A DNA stretch of 46,986 nucleotides from the NCBI GenBank assembly GCA_016926395.1, contig JAFGOT010000031.1, positions 1 to 46,986 of the forward strand, given 5' to 3'. The stretch comes from Candidatus Woesearchaeota archaeon (lineage in GTDB: Archaea > Nanobdellota > Nanobdellia > Woesearchaeales > SKGA01). Position numbers and translations under genes: made by a program. How positions within the stretch are numbered: position 1 is the first letter of the stretch; each line of letters begins with the position of its first letter. This document shows, one piece after another, positions 1-46,986 of the stretch. Below the pieces are notes generated by a model that made no database searches, was not told the origin of the DNA, and saw only the letters and a list, made by a program, of their open reading frames with translations.

Positions 1-1662
1 ATGACTGGTTGTCATGGTTTTTGTGAACAAGGACCTATTGTTGTAATCAAACCAGAAAATATTTTTTATACAAAAGTAAAACCTGAGGATTGTGGTGATA
101 TTTTAAATGGTGTTGAATCAGGTGTTCCAGTCAACAGACTTCTTTTTAGAGAGGCACAACCAATAGATGGATCATCAGTTAACTCACCTCAAATTCAAAC
201 TCATGTTAAAGAAGTTGACTTCTACAAATTTCAGACAAGATACTTGCTTCGTCGAACAGGAGAAATTGATCCGTTTAATATTCATGATTTTCTAATGTTC
301 GGTGGGTTTCAAGGATTGCACAATGCTCTTGAGATGAAACCGCAAGAAGTTATTCAAACAGTTCTTGATAGTGGTCTTCGTGGCCGTGGTGGAGCTGGTT
401 TTCTAACAGGAAAAAAATGGTCTTTTTTGGCTAATGCAAAAGATGATGTAAAATTTTTAGTTGTAAATGCTGATGAAGGTGACCCTGGATCATTTATGGA
501 CCGAACATTAATGGAGGGTGATCCATTCTCATTAATTGAAGGTTTGCTAATTGCATCATATGCAACAGGTGCAAAGCAAGGTTATATTTATGTTCGAGCA
601 GAATATCCTGAAGCAGTTAATGTTTTAAAACATGTAATAAAAACTTGTTATGATAAAAATTATTTAGGTAAAAATATTCTTGGAAGAAAAGGATTTGATT
701 TTGATCTTGCTTTATTCTTAGGAGCTGGTGCTTTTGTATGTGGCGAAGAGACTGCTTTACTTAATAGTATTGAAGGCAAGCGTGGCATGCCAAGATTCAA
801 ACCTCCCTTTCCTGCACAAAAAGGTTTATTTGGAAAACCAACAAATATTAACAATGTTAAAACTTATGCTTATTCATCTCACATTCTTAGAGAAGGTCCT
901 GAATCTTTCAAAAAATATGGAAAAGAAGATTGTCCTGGAACTGCTGTTCTTTCTTTGACTGGAAAAGTCAATAATACTGGTATTGTTGAAGTACCTATGG
1001 GAACTAGCCTTCATGATTTGGTTTTCAAAATTGGTGATGGTGTTAAAGGCGGGAAAAAAGTTAAAGCTGTTCTTACTGGAGGACCATCTGGCGGTGCTAT
1101 TCCTGCTGACAAATTAGATATTGGTGTTGACTTTGATTCATTAAATAAAGCTGGAACTATTATGGGTTCTGGTGGGGTAATGGTTGTTGATGAAACGGAC
1201 TCCATGGTTGAGTTGGCGGATTTTTTTGTTCAATTTTCCATGTCTGAAAGTTGTGGTAAATGTGTTCCTTGTCGTGAAGGAACTTTGCGTATGCATGAAA
1301 TACTAAAAAAGATTCTTGATGGTAAAGGTGAAGAATCCGATCTTGATCTTTTAGAAAGACTTGCAAGTTATATGAAAAATACAGCTCTTTGTGGTCTTGG
1401 ACAAACTGCGCCTAATCCTGTTCTCTCAACTTTAAAACATTTCAAGAATGAGTATCTTGATCTGATTAATAATAAGCATAAAGTAAAATATTTCATAACT
1501 GATAGGTGTGTTGGTTGTCATATTTGTGCGAAAAATTGTCCAGTTCAATGTATATCTGGTAAACCTAAAGAACATCACGTAATTAACCAAGACAAATGTA
1601 TAAAATGTGGTAAGTGTTTTGAAGTTTGTCCAATAAAAGCAATAGATAGGTTGGTGGAATAA
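1..1662 (+). CDS. hydB: NuoF/HydB-like NADH-binding diaphorase subunit of a multimeric [FeFe]-hydrogenase (probably 5'-truncated by the window edge)
   Basis: Tail of a thioredoxin-like [2Fe-2S] domain (GCHGFCEQGP), FMN/NADH motifs SGLRGRGGAGF, NADEGDPG and GAGAFVCGEETAL, SLBB GGPSGG, [4Fe-4S] motif ESCGKCVPCREG...LCGLG, and a C-terminal 2x[4Fe-4S] domain. Its stop overlaps the hydA ATG (TAATG). Confidence 0.92.
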   Translation: MTGCHGFCEQGPIVVIKPENIFYTKVKPEDCGDILNGVESGVPVNRLLFREAQPIDGSSVNSPQIQTHVKEVDFYKFQTRYLLRRTGEIDPFNIHDFLMFGGFQGLHNALEMKPQEVIQTVLDSGLRGRGGAGFLTGKKWSFLANAKDDVKFLVVNADEGDPGSFMDRTLMEGDPFSLIEGLLIASYATGAKQGYIYVRAEYPEAVNVLKHVIKTCYDKNYLGKNILGRKGFDFDLALFLGAGAFVCGEETALLNSIEGKRGMPRFKPPFPAQKGLFGKPTNINNVKTYAYSSHILREGPESFKKYGKEDCPGTAVLSLTGKVNNTGIVEVPMGTSLHDLVFKIGDGVKGGKKVKAVLTGGPSGGAIPADKLDIGVDFDSLNKAGTIMGSGGVMVVDETDSMVELADFFVQFSMSESCGKCVPCREGTLRMHEILKKILDGKGEESDLDLLERLASYMKNTALCGLGQTAPNPVLSTLKHFKNEYLDLINNKHKVKYFITDRCVGCHICAKNCPVQCISGKPKEHHVINQDKCIKCGKCFEVCPIKAIDRLVE

Positions 1663-3380
1663 TGACAAAGAAAGTAACAATCACAGTTGATGGACAAAAA
1701 ATAAAAGCCAACGAAGGAGATAATTTGCTTGTTGTTTGTAAAAAGAATAATATTAACATTCCTCATCTTTGCTATTATGAAAGACTTCTTCCACAGGGAA
1801 GATGTAGATTGTGTGTTGTTGAAATTGAAGGTGGAAGAAAGCCTGTAACTTCTTGTACTACAACTGTTACTGATGGTATGGTTGTTAAAACTCATAGTAA
1901 AACTCTTCTTGAATCAAGAAAATTAAGCATGGAGCTAATTCTTGCGAATCATGATCGTAATTGTACTAGTTGTGTAAATAATCTGCATTGTAAACTTCAA
2001 AATTATGCTGATTCTCTTGGTGTTGAAGAGCAAGTATTTGGTGGCGGTCATCGAAAAGAATTTGATTTGGATTTTTCAAGTCATTCAATTGTTCGGGATA
2101 ATAACAAATGCATTTTATGTGGTAGGTGTTATAATGTTTGTAATGATCTGCAAACTGTTTATGCAATTGGACTCCAAGGTCGTGGTCATGGTTCATATGT
2201 TGCGCCTCCATTAAAACAAAATATGATGGAAAGTAATTGTGTTAATTGTGGTCAATGCGTGATTGCTTGTCCTACAGGTGCGTTATATGAAAAAAGAGAA
2301 CTGCAGCCTGTTATTGATGCATTAAATTCTGGTAAACATGTTATTGCTCAGACAGCTCCTTCTATTCGAGCTGCTCTTGGAGAATCTTTTGGAATGAAAC
2401 CAGGAACTCCTGTGACTGGGAAAATGGTTGCTGCTCTTCGTCGTCTTGGTTTTACAAAAGTTTTTGATACGGATTTAGCAGCTGACATGACTATTATTGA
2501 GGAAGCAACAGAGTTTGTTAAACGTTTCAAAGCAAAAAAGAATCTTCCTATGATTACTACTTGTTGTCCTGCGTGGGTTAAATTTGGTGAACAATTTTTC
2601 TTCGAACAACTTAATCACATGTCTAGTTGTCGTAGTCCTCAAGCTATGATGGCAAGTCTTATTAAAACTTATTATGCTAAGAAAAATAAAATTAATCCTA
2701 AAGATATAATTGTTGTTGACATAATGCCTTGTACTGCTAAGAAATTTGAAATAAGAAGACCTGAATTCGCAGGAGAAGCAGATTATGTTTTAACAACCGT
2801 TGAACTTGCAAAATTAATCAAATTATTTAATATTGATTTCTTAGATTTACCTGACGAAGAATTTGACAATCCATTAGGTAAAAGCACTGGTGCTGGAGAT
2901 ATTTTTGGTCGAAGCGGTGGTGTTATGGAAGCTGCTCTTCGTAGTGCAGCCGACATGTTAACTGGTAAAAATTTACAACACGTAGATTATCATGCTATTC
3001 GAGGTCTTGAAACTTGCAAAGAAGCAGAGCTTGAGCTTGCTGGTGAAAAAATTAAAATCGCTGTAGTTCACACTCTTGGTGAAGCAAGAAAAATAATGGA
3101 AGACATTCGAGCTGGTGAATCTCCTTATCATTTTATTGAAATAATGGCTTGTTATGGTGGTTGTATTGGTGGTGGTGGTCAACCTAGAGTTGATGATATT
3201 GATGAAGTTTTGCCTAAACGTGCTGCTGCTCTTAACAAAGAAGATAAAAGTAAAAAAATTAGAAAATCACATAAAAACCCTTATGCTCTAAAAATTTATA
3301 AAGACTTTATTGGAGAACCAGGCGGCAAGAACGCACATAAATTATTGCACACAAAATACACAAAAAGAGAGCATTTATAA
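1662..3380 (+). CDS. hydA: [FeFe]-hydrogenase catalytic subunit (group A, HydA)
   Basis: H-cluster motifs L1 TTCCPAW, L2 MPCTAKKFE and L3 EIMACYGGCIGGGGQP. N-terminal [2Fe-2S], His-ligated [4Fe-4S] (HDRNCTSC) and 2x[4Fe-4S]. C-terminal small-subunit-like RKSHKNP...AHKLLHT. Confidence 0.96.
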   Translation: MTKKVTITVDGQKIKANEGDNLLVVCKKNNINIPHLCYYERLLPQGRCRLCVVEIEGGRKPVTSCTTTVTDGMVVKTHSKTLLESRKLSMELILANHDRNCTSCVNNLHCKLQNYADSLGVEEQVFGGGHRKEFDLDFSSHSIVRDNNKCILCGRCYNVCNDLQTVYAIGLQGRGHGSYVAPPLKQNMMESNCVNCGQCVIACPTGALYEKRELQPVIDALNSGKHVIAQTAPSIRAALGESFGMKPGTPVTGKMVAALRRLGFTKVFDTDLAADMTIIEEATEFVKRFKAKKNLPMITTCCPAWVKFGEQFFFEQLNHMSSCRSPQAMMASLIKTYYAKKNKINPKDIIVVDIMPCTAKKFEIRRPEFAGEADYVLTTVELAKLIKLFNIDFLDLPDEEFDNPLGKSTGAGDIFGRSGGVMEAALRSAADMLTGKNLQHVDYHAIRGLETCKEAELELAGEKIKIAVVHTLGEARKIMEDIRAGESPYHFIEIMACYGGCIGGGGQPRVDDIDEVLPKRAAALNKEDKSKKIRKSHKNPYALKIYKDFIGEPGGKNAHKLLHTKYTKREHL

Positions 3381-3404
3381 TTCTCTTTGTAAGTTTCTTA
3401 ATTT

Positions 3405-4604
3405 ATGAAGAACAAATTATGGACTAAAGATTTTTCGCTGTTATTTTCTGGTGCTTTGGTTTCTGGTTTGGGTTCTTATGCTACTTCTGTTGCTTTAGGT
3501 TTTTTCTTATTGGATTTAACTGGTTCAACTTCTTTGATGGCAACTCTTCTTTCTATTGATTTTTTGGTTTTTGCTTTAGTCCTGCCTTTTGGTGGTTTGT
3601 TCGCAGATTTTTTTCAAAGAAACAAGTTAATGTTTTTTGCTGATATTATTAGGGGTGTTGTCGTTTTACTATTTGCATTTTTAGTTTTTAGAAATATTGT
3701 TCCTATTTGGTTTGTGGTTATAACAGTAATTTTTATTGGTTCAGGTCGAGGATTGATGAACCCAACTGTTAATTCATATACTCCAGATATTGTCAAGAAA
3801 AATAACTTACGAAGAGCAAATAGTTTCATGATGCTTTCTGATTCTGCTTCAAGTATTTTTGGCAGAGGAATTGGTGGTTTTTTATTGCAAACTTTTGGAG
3901 CTCCATTGCTATTCTTTTTTGATGGTTTAACTTATTTATTCTCCGGTATTTCTGAGTTATTTATTTCTGAGAAACGAGCGAAGAAAAAAATTAATCCAAA
4001 AAAATCTTTTTCTATGATTGCTCAAGGATTTTCTTATTTACTAAAGCACAGGTCTGCACTTCTTTTTGTAATCTTTGCAGGTGTTTCAAACTTATTTAAT
4101 GCAGTTGCTGCCATAACTTTTATTCCTTTTTTTGATTCTTATTTTTCTGCAAGTTTTTATGGTTTGTTTTTAGCTTTTTTTGGAATAGCCTATATTGTTG
4201 GAACGTTTATTGCAAGTTATATTCCAAAGAAATATTCGAAATCTAGTTTTATCTTTTCTATTTCATTTTGGCCTTTGGCTGCAGGTGCGGCTTTCTTTTT
4301 TCATTCCTTTATATCAATTTCACTTATTTATGCTATTGCTGGTTTGTTTAATGGTATTAGTAATAATTTTTTACGTTCCATTTTTCAAGTACTGGGTCCT
4401 AAAGAATTACGTGCACGAGTAAATGCTTCCGCCATGCTTTTTATTAGAATCTCCTGGCCTGTTGGAATTTTTATTGGTGGTTTGTTATCTTCTGTATTTT
4501 CATTTGCTTTTGTTATTGCAGGATCTTATTTTGTTGGTGCTTTTGTTACTATTCTATTCATTTTGTTTACTTCCATGGTTTCTGTTCTAAAAGTCTTAGA
4601 TTGA
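3405..4604 (+). CDS. MFS transporter (DHA3/macrolide-efflux-like)
   Basis: About 12 hydrophobic segments; motif A-like GGLFADFFQRNKLM; typical N-terminus LWTKDFSLLF. Confidence 0.85.
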   Translation: MKNKLWTKDFSLLFSGALVSGLGSYATSVALGFFLLDLTGSTSLMATLLSIDFLVFALVLPFGGLFADFFQRNKLMFFADIIRGVVVLLFAFLVFRNIVPIWFVVITVIFIGSGRGLMNPTVNSYTPDIVKKNNLRRANSFMMLSDSASSIFGRGIGGFLLQTFGAPLLFFFDGLTYLFSGISELFISEKRAKKKINPKKSFSMIAQGFSYLLKHRSALLFVIFAGVSNLFNAVAAITFIPFFDSYFSASFYGLFLAFFGIAYIVGTFIASYIPKKYSKSSFIFSISFWPLAAGAAFFFHSFISISLIYAIAGLFNGISNNFLRSIFQVLGPKELRARVNASAMLFIRISWPVGIFIGGLLSSVFSFAFVIAGSYFVGAFVTILFILFTSMVSVLKVLD

Positions 4605-4687
4605 TCATTTTTCAAAAATTATTTGTTTAAACTTAACTAAGTAGTGGTTACATTCTTTTTTAAACTTCGAAATTGCCATTATATTTA

Positions 4688-5662
4688 ATGTTGATTGATG
4701 ACCTAAAAGAAAAAGCTAAAGCTTCTAAAAAAACTATTGTCCTGCCCGAAGGATGTGATGATAGAGTTCTAAATGCAGCTTGTATTGCTCATGCTGATAA
4801 TTTAGCAGAAATAATTATTTTAGGTGATATTGATAAAATTAAATGGCGTGCCGGTGAGTTGAATCTTAACTTAGATGGTGTTAGTATTATTGATCCAAAA
4901 AATAGTCAATATAATCAAACTTTTTCTGATGTTCTTTATGGGCTTAGAAAACATAAAGGTCTAACTCCTATTCAAGCAAGTGACTTAGTTAAACAACCAT
5001 GTTATTTTGCTACAATGATGGTTCATCAAGGAATTGCAGATGGCTATGTCAGCGGTGCAGCTCATACAACTGCTGACACTCTTCGTCCTGCTCTTCAAGT
5101 TATAAAAACTCCTGATAAAGAAACTGTTGCTTCTAGTTTTTTTATTATGATCACTCCTGAAGATAAAATTTATTTCTTTGCTGATTGTGGTTTTGTGAAA
5201 AATCCAACGGATAAAGAACTTGCATCCATTGCTATTGCAACAGCTGATTCAGCTAAGTCTTTTGGTTTTACACCTAAAGTTGCGATGCTTTCATTTTCTA
5301 CAAAAGGAAGTGCAAAAGATCCTTTAGTTGATAAGGTTATTAGTGCTACAAGTATTGTAAAACAAAAAAGACCTGATATTCTAATTGACGGTGAATTACA
5401 ACTTGATGCTGCAATTGTTCCTGATGTTGCGAAAAAGAAATGTCCAATATCTCCTATTCAAGGCGATGCTAATGTTTTAATTTTTCCAGATTTACAATCC
5501 GGTAATATTGGTTACAAATTAGTCCAGCGTTTTGCTCATGCTAAAGCTGTTGGACCTATTGTTCAAGGTTTAAACAAACCTGTTAATGATTTGAGTCGTG
5601 GTTGTAGTGTTGAAGATATTGTTGATGTAATCGCAATAACTGCAGTTTCTTCAAAACAGTAA
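4688..5662 (+). CDS. pta: phosphate acetyltransferase
   Basis: IVLPEG.D.RVL.AA, SGAAHTTADTLRPALQ, FADC, DGELQLDAA, GNIGYKL, PVNDLSRGCS. ATG at 4688 preferred over TTG at 4673. Confidence 0.96.
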   Translation: MLIDDLKEKAKASKKTIVLPEGCDDRVLNAACIAHADNLAEIIILGDIDKIKWRAGELNLNLDGVSIIDPKNSQYNQTFSDVLYGLRKHKGLTPIQASDLVKQPCYFATMMVHQGIADGYVSGAAHTTADTLRPALQVIKTPDKETVASSFFIMITPEDKIYFFADCGFVKNPTDKELASIAIATADSAKSFGFTPKVAMLSFSTKGSAKDPLVDKVISATSIVKQKRPDILIDGELQLDAAIVPDVAKKKCPISPIQGDANVLIFPDLQSGNIGYKLVQRFAHAKAVGPIVQGLNKPVNDLSRGCSVEDIVDVIAITAVSSKQ

Positions 5663-5709
5663 CCTTTAAGAGTCTTTCATAAACCCTTGTGGTTTGTGAG
5701 GTTTTTGTT

Positions 5710-6849
5710 ATGAATATCTTAGTAATTAATAGTGGAAGTTCATCTTTAAAGTTTCAATTAATTAACCCTGCTACTGAAGAAGTTATTACCAAAGGCGGTG
5801 TTGATGGCATTGGTCTTGAAATTTGTAAGGTTAAAATTGACGGCACAGAAGATGTTATTTTTTTAGAAAATCATAAAGCAGCATTAAATTATGTTCTTGA
5901 AAGAATTGATAAGTCTCAAATAGAAGCGGTTGGTCATCGTGTTGTTCATGGTGGTGAATATTATTCTTCTCCTGCTATTGTTGACGAAACTTTAATTAAA
6001 CGTGTTACTGAGTTAAGTGAGCTTGCTCCTCTTCATAATCCTGCTAATATTCAAGGCATTATTGCTTGTCAAGAAGTTTTGCCAGGTGTTAAACAAGTTG
6101 CAGTTTTTGATACTGCCTATCATCAGACTATTCCTCCCAAGGCTTACATGTATGGTATTCCTTATGAGTATTATGAGCGTCACAAGATAAGAAAATATGG
6201 TTTTCATGGAACAAGTCATAAATATATTATGCAAAAAACAAGAGATCTTTTAAATAAAGATCCTATCACGATGATTTCTTGTCACATTGGTAATGGTTCA
6301 AGTATTGCTGCAATAAAAGATAATCTTTCTGTCGATACTTCTATGGGCTTCACTCCTTTACCTGGTATTGTTATGGGTACTAGATGTGGTGATATTGACC
6401 CTGAGATTGTTTCTTATTTAGAAACTAAAGAAGGTCTTAGTCCAAATAGTGTAAAAAATATTTTGAATACAAAAAGCGGTCTTCTTGGAGTTAGTGGTAG
6501 TTCTGATATGAGAATTATTTATCAACGAGCTGAAGAAGGAGATTTTAGAGCAAAATTGGCAATTGATATTTTGGCTTATGATATCGCAAAATACGTTGCT
6601 GCTTATGCTGGAATTTTGGGTCCTGTTGATGCAATTACTTTCACTGCGGGTCTTGGAGAGAATGCATTTTATCTAAGAGAAAAGGTTATTCATTATTTTA
6701 ATACTCGAGATGTTAGTCTTGATGTTGAACGTAATAAAAGAAATGAAACTGTGATTTCAACACTTGATTCGGTTACTAAAGTTCTTGTTATTCCAACAAA
6801 TGAAGAATTAATGATTGCTAAAGAAACGGCTAATGTATTGACACATTAG
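5710..6849 (+). CDS. ackA: acetate kinase
   Basis: ILVINSGSSSLKF, GHRVVHGG, LAPLHNP, DTAYH, YGFHGTSH, DTSMGFTPL, IPTNEELMIA. ATG at 5710 follows GAGG. Confidence 0.97.
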   Translation: MNILVINSGSSSLKFQLINPATEEVITKGGVDGIGLEICKVKIDGTEDVIFLENHKAALNYVLERIDKSQIEAVGHRVVHGGEYYSSPAIVDETLIKRVTELSELAPLHNPANIQGIIACQEVLPGVKQVAVFDTAYHQTIPPKAYMYGIPYEYYERHKIRKYGFHGTSHKYIMQKTRDLLNKDPITMISCHIGNGSSIAAIKDNLSVDTSMGFTPLPGIVMGTRCGDIDPEIVSYLETKEGLSPNSVKNILNTKSGLLGVSGSSDMRIIYQRAEEGDFRAKLAIDILAYDIAKYVAAYAGILGPVDAITFTAGLGENAFYLREKVIHYFNTRDVSLDVERNKRNETVISTLDSVTKVLVIPTNEELMIAKETANVLTH

Positions 6850-6854
6850 TTTTT

Positions 6855-7628
6855 TTATTTTCCTTCTATTTTTTTCAAAAGGCAAAAATCATACACGTCT
6901 TTTTCTATATTATATTGTTCTATGTTATGTATGTATGATGTTTCTATAATTTCTCTTAAATTATTCAGATTGTCTTTTGGATGGTAACTTGTTCCGCCTT
7001 TTATTATTTGATTTCTTAAAAACTCAAAAACCGGATTAATTCCAATGTTAAGTTTATTTGATTTCGAAATTATTTTTCCAAATTTATTTTCAAGTAATGG
7101 CCAGAAAGATTCAACATTTACGGTGTCTTCGGGTTTTATTTCTATTTTCGCTTTTGTTTGTATTTCATCTGCTGTTATTTCCAATTCTGATAATTTTACT
7201 TTGTGTATGTCGTTAATTAGTTTTTCTCTAACTTTTTCTTCTATTCTTGTATATAATTCTGGTTGATGTCTGGTAAATGTCATTAAGAAAATATTTTTTT
7301 GCTCATATAATCCATCTTGAATTATTTGAATAATGTTTGCATGGTGTCCTTTTGAAACATGATACCCCTAGTCAAATTTATTTTTAATCATCTTTCCTAT
7401 GCTGTTTCCATATGCTACTTTAAACTCTGTAAATGGTATTGTTTCAACTAATATGTCTGCATCAATTGTTGGTCTTAGAAGGTCTTGGAATTGGCTTAAT
7501 GCGTAAATTTGAACTGCTAAACCTCCTACTATTGCATAGTTTTCACTGGTTTGTTTGATTTCTTCTTCGTGTTTTGCTAGTGTAAACAGTGCTGTTTTAG
7601 CTATTTTCGATTTAATATTTGCAACCAA
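6855..7628 (-). pseudogene. nucleotidyltransferase-like gene interrupted by one in-frame TAG at 7368-7370 (readthrough, pseudogene or sequencing error)
   Basis: ORFs 7368..7628 and 6855..7283 share a frame, and the gap is open after the TAG (GYHVSKGHHANIIQIIQDGLYEQKNIFL-M). N-terminal YAIVGGLAV...RPTIDADIL is a GG...RxTxDxD NTase motif, and C-terminal HPKD matches the usual family end. TATA box TTTATAAA at 7653-7660. Confidence 0.7.
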
Positions 7629-7755
7629 AGTAGTCTTCTTATTGTTGTTTGATTTATAAACATTTCCTTTATGTTACTACTTCATAGTGCTCTATTTTTA
7701 AATAGGCAGAATAGTTTTATTTAAAAATGGTCCTTGATTGTCTTTATTAATCTTT

Positions 7756-7837
7756 GCCAAAGTCGCATAATCCGGTATTGCGCCAGTCTCGAAAACTGGT
7801 TCCTTTGGAATTCCCGGTTCAAATCCGGGCTTTGGCG
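7756..7837 (+). tRNA. tRNA-Ser(CGA)
   Basis: Acceptor GCCAAAG/CTTTGGC plus G73, anticodon arm CCAGT-CTCGAAA-ACTGG, long variable arm TTCC-TTT-GGAA, T arm CCCGG-TTCAAAT-CCGGG. No encoded CCA. Confidence 0.95.
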
Positions 7838-7930
7838 CTTTTTGTATTTCTCTAGCATCATTCTCAATTTAATCAGAAAAGTGACAAGATTGGTTTGTGC
7901 CAATCATTTTCAAAGAAAATTATTGTGTCA

Positions 7931-7951
7931 CAAATCCGGGCTTTGGCGCCA
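7931..7951 (+). repeat. direct repeat of the tRNA-Ser 3' end, ending in CCA
   Basis: CAAATCCGGGCTTTGGCGC (19 bp) at 7931-7949 is identical to 7820-7838, and this copy reads ...GGCG-CCA. Confidence 0.93.
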
Positions 7952-8019
7952 TTTACAACCTCTATTGAAAACCTTTATAAAAGAAATATTGATTCTTCTA
8001 ACTACTGAATTTATTCTAT

Positions 8020-8148
8020 GCGGGAGTAGTTCAGCCTGGTTAGATCGCCACGCTCATAAATGCTTGTTGAGCGATGAGACGTAATTGTCAATGATTATCA
8101 ACATGTGGTGCACCGTGGAAGTCCGGAGTTCAAATCTCCGCTCCCGCA
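8020..8148 (+). tRNA. tRNA with CAT anticodon (probably elongator Met), intron about 8059-8112
   Basis: Acceptor GCGGGAG/CTCCCGC plus A, anticodon stem CCACG/CGTGG with loop CTCATA interrupted by about 54 nt at position 37/38, T arm CGGAG-TTCAAAT-CTCCG. It lacks the initiator GGG/CCC pairs. TTTATAAA at 7974-7981. Confidence 0.88.
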
Positions 8149-8150
8149 CT

Positions 8151-8561
8151 TTATTCTAGTGCTTTTATTATCTTCTCAGCTGATAGAATCCGTTCTTCTT
8201 CAGGAATATCATATTGTTTCCAATGTTTTATTCCATCGTTTTCATATCTGGGAATTATGTGAATGTGGGTGTGAAATATTACTTGTCCTGCTTCTGGTTT
8301 TGTATTGACAATTATATTGAATCCTTTAGCATCAAGGCCCTTCATACATGCAGTTCCTATTTTTTGTATAACTTCAAGAGTTGAGCATCCCAGTTCTTTA
8401 TTCATGCTTAGTATGTCTTCTGAGTGTTCTTTAGGAATTATTACTGTGTGTCCTTTGTTTGCGGGTTTTAGGTCTTCAAATGCAACAAATTTATTGTCCT
8501 CATACACTTTAATTGAGGGAATTTCGCCTTTTATGATTTTACAAAATATGCAGTTTTCCAT
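8151..8561 (-). CDS. HIT family nucleotide hydrolase
   Basis: CIFCKII, GHTVIIPK.H, AGQVIFHTHIHIIPR histidine triad. GGGGT SD-like site upstream. Confidence 0.95.
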   Translation of the reverse strand: MENCIFCKIIKGEIPSIKVYEDNKFVAFEDLKPANKGHTVIIPKEHSEDILSMNKELGCSTLEVIQKIGTACMKGLDAKGFNIIVNTKPEAGQVIFHTHIHIIPRYENDGIKHWKQYDIPEEERILSAEKIIKALE

Positions 8562-8647
8562 GTTTTTTACCCCTTAAATCTATTATATTAACGTGTCGAA
8601 GTCACTACTTAGTGACGAAATGTTTATAAATATGATTTTCCCTCCTT

Positions 8648-9316
8648 ATGTGTATGAACGTACCCAAGTTAAGTTCCGATTTATTATTTTCTGTTGATTC
8701 TGTTGTTAAGTGGGTTGAAGAAGTTATTCCAAGAACGCGTCTTGATAGAGATGGAATTCTTAAAATGGGAAATTTATCTGTTTCGCAGTTGCATGACTTT
8801 GGTAAAACTCATTATATGGGTGCTTGTGTTGATCCTGTCTTTCTTGCAATGTATGCTTTATCACAAAATGCTGTTAATGGTAATTACAAATCTAATTTAG
8901 TCTTAGAAATTCTTTTACATAAACCTAAAACTGAAGCTGTAAAACAAGATAAATATAATAATCCTCAACCACACGTTGCTTTAGAATTTTTGTTTGAAAA
9001 TGAAGTTTATTCTCTTGACTTTGCTTCTAGAAATTTGGTTGTTCTAAAAAAAGGTTATTATTCAACCAACCAACCTGATCAAGTGACTTCTTTAAACGTT
9101 CACCGAATTAATGGTTTAAATTTTGATAAATCTTTTATTGAGAATATTTCTCCAAAAGCTCATGCGTTAGGTGTTCCTTTTGATGCAAACCGTTATTTGC
9201 ATATTTTAGCGGACCTTAATGAAGAACCTCATGGTAGTGTTAATTTTGAACGTTTCAAAAATGAAGTTGGGGGAAAAATCAAATACGAATTGAATTATAA
9301 TTCTTTATCTAATTAG
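8648..9316 (+). CDS. hypothetical protein, transglutaminase-like Cys-His-Asp fold suspected
   Basis: GACVD...PHVALEF...YSLDF spacing resembles the transglutaminase-like triad. TATA box at 8623-8630. Confidence 0.55.
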   Translation: MCMNVPKLSSDLLFSVDSVVKWVEEVIPRTRLDRDGILKMGNLSVSQLHDFGKTHYMGACVDPVFLAMYALSQNAVNGNYKSNLVLEILLHKPKTEAVKQDKYNNPQPHVALEFLFENEVYSLDFASRNLVVLKKGYYSTNQPDQVTSLNVHRINGLNFDKSFIENISPKAHALGVPFDANRYLHILADLNEEPHGSVNFERFKNEVGGKIKYELNYNSLSN

Positions 9317-9345
9317 ATATATTTATTAAGTGTATTTCTTGATTT

Positions 9346-10218
9346 TTGTTTATGAGTTGGGTTTTGTTTGCTTTATTATCTGCTATGTTTTTTTCTCTTA
9401 GAGATATTTTGTCAAAACATATGTTAAAACGACATGACTCTATAGTTATTTTGTTTAATGCTGCATTTTTAGTTACTTTGCTTACTGCAATCATTTTTTA
9501 TAATTCTATTTCGTTTGTCCTTCCTGGAAAAATTCTTGGAGTTCTCTTTGTCAAGTCTGTTCTTGTTGCACTTGGTTGGTATTTTTTACTTGAAGCGTAT
9601 AAACATCTTGACATTTCAACTGCTGCTCCTCTTCTAAATTTGAGTTCAATAATTTTACTTGTTTTGGGAATTGTTTTTTTAGGCGAAACCTTAGATGGTT
9701 TGCAAGTTGTTGGTTTTATTGTATTAATATTAGGTGCTTATGCTTTGGAGTTAAAATCATTAAATAATTTTTGGGAACCTATTTCCCTTTTCAAGCAAAA
9801 ATCTGTTATTTTTATTTTTCTATCTCTTTTAAGTTTAAGTTTCAGTGCAGTTCTTGACAAAATTTTGTCCTGGCAAATTCTTCCTCAAACAATTATTTTT
9901 TACAATGGATTTGTAATTGCCCTAATTGCTTTCATTGTTATTTTGGCTAAACGAGACATTCCTGACTTTGTCTCTGTATTGCGTGAATCTCCTTGGCATG
10001 TTCTTTTTATGGGGGTTGCTAATATACTAAGTGATGTGACTTATTTTTTAGCTGTGGTAACTCCTGGTGCATTAATTACCTTAATTATTCCTCTAAAAAG
10101 ATTATCGACTGTATTTACAACTATGGCGGGTGGTCATTTGTTTAAAGAAGAAAGAATTTTTTACAAAGGAGTTATTAGTTTATTTATGGTTGGTGGTGTA
10201 TTGCTTTTAGTACTTTAG
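9346..10218 (+). CDS. EamA/DMT family transporter
   Basis: Ten hydrophobic helices in two repeats; W..FALLSA, AYKHLDISTAAPL, LGE.L, FKEE. The start may be the ATG at 9352. Confidence 0.9.
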   Translation: MFMSWVLFALLSAMFFSLRDILSKHMLKRHDSIVILFNAAFLVTLLTAIIFYNSISFVLPGKILGVLFVKSVLVALGWYFLLEAYKHLDISTAAPLLNLSSIILLVLGIVFLGETLDGLQVVGFIVLILGAYALELKSLNNFWEPISLFKQKSVIFIFLSLLSLSFSAVLDKILSWQILPQTIIFYNGFVIALIAFIVILAKRDIPDFVSVLRESPWHVLFMGVANILSDVTYFLAVVTPGALITLIIPLKRLSTVFTTMAGGHLFKEERIFYKGVISLFMVGGVLLLVL

Positions 10219-11502
10219 AAATTTTGTTATTAGTTCCTTATGATTTACTTCTGGGTGGAATTGGACGCCAAACCAGTTTGGTTTATTTGTGAATTCAATT
10301 GCTGCAATACCTTCTTTAGTTGCAAGTGTTGCTTTTATTTCTTTAATGTTTGGGGGAATTGATCGAACACCATTTTGATGCAAGAAATAACATTCTTTTC
10401 CATCAAAGCCTTCTGTAAATTCTGATTCGTTTAATTCTTCAACAACAACGGGACCGATTTCAGTAAATGAATCAAGTTCGATTTCGTTTTCTTCAGTAAA
10501 TATCATTAGTTCCATTCCCGCACAAATACCGAGAATTTTTTTATCATTTGTTAATATTTTTTTAATTTTATTTTTATATTCTAAAAATTTATTATCTTGA
10601 TATGCTGTACCTGTAATTATTATTTTTGATTGAGCTTCAGTTCCATCAATCTCACTTACTTGTTTTATTGTGTATGTTATGCCTTCATTTTTTATTATGT
10701 TGGTTATTGGTCTAATAAATTCTAATTCATATAATTTTAGTTTAGAATCAATCGTGCTTATTATTAAAACATCTTCGCCATTATTTTTTATTTTTTTATG
10801 CTGGTACTCTTTCTCATTTTTTTCTTTTTCAATAAATTCTGCTTTTTTTATGTCGTAAGTTCCTGAGTAGTTTTCATACTCTATTTCTGATTCCAAAACG
10901 TTGATTCTTTTTTTGAATAGAGGGCAGTCAAGAACCATTGTTTCTATTTCTCCTCCCTCGCCTGCTGGATTGATTTGAAATTTTTTATTATATTCAACTA
11001 ATTTAGAAATTGTTTCTTTGTTAATTTTTTTACCAAGCCATTCTTTTTCAAACGGATATGCAAACACTCCACCAATTATAACTTCAAAACCATTTTCTAT
11101 TAATTCATTTAATAATTCAACTTGATCTTGTTGCCATAATGGATTAAAACAATATAAATCTAATTCACTACAAATTTTTTGTACTCGACTTGCTTGGTAT
11201 TGACTTCCAACAGCTCCTGTAACAACTCCTTTTATGTTGTATTTTTCTTTGGCTTCTTTTATTGCATCAACCAATTCCTCTAATTCTTTTTCTTTCTCAC
11301 CTTCTGTTATTCTAGTGATTAAAGGTAAGTTCATCGATTCTGCTTGCAATGATACTAAGTTTATATTCGGAGTGTGATACATGTAGCTTTCTTTATTTTT
11401 TGATTTAATTGTTATTGCACAAACTACTTTATCTGTTTGATTTGCGAGGTATGTTGCATAGATGGAATCTTTTCCTCCACTAAGTAAAATAGCAAGTTTC
11501 AT
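10207..11502 (-). CDS. dph6: diphthine--ammonia ligase (Dph6) fused to a C-terminal class I glutamine amidotransferase domain
   Basis: PP-loop LLSGGKDS, ESYMYHTPN, GAVGSQYQ, PLWQ, INPAGEGGEIETMVLDCPLF, then a domain with LGICAGME and GVQFHPE. ATG at 11502 preferred. Confidence 0.9.
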   Translation of the reverse strand: MKLAILLSGGKDSIYATYLANQTDKVVCAITIKSKNKESYMYHTPNINLVSLQAESMNLPLITRITEGEKEKELEELVDAIKEAKEKYNIKGVVTGAVGSQYQASRVQKICSELDLYCFNPLWQQDQVELLNELIENGFEVIIGGVFAYPFEKEWLGKKINKETISKLVEYNKKFQINPAGEGGEIETMVLDCPLFKKRINVLESEIEYENYSGTYDIKKAEFIEKEKNEKEYQHKKIKNNGEDVLIISTIDSKLKLYELEFIRPITNIIKNEGITYTIKQVSEIDGTEAQSKIIITGTAYQDNKFLEYKNKIKKILTNDKKILGICAGMELMIFTEENEIELDSFTEIGPVVVEELNESEFTEGFDGKECYFLHQNGVRSIPPNIKEIKATLATKEGIAAIEFTNKPNWFGVQFHPEVNHKELITKFLKY

Positions 11503-11612
11503 TTTTCTTTTTTTTAAACTGAACATTGATTAAGTTCAATGCTTCATATTTTTTTTCTAAAACCTTTATTTATTTATAAATGTGGCTTTTAAAACCCTCT
11601 AACAAGCGAAAT

Positions 11613-11620
11613 CTTTAAAT
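11613..11620 (+). promoter_or_regulatory. TATA box (with upstream BRE-like CGAAA) of the histone gene
   Basis: CGAAATCTTTAAAT lies about 25 nt upstream of a leader containing a GCGCGTA-GA-TACGCGT hairpin and the SD GAGGTG (11672-11677). Confidence 0.55.
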
Positions 11621-11683
11621 AAGCTACCTCTCTAAGTCTATGTATAAACAGCGCGTAGATACGCGTTTTGTGAGGTGTATATT

Positions 11684-11854
11684 ATGGCAGACCTATTAGT
11701 AGTAAAAGCAAAAATTAAAGATGTTATTGGCGATTATAATGTTGCTGGGGATTTCGCAGAAGAACTAGATAAAATTGTTCGAGAAAATGTTGCTAAAGCT
11801 GTAAAAAGAGCTGAAGCTAACGGCCGAAGAACAGTAATGGCTAAAGATCTCTAA
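11684..11854 (+). CDS. small histone-fold protein (DUF1931 / face-to-face-type prokaryotic histone), 56 aa, absent from the ORF track
   Basis: Translated by hand: MADLLVVKAKIKDVIGDYNVAGDFAEELDKIVRENVAKAVKRAEANGRRTVMAKDL. It has the histone-fold RA..NGRRTV...DL end, a strong SD and a terminator. Confidence 0.92.
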   Translation: MADLLVVKAKIKDVIGDYNVAGDFAEELDKIVRENVAKAVKRAEANGRRTVMAKDL

Positions 11855-11895
11855 GACCTATAGTTAGGTCTATTTTTATTTTTTATTTTGTTTTA
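11854..11895 (+). terminator. hairpin plus T-rich terminator
   Basis: AGACCTA-TAGT-TAGGTCT followed by ATTTTTATTTTTTATTTTG. Confidence 0.7.
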
Positions 11896-12230
11896 CATAA
11901 CATTTCTATCTTCAATTTCTAATTAAAGTTCAGTTTGTTCTTACTTTGCCTTGTAGTTCTTAGTTGTTCTTTTATTTTCAAAAAATTGTTTTTGTAACTT
12001 CATTTTTTTTGTAATTGTCTTTGCTTATTGGTGATTGCTGTTTGCTAAAAACTTCTTAACAATAACTTTTTTTACTCGCACTTTTTTATGTTTTTTACCT
12101 TCAACTATATTCTACAATGTATTAATGCGAAGAATATATTTTGCATTGTAATAGTGTTTATATATGTGAATTTCCAAAGTTAGATTAGTTGTGAAAAGTG
12201 TCGTAAGACGACGCGTGTGGTGTGAAAAAA

Positions 12231-12314
12231 ATGACTCAAATAAGCTATAATGCAAAATCAAAAAGTAAATCTTTAAACTCTTTTTTTAGTGACGAAGAGG
12301 AGTTCGAAGAATAA
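12231..12314 (+). CDS. putative 27-aa small protein with acidic C-terminus
   Basis: MTQISYNAKSKSKSLNSFFSDEEEFEE. It is preceded by a GGTGTGA SD-like site, a leader hairpin and TTTATATA (12157-12164), and followed by the inverted repeat GAAGATGC...GCATCTTC. Confidence 0.5.
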   Translation: MTQISYNAKSKSKSLNSFFSDEEEFEE

Positions 12315-12480
12315 TTATTTTCCTTGAAGATGCTTTTTACTTCTTCGGTTAAATGGCATCTTCTCCCCTCTCTTTCTTTAATAAATTCATTTTAACTTGT
12401 TTCTACGAATAATCCTTAGCAAAGCTTTAAAAGGGTTAGTTGGTTTTTGTCTAATATAATAATTAACAAGAGTTGATATT

Positions 12481-13044
12481 ATGGCTGAAAACGTAGAAAA
12501 TGGAAATTTAGTACAAGTACATTACACTGGCACTTTTGATGATGGAACTGTTTTTGATTCCTCTGATGGTAAAGATCCTCTTGAAGTTCTAGCAGGAACT
12601 GGAATGTTAATCAAGGGTTTTGATGATGCTTTAATTGGTATGAAAGATGGTGAAGAAAAAGAAATTACTATCGCACCAGCTGATGCATATGGTGAACCAA
12701 ATGATATGTTGATTCAAAAAATTCCTCGATCAGAATTGAGTGATGAGATTACTCCTGAAGTTGGCATGGTTCTTGGTGTTAAAGCACCTACTGGTCAAGT
12801 GTTTCCCGCAACTATTACTGAAGTAACTGATGCAGAGATTGTTCTTGATGCTAATCATCCTTTAGCAGGCAAAACATTACATTTCAAACTGTCTATGGTT
12901 TCTCACCGAGAACCTACTGAAGAGGATATGGCCAAATTTGCACCTCAAGGACATTCTTGTGGTGATGGTGATTCTTGTGGTTGTGAAGAAGGAGATTCTT
13001 GTGGCGATTCTTGTGGTTGTGGACACGACCATGATCATGAGTAA
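12481..13044 (+). CDS. slyD: FKBP-type peptidyl-prolyl isomerase, SlyD-like, with Cys/His-rich tail
   Basis: VHYTGTFDDGTVFDSS, LIKGFDDAL, PADAYG, LDANHPLAGKTLHF; tail HSCGDGDSCGCEEGDSCGDSCGCGHDHDHE. Confidence 0.93.
   Translation: MAENVENGNLVQVHYTGTFDDGTVFDSSDGKDPLEVLAGTGMLIKGFDDALIGMKDGEEKEITIAPADAYGEPNDMLIQKIPRSELSDEITPEVGMVLGVKAPTGQVFPATITEVTDAEIVLDANHPLAGKTLHFKLSMVSHREPTEEDMAKFAPQGHSCGDGDSCGCEEGDSCGDSCGCGHDHDHE
12953..13016 (+). repeat. four copies of ATTCTTGTGG encoding (H/D)SCG units in the SlyD tail
   Basis: Copies start at 12953, 12971, 12995 and 13007. Confidence 0.85.
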
Positions 13045-13082
13045 ATTTTTTTCTTTATTTTTTTCTTTTAAGTGTGAATAAT

Positions 13083-13442
13083 ATGACTCAACTTGTTGCA
13101 ATTCTTGGAACTGGAAAAGGCTCTTGGGCTCACGTTTCTAAACTTGTGCGTCAAGGAGAGTTTGAAGAAGTTGTTCTTATCACGAATAATTTTGGTAAAG
13201 AAAAATTTTCTCTTGATGCTGATACTTCATTTATCGTGGTTGATTTTGAACAGCCAATTCATGTTCTTTTAGACACTTTCTTAAAAGAATTAAGACCTAA
13301 ACTTAAAGGGACTGAAGTTGCTTTAAATATGGTTAGTGGTTCAGGTAATGAACACATGGCCTTACTTTCTGCCCTGTTAAAATTAGGGATGGCGATTCGT
13401 CTTGTTGTTGCGGGTACCGCAAACCAATTTGATGAACTTTAG
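13083..13442 (+). CDS. hypothetical protein, small Rossmann/CARF-like alpha/beta domain
   Basis: LVAILGTGKGSW at the N-terminus and VALNMVSGSGNEHMALLSA resemble CARF motifs I and II. ATG at 13083. Confidence 0.6.
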   Translation: MTQLVAILGTGKGSWAHVSKLVRQGEFEEVVLITNNFGKEKFSLDADTSFIVVDFEQPIHVLLDTFLKELRPKLKGTEVALNMVSGSGNEHMALLSALLKLGMAIRLVVAGTANQFDEL

Positions 13443-13541
13443 ATTCACTTCTTATTTTAGTGAATTCTTATTTTTTCAAAACTTTTTTATTATTTTCTTC
13501 TTCTAGATTTCTGTAGTGACTAAAAAAAGCAAACAAGTTTC

Positions 13542-15464
13542 TTGTCTCTTGGTGATTTTTTTAATCCCTTATATTATAACACTGTGCGTCATTTTTCTTT
13601 ATTTTCAGCAGGAACAATTGCTGGTTTTCTATCAACTGGTTCTTTAGCTTCAGGAATAAGTGTTGGTTTATCTTCTTATATTATGAGTCTTAGTATGGGT
13701 CCCTCAAAAAAAGCAGTTCAACATTTTTATGATAAACATATTAATCAAAATAAACATCCCAATTTTAAAGTTCCAAAGAGAAAGTTTTCTTCAAAATCTT
13801 TAACTTATGGTTCTTTATTCGCTGCTGCAGGGATTTTAGGTGGTTCTATTGTTCATCCTACTTTTTTTAATATTATAAAAGAATCTGGTTTAAATTTTTC
13901 TTCCTTAGATTCTGATCAGATTATTGCACTTAAAGAATTTGGAAAGATTGCTTTAACAACTACACCAATACTTTTCTCTACTGGTTTATTTTTTGGAGAT
14001 TCTCTGAATTATATAAAATCAGAAATTTCTTTTGATAAATTAGTAAAATCAACTCTTTCTTTAAACCCTGATAAGAGGTTAGAACTTATTATTTCAAATG
14101 TGGATAATAATGTTGCAGGCTCGTCATCGCATTTAATTTCTGAATTATATAATCAAGGAAGGGCGAATGAAGCTTTAAGTTACTTTTTAGAATATTCTGT
14201 TATACAAAATAGCTTTGATTCAAAAATATCAAATCCTTTAGCGTTAGCCACTCCTTTAATTCTAGATGGTAAAAAATTTCCTTTAAAATTTTGTTTAGCT
14301 AATGCTATAAGTGAATCTTTGCCTGTTGAATATGTTGATGGTTTGGTTGAAAAAATAATTGATGAATCAATTCAAAAAGAAGACACTCCTGCTCTTGCAT
14401 TATCTGGTTTTTATTTAGAAAATAAAAAAGATATTACTTCTCAAAAAGTTTGGGAAGAAGTTGGATTGCAGTTAAGTCAAAACAAAAACTTAGAAAGTAA
14501 GTTATTCGCCAAGGGGACGTCTCAAATAGAATCTATTAATTTGTCCGGAAATAATGTTGATATTATTAAATCAACCCTTCTTAGAAAAATACGACCTCTT
14601 AATGATGCGTCTTTATCTGACGCGCAGGATGAAAAAATTCTAAACAACACAGCCTATTCTAAATTTATTTCTGATTCCTCTCTTGATATTCCTTTACTTT
14701 TATACACTGGAAAATTAAACAATTCAGTTTATTCTTTACTCAGACTCAATCGATCTTCTTCTCTTTTTGAAGTTGCTAAAACTAATCCTAATTTATTTAA
14801 TGATATTTTAGTTGGTTTAGAAACTCAAACAAAAAAGATAAATTCTGTTTATGAGGACGCTTTTCTTTCAAAAGAAATTGTCTTTAGCGAAATTGATTAT
14901 TCAAATAGATTTAATCGTCAAGAAAATACTTTTGGAAAAGATAAATTTAGTATTTATTTAGCAAAAAAACTTCTTGAAAGAATAGAATTAACTGCGCATG
15001 ATGTTGATTTTTTGAAACCTTCTATTGATAATCTTCCAGAGCAGTGGTTATATGATAAAGAAAAAGGGGTCTTTTCTAGATTAGATTTCGAAAATAAGGG
15101 AAGACGGCGTTCAATGGAGGATCGAGTTAATTCTTCTTTATGGGTTTAGGGGTCTTTCCCCAATAATTTGTTGTTAGATTCTTTTGCGTTTCAAATAAAT
15201 GAATTTTGTGAACAAACTAATGTTGATGTTGATTTAGCGTCGAAATACTTTTTAGATGTTTTATTTGAACGAAGAAATCATTTAGTTAATACTTGGATAA
15301 ATAGGAAATCATCCTCGATATTTATTCCTTATCTTCTAAATGTTGCCGATTTAGCAAGTTCTTCATTAGGTAAATTTGTTGATGACAAATCTTATCTTTC
15401 CTCTCAAAGACAACAATCTAATGACTTGTATGCTCTCTTTAACGCTCGAAAAAACAGAAATTAG
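13542..15464 (+). pseudogene. membrane-anchored protein with a kinase/phosphotransferase-like C-terminal region, interrupted by one in-frame TAG at 15147-15149
   Basis: ORFs 13542..15149 and 15168..15464 share a frame, separated only by TAG-GGG-TCT-TTC-CCC-AAT-AAT. N-terminal hydrophobic Gly-rich helices; DNLPEQW...LDFE resembles the APH/kinase catalytic and Mg-binding motifs. Confidence 0.55.
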
Positions 15465-15533
15465 CCTCTAGTATGGATTTTACTACAAAAAGTATGGTAA
15501 AGTATAAAAAGCGCAATTGTTTTAGAGCTTTAT

Positions 15534-15797
15534 ATGGGTGATTTCGACAGTATTATGGATATCCAACGAAATATGGCTAATCGAGTAGCTAGAGAGAGTG
15601 CCATGGATAAATCACTTAAGCTTCTTCAAATAATTCAATCTCTTGTTGATGCTAAAACTGGACGTGTTGCTAAAGAATTAATTTTTATCGAAGCAACTAG
15701 TGAAGGGATGCTTCAGGCAGAAAGTGAAGTTCTTCTAAGAGAATTAATTAGAAATCGTTCCGTTAGTGAAGATGATTCTGATATAGTTCTTTTTTGA
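15534..15797 (+). CDS. small winged-helix protein resembling the MCM C-terminal wH domain
   Basis: LLQIIQSL...GRVAKELIFIEATSEGM...EVLLRELIRNRSVSE pattern. GTATAAAA box about 25 bp upstream. Confidence 0.6.
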   Translation: MGDFDSIMDIQRNMANRVARESAMDKSLKLLQIIQSLVDAKTGRVAKELIFIEATSEGMLQAESEVLLRELIRNRSVSEDDSDIVLF

Positions 15798-15805
15798 TAT
15801 TTTTT

Positions 15806-16936
15806 TTATTCTAAATTTTTACATGCTTTAACAACTTCTTTGTATGGTGCTGTTGTTTTTATTGCTGTTTGATTTGTAGCACTAGTTACGACTTTAAATC
15901 CTTTTTTTATCAATTCATTTTTTATTTCTTGCATTCCCTTTGATCTAAATTTGTGGGCGTATGCAACATTGTGCGTGTCATAATAACCCACTATTTCTTG
16001 AAGTATCAATTCATCTTTGATTCTATTAAGTATTGATTTTCCTTCTTTTGGAATGTTTTCATCAAATATTAATTTATTAATTATTTTTTTGTCATTTAAT
16101 GGTCCACTATACATCGGTCCCGTAGGGATTATTTCTTCTTTACATTCAGGACAATGTGTGTGTTTATTTTCGTCACTAAATTGATAACTGCATTTTTTAC
16201 AGTGGTGGTGGTATGTGTTTAATTTTTCGAAAGCTTGACTTGCTTTATCTTTTGATTTGCTAACTTTGAAAAATATTCTGTAGTAATGTTCAAAATGATA
16301 TGAAAATATTGGTTCTAAATATTTTTCATTGTGAAGTCCCATTAATTGAACTTTTCTAATAAGTATTCTCATTCCTATTTCGTGTTTTTGTGGACAAACT
16401 ATGCTGTTTGCAAAGTATTTTCTTTGACATGTTTTAGGATATGTTCCTGCTAATGCTGCTGTATCTGTTGCGCTAATTCCTAAAACTCCTTTTCTTGATA
16501 TATATCTTATGCTGCTGTCAAGCAAGAAGTTTGGGCTGCCAAAGGGGTCTATATCAATATAATCATAACCAAATATTTCTGTTAAGAATTTATTTCCTTC
16601 AAGATTGTATATTTTTATTTTTTCATCTTTTAATTTAATATTATTAAGTTTTAGGTTTTCTTTAACGTACTCTATTGCTTTAGAATCAATATCATTAACA
16701 TAGATTTGATTTACAAATTGAGGGATTTCTTTTAGCATTCTTATTGCTCGTACACCCGTTCCTGCTAGTGGGAGTGCAATTCTTATGTTTTCGTTTTCAA
16801 TTGCTCTGATTATTGCTATTGTAAAATCTCTATTAAGTCTCATCTTAGGATTATAAAATGCTTCAAGTCCTTTGCTAACTATTTCTGCTTCATCAATTAA
16901 AACTTTGGCTTTTCCTTCGACTATTTCTTTTTTCAT
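15806..16936 (-). CDS. trm1: tRNA (guanine26-N2)-dimethyltransferase
   Basis: FYNPKMRLNRD, LAGTGVRAIR, YDYIDIDPFGSP, ATDTAALAG, CxxC...CxxC zinc finger, GPMYSGPL. Confidence 0.95.
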   Translation of the reverse strand: MKKEIVEGKAKVLIDEAEIVSKGLEAFYNPKMRLNRDFTIAIIRAIENENIRIALPLAGTGVRAIRMLKEIPQFVNQIYVNDIDSKAIEYVKENLKLNNIKLKDEKIKIYNLEGNKFLTEIFGYDYIDIDPFGSPNFLLDSSIRYISRKGVLGISATDTAALAGTYPKTCQRKYFANSIVCPQKHEIGMRILIRKVQLMGLHNEKYLEPIFSYHFEHYYRIFFKVSKSKDKASQAFEKLNTYHHHCKKCSYQFSDENKHTHCPECKEEIIPTGPMYSGPLNDKKIINKLIFDENIPKEGKSILNRIKDELILQEIVGYYDTHNVAYAHKFRSKGMQEIKNELIKKGFKVVTSATNQTAIKTTAPYKEVVKACKNLE

Positions 16937-16939
16937 TAT

Positions 16940-18025
16940 TTATTCCAAGAATGCTGGTATTATTTTGGGGTTTTTAAGAACTCCTTTTTCCAATAAGAGA
17001 AGATGTTGTATGCCTATTTTTCCTGCATATAATTTTTTTAAATCTCCACCTTCTTTTACGAATTTTCTAATTTTACAAAGTCCTTGAAAGTAAGCATGGT
17101 CTTTTAAGAATCCGCCTGGTTTTTTGGTGTCTCCAAGTCCTCGTTTTATACGCACGCACATTTTGAATGTTTTTTCATCGCCTTCCTCATCTTCTTCGAA
17201 ATATGGTCTGATGCTGTTATATATATCCATGAAGCTTCCTTTTGATGCAACGCTTGTCATTAGAACATTTCTAGCTAGTCTTTTTATTATATGTGGGTTT
17301 GAAACTCCTTGTTGTTCTTCATTATAGCTGGCTAATCCTTCTTCTGTTGATAGGTAATTTGGAAGTCCTGTGCTAAATATTTTGTATTCTTGTTGTCTTC
17401 CATTTTCTGACCGAAGAGCATGCGTTCCTATTTCGTGTATTATTAATTTCTGAACATGACTTTCTGAAAAATATGTTTCATCTCTTATTGTTATTTTCTT
17501 TTTTCCACCATTCACATTAACTGTCGAACTTGCATTTTTGTTATAATTTATTTTCCAATCATTAAGTCCATATTTTTCTAGTTCCTGTCTTAATTTATTT
17601 CCTAGTTCTTGTGAGCTAATCTCTTTTTCGCTTTCTTCTACTTCTTCTATCTCTTTATCTAATGTTTCTTTAGCTTTATCTAACGTTTCTTCATCGATTG
17701 GTTCAAACAAGTGTTCAGTATGAAATTTATCTGTTCCAATATTATCAAATTGTTCTGCAAATGAGAGAAGGTAATCTTTTATTTCACAAAAAAGTTTTCC
17801 TATTTCACTGTCATTTTCTATTTTTAATTTTTTCAAATCCTCAATTTTATTTTTAACATTATATTCCTTATATTTTAGTTGAGGGTTATAATTACAATCT
17901 TTTTTTACAAATAGTTCATATTCTTCATTGGTATTTATTGGTGTTATATGTGAGTAGTCTTCAAACTCTGATCTTATTCTTGTTAACACTTCATCGATTT
18001 CTTTTAGTTCTTCTTTAGAATTCAT
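16940..18025 (-). CDS. DUF1704 / MATCAP-like gluzincin metallopeptidase
   Basis: HEIGTH (HExxxH), LRSENG, TEEGLA, RIKRG, FLKDHAYFQG, LYAGKI. Confidence 0.85.
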   Translation of the reverse strand: MNSKEELKEIDEVLTRIRSEFEDYSHITPINTNEEYELFVKKDCNYNPQLKYKEYNVKNKIEDLKKLKIENDSEIGKLFCEIKDYLLSFAEQFDNIGTDKFHTEHLFEPIDEETLDKAKETLDKEIEEVEESEKEISSQELGNKLRQELEKYGLNDWKINYNKNASSTVNVNGGKKKITIRDETYFSESHVQKLIIHEIGTHALRSENGRQQEYKIFSTGLPNYLSTEEGLASYNEEQQGVSNPHIIKRLARNVLMTSVASKGSFMDIYNSIRPYFEEDEEGDEKTFKMCVRIKRGLGDTKKPGGFLKDHAYFQGLCKIRKFVKEGGDLKKLYAGKIGIQHLLLLEKGVLKNPKIIPAFLE

Positions 18026-18108
18026 ATCTTTTTCTTATTAATCTCGTCTTTAAATATATTACTAACATTTCCTAGTCTTTATAAATAAAAAGTGATTTTT
18101 ACTCATTA

Positions 18109-19806
18109 ATGACGATGGAATCATTTTCAAGAGCTCTTTGTGATGCTCTTGATGCTAATCCAAAACTTGACAAAGAAGGCATTGCTAAGCTTAAAATAAC
18201 TTTATGTAAAGAGCATGGTATTAAGAAGATTCCAACAGATATTGAGGTTCTCCTTAATTCTCCCTCTGATATAATGCATAAATTTCGTAAGCGTCTTCAA
18301 ACCAAACCTAATCGTTCACTTTCTGGTGTTGCTCCTTTGGCACTGATGACTTCTCCTGCTAAATGTCCTCATGGCAAATGCACTATTTGTCCTGGTGGTA
18401 TAGATTCTCCTTGGGGTGATATGCCTCAAAGTTACACTGGTGCAGAACCGGCTACAATGCGAGGAGTTAGGGCTAATTTTGATCCTTACATTCAAGTATT
18501 TAATCGTCTAGAACAATACCTTGTTACAGGTCACATTGCTGATAAAGTCGATGTTATTGTTATGGGGGGAACTTTTCCTGCTCGTTCAAAAGAATATCAA
18601 GACGATTTTATAACAAATATTTTCAAAGCGATGAATGATTTCTCAGATTTATTTTTTCCCAATGAAGAACTTGATTTTGAAAAATTCAAAGATTTTTTTG
18701 AGCTCCCCGGGGACGTTGGTGGCGAAGAAAGAACTAAACGCATTCACAAAAAAGTTTTGGAACTAAAAGGAAATTCAACTTTGGATGTTGAAAAAAAACG
18801 AAATGAAACTGCTGTTATTCGGTGTATTGGTTTAACTATCGAAACGAAACCAGATTGGGGTTTCTTAGATGAAGGAAATTTTATGCTTAATCAAGGTTGC
18901 ACTCGAGTAGAGCTTGGTATTCAATCAGTGTATGACTCTCCACTAAAACTAATAAATCGAGGTCATACTGTTGCTGATAATAAAAAGTCCATTCAAATAT
19001 TAAAAGATCTGGGATTTAAATTAAATTTTCACATGATGTTGGGATTGCCTTCTATTAATAAAGAACAAGACATTGAAGGAATTCGCTCTCTATTCACGGA
19101 TAGTAGTTTTCGACCTGATATGATTAAAATTTATCCTTGTATGGTTATGCCTGGAACTGGTCTTGAAGAACAATTTAAACGAGGAGAATTTATACCTATA
19201 ACAACTGAAACTGCTGCTGATATTATTAGCACTGTGATGGGCGATATTCCAACTTATTGTCGTCTAATGCGTGTTCAACGAGATATTCCAACTTATAGAA
19301 CCACTGCGGGTGTTTCAAAAACAAATCTTCGTCAAGATGTTGATAAACTTATGAACGAGAAAGGGATTGTGTCAAGAGACATTCGGGCAAGAGAATCAGG
19401 AAGGAAAGAAACAACAGAAAAACCTGATGTTAAGCTTATTGTAACTGAATACGATGCTAGTGGTGGAAAAGAATTTTTTATTTCATTTGAAGATGTCGCT
19501 AATGATGTTCTTTATGGTTTTTGTCGTCTTCGATTTCCAAGTATGCAATTAAGGGAAGAATTTACTCCATCAACTGCAATAATTCGTGAACTTCATGTTT
19601 ATGGTAGTGCTGTTGGTATTGGTACTGATGACTCTTCTTCATCTCAACACAAAGGTTATGGAAAACAACTTCTTGCAAAAGCAGAAAATATTGCTAAAGA
19701 AAATAGCTATGACAAAATGCTTGTAATCTCTGGCGTCGGAGTTAGAGCGTATTATCGAAAGTTTGGTTATGTTTTGGAAGGTCCTTACATGAGCAAATTA
19801 ATTTAA
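18109..19806 (+). CDS. elp3: tRNA uridine(34) acetyltransferase Elp3 (radical SAM + GNAT)
   Basis: RSLSGVAP, CPHGKCTICPGG, PQSYTG.EPA, IETKPDW, TRVELGIQS, RVQRDIP, IRELHVYG, QHKGYG, VISGVGVRAYY. TATA box at 18078-18085. Confidence 0.97.
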   Translation: MTMESFSRALCDALDANPKLDKEGIAKLKITLCKEHGIKKIPTDIEVLLNSPSDIMHKFRKRLQTKPNRSLSGVAPLALMTSPAKCPHGKCTICPGGIDSPWGDMPQSYTGAEPATMRGVRANFDPYIQVFNRLEQYLVTGHIADKVDVIVMGGTFPARSKEYQDDFITNIFKAMNDFSDLFFPNEELDFEKFKDFFELPGDVGGEERTKRIHKKVLELKGNSTLDVEKKRNETAVIRCIGLTIETKPDWGFLDEGNFMLNQGCTRVELGIQSVYDSPLKLINRGHTVADNKKSIQILKDLGFKLNFHMMLGLPSINKEQDIEGIRSLFTDSSFRPDMIKIYPCMVMPGTGLEEQFKRGEFIPITTETAADIISTVMGDIPTYCRLMRVQRDIPTYRTTAGVSKTNLRQDVDKLMNEKGIVSRDIRARESGRKETTEKPDVKLIVTEYDASGGKEFFISFEDVANDVLYGFCRLRFPSMQLREEFTPSTAIIRELHVYGSAVGIGTDDSSSSQHKGYGKQLLAKAENIAKENSYDKMLVISGVGVRAYYRKFGYVLEGPYMSKLI

Positions 19807-19812
19807 CGAGTT

Positions 19813-20328
19813 TTATTTTTTCATCGCTTCTTTAACTAACGCATCAACAAATTCTTTTTTGTATTGACGATACTTCTCACCTTCTCCTTTGGCGTATGTC
19901 GAACCTTCTTTTTTTACTTTTGCGTATTCTTCTTGGACTCCCTTGTTATTTCTCAAATAATCTCTAAATTTTAACATTTCTTCCCATGATTTGCCATTTA
20001 TTTCAACCAACTGAATGTGTATTCGTCGTTCTTTTCCTGCGTATTTAATTATTTTCCTAAAAAATAATCTATTTTTATCTCCGCCATTTGGTCTAAATTC
20101 GAAGCCTATTTTTTCTAATTTATTTTTTGAATGAAGAATATCTGACTTTTTAACACCTATTCCAATATCAATAATTCCTTTTCCTCCAAGGCCTGGGACT
20201 GCAGAGCTGCCCACGTGCTCTATTGTTGCGTTTTTAATTGCTTTTTGGATTAGTTTTTTTTCAACTCTAAATTGGTTTTCATATTTTCGATCATATTTTT
20301 TAAACTCATATTTCTCTTCTTCTATCAT
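19813..20328 (-). CDS. GrpB family (UPF0157) nucleotidyltransferase-fold protein
   Basis: IEHVGSSAVPGLGGKGIIDI, HIQL, FRDYLR, Y...K. Confidence 0.9.
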   Translation of the reverse strand: MIEEEKYEFKKYDRKYENQFRVEKKLIQKAIKNATIEHVGSSAVPGLGGKGIIDIGIGVKKSDILHSKNKLEKIGFEFRPNGGDKNRLFFRKIIKYAGKERRIHIQLVEINGKSWEEMLKFRDYLRNNKGVQEEYAKVKKEGSTYAKGEGEKYRQYKKEFVDALVKEAMKK

Positions 20329-20419
20329 TTTAGAGTTATTTGTCTATTCTTGTTTATTAATGTGGTTATTATTTTTCTCCACAACATTTTTAAAGACTCT
20401 TTATTGCTATTGTGTTATT

Positions 20420-21586
20420 ATGGAAGTTCCAGCATTCTTAGCAAAACATTGGATTACTATTGCTTTCTACACTGCAATAATCTTATTACTAGTTATTAAT
20501 CGAAAGAAATTCGAGTTTCAAGGTAAAATAATTGCCATGCGAAAAACTCAATTTGGTATTCCTTGGATGGAAAAATTTGCTAAGAAGCACGGTGAAACTA
20601 TTAAAATTTTTGGCTATGCTGGTATTGGTATTGGTTTTGCAGGCATGGTTTTCATATTTGGTTATGTGATTAAAGCTTTTATTGAGTTATTTACTAATCC
20701 TGCCGCTCCTGCTGCATTTTCTCTTGTTCTTCCTGGTGTCAACATTCCAGGTAGTCCTATTTACATTCCATTGTGGGTTATAGGTGCTTTGTTTGTTGTT
20801 GTTCTCCTTCATGAAGCAGGTCACGGTATTGTAGCTAAGGCTCATAATGTTAAAATTAGAAATACTGGAATTGTTTTTTTCGGACCTTTAATTGGTGCTT
20901 TTGTTGACCCTGATGAAAAACAAATTGAAAAAAGTAGTGATGTTGTAAAATATTCTATTTTTGCAGCAGGTCCTTTTGCAAATTTCTTGACTGCTGCTGT
21001 TGCTTTGTTGTTTATTGTAGCTCTTTTTAATCCTTTAACTGCAGCAATGGTTACTCCTGTTGGCTTTTCATTTAATGGAGTTCAAGACGGTCTTCCTGCG
21101 CAAATTGCAGGACTTCAACCTAATGTTGATTATAATGCGATAAATGGGGTAAACGTAACTTCTGCTGATGATTTATTGGCCGTATTATCTGTCATGGGTC
21201 CTAATGAAACTCTGACTATTGGAAATGCGACCGACACACTAACCATACTTACTGGATCTCATCCTGATGATTCTAGTAAGGCCTATCTTGGAGTAACTGG
21301 TGTGAATACCGAAACACAAGTTAAAGACAACATTCCTAATTGGATTTATGTTATTTTTAGATGGATTGCAGAATTCTTTTTCTGGATATTTGTTTTAAGC
21401 ATTGGTCTTGGTGCTTTTAACCTGTTGCCTCTTGGTCCTGTTGATGGTGGACAAATGATTAGACTTGCTCTTGAAAAAACCAAAGGTGAAAAGAGAGGTC
21501 GAATGATTTGGGGAAAACTAGCTATGATATTGTTTATCATGATTCTTTTCTTAGTTTTCTTACCTATAATTAGAAGTGTATTTTGA
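20420..21586 (+). CDS. site-2 protease (M50) with PDZ-like insert
   Basis: HEAGHG, GAFVDPD, AAGPFAN, FNLLPLGPVDGG. ATG at 20420 preferred. Confidence 0.93.
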   Translation: MEVPAFLAKHWITIAFYTAIILLLVINRKKFEFQGKIIAMRKTQFGIPWMEKFAKKHGETIKIFGYAGIGIGFAGMVFIFGYVIKAFIELFTNPAAPAAFSLVLPGVNIPGSPIYIPLWVIGALFVVVLLHEAGHGIVAKAHNVKIRNTGIVFFGPLIGAFVDPDEKQIEKSSDVVKYSIFAAGPFANFLTAAVALLFIVALFNPLTAAMVTPVGFSFNGVQDGLPAQIAGLQPNVDYNAINGVNVTSADDLLAVLSVMGPNETLTIGNATDTLTILTGSHPDDSSKAYLGVTGVNTETQVKDNIPNWIYVIFRWIAEFFFWIFVLSIGLGAFNLLPLGPVDGGQMIRLALEKTKGEKRGRMIWGKLAMILFIMILFLVFLPIIRSVF

Positions 21587-21603
21587 TTTTTTTAAGAATT
21601 AGT

Positions 21604-22272
21604 TTATCCAAAAAAAGCTTTTCGAAGCTTTTTTCCACGAATAAATTTTTGTAGTTTTTTCTCTATGTTTTTATCGTGGAATTTTTTTTCATCTGCTCTA
21701 AATGCGGGAGTGTGATATTGTCCTCGACCGTTTTTAGTCTTAAAAGAATGTTTTTTATGAAGAAGTTCATGATACAAAACGTACTTTATTAATTCTCTAT
21801 CTGTTTTTAATGAACTGCTTATTGTGATTAAGTCTTTATGATAATTGTAATTTCCAAGAACTGTTAATGTTTTGTTTCCAAAAATCATTGTAGGTCTGTC
21901 AAGTAGTCCTGAAAAGTACTCTTCATTAAGTTCCTCAAATAATTCTTCTAAAAGGTCATCTCCTTTTTTTGCTTTTGTATATGTTCCTATGTGTTTTAAG
22001 AAATTGTGGTAAAATTCTTGTTCTACTGTTTGAATATTGGTTTTGTAAACTTTGTTTAATAGATGTTGAATAACTCCAACTATTATACTTTCATCACTTT
22101 CTTGAAACTCTCTTGATAGGCCAAATTCAAGTCCTGTGACTATTCTTCCTATTTTTTCAATTCTAACATTCGCGTTATATTCACTAAATTTACCTGAGAA
22201 TTTAATCGTTAATCTAGGTGGTGTTTTTTGTGGAAACAGTGATTTAAAAGCTTTTGAAGCTAATTCTTCCAT
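21604..22272 (-). CDS. SprT/YgjP-like zinc metallopeptidase
   Basis: LFEELNEEYF, LGNY, YVLYHELLH, H..AFR. Confidence 0.8.
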   Translation of the reverse strand: MEELASKAFKSLFPQKTPPRLTIKFSGKFSEYNANVRIEKIGRIVTGLEFGLSREFQESDESIIVGVIQHLLNKVYKTNIQTVEQEFYHNFLKHIGTYTKAKKGDDLLEELFEELNEEYFSGLLDRPTMIFGNKTLTVLGNYNYHKDLITISSSLKTDRELIKYVLYHELLHKKHSFKTKNGRGQYHTPAFRADEKKFHDKNIEKKLQKFIRGKKLRKAFFG

Positions 22273-22353
22273 ATTGTAAGAAGAAAGTGTTTTCCTGTTA
22301 AAAGCCTTTCTTTAGGAGAAGATTTTTAAACTAGTTTTATTTAAATATTCTTT

Positions 22354-23472
22354 ATGGTTGTTATTAAGGATCCAATCTATAAACTTATTGAGATAGAAGA
22401 TGAGTTTCTTTCTATTATTGATAATCCTTATTTTCAACGCCTTAGAAACATAAAACAAAATGCATTGTTGTTTTATGTTTATCCTTCTGCTAAACATGAT
22501 AGGTTTTCTCATTCTCTTGGAACATATCACTTAATGAAACAAGTTGTTAATAATGATAAGATGAAATTATCTGACAAAGATAAGTTTAATCTAAAAGCTG
22601 CGGCTCTTTTGCACGATGTTGGTCATGGTCCTTATAGTCATTTATGGGAACATTTAATTCCTAATTTTAATCATGAAGAAATGTCTGCTAATATTATCAG
22701 GGAAATTTTTGGTCTGCCCGAAGTTGCTTCTATTGTTGAAAAGGATCATCCTTATCATAAACTTTTATCTTCTGTTATCGATGTTGATAAACTTGATTAT
22801 ATGGTTCGTGACTCTTACTTTTGTGGTGTTGGTTATGGAAATTCTGATATGGAGCGAATTGTTAGATCCTTATCGGTTGAGGATGGTAAATTAGTCATTG
22901 ACCCTAAACTCGTTTCTTCTGTTGAGCATGTTATTACTGGTCGTATTAGTCTTTACAAAGCAACATACTTTCATCCGGCTTGTCGTGCTAAAGATGCTTT
23001 GATGGAGTCTATATTTAATTGTGCTAAAGATTTATACCAATCCGGCGAAGATATTTTTGTTGATGAACTTCTTTCAAGATTTTTAGATCAATCATTTAAT
23101 ATTCAAGATTTTCTTCACATGACTGATACTATTGTCGAATACCACATTCACGTTTGGTGCTCCTCAAAAAATCCTGTTCTTTATGATTTAGCAAATCGTT
23201 TCTTTTACAGGAAAAGTTTTGTTGCACGCGATTTATCTCTTGTTGATTCTGAGTACGTTAAAGAGAGAAAAGAACGTGTTGCCAAGAAATACTTATTGCC
23301 TCTTTATTTTCATGAAGATAATATCGTTAAAGGTGTTTATGAAAATGAGGTTTATGTTAAGAAACCAAGTGGTGAACTTGTTGCGTTGTCTAAGTTTTCA
23401 GAACACATTGCAGGCATTATTAAAACACCAATTAAAATTAACTTAGTTATTTTTCCTAAAGAATTTATTTGA
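22354..23472 (+). CDS. HD-domain phosphohydrolase (SAMHD1/dNTP triphosphohydrolase-like)
   Basis: DPIY, FQRLRNIKQ, YPSAKHDRFSHSLG, LLHDVGHGPYSH, DVDKLDYMVRD, YFH. Confidence 0.92.
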   Translation: MVVIKDPIYKLIEIEDEFLSIIDNPYFQRLRNIKQNALLFYVYPSAKHDRFSHSLGTYHLMKQVVNNDKMKLSDKDKFNLKAAALLHDVGHGPYSHLWEHLIPNFNHEEMSANIIREIFGLPEVASIVEKDHPYHKLLSSVIDVDKLDYMVRDSYFCGVGYGNSDMERIVRSLSVEDGKLVIDPKLVSSVEHVITGRISLYKATYFHPACRAKDALMESIFNCAKDLYQSGEDIFVDELLSRFLDQSFNIQDFLHMTDTIVEYHIHVWCSSKNPVLYDLANRFFYRKSFVARDLSLVDSEYVKERKERVAKKYLLPLYFHEDNIVKGVYENEVYVKKPSGELVALSKFSEHIAGIIKTPIKINLVIFPKEFI

Positions 23473-23478
23473 TTTTAT

Positions 23479-24600
23479 CTATTCAGCCGGGTATCTTAAA
23501 ATTGCGGCTATTTTACCCATGTCTCGAAGTTGCACTCCTTCTCGGGTTTCAACGCTAATAATTTCTAACTCAGAATTTAATTTTTCAGCTTCTTTTTCTA
23601 GGAATTCTATTTTCTCATCATCCATTGCTTCACTCACAAGAATTACTTCCACAGCCCCTATTTGTGTTAAACGCAAGACATCATCGTATCCATATGTTAC
23701 TTTGTTTGATTCTTTTGATAACATTTCAAAAAATCTTTGCATTAATTTTTTCTCTTGCATAACTTCTTCTTCTGCTAGTATGTCTTCAGATTTCTCAACT
23801 AGTTCTTGAAGTCCAAAATCTCCTGTGTATGAAAGATCTTTAATTCCAATAATTTTTCTTTTTAATTGATCAGTAATATAATTTCCTTCAGCAAAGTCAA
23901 ATTTTGTATGCCCTGGTCCACCTATTATTATTCCTTGTATTGCTGTTTGATTTTCAAGAAATTCTTCTGTCATAGTTTGGGCGATTCTCTTGTAGAATTC
24001 AATTGCAGCTCCTTCTCTTAATCTTTCAAAACGTTGAGCGGATTGCCCTCCTGTTTTGTGTTTTCCAGGTACTGCACTATGCATATCTTTAATCGGGATG
24101 ATTGTCTTACCTTTTAGAATTGCAACGTCTCCTTCTCTTTTATCCATAACTACCAATCCAAAAATAATTTTATCATCAATTATTTCTTTTATAGGTTCTG
24201 TTACGAATTCTTTGTCACAACGATAAAGGTTTTGCTTTAATGGTATTGGCGGTTCAAGACCCCATACTCTATAATCTTGTTGGCCTTCTCTTTCAGCAGC
24301 GTTTCCTGCAAAAGCAACTAATCCGTTTTTTGGAGTAGATTTGAATGTTTTTAGGTATTGAACCATTTTTTCAAGGCTTGCTATGACGTTGTCTCTTGTA
24401 GATTTACTTTTGATGTTTGTTGCAGTTCCTTGTTCTTGTTGTAGTTGTTGGATTTTGCCGTTTATATCGTAGCCTGCAGGAATGTATACACTAATTAATT
24501 CTGTGTGTCGGCCTTTAATAGATTCCACTTCTTTTAGAAAATGTTTTATGTGGTACTTATCTTTGGCACTGATTCTTTGTAGTTTATCTCCTTCAGCCAT
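23479..24600 (-). CDS. prf1: peptide chain release factor aRF1
   Basis: HTELISVYIP, TATNIKS, YRCDKEF, GGQSAQRFER, GGPG, IAAILRY. TATA box at 24624-24631. Confidence 0.97.
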   Translation of the reverse strand: MAEGDKLQRISAKDKYHIKHFLKEVESIKGRHTELISVYIPAGYDINGKIQQLQQEQGTATNIKSKSTRDNVIASLEKMVQYLKTFKSTPKNGLVAFAGNAAEREGQQDYRVWGLEPPIPLKQNLYRCDKEFVTEPIKEIIDDKIIFGLVVMDKREGDVAILKGKTIIPIKDMHSAVPGKHKTGGQSAQRFERLREGAAIEFYKRIAQTMTEEFLENQTAIQGIIIGGPGHTKFDFAEGNYITDQLKRKIIGIKDLSYTGDFGLQELVEKSEDILAEEEVMQEKKLMQRFFEMLSKESNKVTYGYDDVLRLTQIGAVEVILVSEAMDDEKIEFLEKEAEKLNSELEIISVETREGVQLRDMGKIAAILRYPAE

Positions 24601-24638
24601 TATACCTAAGAAATGAGTCTTTATTTATAAATGCTACT

Positions 24639-25373
24639 CTAGGCTCTAGAAATGTGGTTTTCAGCGTCTATAATGCCCCATTCGATGTTTTTTAGAGCTT
24701 GTTTTTCATATTTTTCTTTAAAGAATTCTGTGTAAAATAATTTTTCTTGTTCCAAGAATCTCTCAAAGACTATTTTCCTATTTTTCCAGTATTGCACCTC
24801 TCCCACAAAATCATATTCTTTGCGTAATGCTTCACTATATATTTTGAATGTTTTGAGATCTAAACCTAAAACGACTAAATCTAAATCTGCAATTATTTTT
24901 TCGTCATTTGTTTGGGGTGTTGTACTGTGTTTTGTTGCTAGTATTAATTTTTTGATTTTTTGTGATTCTTCTTCTAAAATTCCATTGTCTATGCATTGGT
25001 TATAAGCTAGTTCTGCACTTTTTTCTTCATTATCTTTTTTTGTTGGGTCATATATTGCATCATGAAACCAGATTGCTATTTTTATTGCTGTTTTATCTTC
25101 AGCTATGTCTTCGGAATTATTTAACCCATCAAGCATGTGTGAAACGTGTGTTATGTTGTGATATGCTCGATGTGGTTTTTGGTGGTGTTCAAGAATAATA
25201 TCAAATACTTTTTCTGCATTTGTTCCGCCTTTATTTTCCCAAGCTTGTTTAAACGCTTTTTTATTCCCCTTAAATTGAATAAGAATTTTTTCAAACTCTT
25301 CGTTTGATATTTTATTTTTGATTTTTTGTTCCCATCCTTCTTCTTTGATGAGTTTTTCTATTTCAGGACTCAT
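24639..25373 (-). CDS. HD-domain metal-dependent phosphohydrolase (COG4339-like)
   Basis: HRAYHNITH, WFHDAIYDP, NEEKSA, ATKH, DLDL..LG, REYDFV-like segment. Confidence 0.88.
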   Translation of the reverse strand: MSPEIEKLIKEEGWEQKIKNKISNEEFEKILIQFKGNKKAFKQAWENKGGTNAEKVFDIILEHHQKPHRAYHNITHVSHMLDGLNNSEDIAEDKTAIKIAIWFHDAIYDPTKKDNEEKSAELAYNQCIDNGILEEESQKIKKLILATKHSTTPQTNDEKIIADLDLVVLGLDLKTFKIYSEALRKEYDFVGEVQYWKNRKIVFERFLEQEKLFYTEFFKEKYEKQALKNIEWGIIDAENHISRA

Positions 25374-25412
25374 TTTTTTAACCTTGTCAAAAAATACTCA
25401 ATTGTTTGTATT

Positions 25413-25922
25413 TTATTCTTCGTCTTTCCTAAGTTCTAAAATACTTCTTTTTTGATGGCCCAAAACATCTCCTGATATGCCATCAATTTTAGTTGTTATC
25501 ATTGCAAACGAAGCGCTTATTGCTGTTACATTATATATTGGTTTATTCTCAATTGATTGCAGGATAAAAATATAGTTATTGATTAATTCACCTTTGTATT
25601 CTTTATCAATTACTTCGTGAACAATATCTAGTGCCTTGTCTGATTCTAACAATTCTTCTGTGTGGAGCTTAGCGATCACTCCTCCCTCTTTGAATGCTTC
25701 TTCAAATTCTCCTCGTTTAATTATTGGTTCAATAGTAAATGTTGTAATATTATCTTTTTCTGGAGAATAAAAACCAAACTGCCATTGCTTGTTTTCATCT
25801 CCTTTTTGGTCAAGTTGAACAAAGCAATGTGCTAGGTAGTAATCTGGATAGTTGGTATGAAATTCTTTGTATTTTTCTGAATCATAAATTGTTTGTAGCA
25901 TTGGTTTTATTTTTTTTACCAT
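25413..25922 (-). CDS. conserved hypothetical protein (PepSY-like fold possible)
   Basis: 169-aa ORF with typical codon use; WQFGFY and KIDGISGDV. No recognised catalytic motif. Confidence 0.7.
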   Translation of the reverse strand: MVKKIKPMLQTIYDSEKYKEFHTNYPDYYLAHCFVQLDQKGDENKQWQFGFYSPEKDNITTFTIEPIIKRGEFEEAFKEGGVIAKLHTEELLESDKALDIVHEVIDKEYKGELINNYIFILQSIENKPIYNVTAISASFAMITTKIDGISGDVLGHQKRSILELRKDEE

Positions 25923-26017
25923 TTCAAAATGTTTATTTGTGCGCTTTATATTATTTTCTCTTGAAAGGTGTTTTCCTTAATTAATTTTAAATAGTCTTGT
26001 TATATTTTTAGAAGTAT

Positions 26018-26533
26018 ATGTCAAAAAAGATTATTATGGTTATTGCTCAAGAAGGCTTTCGTGATGAAGAGCTTTTAGAGCCTAAAGCTCTTTTTGAAGA
26101 GCGTGGTTATGATGTTCAAATTGCATCACCCGAAAAAGGCCTTTGTAAAGGGATGTTAGGTGCCGTTTTAGAATCTGATGTGGCGTTAGCTGATGTTGTT
26201 ATTGATAAAACTGTGGCTGCTTTAGTGGTTGTTGGTGGTGCTAACTCTCCAAGTCTTATGGATTATCCTGTTTTGGGAAAAATTCTAAAAGATGTTCGTT
26301 CTAAAAATATTGTTCTTGGTGCTATTTGTTTAGCTCCTATGATTGTTGCTTCCTTTGGTGTTATTGATGAAATTCACGCTACTGTTTACAAAACAGATGA
26401 CTCTATGAGTATGTTCAAAAATCATAAAATAATCTATTTTCAAGAAGATGTTCTTGTTGATGAAAAAATAGTTACTGCAAACGGCCCTCATGCCGCAACA
26501 ATTTTCGCTGAAGAAGTGCTTTCAACTATTTAG
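26018..26533 (+). CDS. DJ-1/PfpI family protein
   Basis: GFRDEEL..P, VVGG, GAICLAP nucleophile elbow, IVTANGP. Confidence 0.93.
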   Translation: MSKKIIMVIAQEGFRDEELLEPKALFEERGYDVQIASPEKGLCKGMLGAVLESDVALADVVIDKTVAALVVVGGANSPSLMDYPVLGKILKDVRSKNIVLGAICLAPMIVASFGVIDEIHATVYKTDDSMSMFKNHKIIYFQEDVLVDEKIVTANGPHAATIFAEEVLSTI

Positions 26534-27225
26534 AATCTTTTACTTTTACTCCCTATTATTTTTTTAGCTTTAGGGATGTTTTTTAATTCGACGAATTCTT
26601 TTATTTTATTTTTTAATCTTTTATCGTGTAAGTCATTTAAATCAATAATTGTTCCTTTTGGTCCGGGATTGTGAATTAGTGTATCTCCTATTAAATCGTA
26701 TTTTTCTTCTCCTTCATGAATGTGTCCTGCAAAACTAGCAAGAGGTTGAATGTCCTCAAGTGCTTCTCTAAAACTTAAAGTTCCCGAATGATAATCACTA
26801 AATGGAATATCTAATTTGGTGTTATATGGTGGAGCGTGAAATATGATTATTGTTTTATTTGGATTTCTAATGTGTTTTTTTACTTCCTCTATAAATAATT
26901 CGAATTGTTCATCGATGTGATTGAATCCTCCCCCTCCATATGTTATTATGTCAAAGTCATCAATAGAAATTATTTCCTGATCTGAAAAATGAAGATTTTC
27001 GTGGGGTTCACAAGCTGATTTCATGTGTTCTTTATGTTCGTGATTTCCGTACATCATAATTACTTTTCGAGGAAATTTCGCAATTATATCTACTAGTTCC
27101 ATCCCTTCTCCAAAGTATGTAAGGTCTCCAAGGAATATTATTACGTCTGCTTCTTTTGATTTTTCGTATACTTCCAAAAGACTTTCTACATCCGCGTGTG
27201 TATCTCCAAACACTAGTACTTTCAT
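26530..27225 (-). CDS. metallophosphoesterase (calcineurin-like, Icc-related)
   Basis: GDTH, LGDL, GNHE, HAPP, GHIHE, NPG. Confidence 0.93.
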   Translation of the reverse strand: MKVLVFGDTHADVESLLEVYEKSKEADVIIFLGDLTYFGEGMELVDIIAKFPRKVIMMYGNHEHKEHMKSACEPHENLHFSDQEIISIDDFDIITYGGGGFNHIDEQFELFIEEVKKHIRNPNKTIIIFHAPPYNTKLDIPFSDYHSGTLSFREALEDIQPLASFAGHIHEGEEKYDLIGDTLIHNPGPKGTIIDLNDLHDKRLKNKIKEFVELKNIPKAKKIIGSKSKRF

Positions 27226-27528
27226 TTTTTCTCAAGCTAAAAAATCGTCTTTTATTTATATATGCTTCATAATTGATTGGTGGCCGGTTGGTTTTTTGTT
27301 TTATATTTAAAGACTATTTTGTTATTATTTACTTATTATTAGTTATATTTAATCTTTTTTAATTATTAACAAGCATTTTTAAGTATATTGGATTATTTAT
27401 AATCTTTTTTAAGTATTTTTTAGTGTATATACTTTTGATAATAGAAATATTTATAAATGGAGATTTCAACTATTTTTATAGTTGATTTGCTTTGCCATTA
27501 CAACTAATCGCGATTTAATTTTAGGTGT

Positions 27529-27720
27529 GTGTACTTTTTGATTCCAAGCGAAAAAGAATTTCTGGACTTTCTGAGGAAAAATCCTCATCAAACTTACACT
27601 TCTCTCTCTAAAAGATTCTCGATAGAAATGGGAACTGTTCGAGATTTGGTAAAAATGTACTCTTCTAAAATTGATGTAATAAAAATTGGAACTGCACTAA
27701 TGGTGGATGTAAAACAATGA
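27529..27720 (+). CDS. small winged-HTH protein coupled to the giant surface protein gene
   Basis: 63 aa; LDFLRKNPHQTYTSLSKRFSIEMGTVRDLV HTH pattern; AGGTG SD; ATGA overlap with the next gene. Confidence 0.65.
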   Translation: MYFLIPSEKEFLDFLRKNPHQTYTSLSKRFSIEMGTVRDLVKMYSSKIDVIKIGTALMVDVKQ

Positions 27721-30700
27721 ACAACAAAGCTACAAAAATAGGAATTTGGACGTTGTTTTTACTAGTTTTAACTCTAATATTTATGAGTGGTGCGAGTGCA
27801 ACTGTAACTTCGGTTACTATTCAGTCACCAAATCAAAACTATGTTTATTATACAAATTCAGATGTTGATGTTGATGCTTCTGTTATTTTCTCTTCACCTA
27901 CGTCTGAAGTCAATTGTTCTTTGCTTTTTGGTTATGCATTTATAGACAAAGATGCGTATTCATTAACTTCCACATCTGGAATAAATTCTTTCGTTTTTAG
28001 TCCTGACTTTTCCTCAGATGCTTCTGGAAGTACTTGGGCAGCTACTTTATATTGTGAAAACACTTCGAACTCTTTGTTAAATGCCTCTTCGACACCAGGT
28101 TTTTTTGATATAATTTATGACTCTGCAAATCCTTCTATTTCAGATAATTTCACGACTGGTAATGAAATTAGTTTAGATAGAATTTATTTTAATGTCTCTG
28201 ATGGTGAATTTGTAGACGCGGATTCTATAAATGTAACTTTTAATGGTGTTGCTGATTATACTTATGATTTTGCGAGCTCCGAATTAACTTGTAATGCTTC
28301 AGGATTGATTGTTGGTTGCAATATTCTTATTCCCGTCATCCCTGTTGGTGATTATCAAGTTTCTGTCGAGGCTTCTGATGGCGCTGGTAATACACGATCT
28401 AAATCTTTTGGAACGATGACTTTAACCAAACAGTCTCGTCCTTCATCTCATATAGTTATCACTTCTCCTTTGAATCACACTGCCGTTAATGAAGGAACTG
28501 TTAGTTTTAATTTTAACATTCAAAACGAACCTGTCTCTTTCACTAATGATTACAATTGTACTATTACAACTAATACCAGTGATTCTTACACCGAGGATAA
28601 ACATTTCACTTCTGCATCAGGTTCATTTTCTTACGATACTTTTGGTCATGAGGTTGTGGGGTGGAGTTTATATTGTTACAATGATGTACGTACTATTCAG
28701 TCACCAACTTATGTTGTATCTTTTGAAAATGCAACTATTGGTGTTCAAACAAGTCAAACTTATTTTTCACTAGAAGATGGCTTGGTTAATTATTTTGCTT
28801 TTGATTACTTAAAGAACTCCGTAAACCTGACCGATGTTTTTTCTTCATCTAGCTTTGGATCCAGTGTTGGTTTAGCGTCACATATTGGTTTTGGAAATGC
28901 GTTGTCTTTTAATGGTATTTCTGGGTTGGTTGGTTCTTATGATGCTAATGACTTTACTTTGAATCAAAATGGTTTTTCTGTATCTTTATGGTTTAGACCT
29001 TTAAGTGCAAAAGACTCATATTTGGTTAGTTCCTCAAATTCAAATTTTAGTATTAGTATAAATAGTTCTGGGTTTTTAATTAACTTTACAAATTCATCAT
29101 TGACTACTAACCGTTTGTTTGTTCCTCAAGATATGAGTTCTCTTTGGAGAAACGTGATCTTAACTAGTGATGGTTCAGATTTATTGTTTTATGTTGATGG
29201 TAACTTGGTCTTAAAACAAACTGTTGGTGATATTCAGTCAAATGTTTACGGAAGAAACATTGAATATCTTGGTCAATTATCCAACAACGATGTATTTAAT
29301 GGTTCAATTGACGAACTTCTTATTTACAATCGTGCTCTTAGTCCTTTTGAGATTAATTTACTTGCTGGAACTCAAACGCCTTATGATACTTCAACTCATG
29401 GCGACCGTTCATTATTTACGGTAATTCCTACTAATGATTATTGGAATTATCTTAATTGTTCATTATATGTTAACAACACTTATGTTGATTCCGCAGATGT
29501 TCAAAATGGAACTCGTTATACTTTTGTTTATGATATTTTATCTGATGATAATTTCAATTGGTATTTTTCTTGTACTGATACATTTAGAAATTTATCTTCC
29601 TCAAGTAAATCTGTTGTTGTTGATTATACTCCTATCGCTCCTTTGATGCTTCCTTTAAATACTTCAACTAGTAATAAATCAATTAATATAGTTGGTGCGC
29701 TAGGGATGGCAGGAGATTTAACTTTAACGTCTCTAGTTCAAGCTTATTTTGGAACTGCAACTAATACTTCCTCAACTATTCAAAACCACTCTAATTATAT
29801 TGGTGGAGGTACAGTTACTAATTCTGTTAATGCGTACGCTTTTAGAGTTAATCGATCTACTTTAGATCCTGGTGTTGATGCTTATCTTTCTGTTATGAAA
29901 AGTGGTTATGTCGCAGTTAATGCAGACATTAATACTTTGTTTGCTAGTGCTAATTCGTTTAATCCCAATCTTGAGTTTTTAGAAATTGTTAATGTGACGC
30001 CTTTCCAAGGAACATTTGTTATTGAACTTGCTCAAGACATGTTGGTTAATTTAGTTGCTGGAAATAGTGTTGTTTTCTTCACAAGCCCAAAACCTTTGGG
30101 TTGGTTTAACGCTAGTTTTGATTTGTTATCAGGATTGAATGAAATGAGCGTTGAAGGAATTGTTCATAATACTGTTGGTCCTTATTCTTCTTTTAACATT
30201 TACTATGATGATTTGTTGCCTAATTTAATACAAGGTCCTTGGTTGTCTGCTATTGGTAAACCTTGGTCTTTAGGTTTTAATGTTACTGATGATTATGGTT
30301 TAGATGATACTAGTATTTATGCTATAATTAACAACTCTTTAACTTCTAGAACTTTTAATGTTAGCAATTCTTCAGAAATACAATGTAATTCTAATGCTTT
30401 TAATGCAAGTTGTACTTTATATGTTCCTTCCTCTTTAACAAACGGAATTTACAATATTACTTTGTTCGCAAATGATGTTGCAGGCAACACAGGAAATTCT
30501 TCTGGTCACGAGGTATATATTCGTTCATCAATAAGTGCAGTTACACAAATTAATGATACTTATAGTAACGCATCAAACGGAACGATACTTGTTAATTGGA
30601 ATCCTGTTCCTGATGCATATGTTGCTTATTACAATCTATCTGTAACTAATGTTCCTGGAGCAGCTAATGTTCTTGATTGGGTTAGTGTTCCAAACACTTC

Positions 30701-33700
30701 AACAAACTACACTTTTGATAATGAAACTTTAAAAGATTATTACGGTGATTTTTTATTTGTTGATATTTATCCTGTTGATATTGCTGGTGTTACAGGTCCA
30801 ATTACTTCAACAGATGGTCTTTTGTTAGTTGATCAAACTCCTCCTGTTATGAATAATGTTTCCATTATTCCTGATAGATCTTATTGGGTTAGGTCAAACT
30901 CTCAACTTCATTTATACTTTAATTTCACTGACGATGAAACTGGGATTGCAGAATATACATATGCAATAGGTACTGCACCATATCCTCTTCCAGGTTGGAA
31001 TAGTGTTCTTGATGAAACCACAACCGTTCAAAATGATTTTGTAGTTACAGGTCTATCCTTAGCTCAAGGTGGAACATATTATGTCTCTGCACGTGCAAGA
31101 AATGGTTATCCTTTCCTTTGGGAAAATAGTCAATCACAGTATTATTCATCTAGTTCTGTGCGTGTTGATTCTGTTGAGCCTTCTGGTGGTTCTATAAGTT
31201 ATACTTCAGGTCCTTTATCGACTGGCTCAATTTTAGTTAATTATTATGTTGGAACAGATGCGACTTCAGGATATCTAAATGCTTCTGTTATGAAAAAAAC
31301 CAGTCCTTTACTTAATGGTCAATGTGGAACTTTTTCTACTCCTTATGAATTAGTTGATTGGGTTTCTTCTCCTGGTCCTGACTCTGCTTCAGTCAGTATT
31401 CAAAATGGTTTTTGTTATATTTTTGCATTATATGTTTATGATAAAGCAGGTAATTTGGATATAATTTCAGGTTTAACTGCAAATAATGTTTCTGTTGATC
31501 AAACAGAACCTTCCACTGTTGACATCACGATTGATGATGGTTCTTTAACTCCTGATAATGAAATTTCAGTTAGTTGGACTGTTAGTTCTGATTTAGAATC
31601 TGGAATTGATCATTATGAATATGCTCTTGGAAATTCAAGCAATCCTGTTGATTGGAATGAAGTTGTTGATTGGACTAATATTAGTTATGTTAATACATCT
31701 TTGATAATGTCAAATCTAAACTTAACACATTTAGAAACATATTATTTCAAACTTCGAGCTTGGAATCATCATGGATTATTTTCCACTGCAGTTTCAAATC
31801 CAATAACTTATGTTGATTTAATAGTTCCTCAACCTTTGGTTGTCAAACAAGTTGGCTTAGACACAACTTATCCTTGGGTTGATAATACTAGCGATGGAAA
31901 CACAACAATATTATTTACGGGCGAAGATAATTTAGCTTCTTGTGTGTGGTCTTACTATGATATAGAATATCTAAATCCTGGTGCGGGAATAAATTATACT
32001 CATTCTTGTTTATCTGATGGTCAAGGAAATTATACTTGTAATATTTCAAAACCAGATGGTGTTTCTGCTTTAGAAGAAGGAAATTATAATGTGTATGTTA
32101 GTTGTCGAGATCAAGCAGGAAATATCCAAAGAGCAAATACAAATACGGACGTTTCTTTTGCAAAGGATGTTGGTGCGCCACTGGTTACTGTTTCAGGCAT
32201 AACAAATGGGGCTTTATATAATCAAATACCTGTTTATATTAATATCCAAGAGGCAACTTTAGATGACGCTTATTATGAAGTAAGAACGGGTGCAGGTCTG
32301 GTTGGAACTGGAGTTTTAACAACTGGAAATAATTCTGTAACTTTACCAATTAATCCTTTAGTTGCTGAGCATTGGTTAACTGTTTATGCAAATGATAGTT
32401 TTGGTCAAGTTAATGATACAACAAACATAACTTTCTTTGTGAATTCTTCAATTCCTTCAGGATATATTTATGCTCCAACTGAATACTTAAACAAAGATAC
32501 TAATTTAACGTTTTCAATGAGCTTCTTTAATAATTATTCTTATTACATTGAAGGGGATGGAGCAATAACGGGAGTATATTCAGGTTATTATTCTAATGCT
32601 TCAATAACTACTTTTGATGATTTCAACCTTCAGATTAATGTTTCTGACTTTGAAGATGGCGACTATACTGCAACATTAATTGTTAATAATTCTGTTAATG
32701 GAACTTTAAGAACTGACACTTATTATTTTGATTTTGTTGTTGATACTGAAATTCCAGAATACTCTGACGCGAACGATCCAGGAACTGTTTATGACAACGA
32801 AACTATTGATTTGTATATTACATCATCAGAAGAGAATGTTTCGGTAATCTTTAATGGAACTACTTATTATGCTGTTCCTGTTGCTTTTGGTGATCTTGTT
32901 GCTCCTGTTGGAAGTGGAAGGTATTGGGTTCAAATTCAACCTAATAAAGTGGATGATTTCATGGATTATATGTGGGTAATTTATGATTTGGCAGGCAATA
33001 ATGAAACTATCTCTGGAAGCGTGTTTGTGAATAATAGACAAACTAGTTTTGATGATGACATCACTACTATCTTAGACTTTGCAAATGCTGATTGGTCTTG
33101 GAACTTTGATTTTTCAGATAAAGATATTACTCAAAGATATAATGACTTTGTTTGTTCAATAGAACACAATGGTAGTTTCTCTCTTGTTAATACTCCATAC
33201 TCTTGTGTTGTGGATTGGGATTACGCTTCACCTGGTGCTTATGAATTAAATGTGACTGTTGATGAATATTCTAATGGTACTTTTGTTGATTCAATAAATA
33301 AAACAGTCTATATTAATTTCTCTAATACGGCTAATACTACTTTGATGTTGAACACTGCGTATTCTGTTTCGGGCATCATTGTTGATTCTGTTCATCTGGC
33401 AGCTTCAAGTTCTATCGAAGCAAATACTTATACGACTATGTCGCGATATGGAAACAATTTGACAGGTTTGGCTACTGTTGATTATCCTAATTCACCAAAA
33501 ATAATTTTATCTGTTGATGACATTAGACTTTTTATTAGCAATATTAGTGGCGGTGACATTGGAAATTTTGCTTTCAAGGAAAAAACATTATCGACAACTA
33601 CTTACGCTTCACAGGACTTAGGTTTAAGTTATAGATATGTTCCTCTTTATTCTTATGCAATAAATATTTCATATCCTTTCCAAACCAATGATTTGATAGA

Positions 33701-34697
33701 CTTTGATGTTTCAAATTATGATTTAAGTGATATTATTCTTTACAGATATGATTTCAATTTTGTAACTAATGCGGTAAATTATACTTCAAGAACAACAGTT
33801 CCTCTTTATAGCGTAAGTAATAATCTTGCATTGTATAATATTTCAGGAATGGAAGGTTTGTTCGTTTTAGTAAATGATTCTTATATTCCTCCGCCTCCAG
33901 AGCCTGTCATTCCAAGCAGTGGTGGTCATTCCAGCAGTGGTGGTGGTTTTAGTATGCCTCCTCCTCCAACAACTATTGTTGAAACTACAACAAATGAAAC
34001 TGATGACTCGCAAACTTCTCAAGTAGTTACCCCTGTGGCTTCTTGTTTTGACAACATTCAAAATCAAGATGAAACTGGTGTGGACTGTGGTGGTATTTGT
34101 GCTTCTTGTGTTGTTGAACAATCTGATAACACTGATTCTAATTCCGAATCTAGAGAAGAAATTCCTGAGTTTATTCCTGAATCAAATACAAAAGATAAAA
34201 ACAAACCTGCTAGGTCTTTTCCTTGGTGGGCTTTAATTGCATTAGTTGTTATTGCTGCAGGTGCTGGTGTTGGTGTCATATCCTCTAAAAAACAAGCTAG
34301 TGATGTTATTCAAAAAGTAATAGATGCTGGTGATGCTAGAGATGTTGTTGATATTGCAAATTTTATTCAAATGCATGAACTTCAAAATAACGATATTCAA
34401 GATCACGAATTAGTTAGCATGGGATTCTCTCAAAATAAAATTGATTTGGCAAGATATGCGATGGCAAATGAAGCAATGGTAAATTCCGTTGTTCAATACT
34501 TAGAACAAAACACAACTAAAGGTTACACTAGTGATGAATTATGTAATTGGTTAGTTTCAAAAGATGTTCATGAGGGCGTTGTTCTTCTTGCTAAAGAAAA
34601 ATTTCAAAAACCCGTAACTAGTATGGGGTCTTTAGATGAGTCTTCTTCAATGATTGATAATTCTCCTTTGGAAACTAACAATTTAGATAAAAACTAA
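27717..34697 (+). CDS. giant membrane-anchored surface glycoprotein (signal peptide, Ig/Fn3-like repeats, LamG domain, C-terminal TM and cytoplasmic tail)
   Basis: Sec signal peptide; repeated DxAGN strands; LamG signature FSVSLWF...FYVDG...FNGSIDELLIYNRALS; very many N-x-S/T sequons; Pro/Ser/Gly/Thr linker; CFDNIQNQDETGVDCGGICASC motif; TM WWALIALVVIAAGAGVGVI. Confidence 0.88.
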   Translation: MNNKATKIGIWTLFLLVLTLIFMSGASATVTSVTIQSPNQNYVYYTNSDVDVDASVIFSSPTSEVNCSLLFGYAFIDKDAYSLTSTSGINSFVFSPDFSSDASGSTWAATLYCENTSNSLLNASSTPGFFDIIYDSANPSISDNFTTGNEISLDRIYFNVSDGEFVDADSINVTFNGVADYTYDFASSELTCNASGLIVGCNILIPVIPVGDYQVSVEASDGAGNTRSKSFGTMTLTKQSRPSSHIVITSPLNHTAVNEGTVSFNFNIQNEPVSFTNDYNCTITTNTSDSYTEDKHFTSASGSFSYDTFGHEVVGWSLYCYNDVRTIQSPTYVVSFENATIGVQTSQTYFSLEDGLVNYFAFDYLKNSVNLTDVFSSSSFGSSVGLASHIGFGNALSFNGISGLVGSYDANDFTLNQNGFSVSLWFRPLSAKDSYLVSSSNSNFSISINSSGFLINFTNSSLTTNRLFVPQDMSSLWRNVILTSDGSDLLFYVDGNLVLKQTVGDIQSNVYGRNIEYLGQLSNNDVFNGSIDELLIYNRALSPFEINLLAGTQTPYDTSTHGDRSLFTVIPTNDYWNYLNCSLYVNNTYVDSADVQNGTRYTFVYDILSDDNFNWYFSCTDTFRNLSSSSKSVVVDYTPIAPLMLPLNTSTSNKSINIVGALGMAGDLTLTSLVQAYFGTATNTSSTIQNHSNYIGGGTVTNSVNAYAFRVNRSTLDPGVDAYLSVMKSGYVAVNADINTLFASANSFNPNLEFLEIVNVTPFQGTFVIELAQDMLVNLVAGNSVVFFTSPKPLGWFNASFDLLSGLNEMSVEGIVHNTVGPYSSFNIYYDDLLPNLIQGPWLSAIGKPWSLGFNVTDDYGLDDTSIYAIINNSLTSRTFNVSNSSEIQCNSNAFNASCTLYVPSSLTNGIYNITLFANDVAGNTGNSSGHEVYIRSSISAVTQINDTYSNASNGTILVNWNPVPDAYVAYYNLSVTNVPGAANVLDWVSVPNTSTNYTFDNETLKDYYGDFLFVDIYPVDIAGVTGPITSTDGLLLVDQTPPVMNNVSIIPDRSYWVRSNSQLHLYFNFTDDETGIAEYTYAIGTAPYPLPGWNSVLDETTTVQNDFVVTGLSLAQGGTYYVSARARNGYPFLWENSQSQYYSSSSVRVDSVEPSGGSISYTSGPLSTGSILVNYYVGTDATSGYLNASVMKKTSPLLNGQCGTFSTPYELVDWVSSPGPDSASVSIQNGFCYIFALYVYDKAGNLDIISGLTANNVSVDQTEPSTVDITIDDGSLTPDNEISVSWTVSSDLESGIDHYEYALGNSSNPVDWNEVVDWTNISYVNTSLIMSNLNLTHLETYYFKLRAWNHHGLFSTAVSNPITYVDLIVPQPLVVKQVGLDTTYPWVDNTSDGNTTILFTGEDNLASCVWSYYDIEYLNPGAGINYTHSCLSDGQGNYTCNISKPDGVSALEEGNYNVYVSCRDQAGNIQRANTNTDVSFAKDVGAPLVTVSGITNGALYNQIPVYINIQEATLDDAYYEVRTGAGLVGTGVLTTGNNSVTLPINPLVAEHWLTVYANDSFGQVNDTTNITFFVNSSIPSGYIYAPTEYLNKDTNLTFSMSFFNNYSYYIEGDGAITGVYSGYYSNASITTFDDFNLQINVSDFEDGDYTATLIVNNSVNGTLRTDTYYFDFVVDTEIPEYSDANDPGTVYDNETIDLYITSSEENVSVIFNGTTYYAVPVAFGDLVAPVGSGRYWVQIQPNKVDDFMDYMWVIYDLAGNNETISGSVFVNNRQTSFDDDITTILDFANADWSWNFDFSDKDITQRYNDFVCSIEHNGSFSLVNTPYSCVVDWDYASPGAYELNVTVDEYSNGTFVDSINKTVYINFSNTANTTLMLNTAYSVSGIIVDSVHLAASSSIEANTYTTMSRYGNNLTGLATVDYPNSPKIILSVDDIRLFISNISGGDIGNFAFKEKTLSTTTYASQDLGLSYRYVPLYSYAINISYPFQTNDLIDFDVSNYDLSDIILYRYDFNFVTNAVNYTSRTTVPLYSVSNNLALYNISGMEGLFVLVNDSYIPPPPEPVIPSSGGHSSSGGGFSMPPPPTTIVETTTNETDDSQTSQVVTPVASCFDNIQNQDETGVDCGGICASCVVEQSDNTDSNSESREEIPEFIPESNTKDKNKPARSFPWWALIALVVIAAGAGVGVISSKKQASDVIQKVIDAGDARDVVDIANFIQMHELQNNDIQDHELVSMGFSQNKIDLARYAMANEAMVNSVVQYLEQNTTKGYTSDELCNWLVSKDVHEGVVLLAKEKFQKPVTSMGSLDESSSMIDNSPLETNNLDKN

Positions 34698-35197
34698 ACT
34701 GCTAGAAAACCCTCTCTAATAATATCTTCCACGATGTAATGTGCGTCATATTGAACTTCAAATTTTTTCTCTATATTTTCAACAAACTCTTCTGCGTAGG
34801 TCATATTTTGAAAGTATCCTTCAACTAAGAAATCATAATTTCCTGTTATTTTCCAGACATTATTTATGTTATCGTGTGCTTTTAAGAAATTTTTTAGTTC
34901 TTCTCTTTTTTCAATTGGTGTTTTTAGAAGTAACTGAACTCTAGCTTTAAATCCTAACAAATTGAAGTTTAATATGCTGGTATGTTTTTGTATTAATTCT
35001 CCTTCATGATATTTTAATCTATCATAAAGTGTAGATATTGGTATTTTTGTTTTTTTACTGATTGTTGTTAAACTTGCTCTGCTATCGAGTCTTAATTGTT
35101 TAAATAGGGCTAAATCTTTTTGTAGTATTTTCTTTTTAGAACTTTGCTCGAAATCTTTTCCTGATTTTGTTTGTATTTTTTCATTCACGCTTATCAC
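34694..35197 (-). CDS. Lrp/AsnC family transcriptional regulator
   Basis: KDL.L..QLRLDSRASLTTISKKTKIPISTLYDRLK HTH; ITGNYDF RAM domain. Confidence 0.92.
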   Translation of the reverse strand: MISVNEKIQTKSGKDFEQSSKKKILQKDLALFKQLRLDSRASLTTISKKTKIPISTLYDRLKYHEGELIQKHTSILNFNLLGFKARVQLLLKTPIEKREELKNFLKAHDNINNVWKITGNYDFLVEGYFQNMTYAEEFVENIEKKFEVQYDAHYIVEDIIREGFLAV

Positions 35198-35306
35198 CTT
35201 TTTAGCAATTATTTTGAAATTGCATGGTTTAAACCCTATTTTTTTCGAATATAGATTTCATCCTTAAGGTGTATAAGGTCGTCTTAAGATTTAAATAACG
35301 ATAATA

Positions 35307-35314
35307 TTTATAAA
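35307..35314 (+). promoter_or_regulatory. TATA box of tRNA-Gly
   Basis: TTTATAAA 25 bp upstream of the tRNA 5' end. The same octamer precedes several other genes in the window. Confidence 0.65.
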
Positions 35315-35339
35315 TAAACATCTCATTCCTACATATTAC

Positions 35340-35411
35340 GCACTGGTAGTCTAATGGTTAGGATAGTGGCCTTCCAAGCCATTGATCCGGGTTCGAATCC
35401 CGGCCAGTGCA
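35340..35411 (+). tRNA. tRNA-Gly(TCC)
   Basis: Acceptor GCACTGG/CCAGTGC plus A, anticodon arm GTGGC-CTTCCAA-GCCAT, T arm CCGGG-TTCGAAT-CCCGG. No encoded CCA. Confidence 0.96.
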
Positions 35412-35453
35412 TTTATGCAATGGTAAGGGACCAATAATCTATGATTATTGTTT

Positions 35454-35470
35454 TCCCGGCCAGTGCACCA
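35454..35470 (+). repeat. direct repeat of the tRNA-Gly 3' end followed by CCA
   Basis: TCCCGGCCAGTGCA (14 bp) at 35454-35467 is identical to 35398-35411, then CCA follows. Confidence 0.9.
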
Positions 35471-35662
35471 TACATATTCTTATTAATCAAAATATATGAA
35501 ACTGATGCTAAGATATTTTGTCAGATTTATTTTAAAGGATTAAAATATAACTCTAACGTTTGAGGTGTTTATAATTAAGAATACTTAAGTATTAATTACC
35601 CTCATCGCAATGCTTATTTAACCGCTAGTTTAATAAATTCTTCTTGTCTTGTTGTCTTTATA

Positions 35663-36322
35663 ATGGAAGAAACTGTGTTAGTTGTAGTTGCCCATCCAGA
35701 TGATCAAATTTTTGGACCAGGTGGTGCTATAGCCAAATATGCTAAAGAAGGTAAATCTGTTAGGACTATTATTGCTTCATATGGTGAAAAATCTCATCCT
35801 CATTTTAAGCAAGAAGTTATTAGAGATATTCGTGTTAAAGAATCAGAGCGTGCTGACCGTTTAATTGGTGGTAAAGGTATTGAATATTGGGGAGTTAGAG
35901 AAGGAAAATTCGCAAGCGATTTTGAATCTATGAATTTGCGAGAAAGACTTATTGATGTTCTAGAAACATATAAACCTGTAAAAATTTTTACACATGCGCG
36001 AAATGAAACACATCCTGATCACGTTGCTATTAATTCTTTTGTCTTGTCTTGTTATGATGAGGTTGCTAAGAATCATGAGTGGTTTAATCCTCCTGTTTAT
36101 ACTTTTACTGTGTGGAATTATTTTAGAATAAAAAAACGTGATGTTCCTCGTCTAATAGTTGACGTGTCTGACACTTTTAGAGTTAAGCTTGCTGCTTTGT
36201 CTCTTTTTAAAAGCCAAATTATTACTATGATTAATCTTAAATGGAGTGTATACCTAAAAGCTTTTGTTACTGGTTTTAGAAATAACACTTCTTTTGCGGA
36301 AGAGTTTTACAAAGTAAGATGA
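35663..36322 (+). CDS. PIG-L/LmbE family N-deacetylase
   Basis: VVAHPDDQ..G.GG, R..E, HPDH, K..AL..FKSQ, AEEF. Confidence 0.9.
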   Translation: MEETVLVVVAHPDDQIFGPGGAIAKYAKEGKSVRTIIASYGEKSHPHFKQEVIRDIRVKESERADRLIGGKGIEYWGVREGKFASDFESMNLRERLIDVLETYKPVKIFTHARNETHPDHVAINSFVLSCYDEVAKNHEWFNPPVYTFTVWNYFRIKKRDVPRLIVDVSDTFRVKLAALSLFKSQIITMINLKWSVYLKAFVTGFRNNTSFAEEFYKVR

Positions 36323-37503
36323 CTGAAAATATTGTTGATTTGGAAAATGTCAAAAAACCTGTGATGGTTATTGCTTCAGATAATTTTTTACCTAGACGTG
36401 ATGGTATTACGCGATTTTTATCAGAAGTTATTCCTCGTCTTAAAGATAAATTTGATATAATTGTTATTTGTCCTGATTATGAAGGGGTTGAAGTTTTAAT
36501 TGATGGTGTTAAATTTGTTAGAGTGCCTTTATCTAAAAGAGTTGTTGGTGATTTTAAACTTCCTAAAGTCAAATTCAGACGAATAATCAAAGCGGTAAAA
36601 AAAGCAGATATTGTGTTCACTCAAACGTTAGGTCCAATTGGTGGATCTGCTCTTTTTTTTGCTCAAAAACTAAGACGTAAAACCGTGGCTTTTATTCATA
36701 ATATTGAATGGGAGTTAGTTGCTCAAGCTACTAGTTTTTCATTTGTAAAAAGATACTCTTATCCTATTACAAAAAGAATAACGCATTACTTATATTCTCG
36801 TTGTTCTTATTTAGTTGTTCCTTCAGAAAGTATTTCTGATGTTTTAACTTGGAAGGATCTTAGAACTCCAAAGAAAATTATTAATTTAGGTGTTGACACA
36901 AATAAGTTTAAACCCTCCGATGATTCTTTGGAACGACTTAAACTTCGTGAACTTTTAGGTGTACGAGATGATCAATTAGTTATTGGTTATCATGGCAGGA
37001 TTGCTCGAGAAAAAGATTTAGCAACTCTCATGAGAGCATTTGTTAAACTTAGAAATCAACATCCTTCATTAAAATTGCTTGTTGTTGGCAGTGGTATTAA
37101 AGAAATTGAAAAACAACTAGAAAAACAACCTGGTGTAATTCATGTTCCTGCTGTTTCTGACGTTGAAAAATACTTACAAGCGATGGATATTTATTGTTTA
37201 ACTTCTTTGACTGAAACCACGTCCTTGTCTGTTCTTGAAGCTATGAGCACATCTTTACCTGTTGTTACTTCAAGAGTTGGGTTTGTTAAAGATTATATTT
37301 CGCACGGTATTAATGGTTTGTTTTTTCAAAAAGGGGATTCTTTTTCTTTGGCAAAAGAAATTGAATTGCTTATAGAATCAAAGCAACTGCGTGAAAAATT
37401 AGGGGGGAATGCACGCCATACTATTGTTCATCGTTTTGATTGGGATTTAACTGGCATGCGTTTAGTTGATTTTTTTGAAAATACTTTTATTAAAACAAAA
37501 TGA
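36319..37503 (+). CDS. glycosyltransferase family 4
   Basis: DNFLP..DG, GVDTNKF, GRIAREK, ETTSLSVLEAMS (EX7E). Confidence 0.93.
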   Translation: MTENIVDLENVKKPVMVIASDNFLPRRDGITRFLSEVIPRLKDKFDIIVICPDYEGVEVLIDGVKFVRVPLSKRVVGDFKLPKVKFRRIIKAVKKADIVFTQTLGPIGGSALFFAQKLRRKTVAFIHNIEWELVAQATSFSFVKRYSYPITKRITHYLYSRCSYLVVPSESISDVLTWKDLRTPKKIINLGVDTNKFKPSDDSLERLKLRELLGVRDDQLVIGYHGRIAREKDLATLMRAFVKLRNQHPSLKLLVVGSGIKEIEKQLEKQPGVIHVPAVSDVEKYLQAMDIYCLTSLTETTSLSVLEAMSTSLPVVTSRVGFVKDYISHGINGLFFQKGDSFSLAKEIELLIESKQLREKLGGNARHTIVHRFDWDLTGMRLVDFFENTFIKTK

Positions 37504-38420
37504 AAAGAAAAGTCATTCAATTATCGGAAAAAACTTTAGTTGTTTCTTTACCTACTGAGTGGATTAGATCTCAAAATGTTGAAAAAGGCGCAGAGCTTGA
37601 TTGTGTCATTCAAGATTATAAAATAATATTTTCTCCACAGAATAATCGAACTGTTTTAAATTCTATTGAGCTTGATGTTAAGGGAATAAGTGATCGTGTA
37701 TTACGTTGGCAAATTTCTTCTCTTCATAAACAAGGTTATGATGAAATTATTATTTTGAATTATACTGATAAACATTATGAAATAATTGAAGATTTAGTTA
37801 AACATTTATTTGTTGGTTTTATTATTAAAGAACAGTCTCAACTTAGAATAAAAATTGGTTCTGTTGCGATGGTTGATGCAAGTGAATTTGACTCAACTTT
37901 AAGACGTGCATTTCGCTTAGTTGATGAAGTTTTTTCTGATCTTCATATCGCATTTAAAAATAAGGATAAAGAACTTTTAGCAAGACAAATTAATCACGAA
38001 CATATTAACAATCAGTTAACTAATTTTTGTGAGTGTTTGCTTAACAAAAATTTATCTCAAAAAGATAAGGGACATTTTTGGTATGTTGTTTCTTGGAATT
38101 TAGAAAAAATTGTTGACAATCCTAAGTATATTGCATCTTATTATTTGGACAAAACTTTAGACGTTACTGATGAGACGCTTTCTTTACTTCAAGAAATTCG
38201 TGATTATGCTAATCTTTGGTATGATTTATTTTATAACTTTTCTTTTGAAAAATTAGTTAAACTTAATTCTAAGAAAAAAGAATTAGATGCGTTGTGTTTG
38301 GGTTCTATTATTAACATGCCTGAAAATGATCGAGTTTTAATTCATTATTTGCACTTGATTGTGCTACAGTTTGCGGATTTCTCGGCAAGCACCATTGCAG
38401 TTAGGTTTAATCCTAATTAA
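37500..38420 (+). CDS. archaeal PhoU-like regulator with N-terminal AbrB/SpoVT domain
   Basis: MKRKVIQ...TLVVSLP.EW, GYDEI, helical PhoU-like repeats, LEKIVD. Confidence 0.85.
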   Translation: MKRKVIQLSEKTLVVSLPTEWIRSQNVEKGAELDCVIQDYKIIFSPQNNRTVLNSIELDVKGISDRVLRWQISSLHKQGYDEIIILNYTDKHYEIIEDLVKHLFVGFIIKEQSQLRIKIGSVAMVDASEFDSTLRRAFRLVDEVFSDLHIAFKNKDKELLARQINHEHINNQLTNFCECLLNKNLSQKDKGHFWYVVSWNLEKIVDNPKYIASYYLDKTLDVTDETLSLLQEIRDYANLWYDLFYNFSFEKLVKLNSKKKELDALCLGSIINMPENDRVLIHYLHLIVLQFADFSASTIAVRFNPN

Positions 38421-38475
38421 ACACAAGACACATAACCCACACTTTTTTAAAGTATATATTTTATCTTAATCTTGC

Positions 38476-40689
38476 ATGGAATTTAACAGCGACGGTTCTC
38501 TAAAAGTATCCAAAAAACACAAAGATCACTTATCTGTTCTTCGTTTAGTTGATGAAATGGACTTTCCTGTTGGGAAAAAACTTCTTGCTTCTGCTTTAAG
38601 AGGAGAGGTAAATGAAAAAATTAAACGATGCAAGCTAGATAAAAAGATTTATCATGGTTCTCTTGGTGGTTATGATGAGGAAGATTTAATTCGTTTCATC
38701 GAATACCTTTTAACTCAAGGTTTGCTTCAAATAGAAAAATCCAAACAGTTCTCCGTTGTTGCTCTATCTCAGAAAGGAATTGATGAGCTTGAAAATCCTT
38801 CTCTTTCCATAAAACTCGACGATACTCTTGCAGGAAGCCCTGTTCTCAATTCTGTCAAAGATGATTTTTTTAATGGTTCATATGTTCCTGCCATTATATC
38901 CGAACATGATAAATTGTTGTTTGAAGAATTTTCTTTCTTTCTTGATTCCTTTACAGACCAACAAAAAAAAGCAATTATTTGTAATGATGAACGTCAAGTT
39001 TGTATTGCAGGCGCGGGTAGTGGAAAAACTCGTGTTTTGACTCATAAAATCGTTTTTCTTCATAAATTCTTAGGTGTTCCTGCTAATGAGCTCCTTGCTA
39101 TTACTTTCACGCGAAAAGCCAAAACAGAAATGGTTGAACGGTTGGCCATTCTTCTCCCTGGCACTAAGATATGGGTTGAAACGTTTAACTCCTTTGCTGA
39201 AAAAGAGCTCTTAAAACATGGTAATGCCTTTTATGGAGCTTCTAAATCAATGATTAGTAACAAAGATTTTGTAAATCTAGTGTTTAAAGGAATAGCACAT
39301 TTGGGTTTTAACACCGAAACTTTTGTTAGTCACTATTTTACTTCAAGAGAAAAGAGGGGAAAAGAACCTCGTCAGCTCTTCTTCTCCTTTTTATATGACT
39401 TTAGAACAATCCTTGATACTTATATTTTAGAAGGTAAAAATACTGACTTTTTTGAGGAAAAAATTGCTTCTGAGTCCTTATCAGACGCTATTACTGCGAA
39501 AAATGTTATTAAATTAGTGAAATTTGTTGGTGATTTTTTAGAAGAAAACAATCTTCGAACTTATGCAGATCAATTAATTGATATAAATAGTCTTTATGAA
39601 AATTTTTCTGGTTTGAGAGCTCAATTTTCTTGGGTTTTGGTTGATGAGTATCAAGATGTTAATGAGCAGCAAGTAAAACTTCTTGAATATATTTCTTCTA
39701 AGAATTTATTTGTTGTTGGTGATCCTCGTCAAAGTATTTATGCTTGGCGTGGCGCAAATCCTAAAATGATTTTTTCCGCTATTGAAGAGGGTGCTACTGT
39801 TATTGAGCTAACTGCAAATTTTAGATCAACCCAGTCTGTTGTTAACTTTTCAAATGCGATTATTGCTCAAACTAATAGGGGTCATCATTCTTTTGCTCCT
39901 CAATCTGCTAAAAATAAGTTGACTGGAGTTGTTGCGGTTTATCAGGCTCCAAGCGAAGCTGATGAAGTTAATGTTGTTCTTGACGCTATTGATTCTTTGG
40001 CGTGTAATAAGAATGAGATATTTATTCTTTCAAGAACTAATAAGGGTTTAGAGAAATTTTCTCAAGCTTTAATTGATAAAAATATTAAATTTTTAATTAG
40101 AACTGATGAAAAACGCGATTTATCTAGGACGCCAAGTGTTGACGAGTTGACTCTCTCCACTGTTCATGCAATTAAAGGTTTGGAAGCAGAATTTGTTTTT
40201 GTTGTTGGAGCTTCGACAAATAATTATCCTTGCAAGACAAAAGATCATCGTTTTGTTGAACTTCTTACTACTCGTCCAGATTATGATCAATATGAAGAAG
40301 AACGACGGTTGTTGTACGTTGCTTGCACTCGTGCAAAAAAAGAGCTCTACATTTCTTACACTGGCGCACCAAGTCCTTTTTTATCAAGGAAAGTTCTAAA
40401 CTTTGTAACTGAAGGCAGGGGCGCATTTTCAGAGGCTTTTCTAAAACGACAACCGTTATCTACGCCTGATAGAATAGAATCACAACGTTCTGCTCTTGGA
40501 CGTTGGCGATTTTTAGAATCTAAAGAAAGAGGGATTGCTCCTTATATGATTTTTTCAGATAAAGTTCTTGATCAACTCCTTAGTTTGCAGCCTCTTACTG
40601 TTGATGAGTTGGAATCAATTGTTGGTTTTGGTAAAACTAAAATTGCTGAATTTGGGATGGATATTTTGCATATTCTTCATACTAGTTAG
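38476..40689 (+). CDS. UvrD/Rep (SF1) helicase with N-terminal RQC-like and C-terminal HRDC domains
   Basis: AGAGSGKT, ITFT, VDEYQD, VGDPRQSIY, NFRS, TVHAIKGLE, EERRLLYVACTRA. N-terminus G...LA..LRG...HGSL...I..L...G.L; C-terminus LGRWR..ES..GIAPYMIFSDK.L...P....L..I.G.G..K...FG. Confidence 0.9.
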   Translation: MEFNSDGSLKVSKKHKDHLSVLRLVDEMDFPVGKKLLASALRGEVNEKIKRCKLDKKIYHGSLGGYDEEDLIRFIEYLLTQGLLQIEKSKQFSVVALSQKGIDELENPSLSIKLDDTLAGSPVLNSVKDDFFNGSYVPAIISEHDKLLFEEFSFFLDSFTDQQKKAIICNDERQVCIAGAGSGKTRVLTHKIVFLHKFLGVPANELLAITFTRKAKTEMVERLAILLPGTKIWVETFNSFAEKELLKHGNAFYGASKSMISNKDFVNLVFKGIAHLGFNTETFVSHYFTSREKRGKEPRQLFFSFLYDFRTILDTYILEGKNTDFFEEKIASESLSDAITAKNVIKLVKFVGDFLEENNLRTYADQLIDINSLYENFSGLRAQFSWVLVDEYQDVNEQQVKLLEYISSKNLFVVGDPRQSIYAWRGANPKMIFSAIEEGATVIELTANFRSTQSVVNFSNAIIAQTNRGHHSFAPQSAKNKLTGVVAVYQAPSEADEVNVVLDAIDSLACNKNEIFILSRTNKGLEKFSQALIDKNIKFLIRTDEKRDLSRTPSVDELTLSTVHAIKGLEAEFVFVVGASTNNYPCKTKDHRFVELLTTRPDYDQYEEERRLLYVACTRAKKELYISYTGAPSPFLSRKVLNFVTEGRGAFSEAFLKRQPLSTPDRIESQRSALGRWRFLESKERGIAPYMIFSDKVLDQLLSLQPLTVDELESIVGFGKTKIAEFGMDILHILHTS

Positions 40690-40690
40690 T

Positions 40691-40969
40691 CTATTTCTTT
40701 TTTAAATTATTTTCTAAGAAATAACATAAACAGTCGACTCCATCAAACGTAGCTTTTTTCCTAAATGTTAGGGGACCAAATTGTAGATGTAATCCTTCTC
40801 CTTCTTTAACTTCGCTGCTACAAACTGGACATGTTGTTATTTTATTTGCTTTTTTTAGTTTTATTTCCCTTCTAACTAATTTATCGACATTTCCTGAATC
40901 AATGTCTTTTTTTATTAGTTCTAGGTCGTTAATGTCCAAGCCTTCTATTAGTCTTGCTAATTTGTTCAT
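40691..40969 (-). CDS. small putative zinc-binding protein (CxxC...C, TRASH-like)
   Basis: CPVC and FDGVDCL; GAGGTG SD upstream. Confidence 0.7.
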   Translation of the reverse strand: MNKLARLIEGLDINDLELIKKDIDSGNVDKLVRREIKLKKANKITTCPVCSSEVKEGEGLHLQFGPLTFRKKATFDGVDCLCYFLENNLKKK

Positions 40970-41012
40970 TTTAACACCTCGTTAAAATGACTGCTCAAAT
41001 TTTCTTTTATCT

Positions 41013-41672
41013 TCATTTATTATATTCACCCAATCGCTCAAACACACCTCTATTGTCAAGCATTGGTATTGCTTTTTTCATCAGCCTCTTATAATAATCG
41101 TCATTTCTTTTCAGTCCTTCAATAAATTCTTCTTCTGTATGCACCCAACAAGCTATTGTGAATCCTTTTTCTGTTTTATAATTGCTTATGTTTTGTCTTA
41201 AGTTTGTTAGGTGTTCTGCTGTTGTTATTGCAACAAATTCTGCTCCTTCGGATTCGTTCTTAATCATTCCTATTGCGTGTACGTGTTTTAGATATTGGTT
41301 GTGTTTCCAATAGTATTCTGAGAAGTTGACTTTGTTTAAATCAGATACAAAAGAAAGGAATTGGAAATAGGTCCGTAATTGGGGGTCAATTATGTTACTT
41401 GCGAACCTTTTTCCAAACCCCTCCCCTAAGAGTGTTATCTCAATGAGCTCTTCTTTTAGGCTGTAGATTTTTTTTGGTTTTCCAATATGAATTCCATCTG
41501 CTTTTGCTTCTGACTTTACGAATTCTTGAGCTTCTAAAAGTGTTAGCAGATTGAGTGCGTATGGCAGGCTTATTTTTAGTTTTTTTGCCACCTCTGTTGC
41601 ACTGCTTGGTTTTGTTGCGACATGTTCAAGGATGCTTAATTTTATTCCACTTGGCATGTCTTTTTTGCTCAT
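41013..41672 (-). CDS. winged-HTH transcriptional regulator (ArsR-like N-terminus), divergent from the glycogen cluster
   Basis: ILEHVATKPSSATEVAKKLKISLPYALNLL..LE...FV...GKPKKIYSL. The C-terminal domain resembles a degenerate nucleotidyltransferase fold. Confidence 0.75.
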   Translation of the reverse strand: MSKKDMPSGIKLSILEHVATKPSSATEVAKKLKISLPYALNLLTLLEAQEFVKSEAKADGIHIGKPKKIYSLKEELIEITLLGEGFGKRFASNIIDPQLRTYFQFLSFVSDLNKVNFSEYYWKHNQYLKHVHAIGMIKNESEGAEFVAITTAEHLTNLRQNISNYKTEKGFTIACWVHTEEEFIEGLKRNDDYYKRLMKKAIPMLDNRGVFERLGEYNK

Positions 41673-41884
41673 ATTATTATTTTGTAATGTACTATTATTT
41701 AAATATTTCGTTACAAAACAACTAATTAAATTAATAACTTAGTAAATTGTTTAGTTATATTAGTTATTATGCTTTTTATTCAAAATTCACCATAACCTTT
41801 TTAAATGAACTTTACGAACATTATAACGATTCCAAAAAAAGCGAATAACCGGTGAACTTTTTTTGAGAAGAGGTGTGAATTAGT

Positions 41885-43165
41885 TTGAAAGTATTGATGT
41901 TTGGCTGGGAGTTTCCACCCTATTTTGCAGGCGGGGTTGGTATGGTTTGTTATGAACTAGTTAAACACTTAGCTGCTAAAAATGTTGGTATTGATTATGT
42001 CATGCCTTACATGCCTGATGATCTTTCTTCAAACCTTGCAAATTTGATTGATGTTTCTCGTTTGGTTTCAGAAACCGAACTTAAAAAATATAATTTAACT
42101 TTTTCTAGAGTCCCTTCTCTTATGGCTGCATATCAAACCTTGGAAGAATATGAACAAACTTTGCGAACATTAACTGAACAACAACCTGAAACTATTACGT
42201 CAAGAAGACGAGAAAATGACAGCACAAAAAAGATGTATGGTGAAAATTTACTTGAAGAGATTGATTTATTTGCCAAAAGAGTAGCTGCCATGATTGAAAA
42301 AGGTGCTTTTCGTGATTGTGATGTTATCCATGCACATGATTGGACAACCGGACGAGCTGCTGCTGTTGCAAAAAGGATGCTTGGTAAACCTATGATTATA
42401 CACTGTCACATCACTGAAATTAATAAAAATGCAGGCGCGGGTGTTACGCCTGAAGTTTATGCTGTTGAAAGAGAGAACTTTATGGCTGCTGACAAAGTAG
42501 TTGCAATAAGTGGTCTGATTAAGCAAACACTTATTGATCACTATGGTGTTCCTGAAGAAAAAATTGAGCTAGTTCATAACGGTGGCGTTGAAATGGGCCC
42601 TGTTAAAGTGACTAGTCATGAATTTAAGGGCGACCAGAAAATCGTTTCTTACATGGGTCGGATTACTGGGATGAAAGGACCGCTTAATTTTATTGACGTG
42701 GCAAACCTTGTTTTAAAACATGTTCCTAATACTAAATTTATAATTGCAGGCAGTGGAGATCAACTTCAAGCTTGCATTGACAAAGTTAATGCTTGTGGTA
42801 TTTCTGAAAAAGTTTATTTTCATGGATTTTACACTCGAGATGAAGCTGAGTTATTTTATGACTTATCTGATGTCTTTGTCCTGCCATCTTTACTTGAGCC
42901 CTTTGGCGTCACACCTCTAGAGGCTATGAGTAAGGACACTCCAACCGTGGTCACGAAACAATCCGGTGTTTCAGAAGTTATTGATCACGCGTTCAAAGCA
43001 GATTTCTGGGATATTAACAAGATGGCATCCCAGATAATTTCTCTTTTATCTTACCCTGTTCTTCATGAAACTATGAAAGTTAATGGTTTCAAAGAAGCAA
43101 AAGCTACTACTTGGGAGAAGCCTGCAGGTCTTTGTTTGGATTTATATAATCGTTTAAGAGGTTGA
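41885..43165 (+). CDS. glycosyltransferase family 4 (glycogen synthase-like alpha-glucosyltransferase)
   Basis: LMFGWEFPP...GG.G, IHAHDW, GRITGMKGP, EPFGVTPLEAM, SGVSEV. TTG start after GAGGTG. Confidence 0.92.
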   Translation: MKVLMFGWEFPPYFAGGVGMVCYELVKHLAAKNVGIDYVMPYMPDDLSSNLANLIDVSRLVSETELKKYNLTFSRVPSLMAAYQTLEEYEQTLRTLTEQQPETITSRRRENDSTKKMYGENLLEEIDLFAKRVAAMIEKGAFRDCDVIHAHDWTTGRAAAVAKRMLGKPMIIHCHITEINKNAGAGVTPEVYAVERENFMAADKVVAISGLIKQTLIDHYGVPEEKIELVHNGGVEMGPVKVTSHEFKGDQKIVSYMGRITGMKGPLNFIDVANLVLKHVPNTKFIIAGSGDQLQACIDKVNACGISEKVYFHGFYTRDEAELFYDLSDVFVLPSLLEPFGVTPLEAMSKDTPTVVTKQSGVSEVIDHAFKADFWDINKMASQIISLLSYPVLHETMKVNGFKEAKATTWEKPAGLCLDLYNRLRG

Positions 43166-43166
43166 G

Positions 43167-44018
43167 TTGAAATTGACAGAAACTTTGTTTATTGGTCAAA
43201 CTGCATATTTGCAAGGAATGAATGTGTTTGACATTGGAACTAACAGAGCACACATAAATTTGGGACTTATGGGATCGCAAATATCCAACTTAGCAACGCA
43301 AATAAATTCTATTTCTAAAGAAACAAAACAACTTGTTATTCCTGGTTATGTTCTTGAACTTTTGGAAGAAAACGATGATGAACTTCTTGATTCACTAAAA
43401 TTATTAGTGAAAACTAATAATATAAAATTATTATCTGTTCCTTATTATAACAGTTCATTATCTTTGATGTCAAAAGAGGAGTTATCAACTCAACTTAATC
43501 TTCAAGAAAAAATTACTCAACGAATATTTAACAAAAAGAGTGATGGTTTTTTTTGTGCTGAAGGAATTTTGCCTCCAAGCGTAGAAACTGTTCTTAATAA
43601 GAATTATTCTAAAGTTTTTTATCCAAAAGATTCTGCTATTACTCTAAAAAGTCCTACTTATAAATTAATTCAAACAGATGTTATGTCTTTGGGTGAAGAA
43701 AAAGTTGGTTCTTTAAGTATGGCTGATTCTAAAATGGAAGGTCATTTAATTAATGAACTTCGTAATATATATCCTCACATTGTAAACATGGGTGATGTTG
43801 ATACTTTAACTTCTTGGAGATTTATGACTCAACCATCTATGATTTTACGTGCTGGTGTTTCTAATTTTTCTGGAGATGCGTATGAACATTACATGCAAAT
43901 GATGAACACTCTAAATGATATTGCTCACAAAATAAGAAATGTTGAGCTTGCAAAAAAAGGTTTATTTCAAGAAAAGCCAATAATTTCCCCATCCCCATCA
44001 TTGCTACTTGCCAACTGA
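43167..44018 (+). CDS. degenerate, shortened GH57 (alpha-amylase-like) protein
   Basis: PGYVLELLE, LLSVPYYNSSLSL and FFCAEG resemble the GH57 N-terminal barrel; WRFM...AYEHYMQMMNTLND resembles its C-terminal helices. Only 283 aa. Confidence 0.7.
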   Translation: MKLTETLFIGQTAYLQGMNVFDIGTNRAHINLGLMGSQISNLATQINSISKETKQLVIPGYVLELLEENDDELLDSLKLLVKTNNIKLLSVPYYNSSLSLMSKEELSTQLNLQEKITQRIFNKKSDGFFCAEGILPPSVETVLNKNYSKVFYPKDSAITLKSPTYKLIQTDVMSLGEEKVGSLSMADSKMEGHLINELRNIYPHIVNMGDVDTLTSWRFMTQPSMILRAGVSNFSGDAYEHYMQMMNTLNDIAHKIRNVELAKKGLFQEKPIISPSPSLLLAN

Positions 44019-44068
44019 ATTGGCAAATAAATGACAAAAATTCAACTTGAATTTTTAAGAGGTAAAAA

Positions 44069-44425
44069 ATGTCAACAACAAAAGCTGCAAAAAAAACAAC
44101 AAAAACAGCTAAGAAGGCTACTAAAAAAGCAGCCTCAAAAAGAATTCGAAAGAAAGAAGTCTTTGAACGTATTCCTGAAGAAAACTTTTTTGTCTTAGCT
44201 GATGGTAGGCGTGTGGATCATTATGTAACTTTAGCTCACTTGCTAGAGGAGATGGAAGAGGACATTGTTCGTCATCACGTTAATGAACTTCGTCATGACT
44301 TTGCGAATTGGATTCAAGGAGTATTCTCAGAGGAAGATTTAGCCAAAAAAATTGCAGTTGTTCACGATCCAGAAAAAATGCGATTGATTATCTATCGACA
44401 TATTATTGATAAACACTTAAAATAA
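44069..44425 (+). CDS. small protein with Lys/Ala/Thr-rich N-tail and DUF5752-like domain
   Basis: MSTTKAAKKTTKTAKKATKKAASK tail, then FFVLADG...HHVNELRHDFANWIQGVF..EDLA. GAGGT SD. Confidence 0.75.
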   Translation: MSTTKAAKKTTKTAKKATKKAASKRIRKKEVFERIPEENFFVLADGRRVDHYVTLAHLLEEMEEDIVRHHVNELRHDFANWIQGVFSEEDLAKKIAVVHDPEKMRLIIYRHIIDKHLK

Positions 44426-44515
44426 GGTGTTTGTTTTTTTTATTTTTTTAAGGCGGGTTTACAAAAGTGTTTTTTTGTAGATTGGTCTTTTAAGGAAAAA
44501 GGGTGAGTTGTTTAT

Positions 44516-46318
44516 TTGAAAACTAAAGCGGATATGGTCTTTGAGGCCAGTTGGGAAGTTTGTAACAAATGTGGAGGAATCCATACTGTTGTTACGACTA
44601 AAGTTCCTTTAATGCAAGCGCATTATAATACTTATACGTTAGTTGGTCCTTTATTTGATGAGCTTCCTGGTGACTTCTTAGAACAACGTCCGCCTGAACC
44701 TTTTGCAAGAGTTTTTGCAAACCTTGCACAAAGTGGTATTCGATGTGTTTATGGTACTTGGGATATTTTAGGTTCTCCAACTACTGTTTTAATTGATGCG
44801 CGTTCTTTATCTGGTGAAGTTGATAACATTAAAACAAATTTATTTCTTGAGTATGGGGTAGAATCACTTGGTTCTTCTTGGGATTTTAATGAACCTTTAA
44901 TGTGGTCATTTGGTGTTGGAATGTTTCTAAAAGAAGTTGAACATCAATTTCCAAGAAATAGTATTATTGGTCATTTTCATGAATGGTTGGCAGGATTTGG
45001 TTTGTTGTACTTAAAATCTAATAATTCAAAAGTTGCAACTGTTTTTACTACTCACGCTACTATGCTTGGTCGAAGTCTGGCCTCTCGTGGTAAAAATGCT
45101 TATAATAGTTTGGGTAGTGTTGACCCAAGAGAAGCTGCAAAAGAAGTTGGTGTTTTAGAAAAATTTACAACTGAACGAGCTTGTGCTCTTAACGCGGGTG
45201 TATTCACTACTGTTTCTGATATTACTGCAAACGAAGCTAAAACTATTTTTGGTCGAGAACCAAGAGTTCTTCCAAATGGTCTTCCAATTGATTTGTATCC
45301 AACATTTGAGCAAACATCGAACATGCATACTGAATCAAAAAAGAAATTAAAAAGTTTTGTTATGAGTCTTTTTTTTCCATATCAAAATTTTAATTTAGAT
45401 GATACTTTATTTTATTATTCTTCCGGCCGTTATGAATTCGAAAATAAAGGTTTAGATATTACTATTGAAGCTCTTGGAAAATTAAATCAACGAATGAAAG
45501 ATGAAGTTAGTCATCAAACTATTGTCATGTTCTTCTTCCTTGCAATGGATAGTCTTGGTCCTAAACGAGAACTTCTTGAAAATAAAATGCATTTGGAAGA
45601 TTTAGAGGATGACATTAAAGAGAAAGAAGACTTTTTCACCCAACAAATTATTTTAGATGTTATATCTGGTGATAAAACCAAAATTGAAGTTGTTCCTAAA
45701 CAATTTCTGTCAACACAACGAAGAAAGTTTCGTTATCTAAGACGATTTGGTGAACCTCCAATTTCAACTCACAATCTGCACGTTAATGAAGATGATGATC
45801 CCATAATAAAAAATTGTAGGCGAGTTGGTCTTCTTAACAGGTCTAATGATCGTGTCAAAGTGGTTTTTGTTCCTGCTTATTTACAAGGTAGTGATGGTTT
45901 GCTTAATATGGAATACTATGAAGCAATAGTTGGTTGTCATCTAGGTATTTTTCCAAGTTATTATGAACCTTGGGGTTACACTCCTTTAGAATCAATAGCA
46001 TATGGTGTTCCTGCAATCACTAGTAATACTGCTGGTTTTGCACAATTTGTTGCAGATAAAATTGTAGGTAAACATAAAGGATTATACATTGTTGATAGAT
46101 CAAAATCTCGAGAAGAAGAAGTGAATCAACTTTTTGATTTTCTAGAAGATTTTGCACAAAACAATGTTTCTTCAAGAGTTTCTTGTAAGATGAATGCTCA
46201 CTCTCTAGCGTCTTATGCTGATTGGAGACAATTGGTTCGTTTCTATATTTGTGCTCACAACGAAGCTTTAGGAGCGCCATGTTCTCTTGAAGAAACTCGT
46301 ATTGTTGAGGATGACTAA
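44516..46318 (+). CDS. glycogen synthase, GT3 family (eukaryote/Bacteroidota type)
   Basis: FEASWEVCNKCGGIHTV, HFHEWLAG, FTTHATMLGR, FTTVS.IT..EA, SGRYEF.NKG.D, GCHLGIFPSYYEPWGYTPLE. TTG start after GGTGA. Confidence 0.93.
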   Translation: MKTKADMVFEASWEVCNKCGGIHTVVTTKVPLMQAHYNTYTLVGPLFDELPGDFLEQRPPEPFARVFANLAQSGIRCVYGTWDILGSPTTVLIDARSLSGEVDNIKTNLFLEYGVESLGSSWDFNEPLMWSFGVGMFLKEVEHQFPRNSIIGHFHEWLAGFGLLYLKSNNSKVATVFTTHATMLGRSLASRGKNAYNSLGSVDPREAAKEVGVLEKFTTERACALNAGVFTTVSDITANEAKTIFGREPRVLPNGLPIDLYPTFEQTSNMHTESKKKLKSFVMSLFFPYQNFNLDDTLFYYSSGRYEFENKGLDITIEALGKLNQRMKDEVSHQTIVMFFFLAMDSLGPKRELLENKMHLEDLEDDIKEKEDFFTQQIILDVISGDKTKIEVVPKQFLSTQRRKFRYLRRFGEPPISTHNLHVNEDDDPIIKNCRRVGLLNRSNDRVKVVFVPAYLQGSDGLLNMEYYEAIVGCHLGIFPSYYEPWGYTPLESIAYGVPAITSNTAGFAQFVADKIVGKHKGLYIVDRSKSREEEVNQLFDFLEDFAQNNVSSRVSCKMNAHSLASYADWRQLVRFYICAHNEALGAPCSLEETRIVEDD

Positions 46319-46986
46319 ATGAGTGTCAAACGTGTTTGTAAACTACCACATATTGATATAGAATCAAGTGGTCCGCTAAGTGCTTTAGTTACAAATGGTT
46401 TTGGTAGTTACTTTGCAATCGATGAAACTCTAAGTTATCAAGGTTGGTATGTTCTTTCTCCTAAAGAGTGGAGGATGCAAAAGATAATAGAATCCATCAC
46501 TCCTGTTGGTCTTGATTGTGTTGAACTTCAAACTAACTTAAACAACATTAGGAGAAAATTTTCTGATACAAAAGCAGATACTATTTTTTCTTATCAAAAA
46601 ACTTTGCTTTATTCTACAACTGGTTTGGAAGATACTTTTGTTCACTTAACACTTGATCATCGAGATAGTTATGATACTTCAAAATTAGGAAGACATTATA
46701 ATTTGGCAGTTAATGGCGACATTGCAACTATTACTTTTACTCAAGAAGGAGAGTTTACTAGTTACCTTGTTATTAAAGGTGTTAAGCAAGTCAAACTTAT
46801 TGATTCTTGGAGAGAAAAAGAATATTTATTTGATAAACATAGAAACGCCCAATCCAATTATTGGGTTTATGATGCCATTGAATTTATTCCAAATCACCAT
46901 TGCGTTTTTTCTACTTCACAAAATCTAATCGAGGCTAGAACTATTGCTGATATTACTTATTTTCATTTTGATGATATAATCTCAAA
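46319..46986 (+). CDS. glycogen debranching enzyme (amylo-alpha-1,6-glucosidase) N-terminal part, runs off the window
   Basis: Translated by hand from ATG 46319: MSVKRVCKLPH...LVTNGFGSYF...LDHRDSYD...WREKEYLFDKHR. No stop was found; LVTNGxGxY is the GDE_N signature and the operon context fits. Confidence 0.75.
   Translation, partial: MSVKRVCKLPHIDIESSGPLSALVTNGFGSYFAIDETLSYQGWYVLSPKEWRMQKIIESITPVGLDCVELQTNLNNIRRKFSDTKADTIFSYQKTLLYSTTGLEDTFVHLTLDHRDSYDTSKLGRHYNLAVNGDIATITFTQEGEFTSYLVIKGVKQVKLIDSWREKEYLFDKHRNAQSNYWVYDAIEFIPNHHCVFSTSQNLIEARTIADITYFHFDDIIS

Follow-up and report, generated by a model that had tools for sequence, protein, structure and literature searches.

A nucleotidyltransferase gene of a Woesearchaeota archaeon is cut by a single in-frame amber codon, probably a private nonsense mutation in a dispensable gene

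The DNA analysed here, called the window throughout, is a stretch of 46,986 nucleotides that forms one contig (C37) of a 40-contig, 1,016,835-base assembly of a Candidatus Woesearchaeota archaeon (GCA_016926395.1; 32% GC; completeness estimated at 82.5%). On its minus strand, flanked on one side by a convergent ackA gene and on the other by a tRNA-Ser(CGA) gene, lies a frame of 257 codons plus a terminal stop (7628-6855; gene 1 below) with the sole internal stop, a TAG, at codon 87 (7370-7368) in the context GAC TAG GGG TAT (7373-7362). The frame had been described in this form from the letters of the window alone, and we confirmed it to the base. The 86 N-terminal codons (7628-7371) begin with a TTG at 7628 and contain the catalytic motifs GG and RPTIDAD; the 170 open codons 3' of the TAG (7367-6855) encode the core strands at residues 89-119 together with the conserved residues K182, K243, D244 and D247. 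Translation table 11 breaks the gene into an 86-codon ORF (7628-7368, TTG start) and a 142-codon ORF (7283-6855, ATG start), the ATG at 7283 being the first in-frame start past the TAG. Gene 1 has no second stop and no frameshift, and it retains every invariant residue of its family. A TATA-box-like element, TTTATAAA (7660-7653, minus strand), was found by reading the sequence 24 bases before the TTG, exactly where a TATA box had been reported 24 bp upstream of the gene, and it is probably the archaeal promoter element of gene 1.

The preliminary description had called gene 1 a nucleotidyltransferase gene, and this assignment was upheld by a profile search, an AlphaFold model and Foldseek matches. 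A word-indexed search returned, beside the window's own piece, three homologues at 41-51% identity, while a profile search of 1.84 billion representatives returned 60 proteins at E up to 0.001 and 15 at E up to 1e-30. Homologues of 222-253 amino acids align end to end with the gene 1 frame, and those judged complete are single chains. In an alignment of 52 family members, G35, G36, R52, D56, D58, K182 and D247 are invariant and Q40, T54 (49 of 52), F69, K243 and D244 nearly so. The motif of Pol-beta nucleotidyltransferases, a GG followed by DxD on the next strand, is thus present (G35, G36; D56, D58), and conservation continues 3' of the stop at the four lysine and aspartate positions named above. 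Family motifs had been claimed on both sides of the stop; the one before it (GG...RPTIDAD) is indeed conserved, whereas the HPKD named after it is not.

Scanned singly, 15 of the 52 members match PF08843 (best E 7.9e-07), 4 match DUF6036 and 1 matches NTP_transf_5. Neither the gene 1 protein nor either of its halves matches PF08843 at E up to 1, nor do its three close homologues at E up to 0.1, and the link of gene 1 to PF08843 is transitive only, because it comes from those 15 relatives found by the profile search. The protein has no match above threshold in Pfam and none in PADLOC, and its best match among PDB sequences has an E of 0.24. An AlphaFold model built with the 52-sequence alignment reached a pLDDT of 95.7 and a pTM of 0.92; an earlier model from six sequences (pLDDT 49.5) was discarded in its favour. 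The first Foldseek matches of the retained model are nucleotidyltransferase folds, namely 5uvd (E 2.4e-05), JHP933 (4ok0, 4o8s), MenT3/TglT (6j7n) and MenT1 (8an5), all of them with a probability of 1.00 and TM scores of only 0.33-0.52. Profile search, model and fold matches support the view that the gene 1 product is a distant, stand-alone relative of the AbiEii/MenT-type nucleotidyltransferases. It resembles these proteins (DUF1814, PF08843; type IV toxin-antitoxin systems) in its Pol-beta-type core with GG ... RxTxDxD and in the helical C-terminal part, where its family conserves a K and a KD..D; it differs from them in having no Pfam match of its own, in its low TM scores and in the lack of an AbiEi-type partner alongside, and a toxin role is putative. 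No gene for an AbiEi-type antitoxin lies beside gene 1, its neighbours being the tRNA gene and ackA, and none lies next to the homologue at two loci from Woesearchaeota MAGs, where the homologue stands solitary among housekeeping genes. The neighbours at these two loci, named by reading ORF translations, are a ribosomal protein, UvrB, UvrA and an arginyl-tRNA-synthetase-like gene. Gene 1 is a rare gene, a search of 60 relatives having turned it up in none.

In the AlphaFold model the TAG falls between a helix (residues 66-85) and a strand (89-93), within the catalytic domain. A product begun at the ATG at 7283 would be missing two strands entirely, 89-93 and 97-105, and a third, 111-119, in part. 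Because the break at codon 87 falls inside the modelled catalytic domain, gene 1 would be either dead or read through.

A second gene cut in the same TAGGGGT context had been reported at 13542-15464, and we found it as described, 7.8 kb from the first site. This gene (gene 2 below; plus strand, 13542-15464) is a frame of 641 positions whose product, a membrane-associated protein, belongs to no known family and has no match in Pfam or PADLOC; codon 536 of the frame is a TAG (15147-15149) that reads GTT TAG GGG TCT. Its two homologues, of 628 and 624 amino acids (68% and 44% identity), span the stop, and conservation is strong on either side of it. There is no second stop or frameshift in gene 2; its upstream piece holds 535 of 640 residues, and its downstream piece has an in-frame TTG at 15168. 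A single 154-nt contig from an RNA library matches 13975-14128 within gene 2, which says nothing on expression.

Alignment of homologues across the amber codon, which the preliminary description had proposed as a check, showed sense codons in close homologues of both genes. At the gene 1 stop, the three homologues found at the outset all have Leu, and the three loci for which DNA was at hand read TTA GGC, TTA GGT and TTA GGC. The same column contains Y 34, L 8, F 4, I 2 and V 1 across the alignment of 52 members, and L 8, I 1 and V 1 among the ten closest relatives. Both homologues of gene 2 have Tyr at its stop. A stop occurs in none of the 51 relatives aligned at the gene 1 site and in neither of the two relatives at the gene 2 site. 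To become TAG, the TTA of the gene 1 homologues needs two steps and a TTG one, and a Tyr codon (TAY) at gene 2, as judged from the protein homologues, also needs one.

Two public sequencing runs, from two samples of one study (X1 and X2), contain 99% of the sampled words of 6800-15500; they may be the source of the assembly itself and hence possibly not independent of it. We compared the window with the Logan contigs of these runs, which come from a different assembler, possibly from the same reads, and in which minority alleles are hidden. An X1 contig (4,680 nt, depth 19.8) has no differences from the window over 6800-7825, an X2 contig (9,552 nt, depth 10.1) has none over 6800-7827, and a further X1 contig (5,153 nt, depth 17.5) has none over 13280-15500, the TAG of gene 2 included. 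An assembly slip at the TAG of gene 1 is unlikely, and this codon is a base-level feature of the population.

TAG serves as an ordinary terminator in this genome. Crude ORFs of at least 90 codons (n = 922) end in TAA in 564 cases, in TAG in 195 and in TGA in 163, and since 21% of them end in TAG this codon is not reassigned. After these 195 terminators the next base is most often A (78) or T (70), with G at 34 and C at 13, so that TAG-G is not avoided at ordinary gene ends. It had been stated that genuine TAG terminators of the window are followed by A or T, and ackA, the one that we re-read, does read TAG-T. GGG follows TAG at two of the 195 ends, which are those of gene 1 and gene 2 themselves, against about 0.8 expected by our own estimate (195 x 0.16^3), too few to judge enrichment. 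Of the 207 stops in the whole genome that are preceded and followed by 60 or more open codons, likewise only those of gene 1 and gene 2 are TAG-GGG. Genome-wide, GGG makes up 1,133 of 17,183 Gly codons (6.6%).

We also searched the assembly for machinery that could decode TAG, a CUA-anticodon tRNA and pyl genes having been suggested as targets, and nothing passed its cut-off. Three approaches found no CUA tRNA in this 82.5%-complete assembly. Aragorn gave none whether introns were allowed or not, nor when its threshold was lowered; none was among the matches to the Rfam tRNA model, of which 25 exceed the cut-off and 29 have an E up to 10; and of the two sites that matched in a search for anticodon arms with CUA, neither is tRNA-like. 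A 'tRNA-Stop(tta)' that aragorn placed on contig C10 at the lowered threshold was rejected as a false positive, having a poor cloverleaf, a position inside a 293-aa ORF and no Rfam match. The tRNA set of the assembly is incomplete, as tRNA-Tyr and tRNA-Ala were not found either. The pyl search covered PylS and PylD, with 23.2 bits for PylS (cut-off 178) and 20.4 for PylD (cut-off 150), both sub-threshold cross-matches. The class I release factor aRF1 is encoded in the window (23479-24600, minus strand) with its eRF1_1, eRF1_2 and eRF1_3 domains, is the sole eRF1_2 match in the assembly and would compete with any readthrough; it carries NIKS, a YxCxxxF-like YRCDKEF and GGQ, which we take to be the usual motifs.

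To place the two genes in their genomic setting, the whole genome was screened uniformly for cut genes. A site qualified if at least 40 codons were open per side, if there was no start codon within 6 codons, if each flank exceeded the 25th percentile of genes in codon log-odds, and if the flanks were free of ORFs of at least 80 codons in other frames. Beside the TAG of gene 1 (C37:7370), the screen returned a TAG in a gene for a 1,099-residue secreted Cys-rich protein (C39:14524; TAG GAT GAA), a TAG in a gene for a 635-residue kinase-like protein (C30:20537; TAG GAT AAT; one 92-codon shadow) and a TGA (C20:20300); it returned no TAA-cut gene. The gene 2 site at 15147 fails the coding-score filter of the screen and was included through the preliminary description and homology, which brings the stop-cut genes found in the genome to four with TAG, one with TGA and none with TAA. 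The best TAA candidate (C7:4790) proved to be the point where a Sua5/YrdC-like gene, named from its translation and shadowed by a convergent gene, naturally ends; homology decided none of the other TAA candidates, which were rejected on their coding score and on inspection by eye. A gene of DpnI type on contig C19 is split across two frames. Our screen for frameshifts (28 rows) yielded a single weak candidate but not the DpnI frameshift, so its count is unreliable.

Homologues of these further genes have open frames. Residues 16-596 of the kinase-like protein match a 625-aa open frame in a genome of the same genus (G003), and residues 241-517 of the Cys-rich protein match an 838-aa open frame there; a separate local tblastn alignment for the Cys-rich protein stops exactly at the TAG. 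The homologue of the TGA-cut gene in another genome of the genus (G001) continues with sense codons across a conserved IAIEPLG block. At the TAG sites on C39 and C30 the G003 homologue has Ser, in weak alignments, and Glu and Phe stand in the adjacent repeat unit of the gene itself. The residues aligned with the four TAGs thus differ (Leu, Tyr and Ser, or Glu and Phe), and no one amino acid suits them all. When more homologues were sought for the C-terminal region of the kinase-like protein, one fragment of the genome's own came up and none in 299 other genomes of the order. The kinase-like gene was found in 2 of 40 relatives searched; for the TGA-cut gene the figure is 1 of 40. Applied to three genomes of the same genus (715 kb from G003, 351 kb from G001 and 396 kb from G008), the uniform screen yielded no gene cut by TAG, and TAG-cutting is therefore not a trait of the genus. 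What it did return was a TAA candidate in G001 and a gene of G003 that contains three stops (TAA, TGA, TAA). A further TAA candidate of G003 (C3:54973), with a start codon six codons on, was set aside as probably the junction of two genes.

The composition of this small set is skewed. From codon usage, nonsense changes in one step are expected to give TAA, TGA and TAG in proportions of 0.54, 0.27 and 0.19; the probability of at least four TAGs among five is about 0.005 and that of no TAA about 0.02, both post hoc figures on five events. The base after each of the four TAGs is G, whose frequency at first codon positions is 0.31 (0.31^4 is about 0.009; again post hoc). Two of the TAGs continue with GGG-T, and the other two, on C39 and C30, share the string TTAGGAT. 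Each of the cut genes has exactly one lesion, and 104-752 codons stay open past the stop despite the 32% GC of the genome. The 123 nt downstream of each of the four in-frame TAGs form no better RNA structure than shuffled versions do (z = 0.07, -0.85, -1.60 and +1.78). Backup stops behind TAG terminators are not enriched either, an additional stop lying within three codons of 36 of 194 TAG, 93 of 559 TAA and 39 of 162 TGA ends (Fisher P = 0.92).

Several explanations other than a nonsense mutation were weighed against these data. Sequencing or assembly error, above all the miscalling of TTA-GGG as TAG-GGG through two compensating homopolymer errors that had been raised as a possibility, can point to the TTA GGC and TTA GGT of the homologues, since TTAGGG and TAGGGG differ in two run lengths only, as well as to the modest depth (about 10-20) and to runs that are possibly the source of the assembly. 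We nevertheless hold it to be very improbable: contigs of two runs from two samples agree with the window over 6800-7825 without a difference, Illumina is the only platform on record for that study, given for a single run, and run-length errors are rare on Illumina. Nor does a miscall account for gene 2, as no run-length change yields TAG-GGG from the Tyr-Gly of its homologues, and a preference for TAG is not expected of random errors. That the pieces are functional as they stand, either as a truncated product or as a split gene giving two polypeptides, is an improbable reading as well, even though both downstream pieces have in-frame starts (ATG at 7283; TTG at 15168) and the upstream piece of gene 2 keeps most of its residues. 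The break in gene 1 would fall inside the nucleotidyltransferase core and the product from the ATG at 7283 is predicted to lose strands, the homologues judged complete are single chains, and our reading of the sequence revealed no SD-like signal suitably spaced from a start. That TAG encodes pyrrolysine, or has been wholly reassigned to some amino acid, is scarcely credible. The case has in common with pyrrolysine decoding in methanogens that UAG stands inside some archaeal genes while it terminates others, and beyond the existence of in-frame TAGs nothing speaks for it: neither PylS nor PylD passed its cut-off and no CUA tRNA was found in the assembly, TAG ends about a fifth of the ORFs, the genes are not methyltransferase genes, and the residues aligned with the TAGs differ from site to site, being Leu at gene 1 and Tyr at gene 2.

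A weightier alternative, to which we grant a real though minor chance, is tolerated or programmed amber readthrough, in which UAG followed by G (GGG-U or GAU) terminates poorly or is read by a suppressor tRNA that was not assembled. Full-length protein would then be produced in sufficient amount, and it is a possibility of the same modest order that the amber codons escape purifying selection or throttle toxin-like and surface genes. The preliminary description had proposed readthrough that depends on context, and the skew towards TAG followed by G mildly favours it: TAG cuts four of the five stop-cut genes where a share of 0.19 is expected, G stands at the +4 position in all four, and TAGGGGT and TTAGGAT each occur twice. 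Moreover, no second lesion has accumulated, the conserved residues past the stop are intact, TAG-GGG is never an undoubted terminator (both instances continue), and a suppressor tRNA could be missing from an incomplete assembly that also lacks tRNA-Tyr and tRNA-Ala; the RNA-library contig in gene 2 adds very little. On the other side, the stop is conserved in no homologue, the G003 homologues of the genes on C39 and C30 being open, the aligned residues differ across sites, and there is neither a downstream structure nor a backup-stop signal. No suppressor tRNA was found, TAG-G is not avoided at real terminators, the aRF1 motifs look canonical, and the TGA-cut and frameshifted genes represent plain decay in the same genome. 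Known cases of UAG readthrough include that of TMV, at UAG-CAA-UUA, and that of MuLV, at UAG-G plus a pseudoknot. The present sites resemble such eukaryotic and viral near-cognate readthrough in having an in-frame UAG, a defined 3' context and a conserved frame that continues, with G after the stop as in MuLV. They differ from it in that the stop is not conserved, no structure follows and the host is an archaeon, a domain for which the accessible part of a review of archaeal recoding reports stop-codon readthrough for Sec and Pyl only (PMC8211752). Our literature search on in-frame stops or recoding in DPANN or Woesearchaeota found nothing relevant. In its specific form, that of a Pyl-independent, context-dependent readthrough at UAG-GGG-U and UAG-GAU by a near-cognate or unassembled suppressor tRNA in at least four accessory genes, the proposal seems to us rather doubtful; such readthrough would possibly hold toxin-like and surface proteins at low dose. 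If true, it would be the first Pyl-independent amber readthrough reported in Archaea, as far as the literature found goes and judging by the accessible part of that review, and a leakiness of TAG-G would bear on how aRF1 senses the 3' context.

Some further mechanisms were tried and rejected. Templating by a quasi-palindrome looked possible at gene 2, where the site is part of a hairpin, GGGG-TCTTT-CCCC, whose pairing would become perfect if a T changed to G; at gene 1 a 70%-complementary inverted repeat templates TAA, not TAG, so the two sites have no common cause of this kind. The SD-like AGGGG or AGGA might have allowed re-initiation, but the nearby ATGs are out of frame, and a BHB-type intron at the stop sites was dismissed on homologues that have no extra residues there.

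We therefore return to the nonsense mutation, and on balance consider the TAG of gene 1 to be most likely an ordinary, lineage-private nonsense mutation that inactivates or truncates a dispensable gene. This reading is favoured because relatives have sense codons at the site, because TAG ends genes here in the standard way, and because machinery dedicated to decoding it was not found in the assembly. It is favoured further because other types of lesion, the TGA-cut gene and the frameshifted DpnI gene, occur in the same genome, because the cut genes are rare accessory genes, and because there is no stimulatory structure and no excess of backup stops while aRF1 has the motifs that we take to be usual. 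It is weakened by the skew of four TAGs to one TGA and no TAA and by the G after all four TAGs. It is weakened too by the single lesion per gene, with invariant residues kept downstream, and, at gene 1, by the two changes needed from TTA to TAG and by the intact promoter-like box. The absence of further decay fits a very recent lesion and readthrough alike.

Under a nonsense mutation, translation from the TTG at 7628 would end after 86 residues, within the catalytic domain, and this product, which the model predicts to lack three core strands as well as K182, K243, D244 and D247, should be inactive; full-length gene 1 protein is then presumably not made. The TAG of gene 2, the other two TAG-cut genes, the TGA-cut gene and the frameshifted DpnI gene would be lesions of the same kind. 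All these genes appear to be accessory (of defence, surface or unknown function) and may be dispensable in a reduced genome, and an orphan nucleotidyltransferase of toxin type would be a natural target of inactivation. The lesions are probably recent, because no cut gene bears a second one. Young pseudogenes and amber nonsense alleles in reduced, host-dependent genomes and in MAGs offer the closest likeness, with a single private stop where relatives have a sense codon, in an accessory gene and with other broken accessory genes in the same genome; the difference is that TAG accounts for four of five lesions here, that G comes next in all four and that TAGGGGT occurs twice, none of which random mutation predicts.

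If the TAG is a plain nonsense codon, gene 1 would be a routine case of a small archaeon of symbiont type losing accessory genes, those being shed including an orphan nucleotidyltransferase of toxin type, a kinase-like gene, genes for surface proteins and a DpnI gene. It would also carry a warning for annotation, in that the ORFs for 86 and 142 amino acids would be a single broken gene. As a by-product, the analysis brings out a rarely found subfamily of stand-alone AbiEii/MenT-like nucleotidyltransferases in Woesearchaeota, for which a confident structural model is now available.

Two further genes of the assembly are each cut by one in-frame TAG, both on the minus strand. The longer, on contig C39 (14524; locus L005, 764-4063), encodes a secreted Cys-rich protein of 1,099 residues with a Mucin2_WxxW domain at residues 53-135. 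Its stop lies in the context TAG GAT GAA and is followed by 752 open codons in total, the first 168 of which contain no start codon of any kind. The other gene, on contig C30 (20537; locus L006, 595-2502), encodes a protein-kinase-like product of 635 residues (PF00069) with weak PADLOC matches to mad6, Stk2 and PD-T4-6. Here the stop context is TAG GAT AAT, and the homologue in the same-genus genome G003 has an uninterrupted frame of 625 aa.

We also found genes of the same assembly that are broken in other ways. On contig C20 (20300; locus L020, 370-1056, minus strand), a gene of 228 positions without a known family carries an in-frame TGA, downstream of which lies the conserved block IAIEPLG; in the homologue from G001, a genome of the same genus, the frame continues across the position aligned to the TGA. 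A DpnI-type restriction gene (PF06044) on contig C19 of the assembly (38998-39530) is frameshifted, being broken across two reading frames. In G003, a 3-kb contig (C19; locus L043) carries on its minus strand (568-2257) a long frame with three stops, TAA, TGA and TAA, which separate open stretches of 63, 243, 318 and 183 codons; this frame is either a gene that has decayed or a fragment of foreign origin.

Across the whole assembly, no tRNA-Tyr or tRNA-Ala gene was found. In the window, aragorn reported a tRNA-Met with a 54-nt intron (8020-8149), 180 bases from the tRNA-Ser(CGA) gene. For 7755-7835, both DNA runs contained an additional contig of 82 nt, at depths of 27 and 12. It resembles this tRNA-Ser and differs from it at 6 positions, including C7790G, which gives the anticodon GGA. 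Presumably this contig represents a tRNA-Ser(GGA) gene missing from the assembly, belonging to this organism or to a related one. Other genes of the window encode an archaeal member of the MATCAP family (PF08014; 16940-18025, minus strand) and a surface protein of 2,326 residues with Laminin_G_3 and Ig-like domains (27717-34697, plus strand).

For the second interrupted gene of the window, the metatranscriptome run of the study yielded one contig of 154 nt that exactly matches 13975-14128, in the upstream part of the gene, a match that may be DNA carry-over. A small, perfectly paired hairpin, GGGG-TCTTT-CCCC (15149-15161), has the TAG of this gene at its foot. A T-to-G change in a Tyr codon TAT would produce the stop and perfect the hairpin stem at once, and it is possible that this TAG arose as a quasi-palindrome-templated mutation.

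Follow-up and report, generated by a model that had tools for sequence, protein, structure and literature searches.

Duplicated tRNA 3' ends flanking short structured spacers in a Candidatus Woesearchaeota genome

Why should a tRNA gene be followed, little more than a hundred nucleotides downstream, by a second copy of its own 3' end, and why should CCA be encoded after that second copy only? The question is raised by tRNA-Ser(CGA) in a stretch of 46,986 nucleotides from Candidatus Woesearchaeota archaeon (GenBank assembly GCA_016926395.1, contig JAFGOT010000031.1, positions 1 to 46,986 of the forward strand), which was analyzed at its full length and is referred to here as the window. A first-pass annotation, made from the sequence and its open reading frames without database searches, recorded this layout at two of the window's three tRNA genes and named four possible sources: tRNA-derived mini-RNAs, retro-copied mature tRNA ends, an alternative 3' exon joined by splicing in the T loop, and minimal tRNA-targeting elements.

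At the serine locus, the 19-nt sequence CAAATCCGGGCTTTGGCGC recurs exactly at an offset of 111, and because TTTTT follows the first copy and CA follows the second, only copy 2 reads G-CCA (7948-7951), just as had been described (Table 1). The right part of the spacer adopts the three-way junction that the annotation had proposed, in which GTGACA(7881)/TGTCAC(7926) closes around GATTGG/CCAATC and ATTTTC/GAAAAT; no fold of 7878-7933 has a lower predicted energy (-16.2 kcal/mol, z -3.55, with 2 of 200 shuffles doing as well). The alternative fold put forward with it, a 53-nt CCA-ending unit (7899-7951) that starts with a 5-nt match to the tRNA (GCCAA), is at chance level (z -0.02, with 96 of 200 shuffles as good), as is the duplex between spacer and duplicate (z -0.17), which bears out the accompanying caution that the 5-nt match might be coincidental. 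Neither an inverted target copy nor an antisense T loop was detected in the Ser(CGA) spacer, and no homolog of it turned up in its own genome, the fetched loci, 40 relatives, or viral contigs, among which the junction module likewise had 0 matches.

Because a 246-nt contig from sequencing run X2 matches 7801-8046 with 0 differences and spans both the spacer and the duplicate, the layout is present in reads; the independent support is weak, since run X2 may itself be a source of the assembly. No joined form, as expected of an empty allele, was found in the contigs of runs X1 and X2, and two metagenome scans, of which one used the predicted empty junction and the other any arrangement of the repeat with the downstream flank, returned 0 matches, the organism being apparently absent from that collection. 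The study's single RNA run contributed no sequence at the locus.

Table 1. Coordinates of the features at the three tRNA genes of the window
Feature	Position	Strand	Remarks
tRNA-Ser(CGA)	7756..7837	+	full cloverleaf, without encoded CCA (C then T5 after it); ARAGORN, Rfam RF00005 56 bits
Ser direct repeat, copy 1, CAAATCCGGGCTTTGGCGC	7820..7838	+	T-loop position 56 to discriminator +1; belongs to the working tRNA
Ser spacer, left part (TTTTTGTATTTC...)	7839..7880	+	T-rich, trailer- or terminator-like; no significant fold (whole spacer z -0.91)
Ser spacer, structured right part	7881..7931	+	three-way junction abutting repeat copy 2; 7878-7933 MFE -16.2
Ser direct repeat, copy 2, plus CCA	7931..7951	+	repeat 7931-7949, CCA 7949-7951; interpreted as the gene's original 3' end, now displaced
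tRNA-Met(CAU)	8020..8149	+	canonical anticodon-loop intron; positive control in BHB scoring
tRNA-Gly(UCC)	35340..35411	+	complete, without encoded CCA; ARAGORN, Rfam 72 bits
Gly direct repeat, copy 1, TCCCGGCCAGTGCA	35398..35411	+	position 60 to discriminator
Gly imperfect inverted repeat copy	35416..35430	+	TGCAATGGTAAGGGA versus reverse complement TGCACTGGCCGGGA; duplex z -4.44, 0/300 shuffles
Gly hairpin H	35432..35450	+	CAATAATC-TAT-GATTATTG; member of a dispersed family
Gly direct repeat, copy 2, plus CCA	35454..35470	+	repeat 35454-35467, CCA 35468-35470; interpreted as the gene's original 3' end, now displaced

The arrangement at tRNA-Gly(UCC) is more compact: the 14-nt sequence TCCCGGCCAGTGCA returns at an offset of 56, followed there by CCA, and the unit folds into a long hairpin ending in A-CCA (z -4.03, 0 of 200 shuffles). 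The third tRNA of the window, tRNA-Met(CAU), has no 3'-end duplicate, and an Rfam scan of the window returned no family other than tRNA. Simple tandem duplication was considered for the Ser(CGA) and Gly(UCC) loci and rejected, the sequence past copy 2 not repeating the spacer at either.

The annotation had guessed from these two loci that some systematic mechanism was at work, and a genome-wide census agrees. The archaeal source genome (1.017 Mb, 32% GC, 82.5% complete) has 28 tRNAs by ARAGORN, each of which was searched for an exact copy of at least 12 nt of its last 30 nt within 300 nt. Such a copy lies downstream on the same strand of 8 of the 28 tRNAs, compared with 0/28 upstream, 0/28 for the reverse complement, and 22 of 3,000 random 30-mers, and the duplication of tRNA 3' ends is thus not a matter of chance; four matches in a control that used 5' ends are adjacent paralogous tRNAs. 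The eight tRNAs (Asn, Ser-GCU, Gly-GCC, Ile-UAU, Val-UAC, Leu-UAG, Ser-CGA, and Gly-UCC) have exact copies of at least 14 nt that begin 42 to 123 nt past the gene, and Leu-UAA provides a ninth unit, in which a 17-nt repeat straddles the gene end (8 nt of tRNA plus 9 nt of trailer). The pattern is therefore not confined to the two loci of the window: it occurs at 9 of the 28 tRNAs of the genome and at many tRNAs of its relatives. Leu-UAG even has a third copy, with a different spacer.

The position of the repeats is as regular as their direction, with starts at T-loop positions 56 to 61 in seven of the nine units (about 49 in Val-UAC and about 69 in Leu-UAA). Direct repeats across the units range from 10 to 32 nt in length, with no fixed length of the kind that marks target-site duplications of transposons. 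Unit sizes, compared over the 3 kb scanned downstream, are bimodal: in nine units the duplicate lies 42 to 141 nt past the tRNA end, in one (at tRNA-Arg, described below) 7.3 kb past it, and no unit is of intermediate size. As at an integrated element, the tRNA 3' repeat stands on both sides of the insert and the upstream copy completes the gene.

Copy 1 forms part of a normal cloverleaf, and in older units it still pairs with the 5' end of the gene while copy 2 has diverged or been interrupted, a decay seen in Ser-GCU, Leu-UAA, and Leu-CAA and in two loci of relatives (L048 and L052). CCA stands on copy 2 only in Ser-CGA, Gly-UCC, and Gly-GCC; Val-UAC and Leu-UAA have it on both copies, and the remaining four units lack it. 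The Ser genes of relatives commonly end in an encoded GCCA. The genome encodes a CCA-adding enzyme, for which the annotation had advised looking, and the upstream copies can therefore be matured.

To place the units among relatives, we retrieved 60 loci from 40 genomes of the same order, each a segment of about 3 kb with a Gly or Ser tRNA in it, a sample with a bias toward these two tRNAs. Among the 58 tRNAs in these loci, 14 have a copy of 12 nt or more downstream; these comprise the window's own two, nine from relatives at 61 to 119 nt past the gene, two that are neighboring paralogous Ser genes (L032 and L049), and one at +339. Presence is patchy among orthologous tRNAs, and the spacers found at the same tRNA are unrelated. 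The tRNA-Gly of genome G010, for example, is 100% identical to that of the window and carries a different insert of about 104 nt with a 10-nt duplicate (below the 12-nt threshold), and orthologous Ser(GGA) loci have their upstream gene in common, differ downstream, and have units either present or absent; both cases support an apparent turnover of units. In genomes G003 and G013, tRNA-Gly(UCC) has the same downstream gene as in the window, an encoded CCA, and no duplicate, which supports an original Gly end that already had CCA. Two identical units in tandem occur in each of four loci (L033, L039, L043, and L044), and tandem identical units are also found in L247.

A scan of one genome per species with a 20-nt core of the Ser-type units returned 10 loci, 6 of which have the tRNA end, spacer, core, and duplicate all present; five of these six are from Candidatus Woesearchaeota or Nanoarchaeota metagenome-assembled genomes and one is labeled Methanosarcinales. 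Another locus labeled Methanosarcinales (L251) has part of the layout, with its tRNA out of view, and the remaining three are unrelated bacterial contexts.

All of the spacers start T-rich, in the manner of an ordinary tRNA trailer, and close with a stable hairpin module directly next to copy 2. In the Gly unit, this module belongs to a family that we call hairpin H (CAAWAATC-NNN-GATTWTTG), which has 9 exact matches in the genome and is present in 19 of the 41 genomes compared within the order, against 0 occurrences of a reversed control pattern; a further closing stem, variable in sequence, frequently accompanies it. The genome holds about 14 good H sites, 9 of them flanked by direct repeats of 14 to 32 nt; two of these nine are not at tRNAs at all, lying instead where protein genes end, one at the PCNA stop codon and the other at that of a 212-aa open reading frame (ORF). 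Related copies at unrelated sites are thereby seen for the H family, including the Gly unit; the Ser(CGA) spacer is unique. Among viral contigs, the H pattern has more than 125 matches, most of them uninformative, the pattern being a short AT-rich palindrome, and an Rfam scan of the H-bearing loci returned no family besides tRNA, with one subthreshold match to GP20-b (E value of 0.05).

The spacers of short H units have a 5' arm that repeats the duplicated target imperfectly and in inverted orientation. Hairpin H and an inverted target copy occur together at Gly-UCC (duplex z -4.4), Leu-UAG (z -3.5), and Gly-GCC (z -2.2) and at the stop codons of PCNA (z -4.7) and the 212-aa ORF (z -3.0). The two direct copies in these units are identical and the inverted copy is only about 70 to 85% complementary (a rough figure read from the sequences), a contrast not expected if two unconstrained copies had decayed neutrally to the same extent.

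An antisense copy of the host T loop is present in 10 of 21 of the longer units, always 31 to 41 nt past the gene, where it pairs with the T-loop part of copy 2 and closes a multi-hairpin domain. This segment follows the host, reading GATTCGAAC at Gly and GGATTTGAAC at Ser in otherwise homologous spacers from two genomes; the G010-Gly and G001-Ser spacers are homologous, with ends that are target specific. Between genomes G008 and G005, the domain keeps 40 predicted pairs, with five compensatory changes, three one-sided changes, and no broken pair, and the compensatory changes show these predicted spacer hairpins to matter to something. Leu-UAA and Leu-CAA have 56 nt in common at 93%. A C/D-box reading of the antisense T-loop segment was dropped, as inspection by eye found no C/D boxes at the right spacing.

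The contig of the window has no match to the tyrosine recombinase families PF00589 and PF16795, in line with the earlier remark that no integrase lies near tRNA-Ser; the spacers measure 42 to 127 nt, and the sole insert with an integrase inside it is the 7.3-kb element at tRNA-Arg(UCG), a gene whose 16-nt 3' end, from position 61, occurs again 7.3 kb downstream. The integrase adjoining this tRNA matches the archaeal phage integrase family (PF16795, E value of 4.8e-40), and its frame runs from a 68-aa N-terminal part across the repeat into a 317-aa C-terminal part. It is thus a split integrase of the SSV type, and the region is a real integrated element. PF00589 recombinases give five matches in the genome, four of them above the family cut-off, and 2 of 31 PF00589 loci in the genus lie near a tRNA. 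The genome (82.5% complete) has no match to Cas1, for which reason a casposase-like origin of the 14- to 15-nt repeats was rejected, and none to the Y1 transposase (Y1_Tnp), for which reason an IS200/IS605-like guide-hairpin arrangement was rejected; a TnpB domain (PF07282) gives a single match, below the family cut-off, and no cognate transposase was found in the genome or its relatives.

We consider it somewhat more probable than all alternatives combined (about 55%) that these loci are short, noncoding insertions at the T-loop/3'-end region accompanied by target duplication, with the upstream copy serving as the working tRNA end and the downstream one being the original end, moved away along with the CCA that the gene itself already encoded. 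A tRNA gene would receive a hairpin-rich, noncoding insert of about 40 to 140 bp in this region, together with a direct duplication of 10 to 30 nt of the tRNA end, the inserted sequence presumably consisting of the spacer plus one repeat. The upstream repeat would stay contiguous with the gene as its working 3' end; transcription would terminate at the T-rich beginning of the spacer, trimming would remove the trailer, and the CCA-adding enzyme would supply CCA to the upstream copy. The downstream repeat, as the original gene end, would keep its genomically encoded CCA and its own trailer and, now an orphan, would decay over time. The inserts themselves are probably small, nonautonomous mobile elements and not the leftovers of large ones, a view that we favor because unit sizes are bimodal, modules are common to different targets, segments match each target, and units occur in tandem. 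Of the four sources first listed, minimal tRNA-targeting elements fit best. Against such mini-elements stand the lack of any transposase or integrase tied to the units, the variable repeats, unlike a fixed target-site duplication, and, at the serine locus, the lack of an empty allele; as no second copy of the Ser(CGA) spacer exists anywhere searched, we infer its mobility by analogy with the other units.

Could the units instead be the scars of integrase-mediated insertion, their repeats being attL and attR of a once kilobase-sized virus or plasmid whose interior was later deleted, leaving 40 to 140 bp? The intact SSV-type element at tRNA-Arg follows the same repeat logic in the same genome, SSV-type integrases occur in 4 of 41 genomes, all four directly after a tRNA, and repeats that extend from T loop to gene end recall att identity blocks, which, according to work reportedly published by Williams in 2002, typically begin in the T loop and run to the end of the gene. 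Scars, however, would hardly produce two size classes with nothing between them over the 3 kb scanned, nor one hairpin family whose inverted segment is matched to a different target at each site; identical units in tandem are not expected from deletion, and the sequence past the tRNA in the four SSV-type loci is unlike the left ends of the mini-unit spacers (compared by eye, without a motif scan). We therefore regard deletion scars as unlikely, even with partial tRNA genes left by integrated elements on record (PMC9897764). Somewhat more doubtful in our eyes is that the spacers are structured RNAs useful to the host and cotranscribed with the tRNA, as a processing or punctuation module or as a CCA-ending, acceptor-like minihelix, with a functional downstream repeat held equal to the tRNA end by selection. 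The CCA-ending Gly hairpin has the right form for this, the compensated pairs of G008 and G005 also fit it, the 20-nt Ser-type core is identical in several Woesearchaeota and Nanoarchaeota genomes, and several stems have G-T pairs on the tRNA-sense strand only. Selection for a host function is difficult to square, on the other hand, with units that come and go among orthologous tRNAs, with unrelated spacers at the same tRNA, with downstream copies that have decayed at several loci, and with CCA after the downstream copy in just five of the genome's nine units; nor should such an RNA be transcribed past the T runs that follow copy 1 (five T at Ser and six at Gly-GCC, only three at Gly-UCC). The window's own Ser(CGA) spacer is unique, which also speaks against this reading, and the 53-nt mini-RNA envisaged in the first-pass annotation does not fit, given its chance-level fold.

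The two remaining explanations start from the CCA on copy 2. If mature tRNA 3' ends had received CCA, been reverse transcribed, and been inserted, or if the duplicates, read on the minus strand, were sites at which a tRNA binds to prime reverse transcription, CCA on copy 2 and not on copy 1 would be expected, as at Ser-CGA, Gly-UCC, and Gly-GCC, and the reverse complement of copy 2 plus CCA does read as a 17- to 21-nt TGG... sequence of primer-binding-site length. The annotation took CCA as a possible sign of copying from mature tRNA, and this loses its force here: encoded CCA is normal in this genome, following the first copy in 6 of 28 genes, and is present in the Gly orthologs of G003 and G013 as well. 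Copy 2 lacks CCA in four of the nine units, locus L034 has it on copy 1 only, the same layout occurs at the stop codons of protein genes, and the genome (82.5% complete) has no match to reverse transcriptase (RVT_1), so that we give retro-copying next to no credence. Splicing is very improbable too, if not to the same degree. Here, the spacer and copy 1 would make up a T-loop intron, and the splicing endonuclease would cleave a transcript extending through the unit, so that the tRNA body is joined to the downstream, CCA-bearing 3' exon. Introns of this kind do exist in relatives, at 59/60 in tRNA-Asn of G030 (36 nt) and tRNA-Asp of G037 (168 nt, with hairpin H inside), and the unit of L044 scores as BHB-like at 59/60, with (4,5,1) on a scorer of our own whose three values are the number of pairs formed among the 4 of the central helix and the lengths of the helices on the exon side and the intron side. 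On the same scale, the five canonical introns of the genome reach (4,6,4), (4,6,3), (4,5,1), (3,7,2), and (3,3,3), and the window's units contain no BHB with flanking helices: the Ser unit attains at best (4,0,0), from a palindromic CCGG, and the Gly unit at best (4,1,1), so that neither is comparable to the control introns. When the central helix is placed by hand at 59/60, 2 of 4 positions pair at Gly and 1 of 4 at Ser. With the upstream 3' end already complete and followed by a T run, and with no BHB motif at the splice sites, splicing is not required at the window's loci; an alternative 3' exon is thus not supported for Ser and Gly here and is real biology only in the T-loop introns of relatives. 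The genome does have a splicing endonuclease gene, in which one domain was found, in a 219-aa frame whose size suggests an enzyme of the strict-specificity type. A mirror-image "BHB" in the Gly hairpin (UAA bulge, GGGA/UCCC helix, UUU bulge) was rejected, its bulges lying 5' of the helix strands, opposite to those of the control introns.

How, then, do the units compare with systems already described? Duplicated tRNA ends beside integrated viruses are textbook knowledge, and the units resemble SSV-type elements in this duplication, of which tRNA-Arg(UCG) offers a genuine example in the same genome. They differ from such elements in being 40 to 140 bp long, noncoding, and without an accompanying integrase and, in several cases, in carrying an inverted target copy and a common hairpin. 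How archaeal viruses and plasmids integrate site specifically at tRNA genes by SSV-type split integrases is described in PMC3293823 and PMC9897764, and the 44 bp quoted for the SSV1 repeat exceed the 10 to 32 nt of the units. With BHB tRNA introns of archaea, the units have the T-loop place, 59/60, in common, and hairpin H, closed by GTCC/AGGA, lies inside the tRNA-Asp intron of G037; the window's loci differ in their complete upstream 3' end and their want of a BHB motif. Proposals that tRNA introns transpose or are gained through mobile elements were reportedly made by Fujishima et al. in 2010. Noncanonical BHB introns in particular have been proposed to transpose or to be gained via mobile elements (Sugahara et al. 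2012, PMC3293823), and a 2026 preprint on Asgard tRNA introns (10.64898/2026.10.13.758758) describes the route of their arrival as still open.

Among MITE-like and palindromic elements, a MITE-like element that resembles an sRNA is reported from Pyrobaculum (PMC6009581). Such elements are similarly short, noncoding, hairpin forming, multicopy, and intergenic, with direct-repeat flanks; the units differ in that their repeat length is not fixed and that one arm of the palindrome is target sequence, changing with the target, and no partner transposase was found for them. A closer parallel in shape is offered by integron attC sites and the attP site of CTX phage, which are folded single-strand recombination sites: the spacer arm of the short H units and the downstream repeat fold as an imperfect duplex that mimics a double-stranded target, with unpaired bases in the middle. 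The likeness is an analogy of shape only.

These comparisons invite a bolder proposal, which we put forward tentatively and hold to be improbable as it stands: that the units are tiny mobile hairpin elements of Woesearchaeota-like DPANN archaea, which might home to the T loop or to the 3' ends of genes by base pairing between the target and their own inverted, imperfect copy of it. In some hosts they would remain as spliced introns at 59/60 and in others as an insert with a duplicated 3' exon, and one unit (repeat plus spacer, which measures 56 to 60 nt for short H units) would be the counterpart of an intermediate in the form of a rod-like circle or a hairpin. Were homing by such hairpins real, the loci would be snapshots of the gain of noncanonical archaeal tRNA introns, and were the link to introns true, they would supply concrete, testable intermediates for how archaeal tRNA introns arrive.

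Independent of their origin, what seems new is the set itself, that is, structured, gene-less insertions of 40 to 140 bp at about a third of the tRNA genes of one genome. Our literature search found no description of such a set, only kilobase-scale elements, intron surveys, and the MITE-like sRNA element. Interest is added by the presence of the same insertions at stop codons of protein genes, by segments that change to match each target, and by the occurrence of the unit hairpin inside genuine T-loop introns of relatives. In practical terms, annotation of tRNAs in DPANN genomes will be misled by the downstream fragments and by the lack of CCA on the working copies. The tRNA-Asn of G030 and the tRNA-Asp of G037 are recognized by ARAGORN only once the insert has been removed in silico, and a second tRNA of G037 has a homologous insert with the same ends.

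The hairpin CAAWAATC-NNN-GATTWTTG, which forms part of the spacer of tRNA-Gly(UCC) in the window, is conserved in the order, occurring in 19 of 41 genomes (reversed control pattern, 0), and the genome from which the window derives holds nine exact sites. Most copies are intergenic, frequently lying directly past the 3' end of a gene, and many carry an extra closing stem that varies in sequence and contains a one-base bulge; the hairpin matched no family in Rfam. The same AT-rich hairpin is also found in GC-rich (52 to 58%) viral contigs from IMG/VR, within a bigger repeated element arranged as GGCCCCCTTGTGTAAAGGGGGCTGT-hairpin-ACTGGGGGATTGTCA that a contig may carry as many as four times, or that forms tandem units of 113 nt.

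Hairpin inserts are not limited to tRNA genes: in the window's own genome, they are placed exactly at the stop codons of the PCNA gene and of a 212-aa ORF, where 20 and 32 nt of the coding 3' end are duplicated. At PCNA, the first copy is closed by TAG and the displaced copy by TAA. Downstream of Ser tRNAs in four relatives, there is an additional repeated unit of about 55 nt (AGCGACA...GTGAATCT...TTCTAACGCGGTGGCGC TTCATT), whose terminus is the acceptor-like GGTGGCGC. This unit appears to be inserted into the orphan 3' copy of the tRNA, a pattern suggestive of insertions nested within that relic.

True introns at T-loop position 59/60 are present in two relatives. Two adjacent tRNAs of one (G037) contain homologous inserts of 129 and 168 nt with conserved ends (ACGACC...GTCGAYGAAAG), and in the other (G030), tRNA-Asn has a T-loop insert of 36 nt and tRNA-Ile, judged by eye, appears to bear one as well; neither ARAGORN nor Rfam called these genes in unmodified form. 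In the window's own genome, C/D-box-like motifs (GCGATGAG ... CAATGATTATC) are common to the tRNA-Met and tRNA-Trp introns, consistent with intron-encoded methylation guides, which are known from other archaea.

Coordinates of the features (C, contigs of the window's own genome, G000; other G, related genomes; L, fetched loci)
Feature	Position	Loci
Hairpin, tRNA-Gly(UCC) spacer	window 35432-35450	
Hairpin, relatives		L065-L083
Hairpin, viral contigs		IMG/VR L115-L117, L134-L136, L150, L119, L126, L161
Stop-codon inserts (PCNA, 212-aa ORF)	C2:22596-22675, C24:25865-25969	L087, L086
Ser-downstream unit		L052 (G008), L053 (G009), L054 (G005), L043 (G001)
T-loop introns	960-1630; about 1380-1620	L073 (G037); L071 (G030)
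C/D-box-like introns (tRNA-Met, tRNA-Trp)	window 8058-8112, C2:67457-67510	
tRNA-Arg(UCG) element	C17:14612-22059	L084
Tyrosine-recombinase matches	C30:1-6300	L085

The tRNA-Arg(UCG) gene of the window's own genome is the site of a 7.3-kb integrated element bordered on both sides by the 16-nt repeat CCTCCTGGGGTCACCA. It encodes a split SSV-type integrase (PF16795), of which the 68-aa N-part has its end across the right repeat, whereas the 317-aa frame begins at the left one. For its remaining ORFs (356, 482, and 685 aa), no match in Pfam passed the family cut-off. Elsewhere in this genome, three tyrosine-recombinase (PF00589) matches lie inside 6 kb at a contig end; two reach the family cut-off and the third falls short of it.

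Follow-up and report, generated by a model that had tools for sequence, protein, structure and literature searches.

The window, that is, the whole stretch of 46,986 nucleotides that was analysed, carries on its minus strand a gene in which a diphthine-ammonia ligase (Dph6) domain is joined to a class I glutamine amidotransferase (GATase) domain. The fused protein is encoded by one open reading frame at window 10207-11502 (-), of 431 aa and without internal stop. Counted from its first ATG, the frame spans 10207..11526 (-) and encodes 439 aa. A database copy of the protein (P0002, 431 aa, 100% identical) begins at the second ATG, 11502, as the homologues do. This start gives MKLAILLSGGKDS, which matches the homologue consensus N-terminus MKLGVLFSGGKDS, and places the SGGKDS motif at residue 8, as in 67 of the 82 fused homologues that we aligned (alignment A1, from which the N-terminally truncated fragments P0018 and P0041 were left out). 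Since P0002 and the homologue N-termini agree with a start at 11502, we take 10207-11502, stop codon included, as the likely true coding sequence, and the upstream extension is probably not translated. A TTTATAAATA box lies ~65 nt upstream of 11502, so that either ATG could serve as the start. The features of the locus are the following.

10207..11502, minus strand: complete coding sequence, 431 aa plus the stop codon at 10207-10209 (translation, P0002, homologue N-termini)
11503..11526, minus strand: upstream in-frame extension MFSLKKRK from the earlier ATG (list of open reading frames)
10840..11502, minus strand: PP-loop ATP pyrophosphatase domain of the diphthine-ammonia ligase (Dph6) type, residues 1-221 (PF01902, TIGR03679, PDB relatives)
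11464..11481, minus strand: PP-loop SGGKDS, residues 8-13, for ATP binding and adenylation (translation; invariant in 82/82 fused homologues)
10939..10962, minus strand: GEGGEIET with E182, E185 and E187 (translation; invariant in alignment A1)
10777..10839, minus strand: charged linker EFIEKEKNEKEYQHKKIKNNG, 21 aa, between the domains (translation)
10210..10776, minus strand: class I GATase domain of the Dph6-linked family, residues 243-431 (PF00117; family HMM, 157 bits)
10705..10722, minus strand: EFIRPI, the family-specific N-terminal motif (E-F-V-x-P-I) of fused and stand-alone members (conservation)
10516..10530, minus strand: nucleophile elbow GICAG, whose Cys327 (10522-10524) is presumed to be catalytic (translation, conservation)
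10249..10260, minus strand: FHPE, whose His416 and Glu418 are presumed to be catalytic (translation, conservation)

The two halves of the gene are similar in composition (GC 0.302 versus 0.285, GC3 0.191 versus 0.167). Among the other open reading frames of the window, none gave a second match to the Dph6 or GATase domain HMM, and the 11 unannotated ones gave only sub-threshold Pfam matches at E <= 0.01. No dph2, dph5, or EF-2 gene was found in the window.

The N-terminal half is a full Dph6 domain. In the 439-aa form, residues 9-229 match Pfam PF01902 (Diphthami_syn_2; E 1.6e-68, 230.9 bits versus 23.2), and the score with the NCBIfam equivalog TIGR03679 (Dph6_archaeal, cutoff 197.3) is 279 bits. 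Its PDB relatives are PH1257 (2d13, 9e-53) and PF0828 (3rjz, 2e-52). The residues of PF0828 placed at the modelled interface with EF-2 are S44, Y45, E78, Y103, Q104, A149, E183, E186, and E188 (PMC3541065). Mapped through the alignment with the solved relative, their counterparts in the window protein are S39, Y40, E73, Y102, Q103, A148, E182, E185, and E187. All nine are present; across the 82 homologues seven are invariant, and conservation of Y40 and A148 is at least 90%. With Dph6_archaeal (cutoff 197.3), scores of 257-289 bits were obtained for the window protein and for five split partners from four phyla, as against at most 99 bits versus 250 with the other DUF71-type models, PAB0415 and TTX_0299. 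The archaeal dph6 assignments themselves still await experimental confirmation (PMC8305020).

The linker has no conserved sequence. Taken between HMM ends, its length is 13 aa in the window protein and 8-57 aa (median 21) among the 82 fused homologues. The C-terminal half matches Pfam PF00117 (GATase) over residues 274-435 of the 439-aa form (E 1.5e-13, 51.3 bits versus a gathering score of 22.8), and there is a partial Peptidase_C26 match in the protein (E 1.3e-4). Class I GATases are recognised by a triad of Cys in an elbow G-x-C-x-G and His and Glu in H-P-E. In the fused proteins the Cys is kept in 80/82 and the His and Glu in 82/82. Each of the three residues is found in 72 of the 73 split partners, where the His/Glu miss is one truncated ORF, and in 133-134 of 135 stand-alone representatives (Cys in 133/135). 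The fused homologues are only 37-77% identical to the window protein, and the glutaminase triad appears to be under purifying selection. The nucleophile is replaced by Gly in two fused proteins (P0105 and P0107) and by Ser in one split partner (L061). Hence, the Dph6 part must work without the glutaminase in some lineages, which makes it probable that free ammonia can still be used. The position following the elbow is Glu in the window protein (GICAGME) and in 28 of the 82 fused proteins, and Gln in 46 of them; Gln is also found in at least 90% of a 53-row subset of the family (A3). Of the two parts, the GATase evolves faster, with a mean pairwise identity of 36.7% versus 52.5% for Dph6. The ESM Atlas holds the exact window sequence, with a whole-protein model whose confidence figures (pTM 0.90, pLDDT 0.88) fit a defined two-domain arrangement.

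An earlier note on this DNA had read from its letters a gene at 10207-11502 encoding a complete Dph6 domain, a charged linker, and an intact class I GATase. This description stands: the second ATG is shared with P0002 and the homologues, the Dph6 domain passes the equivalog cutoff and keeps the nine interface residues, the linker lies at 10777-10839 in the translation, and the GATase has its PF00117 match and a triad kept down to 36% identity. The inference drawn in the note, that such a fusion would supply glutamine-derived ammonia for the amidation of EF-2 diphthine, is supported as well. The note was also right in its background on Dph6. The characterised yeast enzyme works with ATP and ammonium (PMC5354562), and eukaryotic forms carry RidA domains, as seen in their matches to PF01042.

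The family to which the GATase half belongs is distinct and dominated by archaea. Its proteins are ~180 aa long and mostly annotated as "GMP synthase-like", and it comprises 2044 clusters at E <= 1e-3. Besides their length, members of this Dph6-linked family are characterised by an EFVxPI motif, an LGICAGMQ elbow, an FHPEV motif, and a position behind or fused to dph6. The window protein has EFIRPI, GICAGME, and FHPEV, and scores 157 bits with the family HMM. The Atlas clusters nearest to its GATase domain are archaeal stand-alone GATases of 178-194 aa. In the family alignment (136 sequences), the E, F, and P of the N-terminal motif are at least 90% conserved, and E261 and P265 of EFIRPI are invariant in 82/82 fused proteins. 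This region lies outside the solved chains of subunit A of GMP synthetase (GuaA), as profile positions 1-36 are unmatched there. Among solved structures, the family comes closest (E about 1e-23) to the glutaminase subunits of those archaeal GMP synthetases that consist of two subunits. However, the window domain scores 45.3 bits versus 198 with the GuaA subunit A model NF001975 and 57.8 versus 172 with TIGR00888, and 32 sampled family members reach at most 82 bits against the cutoff of 198. In three Methanospirillum loci, a true GuaA subunit A (250-254 bits) is encoded a few kb from the dph6-GATase pair. The window domain aligns with the Dph6-linked GATase of Methanospirillum at 33% identity (E 2e-23) and with its GuaA subunit A at 26% over 103 aa (E 1e-7).

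Sequence databases commonly contain the combination of Dph6 with a class I GATase, although they give it no name. We found it in 84 of the 120 homologues listed, on independent contigs from several sources, and three of these fused homologues are 69-76% identical to the window protein. A fused homologue is also known from Methanothrix. To look at the GATase independently of its partner, 80 genome loci were retrieved with the family profile alone (subset A3, 53 rows), without using dph6. They are the best 80 of 460 confirmed stretches. The patterns of the genome scan, LGICAGMQ and FHPEV, miss the GICAGME of the window protein, and the genomes nearest to it are thus not among these 80 loci, none of which has a fused form. 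In 76 of the best 80 of 460 loci, the GATase gene is preceded on the same strand by a stand-alone dph6. The two genes are directly adjacent in 67 of these 76, and an exact 4-nt overlap of stop and start (ATGA/GTGA) is found in 56 of the 76. In many archaea, translation of the two genes thus appears to be coupled. No dph6 lies near the GATase gene in three informative loci, namely L005, L052, and L002, although in L002 the upstream sequence is just 374 nt long. Among the 150 genes flanking the pair in the best 80 of 460 loci, no conserved neighbour is shared and there is no dph2, dph5, or EF-2 gene. Since dph genes are generally unclustered in archaea (PMC3541065), these missing neighbours weigh little. 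The Dph6 and GATase parts are co-inherited (r = 0.75); adjacency and co-inheritance are expected of any linked genes and are not a proof of protein contact. The stand-alone GATases behind dph6 provide independent support for a supply of ammonia from glutamine. The split pair is found in isolates such as Methanospirillum purgamenti, Methanogenium cariaci, and Methanocrinis alkalitolerans. The earlier note had overlooked the widespread module of two genes of which the fusion represents one form.

The fused or split state changes 10 times on the tree, and the well-supported branches force at least 5-6 changes. The window protein lies inside an all-fused clade of 33 (support 99), and the AU test rejects the grouping of all fused proteins in one clade (delta lnL 355, p-AU 5.6e-6). 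On the tree of the GATase alone, the well-supported branches force only one such change, and the case for several fusions is made by the concatenated trees and the AU test. The trees do not include seven loci that lack a Dph6 match of more than 150 bits. The trees are unrooted, hence they count changes of state and do not give the direction, fusion or fission. According to these trees, the fused and split forms seem to have interchanged several times.

We consider it likely that the product of this gene is a bifunctional diphthamide synthetase that hydrolyses glutamine and shares the design of GMP synthetase. The N-terminal Dph6 domain would bind ATP via its PP-loop and adenylate the diphthine carboxylate on elongation factor 2. 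The C-terminal class I GATase would hydrolyse glutamine via a thioester on Cys327, with His416 and Glu418, and the released ammonia would move to the Dph6 active site, where it would displace AMP to give diphthamide. From the gene arrangements, the window protein appears to be the fused form of a two-gene module made of dph6 followed by a dedicated GATase gene. Because the two parts are fused here and are encoded by overlapping neighbours in many other archaea, the final nitrogen probably comes from glutamine and not from free ammonia. The GATase half is a predicted glutaminase. Ammonia would be physically delivered from one domain to the other, the two domains may be coupled allosterically, and EF-2 is the presumed substrate of the fused protein. 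In the openly accessible literature, we found no paper that describes Dph6 with a partner of the class I GATase type; the earlier note knew of none for this architecture either.

Several other explanations have to be weighed against this one. The 4-nt overlap in the split relatives means that a sequencing error could in principle join the two genes, and the fusion would then be an assembly, frameshift, or stop-loss artefact of the contig, absent from relatives, as the earlier note had allowed. This is barely credible, since the same architecture recurs in the 84 homologues described above, the window protein belongs to an all-fused clade, and its two halves, alike in GC and GC3, are connected by a linker of 21 aa and not by a frame slip at the overlap. 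The fusion is real. It is also very improbable that the GATase is a plain GMP synthase subunit A, lying beside dph6 by chance or serving both enzymes. Source names such as "GMP synthase (glutamine-hydrolysing)" and the best PDB relatives, which are GuaA subunit A, point that way. However, the scores of the window domain and of the 32 sampled members are far below the cutoff, the true subunit A co-occurs with the pair in three Methanospirillum loci, and the partner is Dph6, not a GuaA subunit B, in the window and in 76 of the best 80 of 460 loci.

The remaining alternatives accept the link to Dph6 and question what the GATase, or the whole module, does. In yeast, Dph7 removes the methyl ester from over-methylated diphthine before amidation. 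Only homologues of Dph2, Dph5, and Dph6 are reported for archaea in PMC6143161, which leaves a gap that the triad domain might fill as a hydrolase for a non-glutamine target of the same pathway, such as this methyl ester or another acyl or amide on EF-2. The class I GATase fold includes peptidases (see the partial Peptidase_C26 match), the family has its own N-terminal motif outside the GuaA subunit A structures, the window protein has a Glu where most members have the post-elbow Gln, and the tight linkage to dph6 would suit any pathway partner equally. We nevertheless find this quite unlikely, because the closest profile relatives are true glutaminase subunits of GMP synthetases, the G-I-C-A-G-M-Q elbow and F-H-P-E-V agree with the glutamine-hydrolysing consensus, and a class I GATase joined to a PP-loop synthetase is the classic design of a glutamine amidotransferase. 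It is slightly less probable still that the target of amidation by the module is not EF-2 diphthine. DUF71/PF01902 is not monofunctional, as it holds at least two subfamilies, with one subgroup proposed for B12 salvage (PMC3541065), and neither the window nor the best 80 of 460 loci have a diphthamide or EF-2 gene nearby. Against this, the Dph6_archaeal cutoff is passed by the window protein and five split partners, which remain far below that of the PAB0415 and TTX_0299 models, the nine Dph6-specific interface residues are all kept, and dph genes are rarely neighbours in archaea anyway. Finally, the GATase half could be catalytically idle in vivo, a structural or regulatory appendage of an enzyme that uses free ammonia like yeast Dph6. 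The ammonium-using characterised Dph6, the three relatives maintained without the nucleophile Cys, and the faster evolution of this half would all agree with this idea. We regard it as unlikely, given that the triad is kept in nearly all fused, split, and stand-alone proteins (80-82/82, 72/73, and 133-134/135) at 25-50% identity, and repeated fusion is not expected of an idle domain.

The glutamine-hydrolysing synthetase that we favour resembles several known systems. It has the full domain of Dph6 (EC 6.3.1.14; yeast YLR143W, PF0828, PH1257), with SGGKDS, GEGGE, and E values of about 1e-52 to the archaeal pair. Unlike the solved archaeal Dph6, which are single-domain proteins, and the eukaryotic Dph6 with RidA, it has a C-terminal class I GATase. 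In the archaeal GMP synthetase of M. jannaschii and P. horikoshii, a class I GATase of ~185 aa likewise serves a PP-loop adenylating synthetase, and that module, too, occurs in fused form as well as in the form of two subunits. The fused GMP synthetases have the reverse order, with the GATase preceding the synthetase, whereas in the window protein the synthetase comes before the GATase. The proposed acceptor also differs, being a protein-bound carboxylate on EF-2 instead of XMP, and the window GATase lies below the subunit A cutoff (45 versus 198 bits) and has its own EFVxPI segment. According to the abstract on the M. jannaschii enzyme (MjGMPS), the substrate-loaded synthetase switches the glutaminase on and ammonia is tunnelled, and the section list of that paper names an active artificial fusion. 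In the GMP synthetase analogue, the complex between the subunits is only transient. NAD synthetase offers another parallel, as an ammonia-only PP-loop core, NadE, recruited a nitrilase-like glutaminase and was then fused to it (PMC3376133); unlike in our case, this glutaminase is nitrilase-like and the substrate is a small molecule.

A further precedent is the fusion of AsnB with DUF71/Dph6 in a few archaea, whose glutaminase was proposed as a source of ammonia (de Crecy-Lagard et al. 2012, PMC3541065). Here also a fused glutaminase could feed ammonia to Dph6. However, the AsnB-Dph6 protein has an N-terminal GAT-II domain (with an N-terminal nucleophile) and a second PP-loop domain, whereas the GATase of the window protein is C-terminal and of class I, and no split-operon form of the AsnB fusion is reported in the accessible text of PMC3541065. 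In the databases, such fusions account for 4 of 65 "longer" matches (762-791 aa). AsnB-type domains (PF13522/PF13537, PF00733) are found only in these four, with no Pfam match in the window protein. On the tree, the Dph6 domains fused to AsnB have a support of 67 and no well-supported branch. That a glutamine-supplying fusion of the AsnB/GAT-II type had been discussed in 2012 was missed in the earlier note.

We lean towards a wider reading, in which a large part of Archaea completes diphthamide with Dph6 and a dedicated class I glutaminase, either as coupled subunits or as a fusion that arose several times, and the "GMP synthase-like" family would thus be misnamed. The lineages concerned are DPANN, Methanomicrobiales, Methanothrix, and some Bathyarchaeia and Thermoplasmatota. 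To our knowledge, diphthamide on EF-2 is a universal modification of Archaea and eukaryotes, and the enzyme of its final step bears the name of an ammonia ligase. If our reading is true, many archaea use glutamine for diphthamide via a dedicated glutaminase, which would answer the question of the nitrogen source left open by the 2012 comparative study, and a separate EC entry for the glutamine-hydrolysing reaction would be needed next to EC 6.3.1.14. The natural fused and split versions lend themselves to studies of the coupling between a glutaminase and a synthetase that acts on a whole protein, and since isolates with the split pair exist, the biochemistry is within reach. A large misannotated archaeal family would gain a function as the glutaminase subunit of diphthamide synthetase, and a protein-modifying member would join the enzymes combining a class I GATase with a PP-loop domain, so far typified by GMP synthetase.

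The fusion gene occupies one open frame in the window (10207-11526, minus strand; 439 aa by ORF listing and translation). Because the database copy (P0002, 431 aa) and the homologues start at the second ATG, at 11502, the true CDS is likely 10207-11502, as the earlier note had it. The motifs described there (GICAG, FHPE, and the charged linker EFIEKEKNEKEYQHKKIKNNG) and the PP-loop SGGKDS were all recovered by translating explicit coordinates. Pfam places Diphthami_syn_2 (E 1.6e-68) before GATase class I (E 1.5e-13, 51.3 bits vs a gathering score of 22.8), and the N-terminal half scores 279 bits with the NCBIfam Dph6_archaeal equivalog (cutoff 197.3). GC and GC3 are alike between both halves, and a search of all ORFs of the window matched neither domain in any other. 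At its 3' end the gene shares 12 nt (10207-10218) with the 3' end of a convergent EamA-family transporter gene (9346-10218, plus strand). The window DNA is archaeal, and the closest named relatives of the protein among the homologues listed come from MAGs of Woesearchaeota and Nanobdellota. The window also carries the following features:

1-6849, plus strand: fermentative gene set (NuoF-like flavoprotein, [FeFe]-hydrogenase large subunit, MFS transporter, phosphotransacetylase, acetate kinase)
8020-8148, plus strand: tRNA (Rfam, 129 nt, 47.8 bits; not listed by ARAGORN), probably an intron-containing archaeal tRNA
16940-18025, minus strand: 361-aa protein of Pfam MATCAP (microtubule-associated tyrosine carboxypeptidase family; E 5e-49), a surprising family name in a small archaeon
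27717-34697, plus strand: giant ORF (2326 aa) with Laminin_G_3 and Ig-like domain matches only, probably encoding a surface protein
41885-46318, plus strand: glycogen/starch gene cluster (GT4/GT5-type glycosyltransferase, GH57 fragment, and a 600-aa protein of the eukaryote-type Glycogen_syn family PF05693, E 5.8e-139)

The fusion is real. The architecture put forward in the earlier note, Dph6 joined to an intact class I GATase, is shared by 84 of the 120 best homologues listed, the other 36 being Dph6-only proteins. Named sources include Woesearchaeota, Nanobdellota, Aenigmarchaeota, Micrarchaeota, and Methanothrix, and the proteins are annotated as "diphthine--ammonia ligase", "TIGR00289 family protein" or "GMP synthase subunit A". 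We aligned 82 of the 84, leaving out P0018 and P0041, fragments truncated at the N-terminus. Identity of the 82 to the window protein is 37-77%; all have the PP-loop, GEGGE, and the FHPE His and Glu unchanged, and 80 keep the elbow Cys. The residue after the elbow is Glu in the window protein and 27 other fused proteins, and mostly Gln in the family, a difference that calls for some caution. The interdomain linker ranges from 8 to 57 aa across the fused homologues and is not conserved in sequence. The two fused proteins with a changed elbow (P0105 and P0107), closely related to each other, have Gly for the nucleophile Cys (GIGSG), and the GATase of one split pair (locus L061, 724-1287) has Ser (GISSG); all three keep the His and Glu. 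These GATases may be inactive glutaminases and, because three relatives lack the nucleophile, the Dph6 part is probably still served by free ammonia.

By its sequence, the N-terminal half is Dph6 proper. Its best solved relatives are PH1257 (2d13) and PF0828 (3rjz), with E about 1e-52. De Crecy-Lagard et al. 2012 (PMC3541065) describe nine residues conserved in Dph6 orthologues and located at the modelled EF-2 interface of PF0828. All nine are present in the window protein, at positions mapped by alignment (S39, Y40, E73, Y102, Q103, A148, E182, E185, and E187); seven of them never vary among the 82 homologues, and the other two are at least 90% conserved. Split Dph6 partners from five lineages also score above the equivalog cutoff (257-289 bits). 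According to PMC8305020, archaeal dph6 assignments still await experiment.

The C-terminal half belongs to a GATase family of its own. Searched alone against 1.84 billion representative proteins, it gave 401 matches at E <= 1e-3, the best 150 of which comprise 135 stand-alone proteins (165-225 aa), 6 shorter ones, and 9 fusions. The stand-alone proteins and the fused domain have in common the N-terminus I-S-T-C..K-L-H..E-F-V-x-P-I as well as GICAG and FHPEV. The family profile found 2044 clusters, with source names such as "GMP synthase-like glutamine amidotransferase" and "hypothetical protein", and ESM Atlas clusters agree in giving this half its own GATase family. Among solved structures, the family is closest to the glutaminase subunits of the two-subunit GMP synthetases from M. 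jannaschii and P. horikoshii (E about 1e-23), which span profile positions 29-180 at most and leave the family-specific N-terminus uncovered. We rejected the possibility that the GATase is GuaA subunit A itself: with the GMP synthase subunit A model, 32 sampled stand-alone members all score at most 82 bits vs a cutoff of 198, and the true GuaA subunit A gene co-occurs with the dph6-GATase pair in three Methanospirillum loci, at 250-254 bits and 3-4 kb upstream of the pair:

L030, 2225-2788: true GuaA subunit A gene
L048, 1638-2189: true GuaA subunit A gene
L049, 1866-2462: true GuaA subunit A gene

In L030, the one Methanospirillum locus scanned for it, this model gives 43 bits for the GATase of the pair. 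The window GATase is 33% identical to the Methanospirillum Dph6-linked GATase over its full length (E 2e-23), but only 26% identical over 103 aa to the GuaA subunit A. Outside the archaeal clusters, an ESM Atlas feature search gave two possible leads: a 176-aa GATase cluster in Nucleocytoviricota (0.95) and one of 209 aa with mainly Actinomycetota members (0.96).

The key result is the linkage of dph6 and the GATase gene in genomes where the two are split. Loci were retrieved from one-genome-per-species archaeal assemblies by the GATase profile only (patterns LGICAGMQ and FHPEV), and the best 80 of 460 were then searched with the Dph6 HMM. They represent Woese-, Pace-, Nano-, and Nanohaloarchaeota, Methanomicrobiales, Methanothrix-type methanogens, Thermoplasmatota, and Bathyarchaeia. 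In 64 of the 80, the GATase gene directly follows a complete stand-alone dph6 on its own strand. Among these adjoining pairs, 56 overlap by exactly 4 nt (dph6 TGA with GATase ATG or GTG), 3 have longer apparent overlaps, and 5 have gaps of 1-88 nt. Three further loci (L006, L019, and L080) have an abutting dph6 cut by the contig end, and in 9 dph6 is likewise on the same strand, farther upstream (305-2997 nt), with genes inserted between, so that 76 of 80 loci carry it upstream on that strand. The remaining four are L029, without upstream DNA, L002, with only 374 nt of it, and L005 and L052, where the HMM found no dph6 despite several kb upstream. The 150 flanking genes include no conserved neighbour of the pair, and no dph2, dph5, or EF-2.

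A few loci have particular arrangements. In L080 (2-682) an HD domain (PF13328) follows the C-terminal end of Dph6 in the same frame, with the GATase gene directly after it, and in L058 (5474-6007) and L066 (5120-5656) a separate ORF of about 178 aa, with similar N-termini in the two loci, stands between dph6 and the GATase gene. In some Woese- and Pacearchaeota, the module may thus have a third component. Laminin_G_3 proteins adjoin the pair in four Pacearchaeota-type loci (L009, L012, L018, and L033). In one locus (L074, 4215-5318), deoxyhypusine synthase, likewise a translation-factor-modifying enzyme, is encoded directly upstream of dph6.

The trees point to repeated fusion; as they are unrooted, they do not fix the direction of change between fusion and fission. 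Explaining the fused/split label on a concatenated-domain FastTree (82 fused and 73 split) takes 10 changes, at least 6 of them forced by well-supported branches, and IQ-TREE on 66 rows gave 10 changes with at least 5 forced. A single fused clade was rejected by the AU test (delta lnL 355, p-AU 5.6e-6). In the FastTree, the window protein falls within an all-fused clade of 33, and a second fused clade of 27 contains all five proteins named Methanothrix or Methanosaeta and adjoins split pairs of Methanothrix and Methanocrinis. The GATase-only tree is too short and forces no more than one change. The two parts are correlated in pairwise identity (r = 0.75 vs a shuffle maximum of 0.08), which genes inherited together would be expected to show. 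Several MAGs titled 'uncultured Methanosarcinales' (L017, L031, L035, L045, L067, L068, L073, and L078) group tightly with Woese- and Nanoarchaeota rows (e.g., branch lengths of about 0.08 for L068 and L031), and their taxonomic labels may be unreliable.

The background on which the earlier note drew holds: yeast Dph6 works with ATP and ammonium (PMC5354562), and the eukaryotic RidA fusion is present among the longer Dph6 forms found here. PMC3541065 proposes that the ammonia source for Dph6 varies, citing AsnB (a class II GAT) fused N-terminally in a few archaea and RidA fused in eukaryotes. The AsnB fusion was also seen among the longer Dph6 forms in our database search, none of which has PF00117. 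The accessible portions of that paper's text and supplements mention no class I GATase, COG0518, or GMP synthase neighbour, those of Narrowe et al. 2018 (PMC6143161) mention no class I GATase partner, and full-text literature searches found no description of such a partner of Dph6. The enzyme logic is textbook knowledge, and that a glutaminase might help Dph6 is an idea already published. We did not find in print the class I partner, its dedicated family, the operon with its translational coupling, or the recurrence of fusion.

GMP synthetase has the same design, in which a class I GATase accompanies a PP-loop adenylating synthetase, either split from it or fused to it. 10.1101/2022.02.27.481963 describes a glutaminase activated by the substrate-loaded synthetase, with tunnelled ammonia, and, for the M. 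jannaschii enzyme, a transient complex and an active artificial fusion. NAD synthetase followed the same evolutionary path, its glutaminase subunit being recruited and then fused (PMC3376133). The ESM Atlas model of the exact window sequence (pTM 0.90) suggests a defined arrangement of the two domains. From the shared design and this path, we infer that the window protein is rather probably a glutamine-hydrolysing diphthamide synthetase. In such an enzyme, Cys327, His416, and Glu418 would release ammonia from glutamine, the Dph6 domain would adenylate diphthine on EF-2, and the released ammonia would complete the amide.

Follow-up and report, generated by a model that had tools for sequence, protein, structure and literature searches.

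A tRNA-like hairpin downstream of tRNA-Gly(UCC) in a Woesearchaeota archaeon as the probable product of a palindromic, target-duplicating insertion

Several classes of small repeat and mobile element resemble the sequence described here. MITEs and REP/BIME elements are short, non-coding, multi-copy and hairpin-forming repeats, which are mostly intergenic and patchily distributed among relatives. Elements of the IS200/IS605 type carry a hairpin next to a short sequence able to pair with the target or with the site of cleavage; their guides are 4 nt long, they do not duplicate the target, and they need a Y1 transposase. At att sites of the T-loop type the repeats begin in or near the T-loop, and fold-back or template-switch events are known to leave a palindrome bordered by one direct and one inverted copy. 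Small palindromic repeats are common, and partial tRNA copies that arise from integration are textbook knowledge (PMC9897764, PMC3293823). Where these two sources treat the integrase-made partial tRNA duplications of archaeal viruses and plasmids, the examples span ∼2-23 kb and have 44-bp repeats. According to PMC5137440, the casposon of Aciduliprofundum boonei inserted at the 3′ end of a tRNA gene and duplicated 15 bp of target, of which no more than 5 bp fall within the tRNA; a segment of the T-psi-C loop belongs to the recognised target.

Here, we analyse a stretch of 46,986 nucleotides (the window) from the genome of a Woesearchaeota archaeon (G000; 1.02 Mb in 40 contigs, 82.5% complete). 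In it, a tRNA-Gly(UCC) gene is followed by a 54-nt unit that had been read from its sequence as a tRNA mimic or as the remains of an integration or a tandem duplication. In our judgement the 54-nt unit is probably the right-hand part of a 56-nt palindromic insertion module that duplicates its target, and most likely has no tRNA-like function.

Like attL/attR duplications, inserts of this kind lie between an intact tRNA and a directly repeated 3′ part, the old end being displaced downstream, and they occupy hot spots that differ among close relatives, as the integration sites treated in PMC9897764 and PMC3293823 do. Unlike those duplications, they have 42-47 nt between the repeats and no integrase; one core recurs at several tRNAs, with its own repeat at each, and an inverted copy of the target stands beside a conserved palindrome. 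Set against the 15 bp duplicated by the A. boonei casposon, four short-type copies have repeats of 14-15 nt that start at the T-loop, whereas the repeats of other members range over 12-32 nt, the inserts are without terminal inverted repeats, and no Cas1 was found in G000. Like MITEs and REP/BIME elements, the inserts are short, non-coding, multi-copy, mostly intergenic and patchy, and often consist of several hairpins in a row; they differ in duplicating 12-32 nt of target rather than a few bases, and in strongly preferring tRNA T-loop-to-3′ ends, and no Y1 (RAYT-like) or other transposase was found in G000. In contrast to MITEs, the inverted repeat is central and not terminal, and the ends of the insert are not inverted repeats of each other. 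The hairpin beside a target-complementary stretch recalls the ends of IS200/IS605 elements, but here the target is duplicated and a Y1 transposase was not found in G000. Full-text searches within a limited library of main texts found no description of inserts that combine a spacer only tens of nucleotides long, a single core shared by many tRNAs and a copy of the target in inverted orientation.

The 54-nt unit downstream of tRNA-Gly(UCC)

The locus lies between the gene for an AsnC-type regulator on its 5′ side and a PIG-L deacetylase gene on its 3′ side (Table 1). The element TTTATAAATA is probably the promoter of tRNA-Gly, given what is typical of archaeal promoters. The arrangement originally described, a CCA-less tRNA-Gly followed after 5 bases by a 54-nt unit ending in CCA, is borne out by ARAGORN, by Rfam and by the sequence itself, and on direct reading the 5′ end of the unit, GCAATGGTA, matches that of the tRNA, GCACTGGTA, at 8 of 9 positions.

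Table 1. Features of the tRNA-Gly(UCC) and tRNA-Ser(CGA) loci in the window
Feature	Positions	Strand	Basis or remark
TTTATAAATA, TATA-box-like element	35307..35316	+	∼25-33 nt 5′ of tRNA start; read from sequence
tRNA-Gly(UCC), complete, without encoded CCA	35340..35411	+	ARAGORN; Rfam RF00005, 72.2 bits
First direct repeat copy, tRNA positions 60-73 (from the last base of the T-loop through the 3′ strands of T-stem and acceptor to the discriminator)	35398..35411	+	
TTTAT spacer, short T-rich trailer 3′ of the functional tRNA end	35412..35416	+	
Imperfect inverted copy of the repeat, GCAATGG-TAA-GGGA (perfect complement GCACTGG-CC-GGGA)	35417..35430	+	sequence, fold
19-nt palindrome CAATAATC-TAT-GATTATTG, core of the repeat family	35432..35450	.	
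Second direct repeat copy, most likely the gene's former 3′ end, displaced	35454..35467	+	CCA and the downstream flank come next, the order also found in G002, where the gene is uninterrupted (GGTGCACCATTTTC)
CCA following the second copy, lost in the run X3 relative or never present there	35468..35470	+	sequence; X3 contigs
tRNA-Ser(CGA), second case within the window	7756..7837	+	ARAGORN, Rfam, repeat search
Downstream copy of the tRNA-Ser(CGA) 3′ part, CAAATCCGGGCTTTGGCGC (also 7820-7838), then CA so that it reads G-CCA	7931..7951	+	

Folding of 35417-35470 yields the predicted structure: an acceptor-like outer stem of 6/7 bp with an A.G mismatch, discriminator A and CCA, clamped by a 4-bp GGGA/TCCC helix over an 8-bp AT-rich hairpin. 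The 54 nt fold at -21.7 kcal/mol (z = -4.3), and 0/200 shuffles fold equally well. The 14-nt sequence TCCCGGCCAGTGCA is present exactly twice in the window, as the two direct repeat copies, with 0 matches in 100 window shuffles; its second occurrence is the exact T-loop-to-discriminator end of tRNA-Gly, directly before CCA. The two copies are 42 nt apart, and no integrase is encoded there. The 54-nt unit and its repeat are a real, non-chance sequence feature.

Such a structure could be read as that of a functional mimic of tRNA, which would be co-transcribed with tRNA-Gly, cut by RNase P and tRNase Z, and serve as a minihelix that can be charged, as a decoy or as a signal for processing. We now regard this as highly unlikely. 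The stable fold, the acceptor-like stem, the discriminator A and the CCA favour it, as does the run of only three T residues between tRNA and unit, and the first three of these features apart from the fold recall the tRNA minihelices and mascRNA. Unlike those RNAs, the unit has no T-loop, which is replaced by the hairpin, no conserved CCA, no conservation at its locus and no match to a tRNA-type model: the Rfam tRNA clan gave none on 35412-35470 even at E ≤ 10. An Rfam mascRNA match at the locus falls on the true tRNA.

Related inserts at other genes

The tRNA set of G000 comprises 26 matches, 25 plus an intron-containing one at 8020-8148 (Rfam). In a scan 3′ of every tRNA, as suggested in the original prediction, an exact copy of 14-25 nt of the gene's own 3′ part lies 45-125 nt downstream at 8/26 genes. 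These are Gly-UCC, Gly-GCC, Leu-UAG, Asn, Val, Ser-CGA, Ser-GCU and an intron-containing tRNA on contig C22. In each of the eight the copied stretch begins at one of tRNA positions 49-60, within the T-loop or just ahead of it. At Leu-UAA the copy is split, and at Met it is degenerate (12/16). As a control, a flanking repeat of at least 12 nt was found at only 11/458 random positions in the fetched loci. At tRNA-Ser(CGA) the downstream copy itself occupies 7931-7949. The spacer of tRNA-Ser(CGA) measures 92 nt, with AT-rich hairpins inside, and had no match among 13 genomes of the genus.

The four short-type copies have repeats of 14, 15, 14 and 14 nt, other members set beside them 16-32 nt, and the range over all repeats is 12-32 nt. 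At three loci (Gly-UCC, Gly-GCC and Ser-CGA) the downstream copy alone is followed by CCA, as expected if the downstream copy is the old gene end. At Val, Leu-UAA and the tRNA-Met of a genome from another family of the order (G124) the repeat runs 4-12 nt beyond CCA into the flank, an extent that rules out an origin of the repeat at the RNA level, from a tRNA 3′ fragment or a cDNA stop at the T-loop.

The palindrome belongs to a family with the consensus CAAWAATC-NNN-GATTWTTG. There are 13 copies in G000 (at most 1 mismatch), 12 from one search and that at Leu-UAG from direct reading, of which 9 adjoin tRNA genes and 7 are flanked by direct repeats of at least 14 nt. The exact pattern is present in 74/200 sampled genomes of the order, a tally that includes three unpublished genomes (G137, G147 and G198) used for this purpose only; none of the reversed-pattern control was among the matches listed for the 200 genomes. 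In most other genomes the palindrome is intergenic, alone or beside a second, similar hairpin (CAGAAAT...ATTTCTG), and 5/30 palindrome loci fetched from them have flanking repeats of at least 12 nt. At the tRNA-Met of G124 two units stand in tandem, so that the 3′ end is present three times, and such tandem arrays are also known from G023 and G093. A tRNA-Ser of G204, likewise of another family of the order, has the palindrome with flanking repeats, and both the G124 and the G204 locus show the build found in G000.

Rfam searches of seven palindrome loci from other genomes gave only two weak snoRNA-type matches, away from the palindrome. A metagenome scan with the extended core GGGACCAATAATC-N3-GATTATTG returned 0 matches, and the shorter pattern GACCAATAATC-N3-GATTATTG was found in 12 metagenome and 9 genome contigs, none with the direct- and inverted-copy build. 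Several of these contigs are flavobacterial tRNA genes with a hairpin-plus-T-run terminator, which share the sequence by coincidence; others are the intergenic copy of the G023 type. A covariance model of the unit was dropped because MAFFT gave the 5′ arms of three copies different registers, and three sequences would mostly re-find the palindrome.

The short members, at Gly-UCC, Gly-GCC and Leu-UAG in G000 and at a tRNA-Glu in sequencing run X3, share one plan. From 5′ to 3′ they consist of the tRNA 3′ part, a T- or AT-rich spacer, an imperfect inverted copy, the palindrome, two to three bases and the 3′ part again. The unit 3′ of tRNA-Gly(GCC), on contig C22, has a 31-nt core (GGGA-C-palindrome-YTT-TCCC) identical to that at Gly-UCC at 29/31 positions, and the 15 nt before its CCA repeat the 3′ end of tRNA-Gly(GCC) itself, not that of Gly(UCC).

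The inverted arm at Gly-UCC is what had been taken for an acceptor 5′ strand. Three other loci identify it differently. The Leu-UAG arm, GAAGCA-A-GGAA, complements TTCC-TG-TGCTTC by Watson-Crick pairing, while the 5′ strand of the tRNA itself, GCGAGGT, pairs with the TGCTTC strand through two G.U pairs; the copy has neither CCA nor pairs at 1:72 and 2:71, its arm stopping short of positions 71-72. The G124 arm, GAGAGTTGATT, is complementary to T-loop and T-stem of tRNA-Met, a match that no 5′ strand of a tRNA has. Finally, the insert at position 25912 of contig C24 lies at a protein gene: the palindrome is framed by two copies of a 32-nt stretch that comprises the last nine codons of the ORF, its stop and two further bases, and GCATTG-TTC is an inverted copy of the beginning of this repeat. 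These results show the arm to be an inverted copy of the neighbouring repeat, not the remnant of a second tRNA. A collapsed tandem tRNA is ruled out by the Leu-UAG arm, which copies the 3′ end in inverted form and not the tRNA 5′ strand. The alternative named in the original prediction, an integration scar or tandem duplicate, comes closer as far as duplication of a target by inserted DNA is concerned and fails for the tandem; it was right that att scars do not as a rule restore the 5′ strand.

Pairing between arm and repeat was compared with that of shuffled sequences, among which pairing as good or better occurred in 0/200 and 0/300 cases for Gly-UCC, 1/200 and 0/300 for Leu-UAG, and 3/200 and 7/300 for the C24 insert; the Gly-GCC arm was not significant by this measure (27/200, 62/300). 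An arm significant at the 5% level is present at 7/21 repeat-bearing loci tested, so the inverted arm is recurrent, yet not universal. The three allowed non-Watson-Crick arm pairs are all G.U on the tRNA-sense strand, which fits a structure of RNA or of the top DNA strand.

These copies bear on the tRNA mimic from both sides. The Gly-GCC paralogue keeps its pairing relative to Gly-UCC through G7→A7 with C66→U66 and through G.U pairs, as a mimic might. Against it, the T-run after the tRNA, T3 (TTTAT) at Gly-UCC, lengthens to T6 between tRNA-Gly(GCC) and its copy and to T7 after tRNA-Asn. Furthermore, the unit is one of many palindrome-centred inserts, and the same build occurs without an acceptor-like register at tRNA-Leu (where the arm ends before positions 71-72), -Met and -Ser and at the protein gene.

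A further possibility, which we consider unlikely, is that the duplications are decayed att scars: large integrase-bearing elements would have lost nearly all of the DNA between attL and attR, the palindrome would be an att-proximal leftover, and nothing small would have moved. Partial duplication of tRNAs by integration is well documented, within the systems that PMC9897764 and PMC3293823 treat, and the repeats described here begin in or near the T-loop. G000 also contains a true integrated element on contig C17, a 7.4-kb, ORFan-rich stretch between tRNA-Arg(UCG) and a 17-nt copy of its end with a PF16795 gene inside; CAATAATC, one arm of the palindrome, stands just before the downstream repeat of this element, and this 8-mer occurs only 53 times in 1.02 Mb. 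On the other hand, the same core of 31-33 nt occurs at Gly-UCC, Gly-GCC, Leu-UAG and the tRNA-Glu of X3, with its own repeat and arm at each, and the spacers are near-equal at 42-47 nt. Independent decay would not produce a shared core and such similar spacers.

Nor do the enzymes encoded by these genomes follow the palindrome. The recombinases found in G000 are tyrosine recombinases only, four with PF00589 above the cut-off, on contigs C30, C18 and C6, and one PF16795 'archaeal phage integrase' (E 4.8e-40). Y1 transposase (PF01797), IS110 transposase (PF01548), Cas1 (PF01867) and reverse transcriptase (PF00078) were not found in this 82.5% complete genome, and TnpB (PF07282) reached only 20.7 bits, below the cut-off. 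Across 200 genomes of the order PF16795 is present in 13 and Cas1 in 14. The palindrome occurs in 5/13 of the integrase genomes as against 74/200 overall, so no association between integrase family and palindrome is seen, which counts against decayed att scars and, like the negative searches for the other enzymes, against the insertion that we favour. Cas1 likewise does not track the palindrome across the 200 genomes, and was not found in G010, the one other sampled genome of the family.

Site polymorphism among relatives

BLAST with a 71-nt unit query found nothing beyond the palindrome among 60 relatives. The tRNA-Gly(UCC) locus could be read in 12 of them, 11 congeners and one genome of the sister genus (G015), and 0/12 carry the unit after this tRNA. 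The locus is syntenic, and a PIG-L-like start also lies 3′ of the tRNA in several relatives. Other inserts are found in its place. Five genomes (G009, G005, G015, G012 and G001) have a T-loop intron at 59/60 of tRNA-Gly(UCC), and five (G010, G007, G006, G008 and G005) have other downstream partial copies with other spacers; the tRNA-Gly of G010 is identical to that of the window over all 72 nt, yet is followed by a different, 105-nt spacer. G002 has a plain tRNA-Gly(UCC) with CCA and no second copy within 250 nt. Altogether, 10/13 genomes (G000 and the 12 relatives) have a T-loop intron or a downstream partial copy at this tRNA. In six congeners the Ser tRNAs carry downstream copies of 12-21 nt, with an inverted T-loop copy (GGATTTG...) in the spacer. 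Since relatives carry other inserts, the segment from the T-loop to the 3′ end of tRNA genes is a hot spot whose inserts differ from species to species.

The introns suggest another reading, to which we give very little credence: the downstream copy with its CCA would be the real gene end, and the 56 nt a non-canonical intron, or its relic, at the boundary of T-loop and T-stem. Taking out any 56 nt within the repeat register does leave a tRNA-Gly with CCA, and the best fold of the whole 131 nt pairs the tRNA 5′ strand with the downstream copy. The 59/60 introns of the five relatives lie at the same boundary in the same tRNA and show CGAA/TGAA-like pairing with the T-loop two bases upstream of the 3′ splice site, and a tRNA-Glu of G084 has two introns, of which the canonical one contains the palindrome. 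Unlike archaeal BHB introns, however, the insert has no bulge-helix-bulge motif at any of the 15 registers over 35397-35411, as checked by hand. The internal loops next to the GGGA/TCCC helix are 3x2 and 1x3, so that the 3-nt sides lie in mirror-image position to those of the motif and face unpaired bases, and the upstream tRNA is complete without splicing.

The locus was also compared with contigs of sequencing runs X1, X2 and X3. In those of X1 and X2, which may be the source of the DNA, the whole stretch is unchanged, and neither an empty Gly-UCC allele nor an excised form was seen there. X3, from another study, represents a closer relative than the 12 genomes above, whose flanks differ from the window at 28/239 and 54/363 positions (82/602, 13.6%). 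Four X3 contigs have no difference over 35421-35467, where by our own arithmetic a divergence of 13.6% predicts ∼6 differences over 47 nt and the chance of none is ∼0.001. The X3 contig that enters on the side of the tRNA differs at 12 of 213 nt, and the 11 differences listed lie at 35269-35381. After 35467 X3 continues with TTTTCTTTC and then from 35620 onward, so that 152 nt of the window are missing, the CCA among them. The encoded CCA is present in G000 as described, but its generality for the unit is not borne out.

For the tRNA mimic, the unchanged unit in a relative with ∼14% flank divergence is a point in favour, and the loss of CCA in X3 and the absence of the unit from this locus in 12 relatives are points against. 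The sameness of the X3 unit could mean selection for a host function, rather than constraint at the level of the element or homogenisation of copies. Together with the G.U pairs, this near-identity keeps alive a possible role of the hairpin, as RNA or as top-strand DNA.

In two other X3 contigs the core is joined on its left to the 3′ end of tRNA-Glu and on its right to GGAGCA followed by TTCAGCTTTTGGGGAATTTCCCCT. In G000 the TTCAGCTTTTGGGGAATTTCCCCT flank lies directly 3′ of tRNA-Glu without a palindrome, which is the empty site. The X3 copy was pieced together from loose ends of 30 letters and from two contigs whose sole overlap is the repeated core; with this reconstruction, tRNA-Glu presents a filled site (X3) and an empty site (G000) for the same insert.

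The empty site bears on one more explanation, a local error of replication or repair without any mobile element, in which fold-back priming or template switching would act at a pre-existing palindrome. Repeat lengths that vary over 12-32 nt, the tandem unit arrays of G124, G023 and G093, and the direct plus inverted copy around a palindrome would all suit such an error. Nevertheless, we find it very improbable: the empty tRNA-Glu site of G000 is without a palindrome, which implies that the palindrome arrives with the insert, and near-identical cores occur at unlinked loci.

A proposed origin and its implications

The anatomy, the multi-copy family, the duplicated target, the filled and empty sites, the lack of conservation at the locus within the genus and the build at a non-tRNA gene are all observed. 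On the insertion that we favour, the 56-nt module would consist, in order, of a copy of positions 60-73, TTTAT, the imperfect inverted copy, CAATAATC-TAT-GATTATTG and TTT, and would have been placed ahead of the original positions 60-73 and CCA of the gene. The upstream copy would keep the tRNA gene intact, and the downstream copy would be its displaced old end. Inverted copy, palindrome and old end would then form one long hairpin, which here would resemble an acceptor stem by chance. The module belongs to a family of small palindrome-centred inserts, which sit mostly at tRNA T-loop-to-3′ ends and in one case or more at a protein gene's end, and whose copies are gained and lost among close relatives. 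It may be a non-autonomous DNA element, or the product of one, inserted by target-duplicating or att-type recombination, and any RNA made from the unit would probably have no tRNA-like function.

As to how insertion took place, att-type recombination fits the geometry, which the integrated element at tRNA-Arg(UCG) shares, and the gene content, and duplication by a staggered cut is consistent with repeats of 14-15 nt, the length in the four short copies. The target-specific inverted arm is explained by neither process in its standard form. An arm that matches each target would follow if it paired with the target at insertion, or if it were copied from the target by fold-back synthesis. More boldly, and as a doubtful proposition, the arm might be the working part of a new type of tiny non-autonomous element, which would pair with the 3′ end of its target and so either steer insertion or be fold-back-copied. 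If this were true, changes in the arm could retarget the element, as from Gly to Glu to Leu; the gene end would always be rebuilt, so that even essential tRNA genes would be open to colonisation; and loss of the rebuilt end would turn an insert into a T-loop intron, linking these inserts to the 59/60 introns of sister species.

A tempting false lead is hereby removed, as the unit is most likely not a chargeable mini-tRNA. For annotation this is a warning: tRNA-like hairpins and partial tRNAs beside the tRNA genes of these genomes should be taken as products of insertion. In a lineage of the DPANN type, the segment of tRNA genes from the T-loop to the 3′ end is a busy insertion site, and one family of inserts, ∼45-130 nt long, rebuilds the gene end and adds an inverted copy around a palindrome conserved across the order. 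These sites offer concrete, datable material for the view, put forward where PMC3293823 treats the subject, that mobile DNA drives the disruption of tRNA genes and their gain of introns.

Flanking DNA and an integrated element

The 152-nt stretch directly 3′ of the 54-nt CCA-ending hairpin is absent from a related strain in X3, a sequencing run of another study, and TTTTCTTTC stands there in its place. Imperfect inverted repeats lie near the ends of this stretch, which may be a second small insert. On the other side of the hairpin, a single ORF of 2326 aa ends ~640 nt upstream of tRNA-Gly(UCC).

Elsewhere in the same genome (G000), tRNA-Arg(UCG) stands at one end of a 7.4-kb integrated element, and CCTCCTGGGGTCACCAT, a 17-nt repeat of the tRNA's 3′ end, marks the other. 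The element carries ORFans and a PF16795 archaeal phage integrase, the latter adjoining the tRNA gene, and a single arm of the insert palindrome, CAATAATC, lies 4 nt ahead of the downstream repeat.

Coordinates of features in the window and in genome G000
Feature	Location	Strand
tRNA with anticodon CAU and intron	window 8020-8148	+
2326-aa ORF	window 27717-34697	+
Stretch absent from the related strain	window 35468-35619	
Inverted repeats of that stretch	window 35475-35490 / 35568-35583	
Integrated element at tRNA-Arg(UCG) (L097)	G000:C17:14600-22059	
Duplication at a protein gene (L115)	G000:C24:25830-25990	

The palindrome across the order and a probable chance match in flavobacteria

In 30 genomes of the order (L067-L096), a second hairpin (CAGAAAT..loop..ATTTCTG) is often found 5-8 nt 5′ of the palindrome, whose stem extension of 3-5 bp covaries (ACAC/GTGT, TGC/GCA, GTCC/GGAC); this composite repeat has no Rfam match.

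The motif GACCAATAATC-NNN-GATTATTGGTC of the archaeal palindrome also occurs in hairpin-plus-T-run terminators that follow bacterial tRNA genes at five flavobacterial loci (L128, L131, L136, L141 and L142); this agreement looks like coincidence. At three of the five (L131, L136, L141), nothing but the 3′-terminal ~12 nt of the tRNA accompanies the terminator, an arrangement that looks like an ordinary att duplicate.

Interrupted tRNA genes in relatives

In five relatives (G009, G005, G015, G012 and G001; L040, L041, L042, L043 and L044), tRNA-Gly(UCC) is interrupted in the T-loop at position 59/60 by an intron of 40 to ~190 nt, accompanied in G012 and G001 by a canonical intron. The T-loop region of the same gene in G007 (L035) reads as a run of N where bases are withheld, 3′ of which lie tandem units of ~105 nt, each beginning with the tRNA 3′ end. 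Both intron types also occur in tRNA-Glu(UUC) of G084 (L086, minus strand), where CAAAAATC-AGA-GATTTTTG, a copy of the order-wide palindrome, lies within the canonical intron; this gene is called by neither ARAGORN nor Rfam at its gathering threshold.

An interrupted tRNA gene and a duplicated gene end in G000

The CAU tRNA of the window, with an intron of ~55 nt after the anticodon loop, is matched by Rfam at 47.8 bits and missed by ARAGORN. Across the whole genome, ARAGORN finds 23 tRNAs and Rfam 25, or 26 with this gene included; because these totals are low, more disrupted tRNA genes probably still escape detection in G000.

The inserts also reach a protein gene: at L115, a 32-nt duplication comprising the last nine codons and stop of a small ORF (...MCESMRFTVYS*) surrounds a palindrome copy, which is the same build as at tRNA genes.
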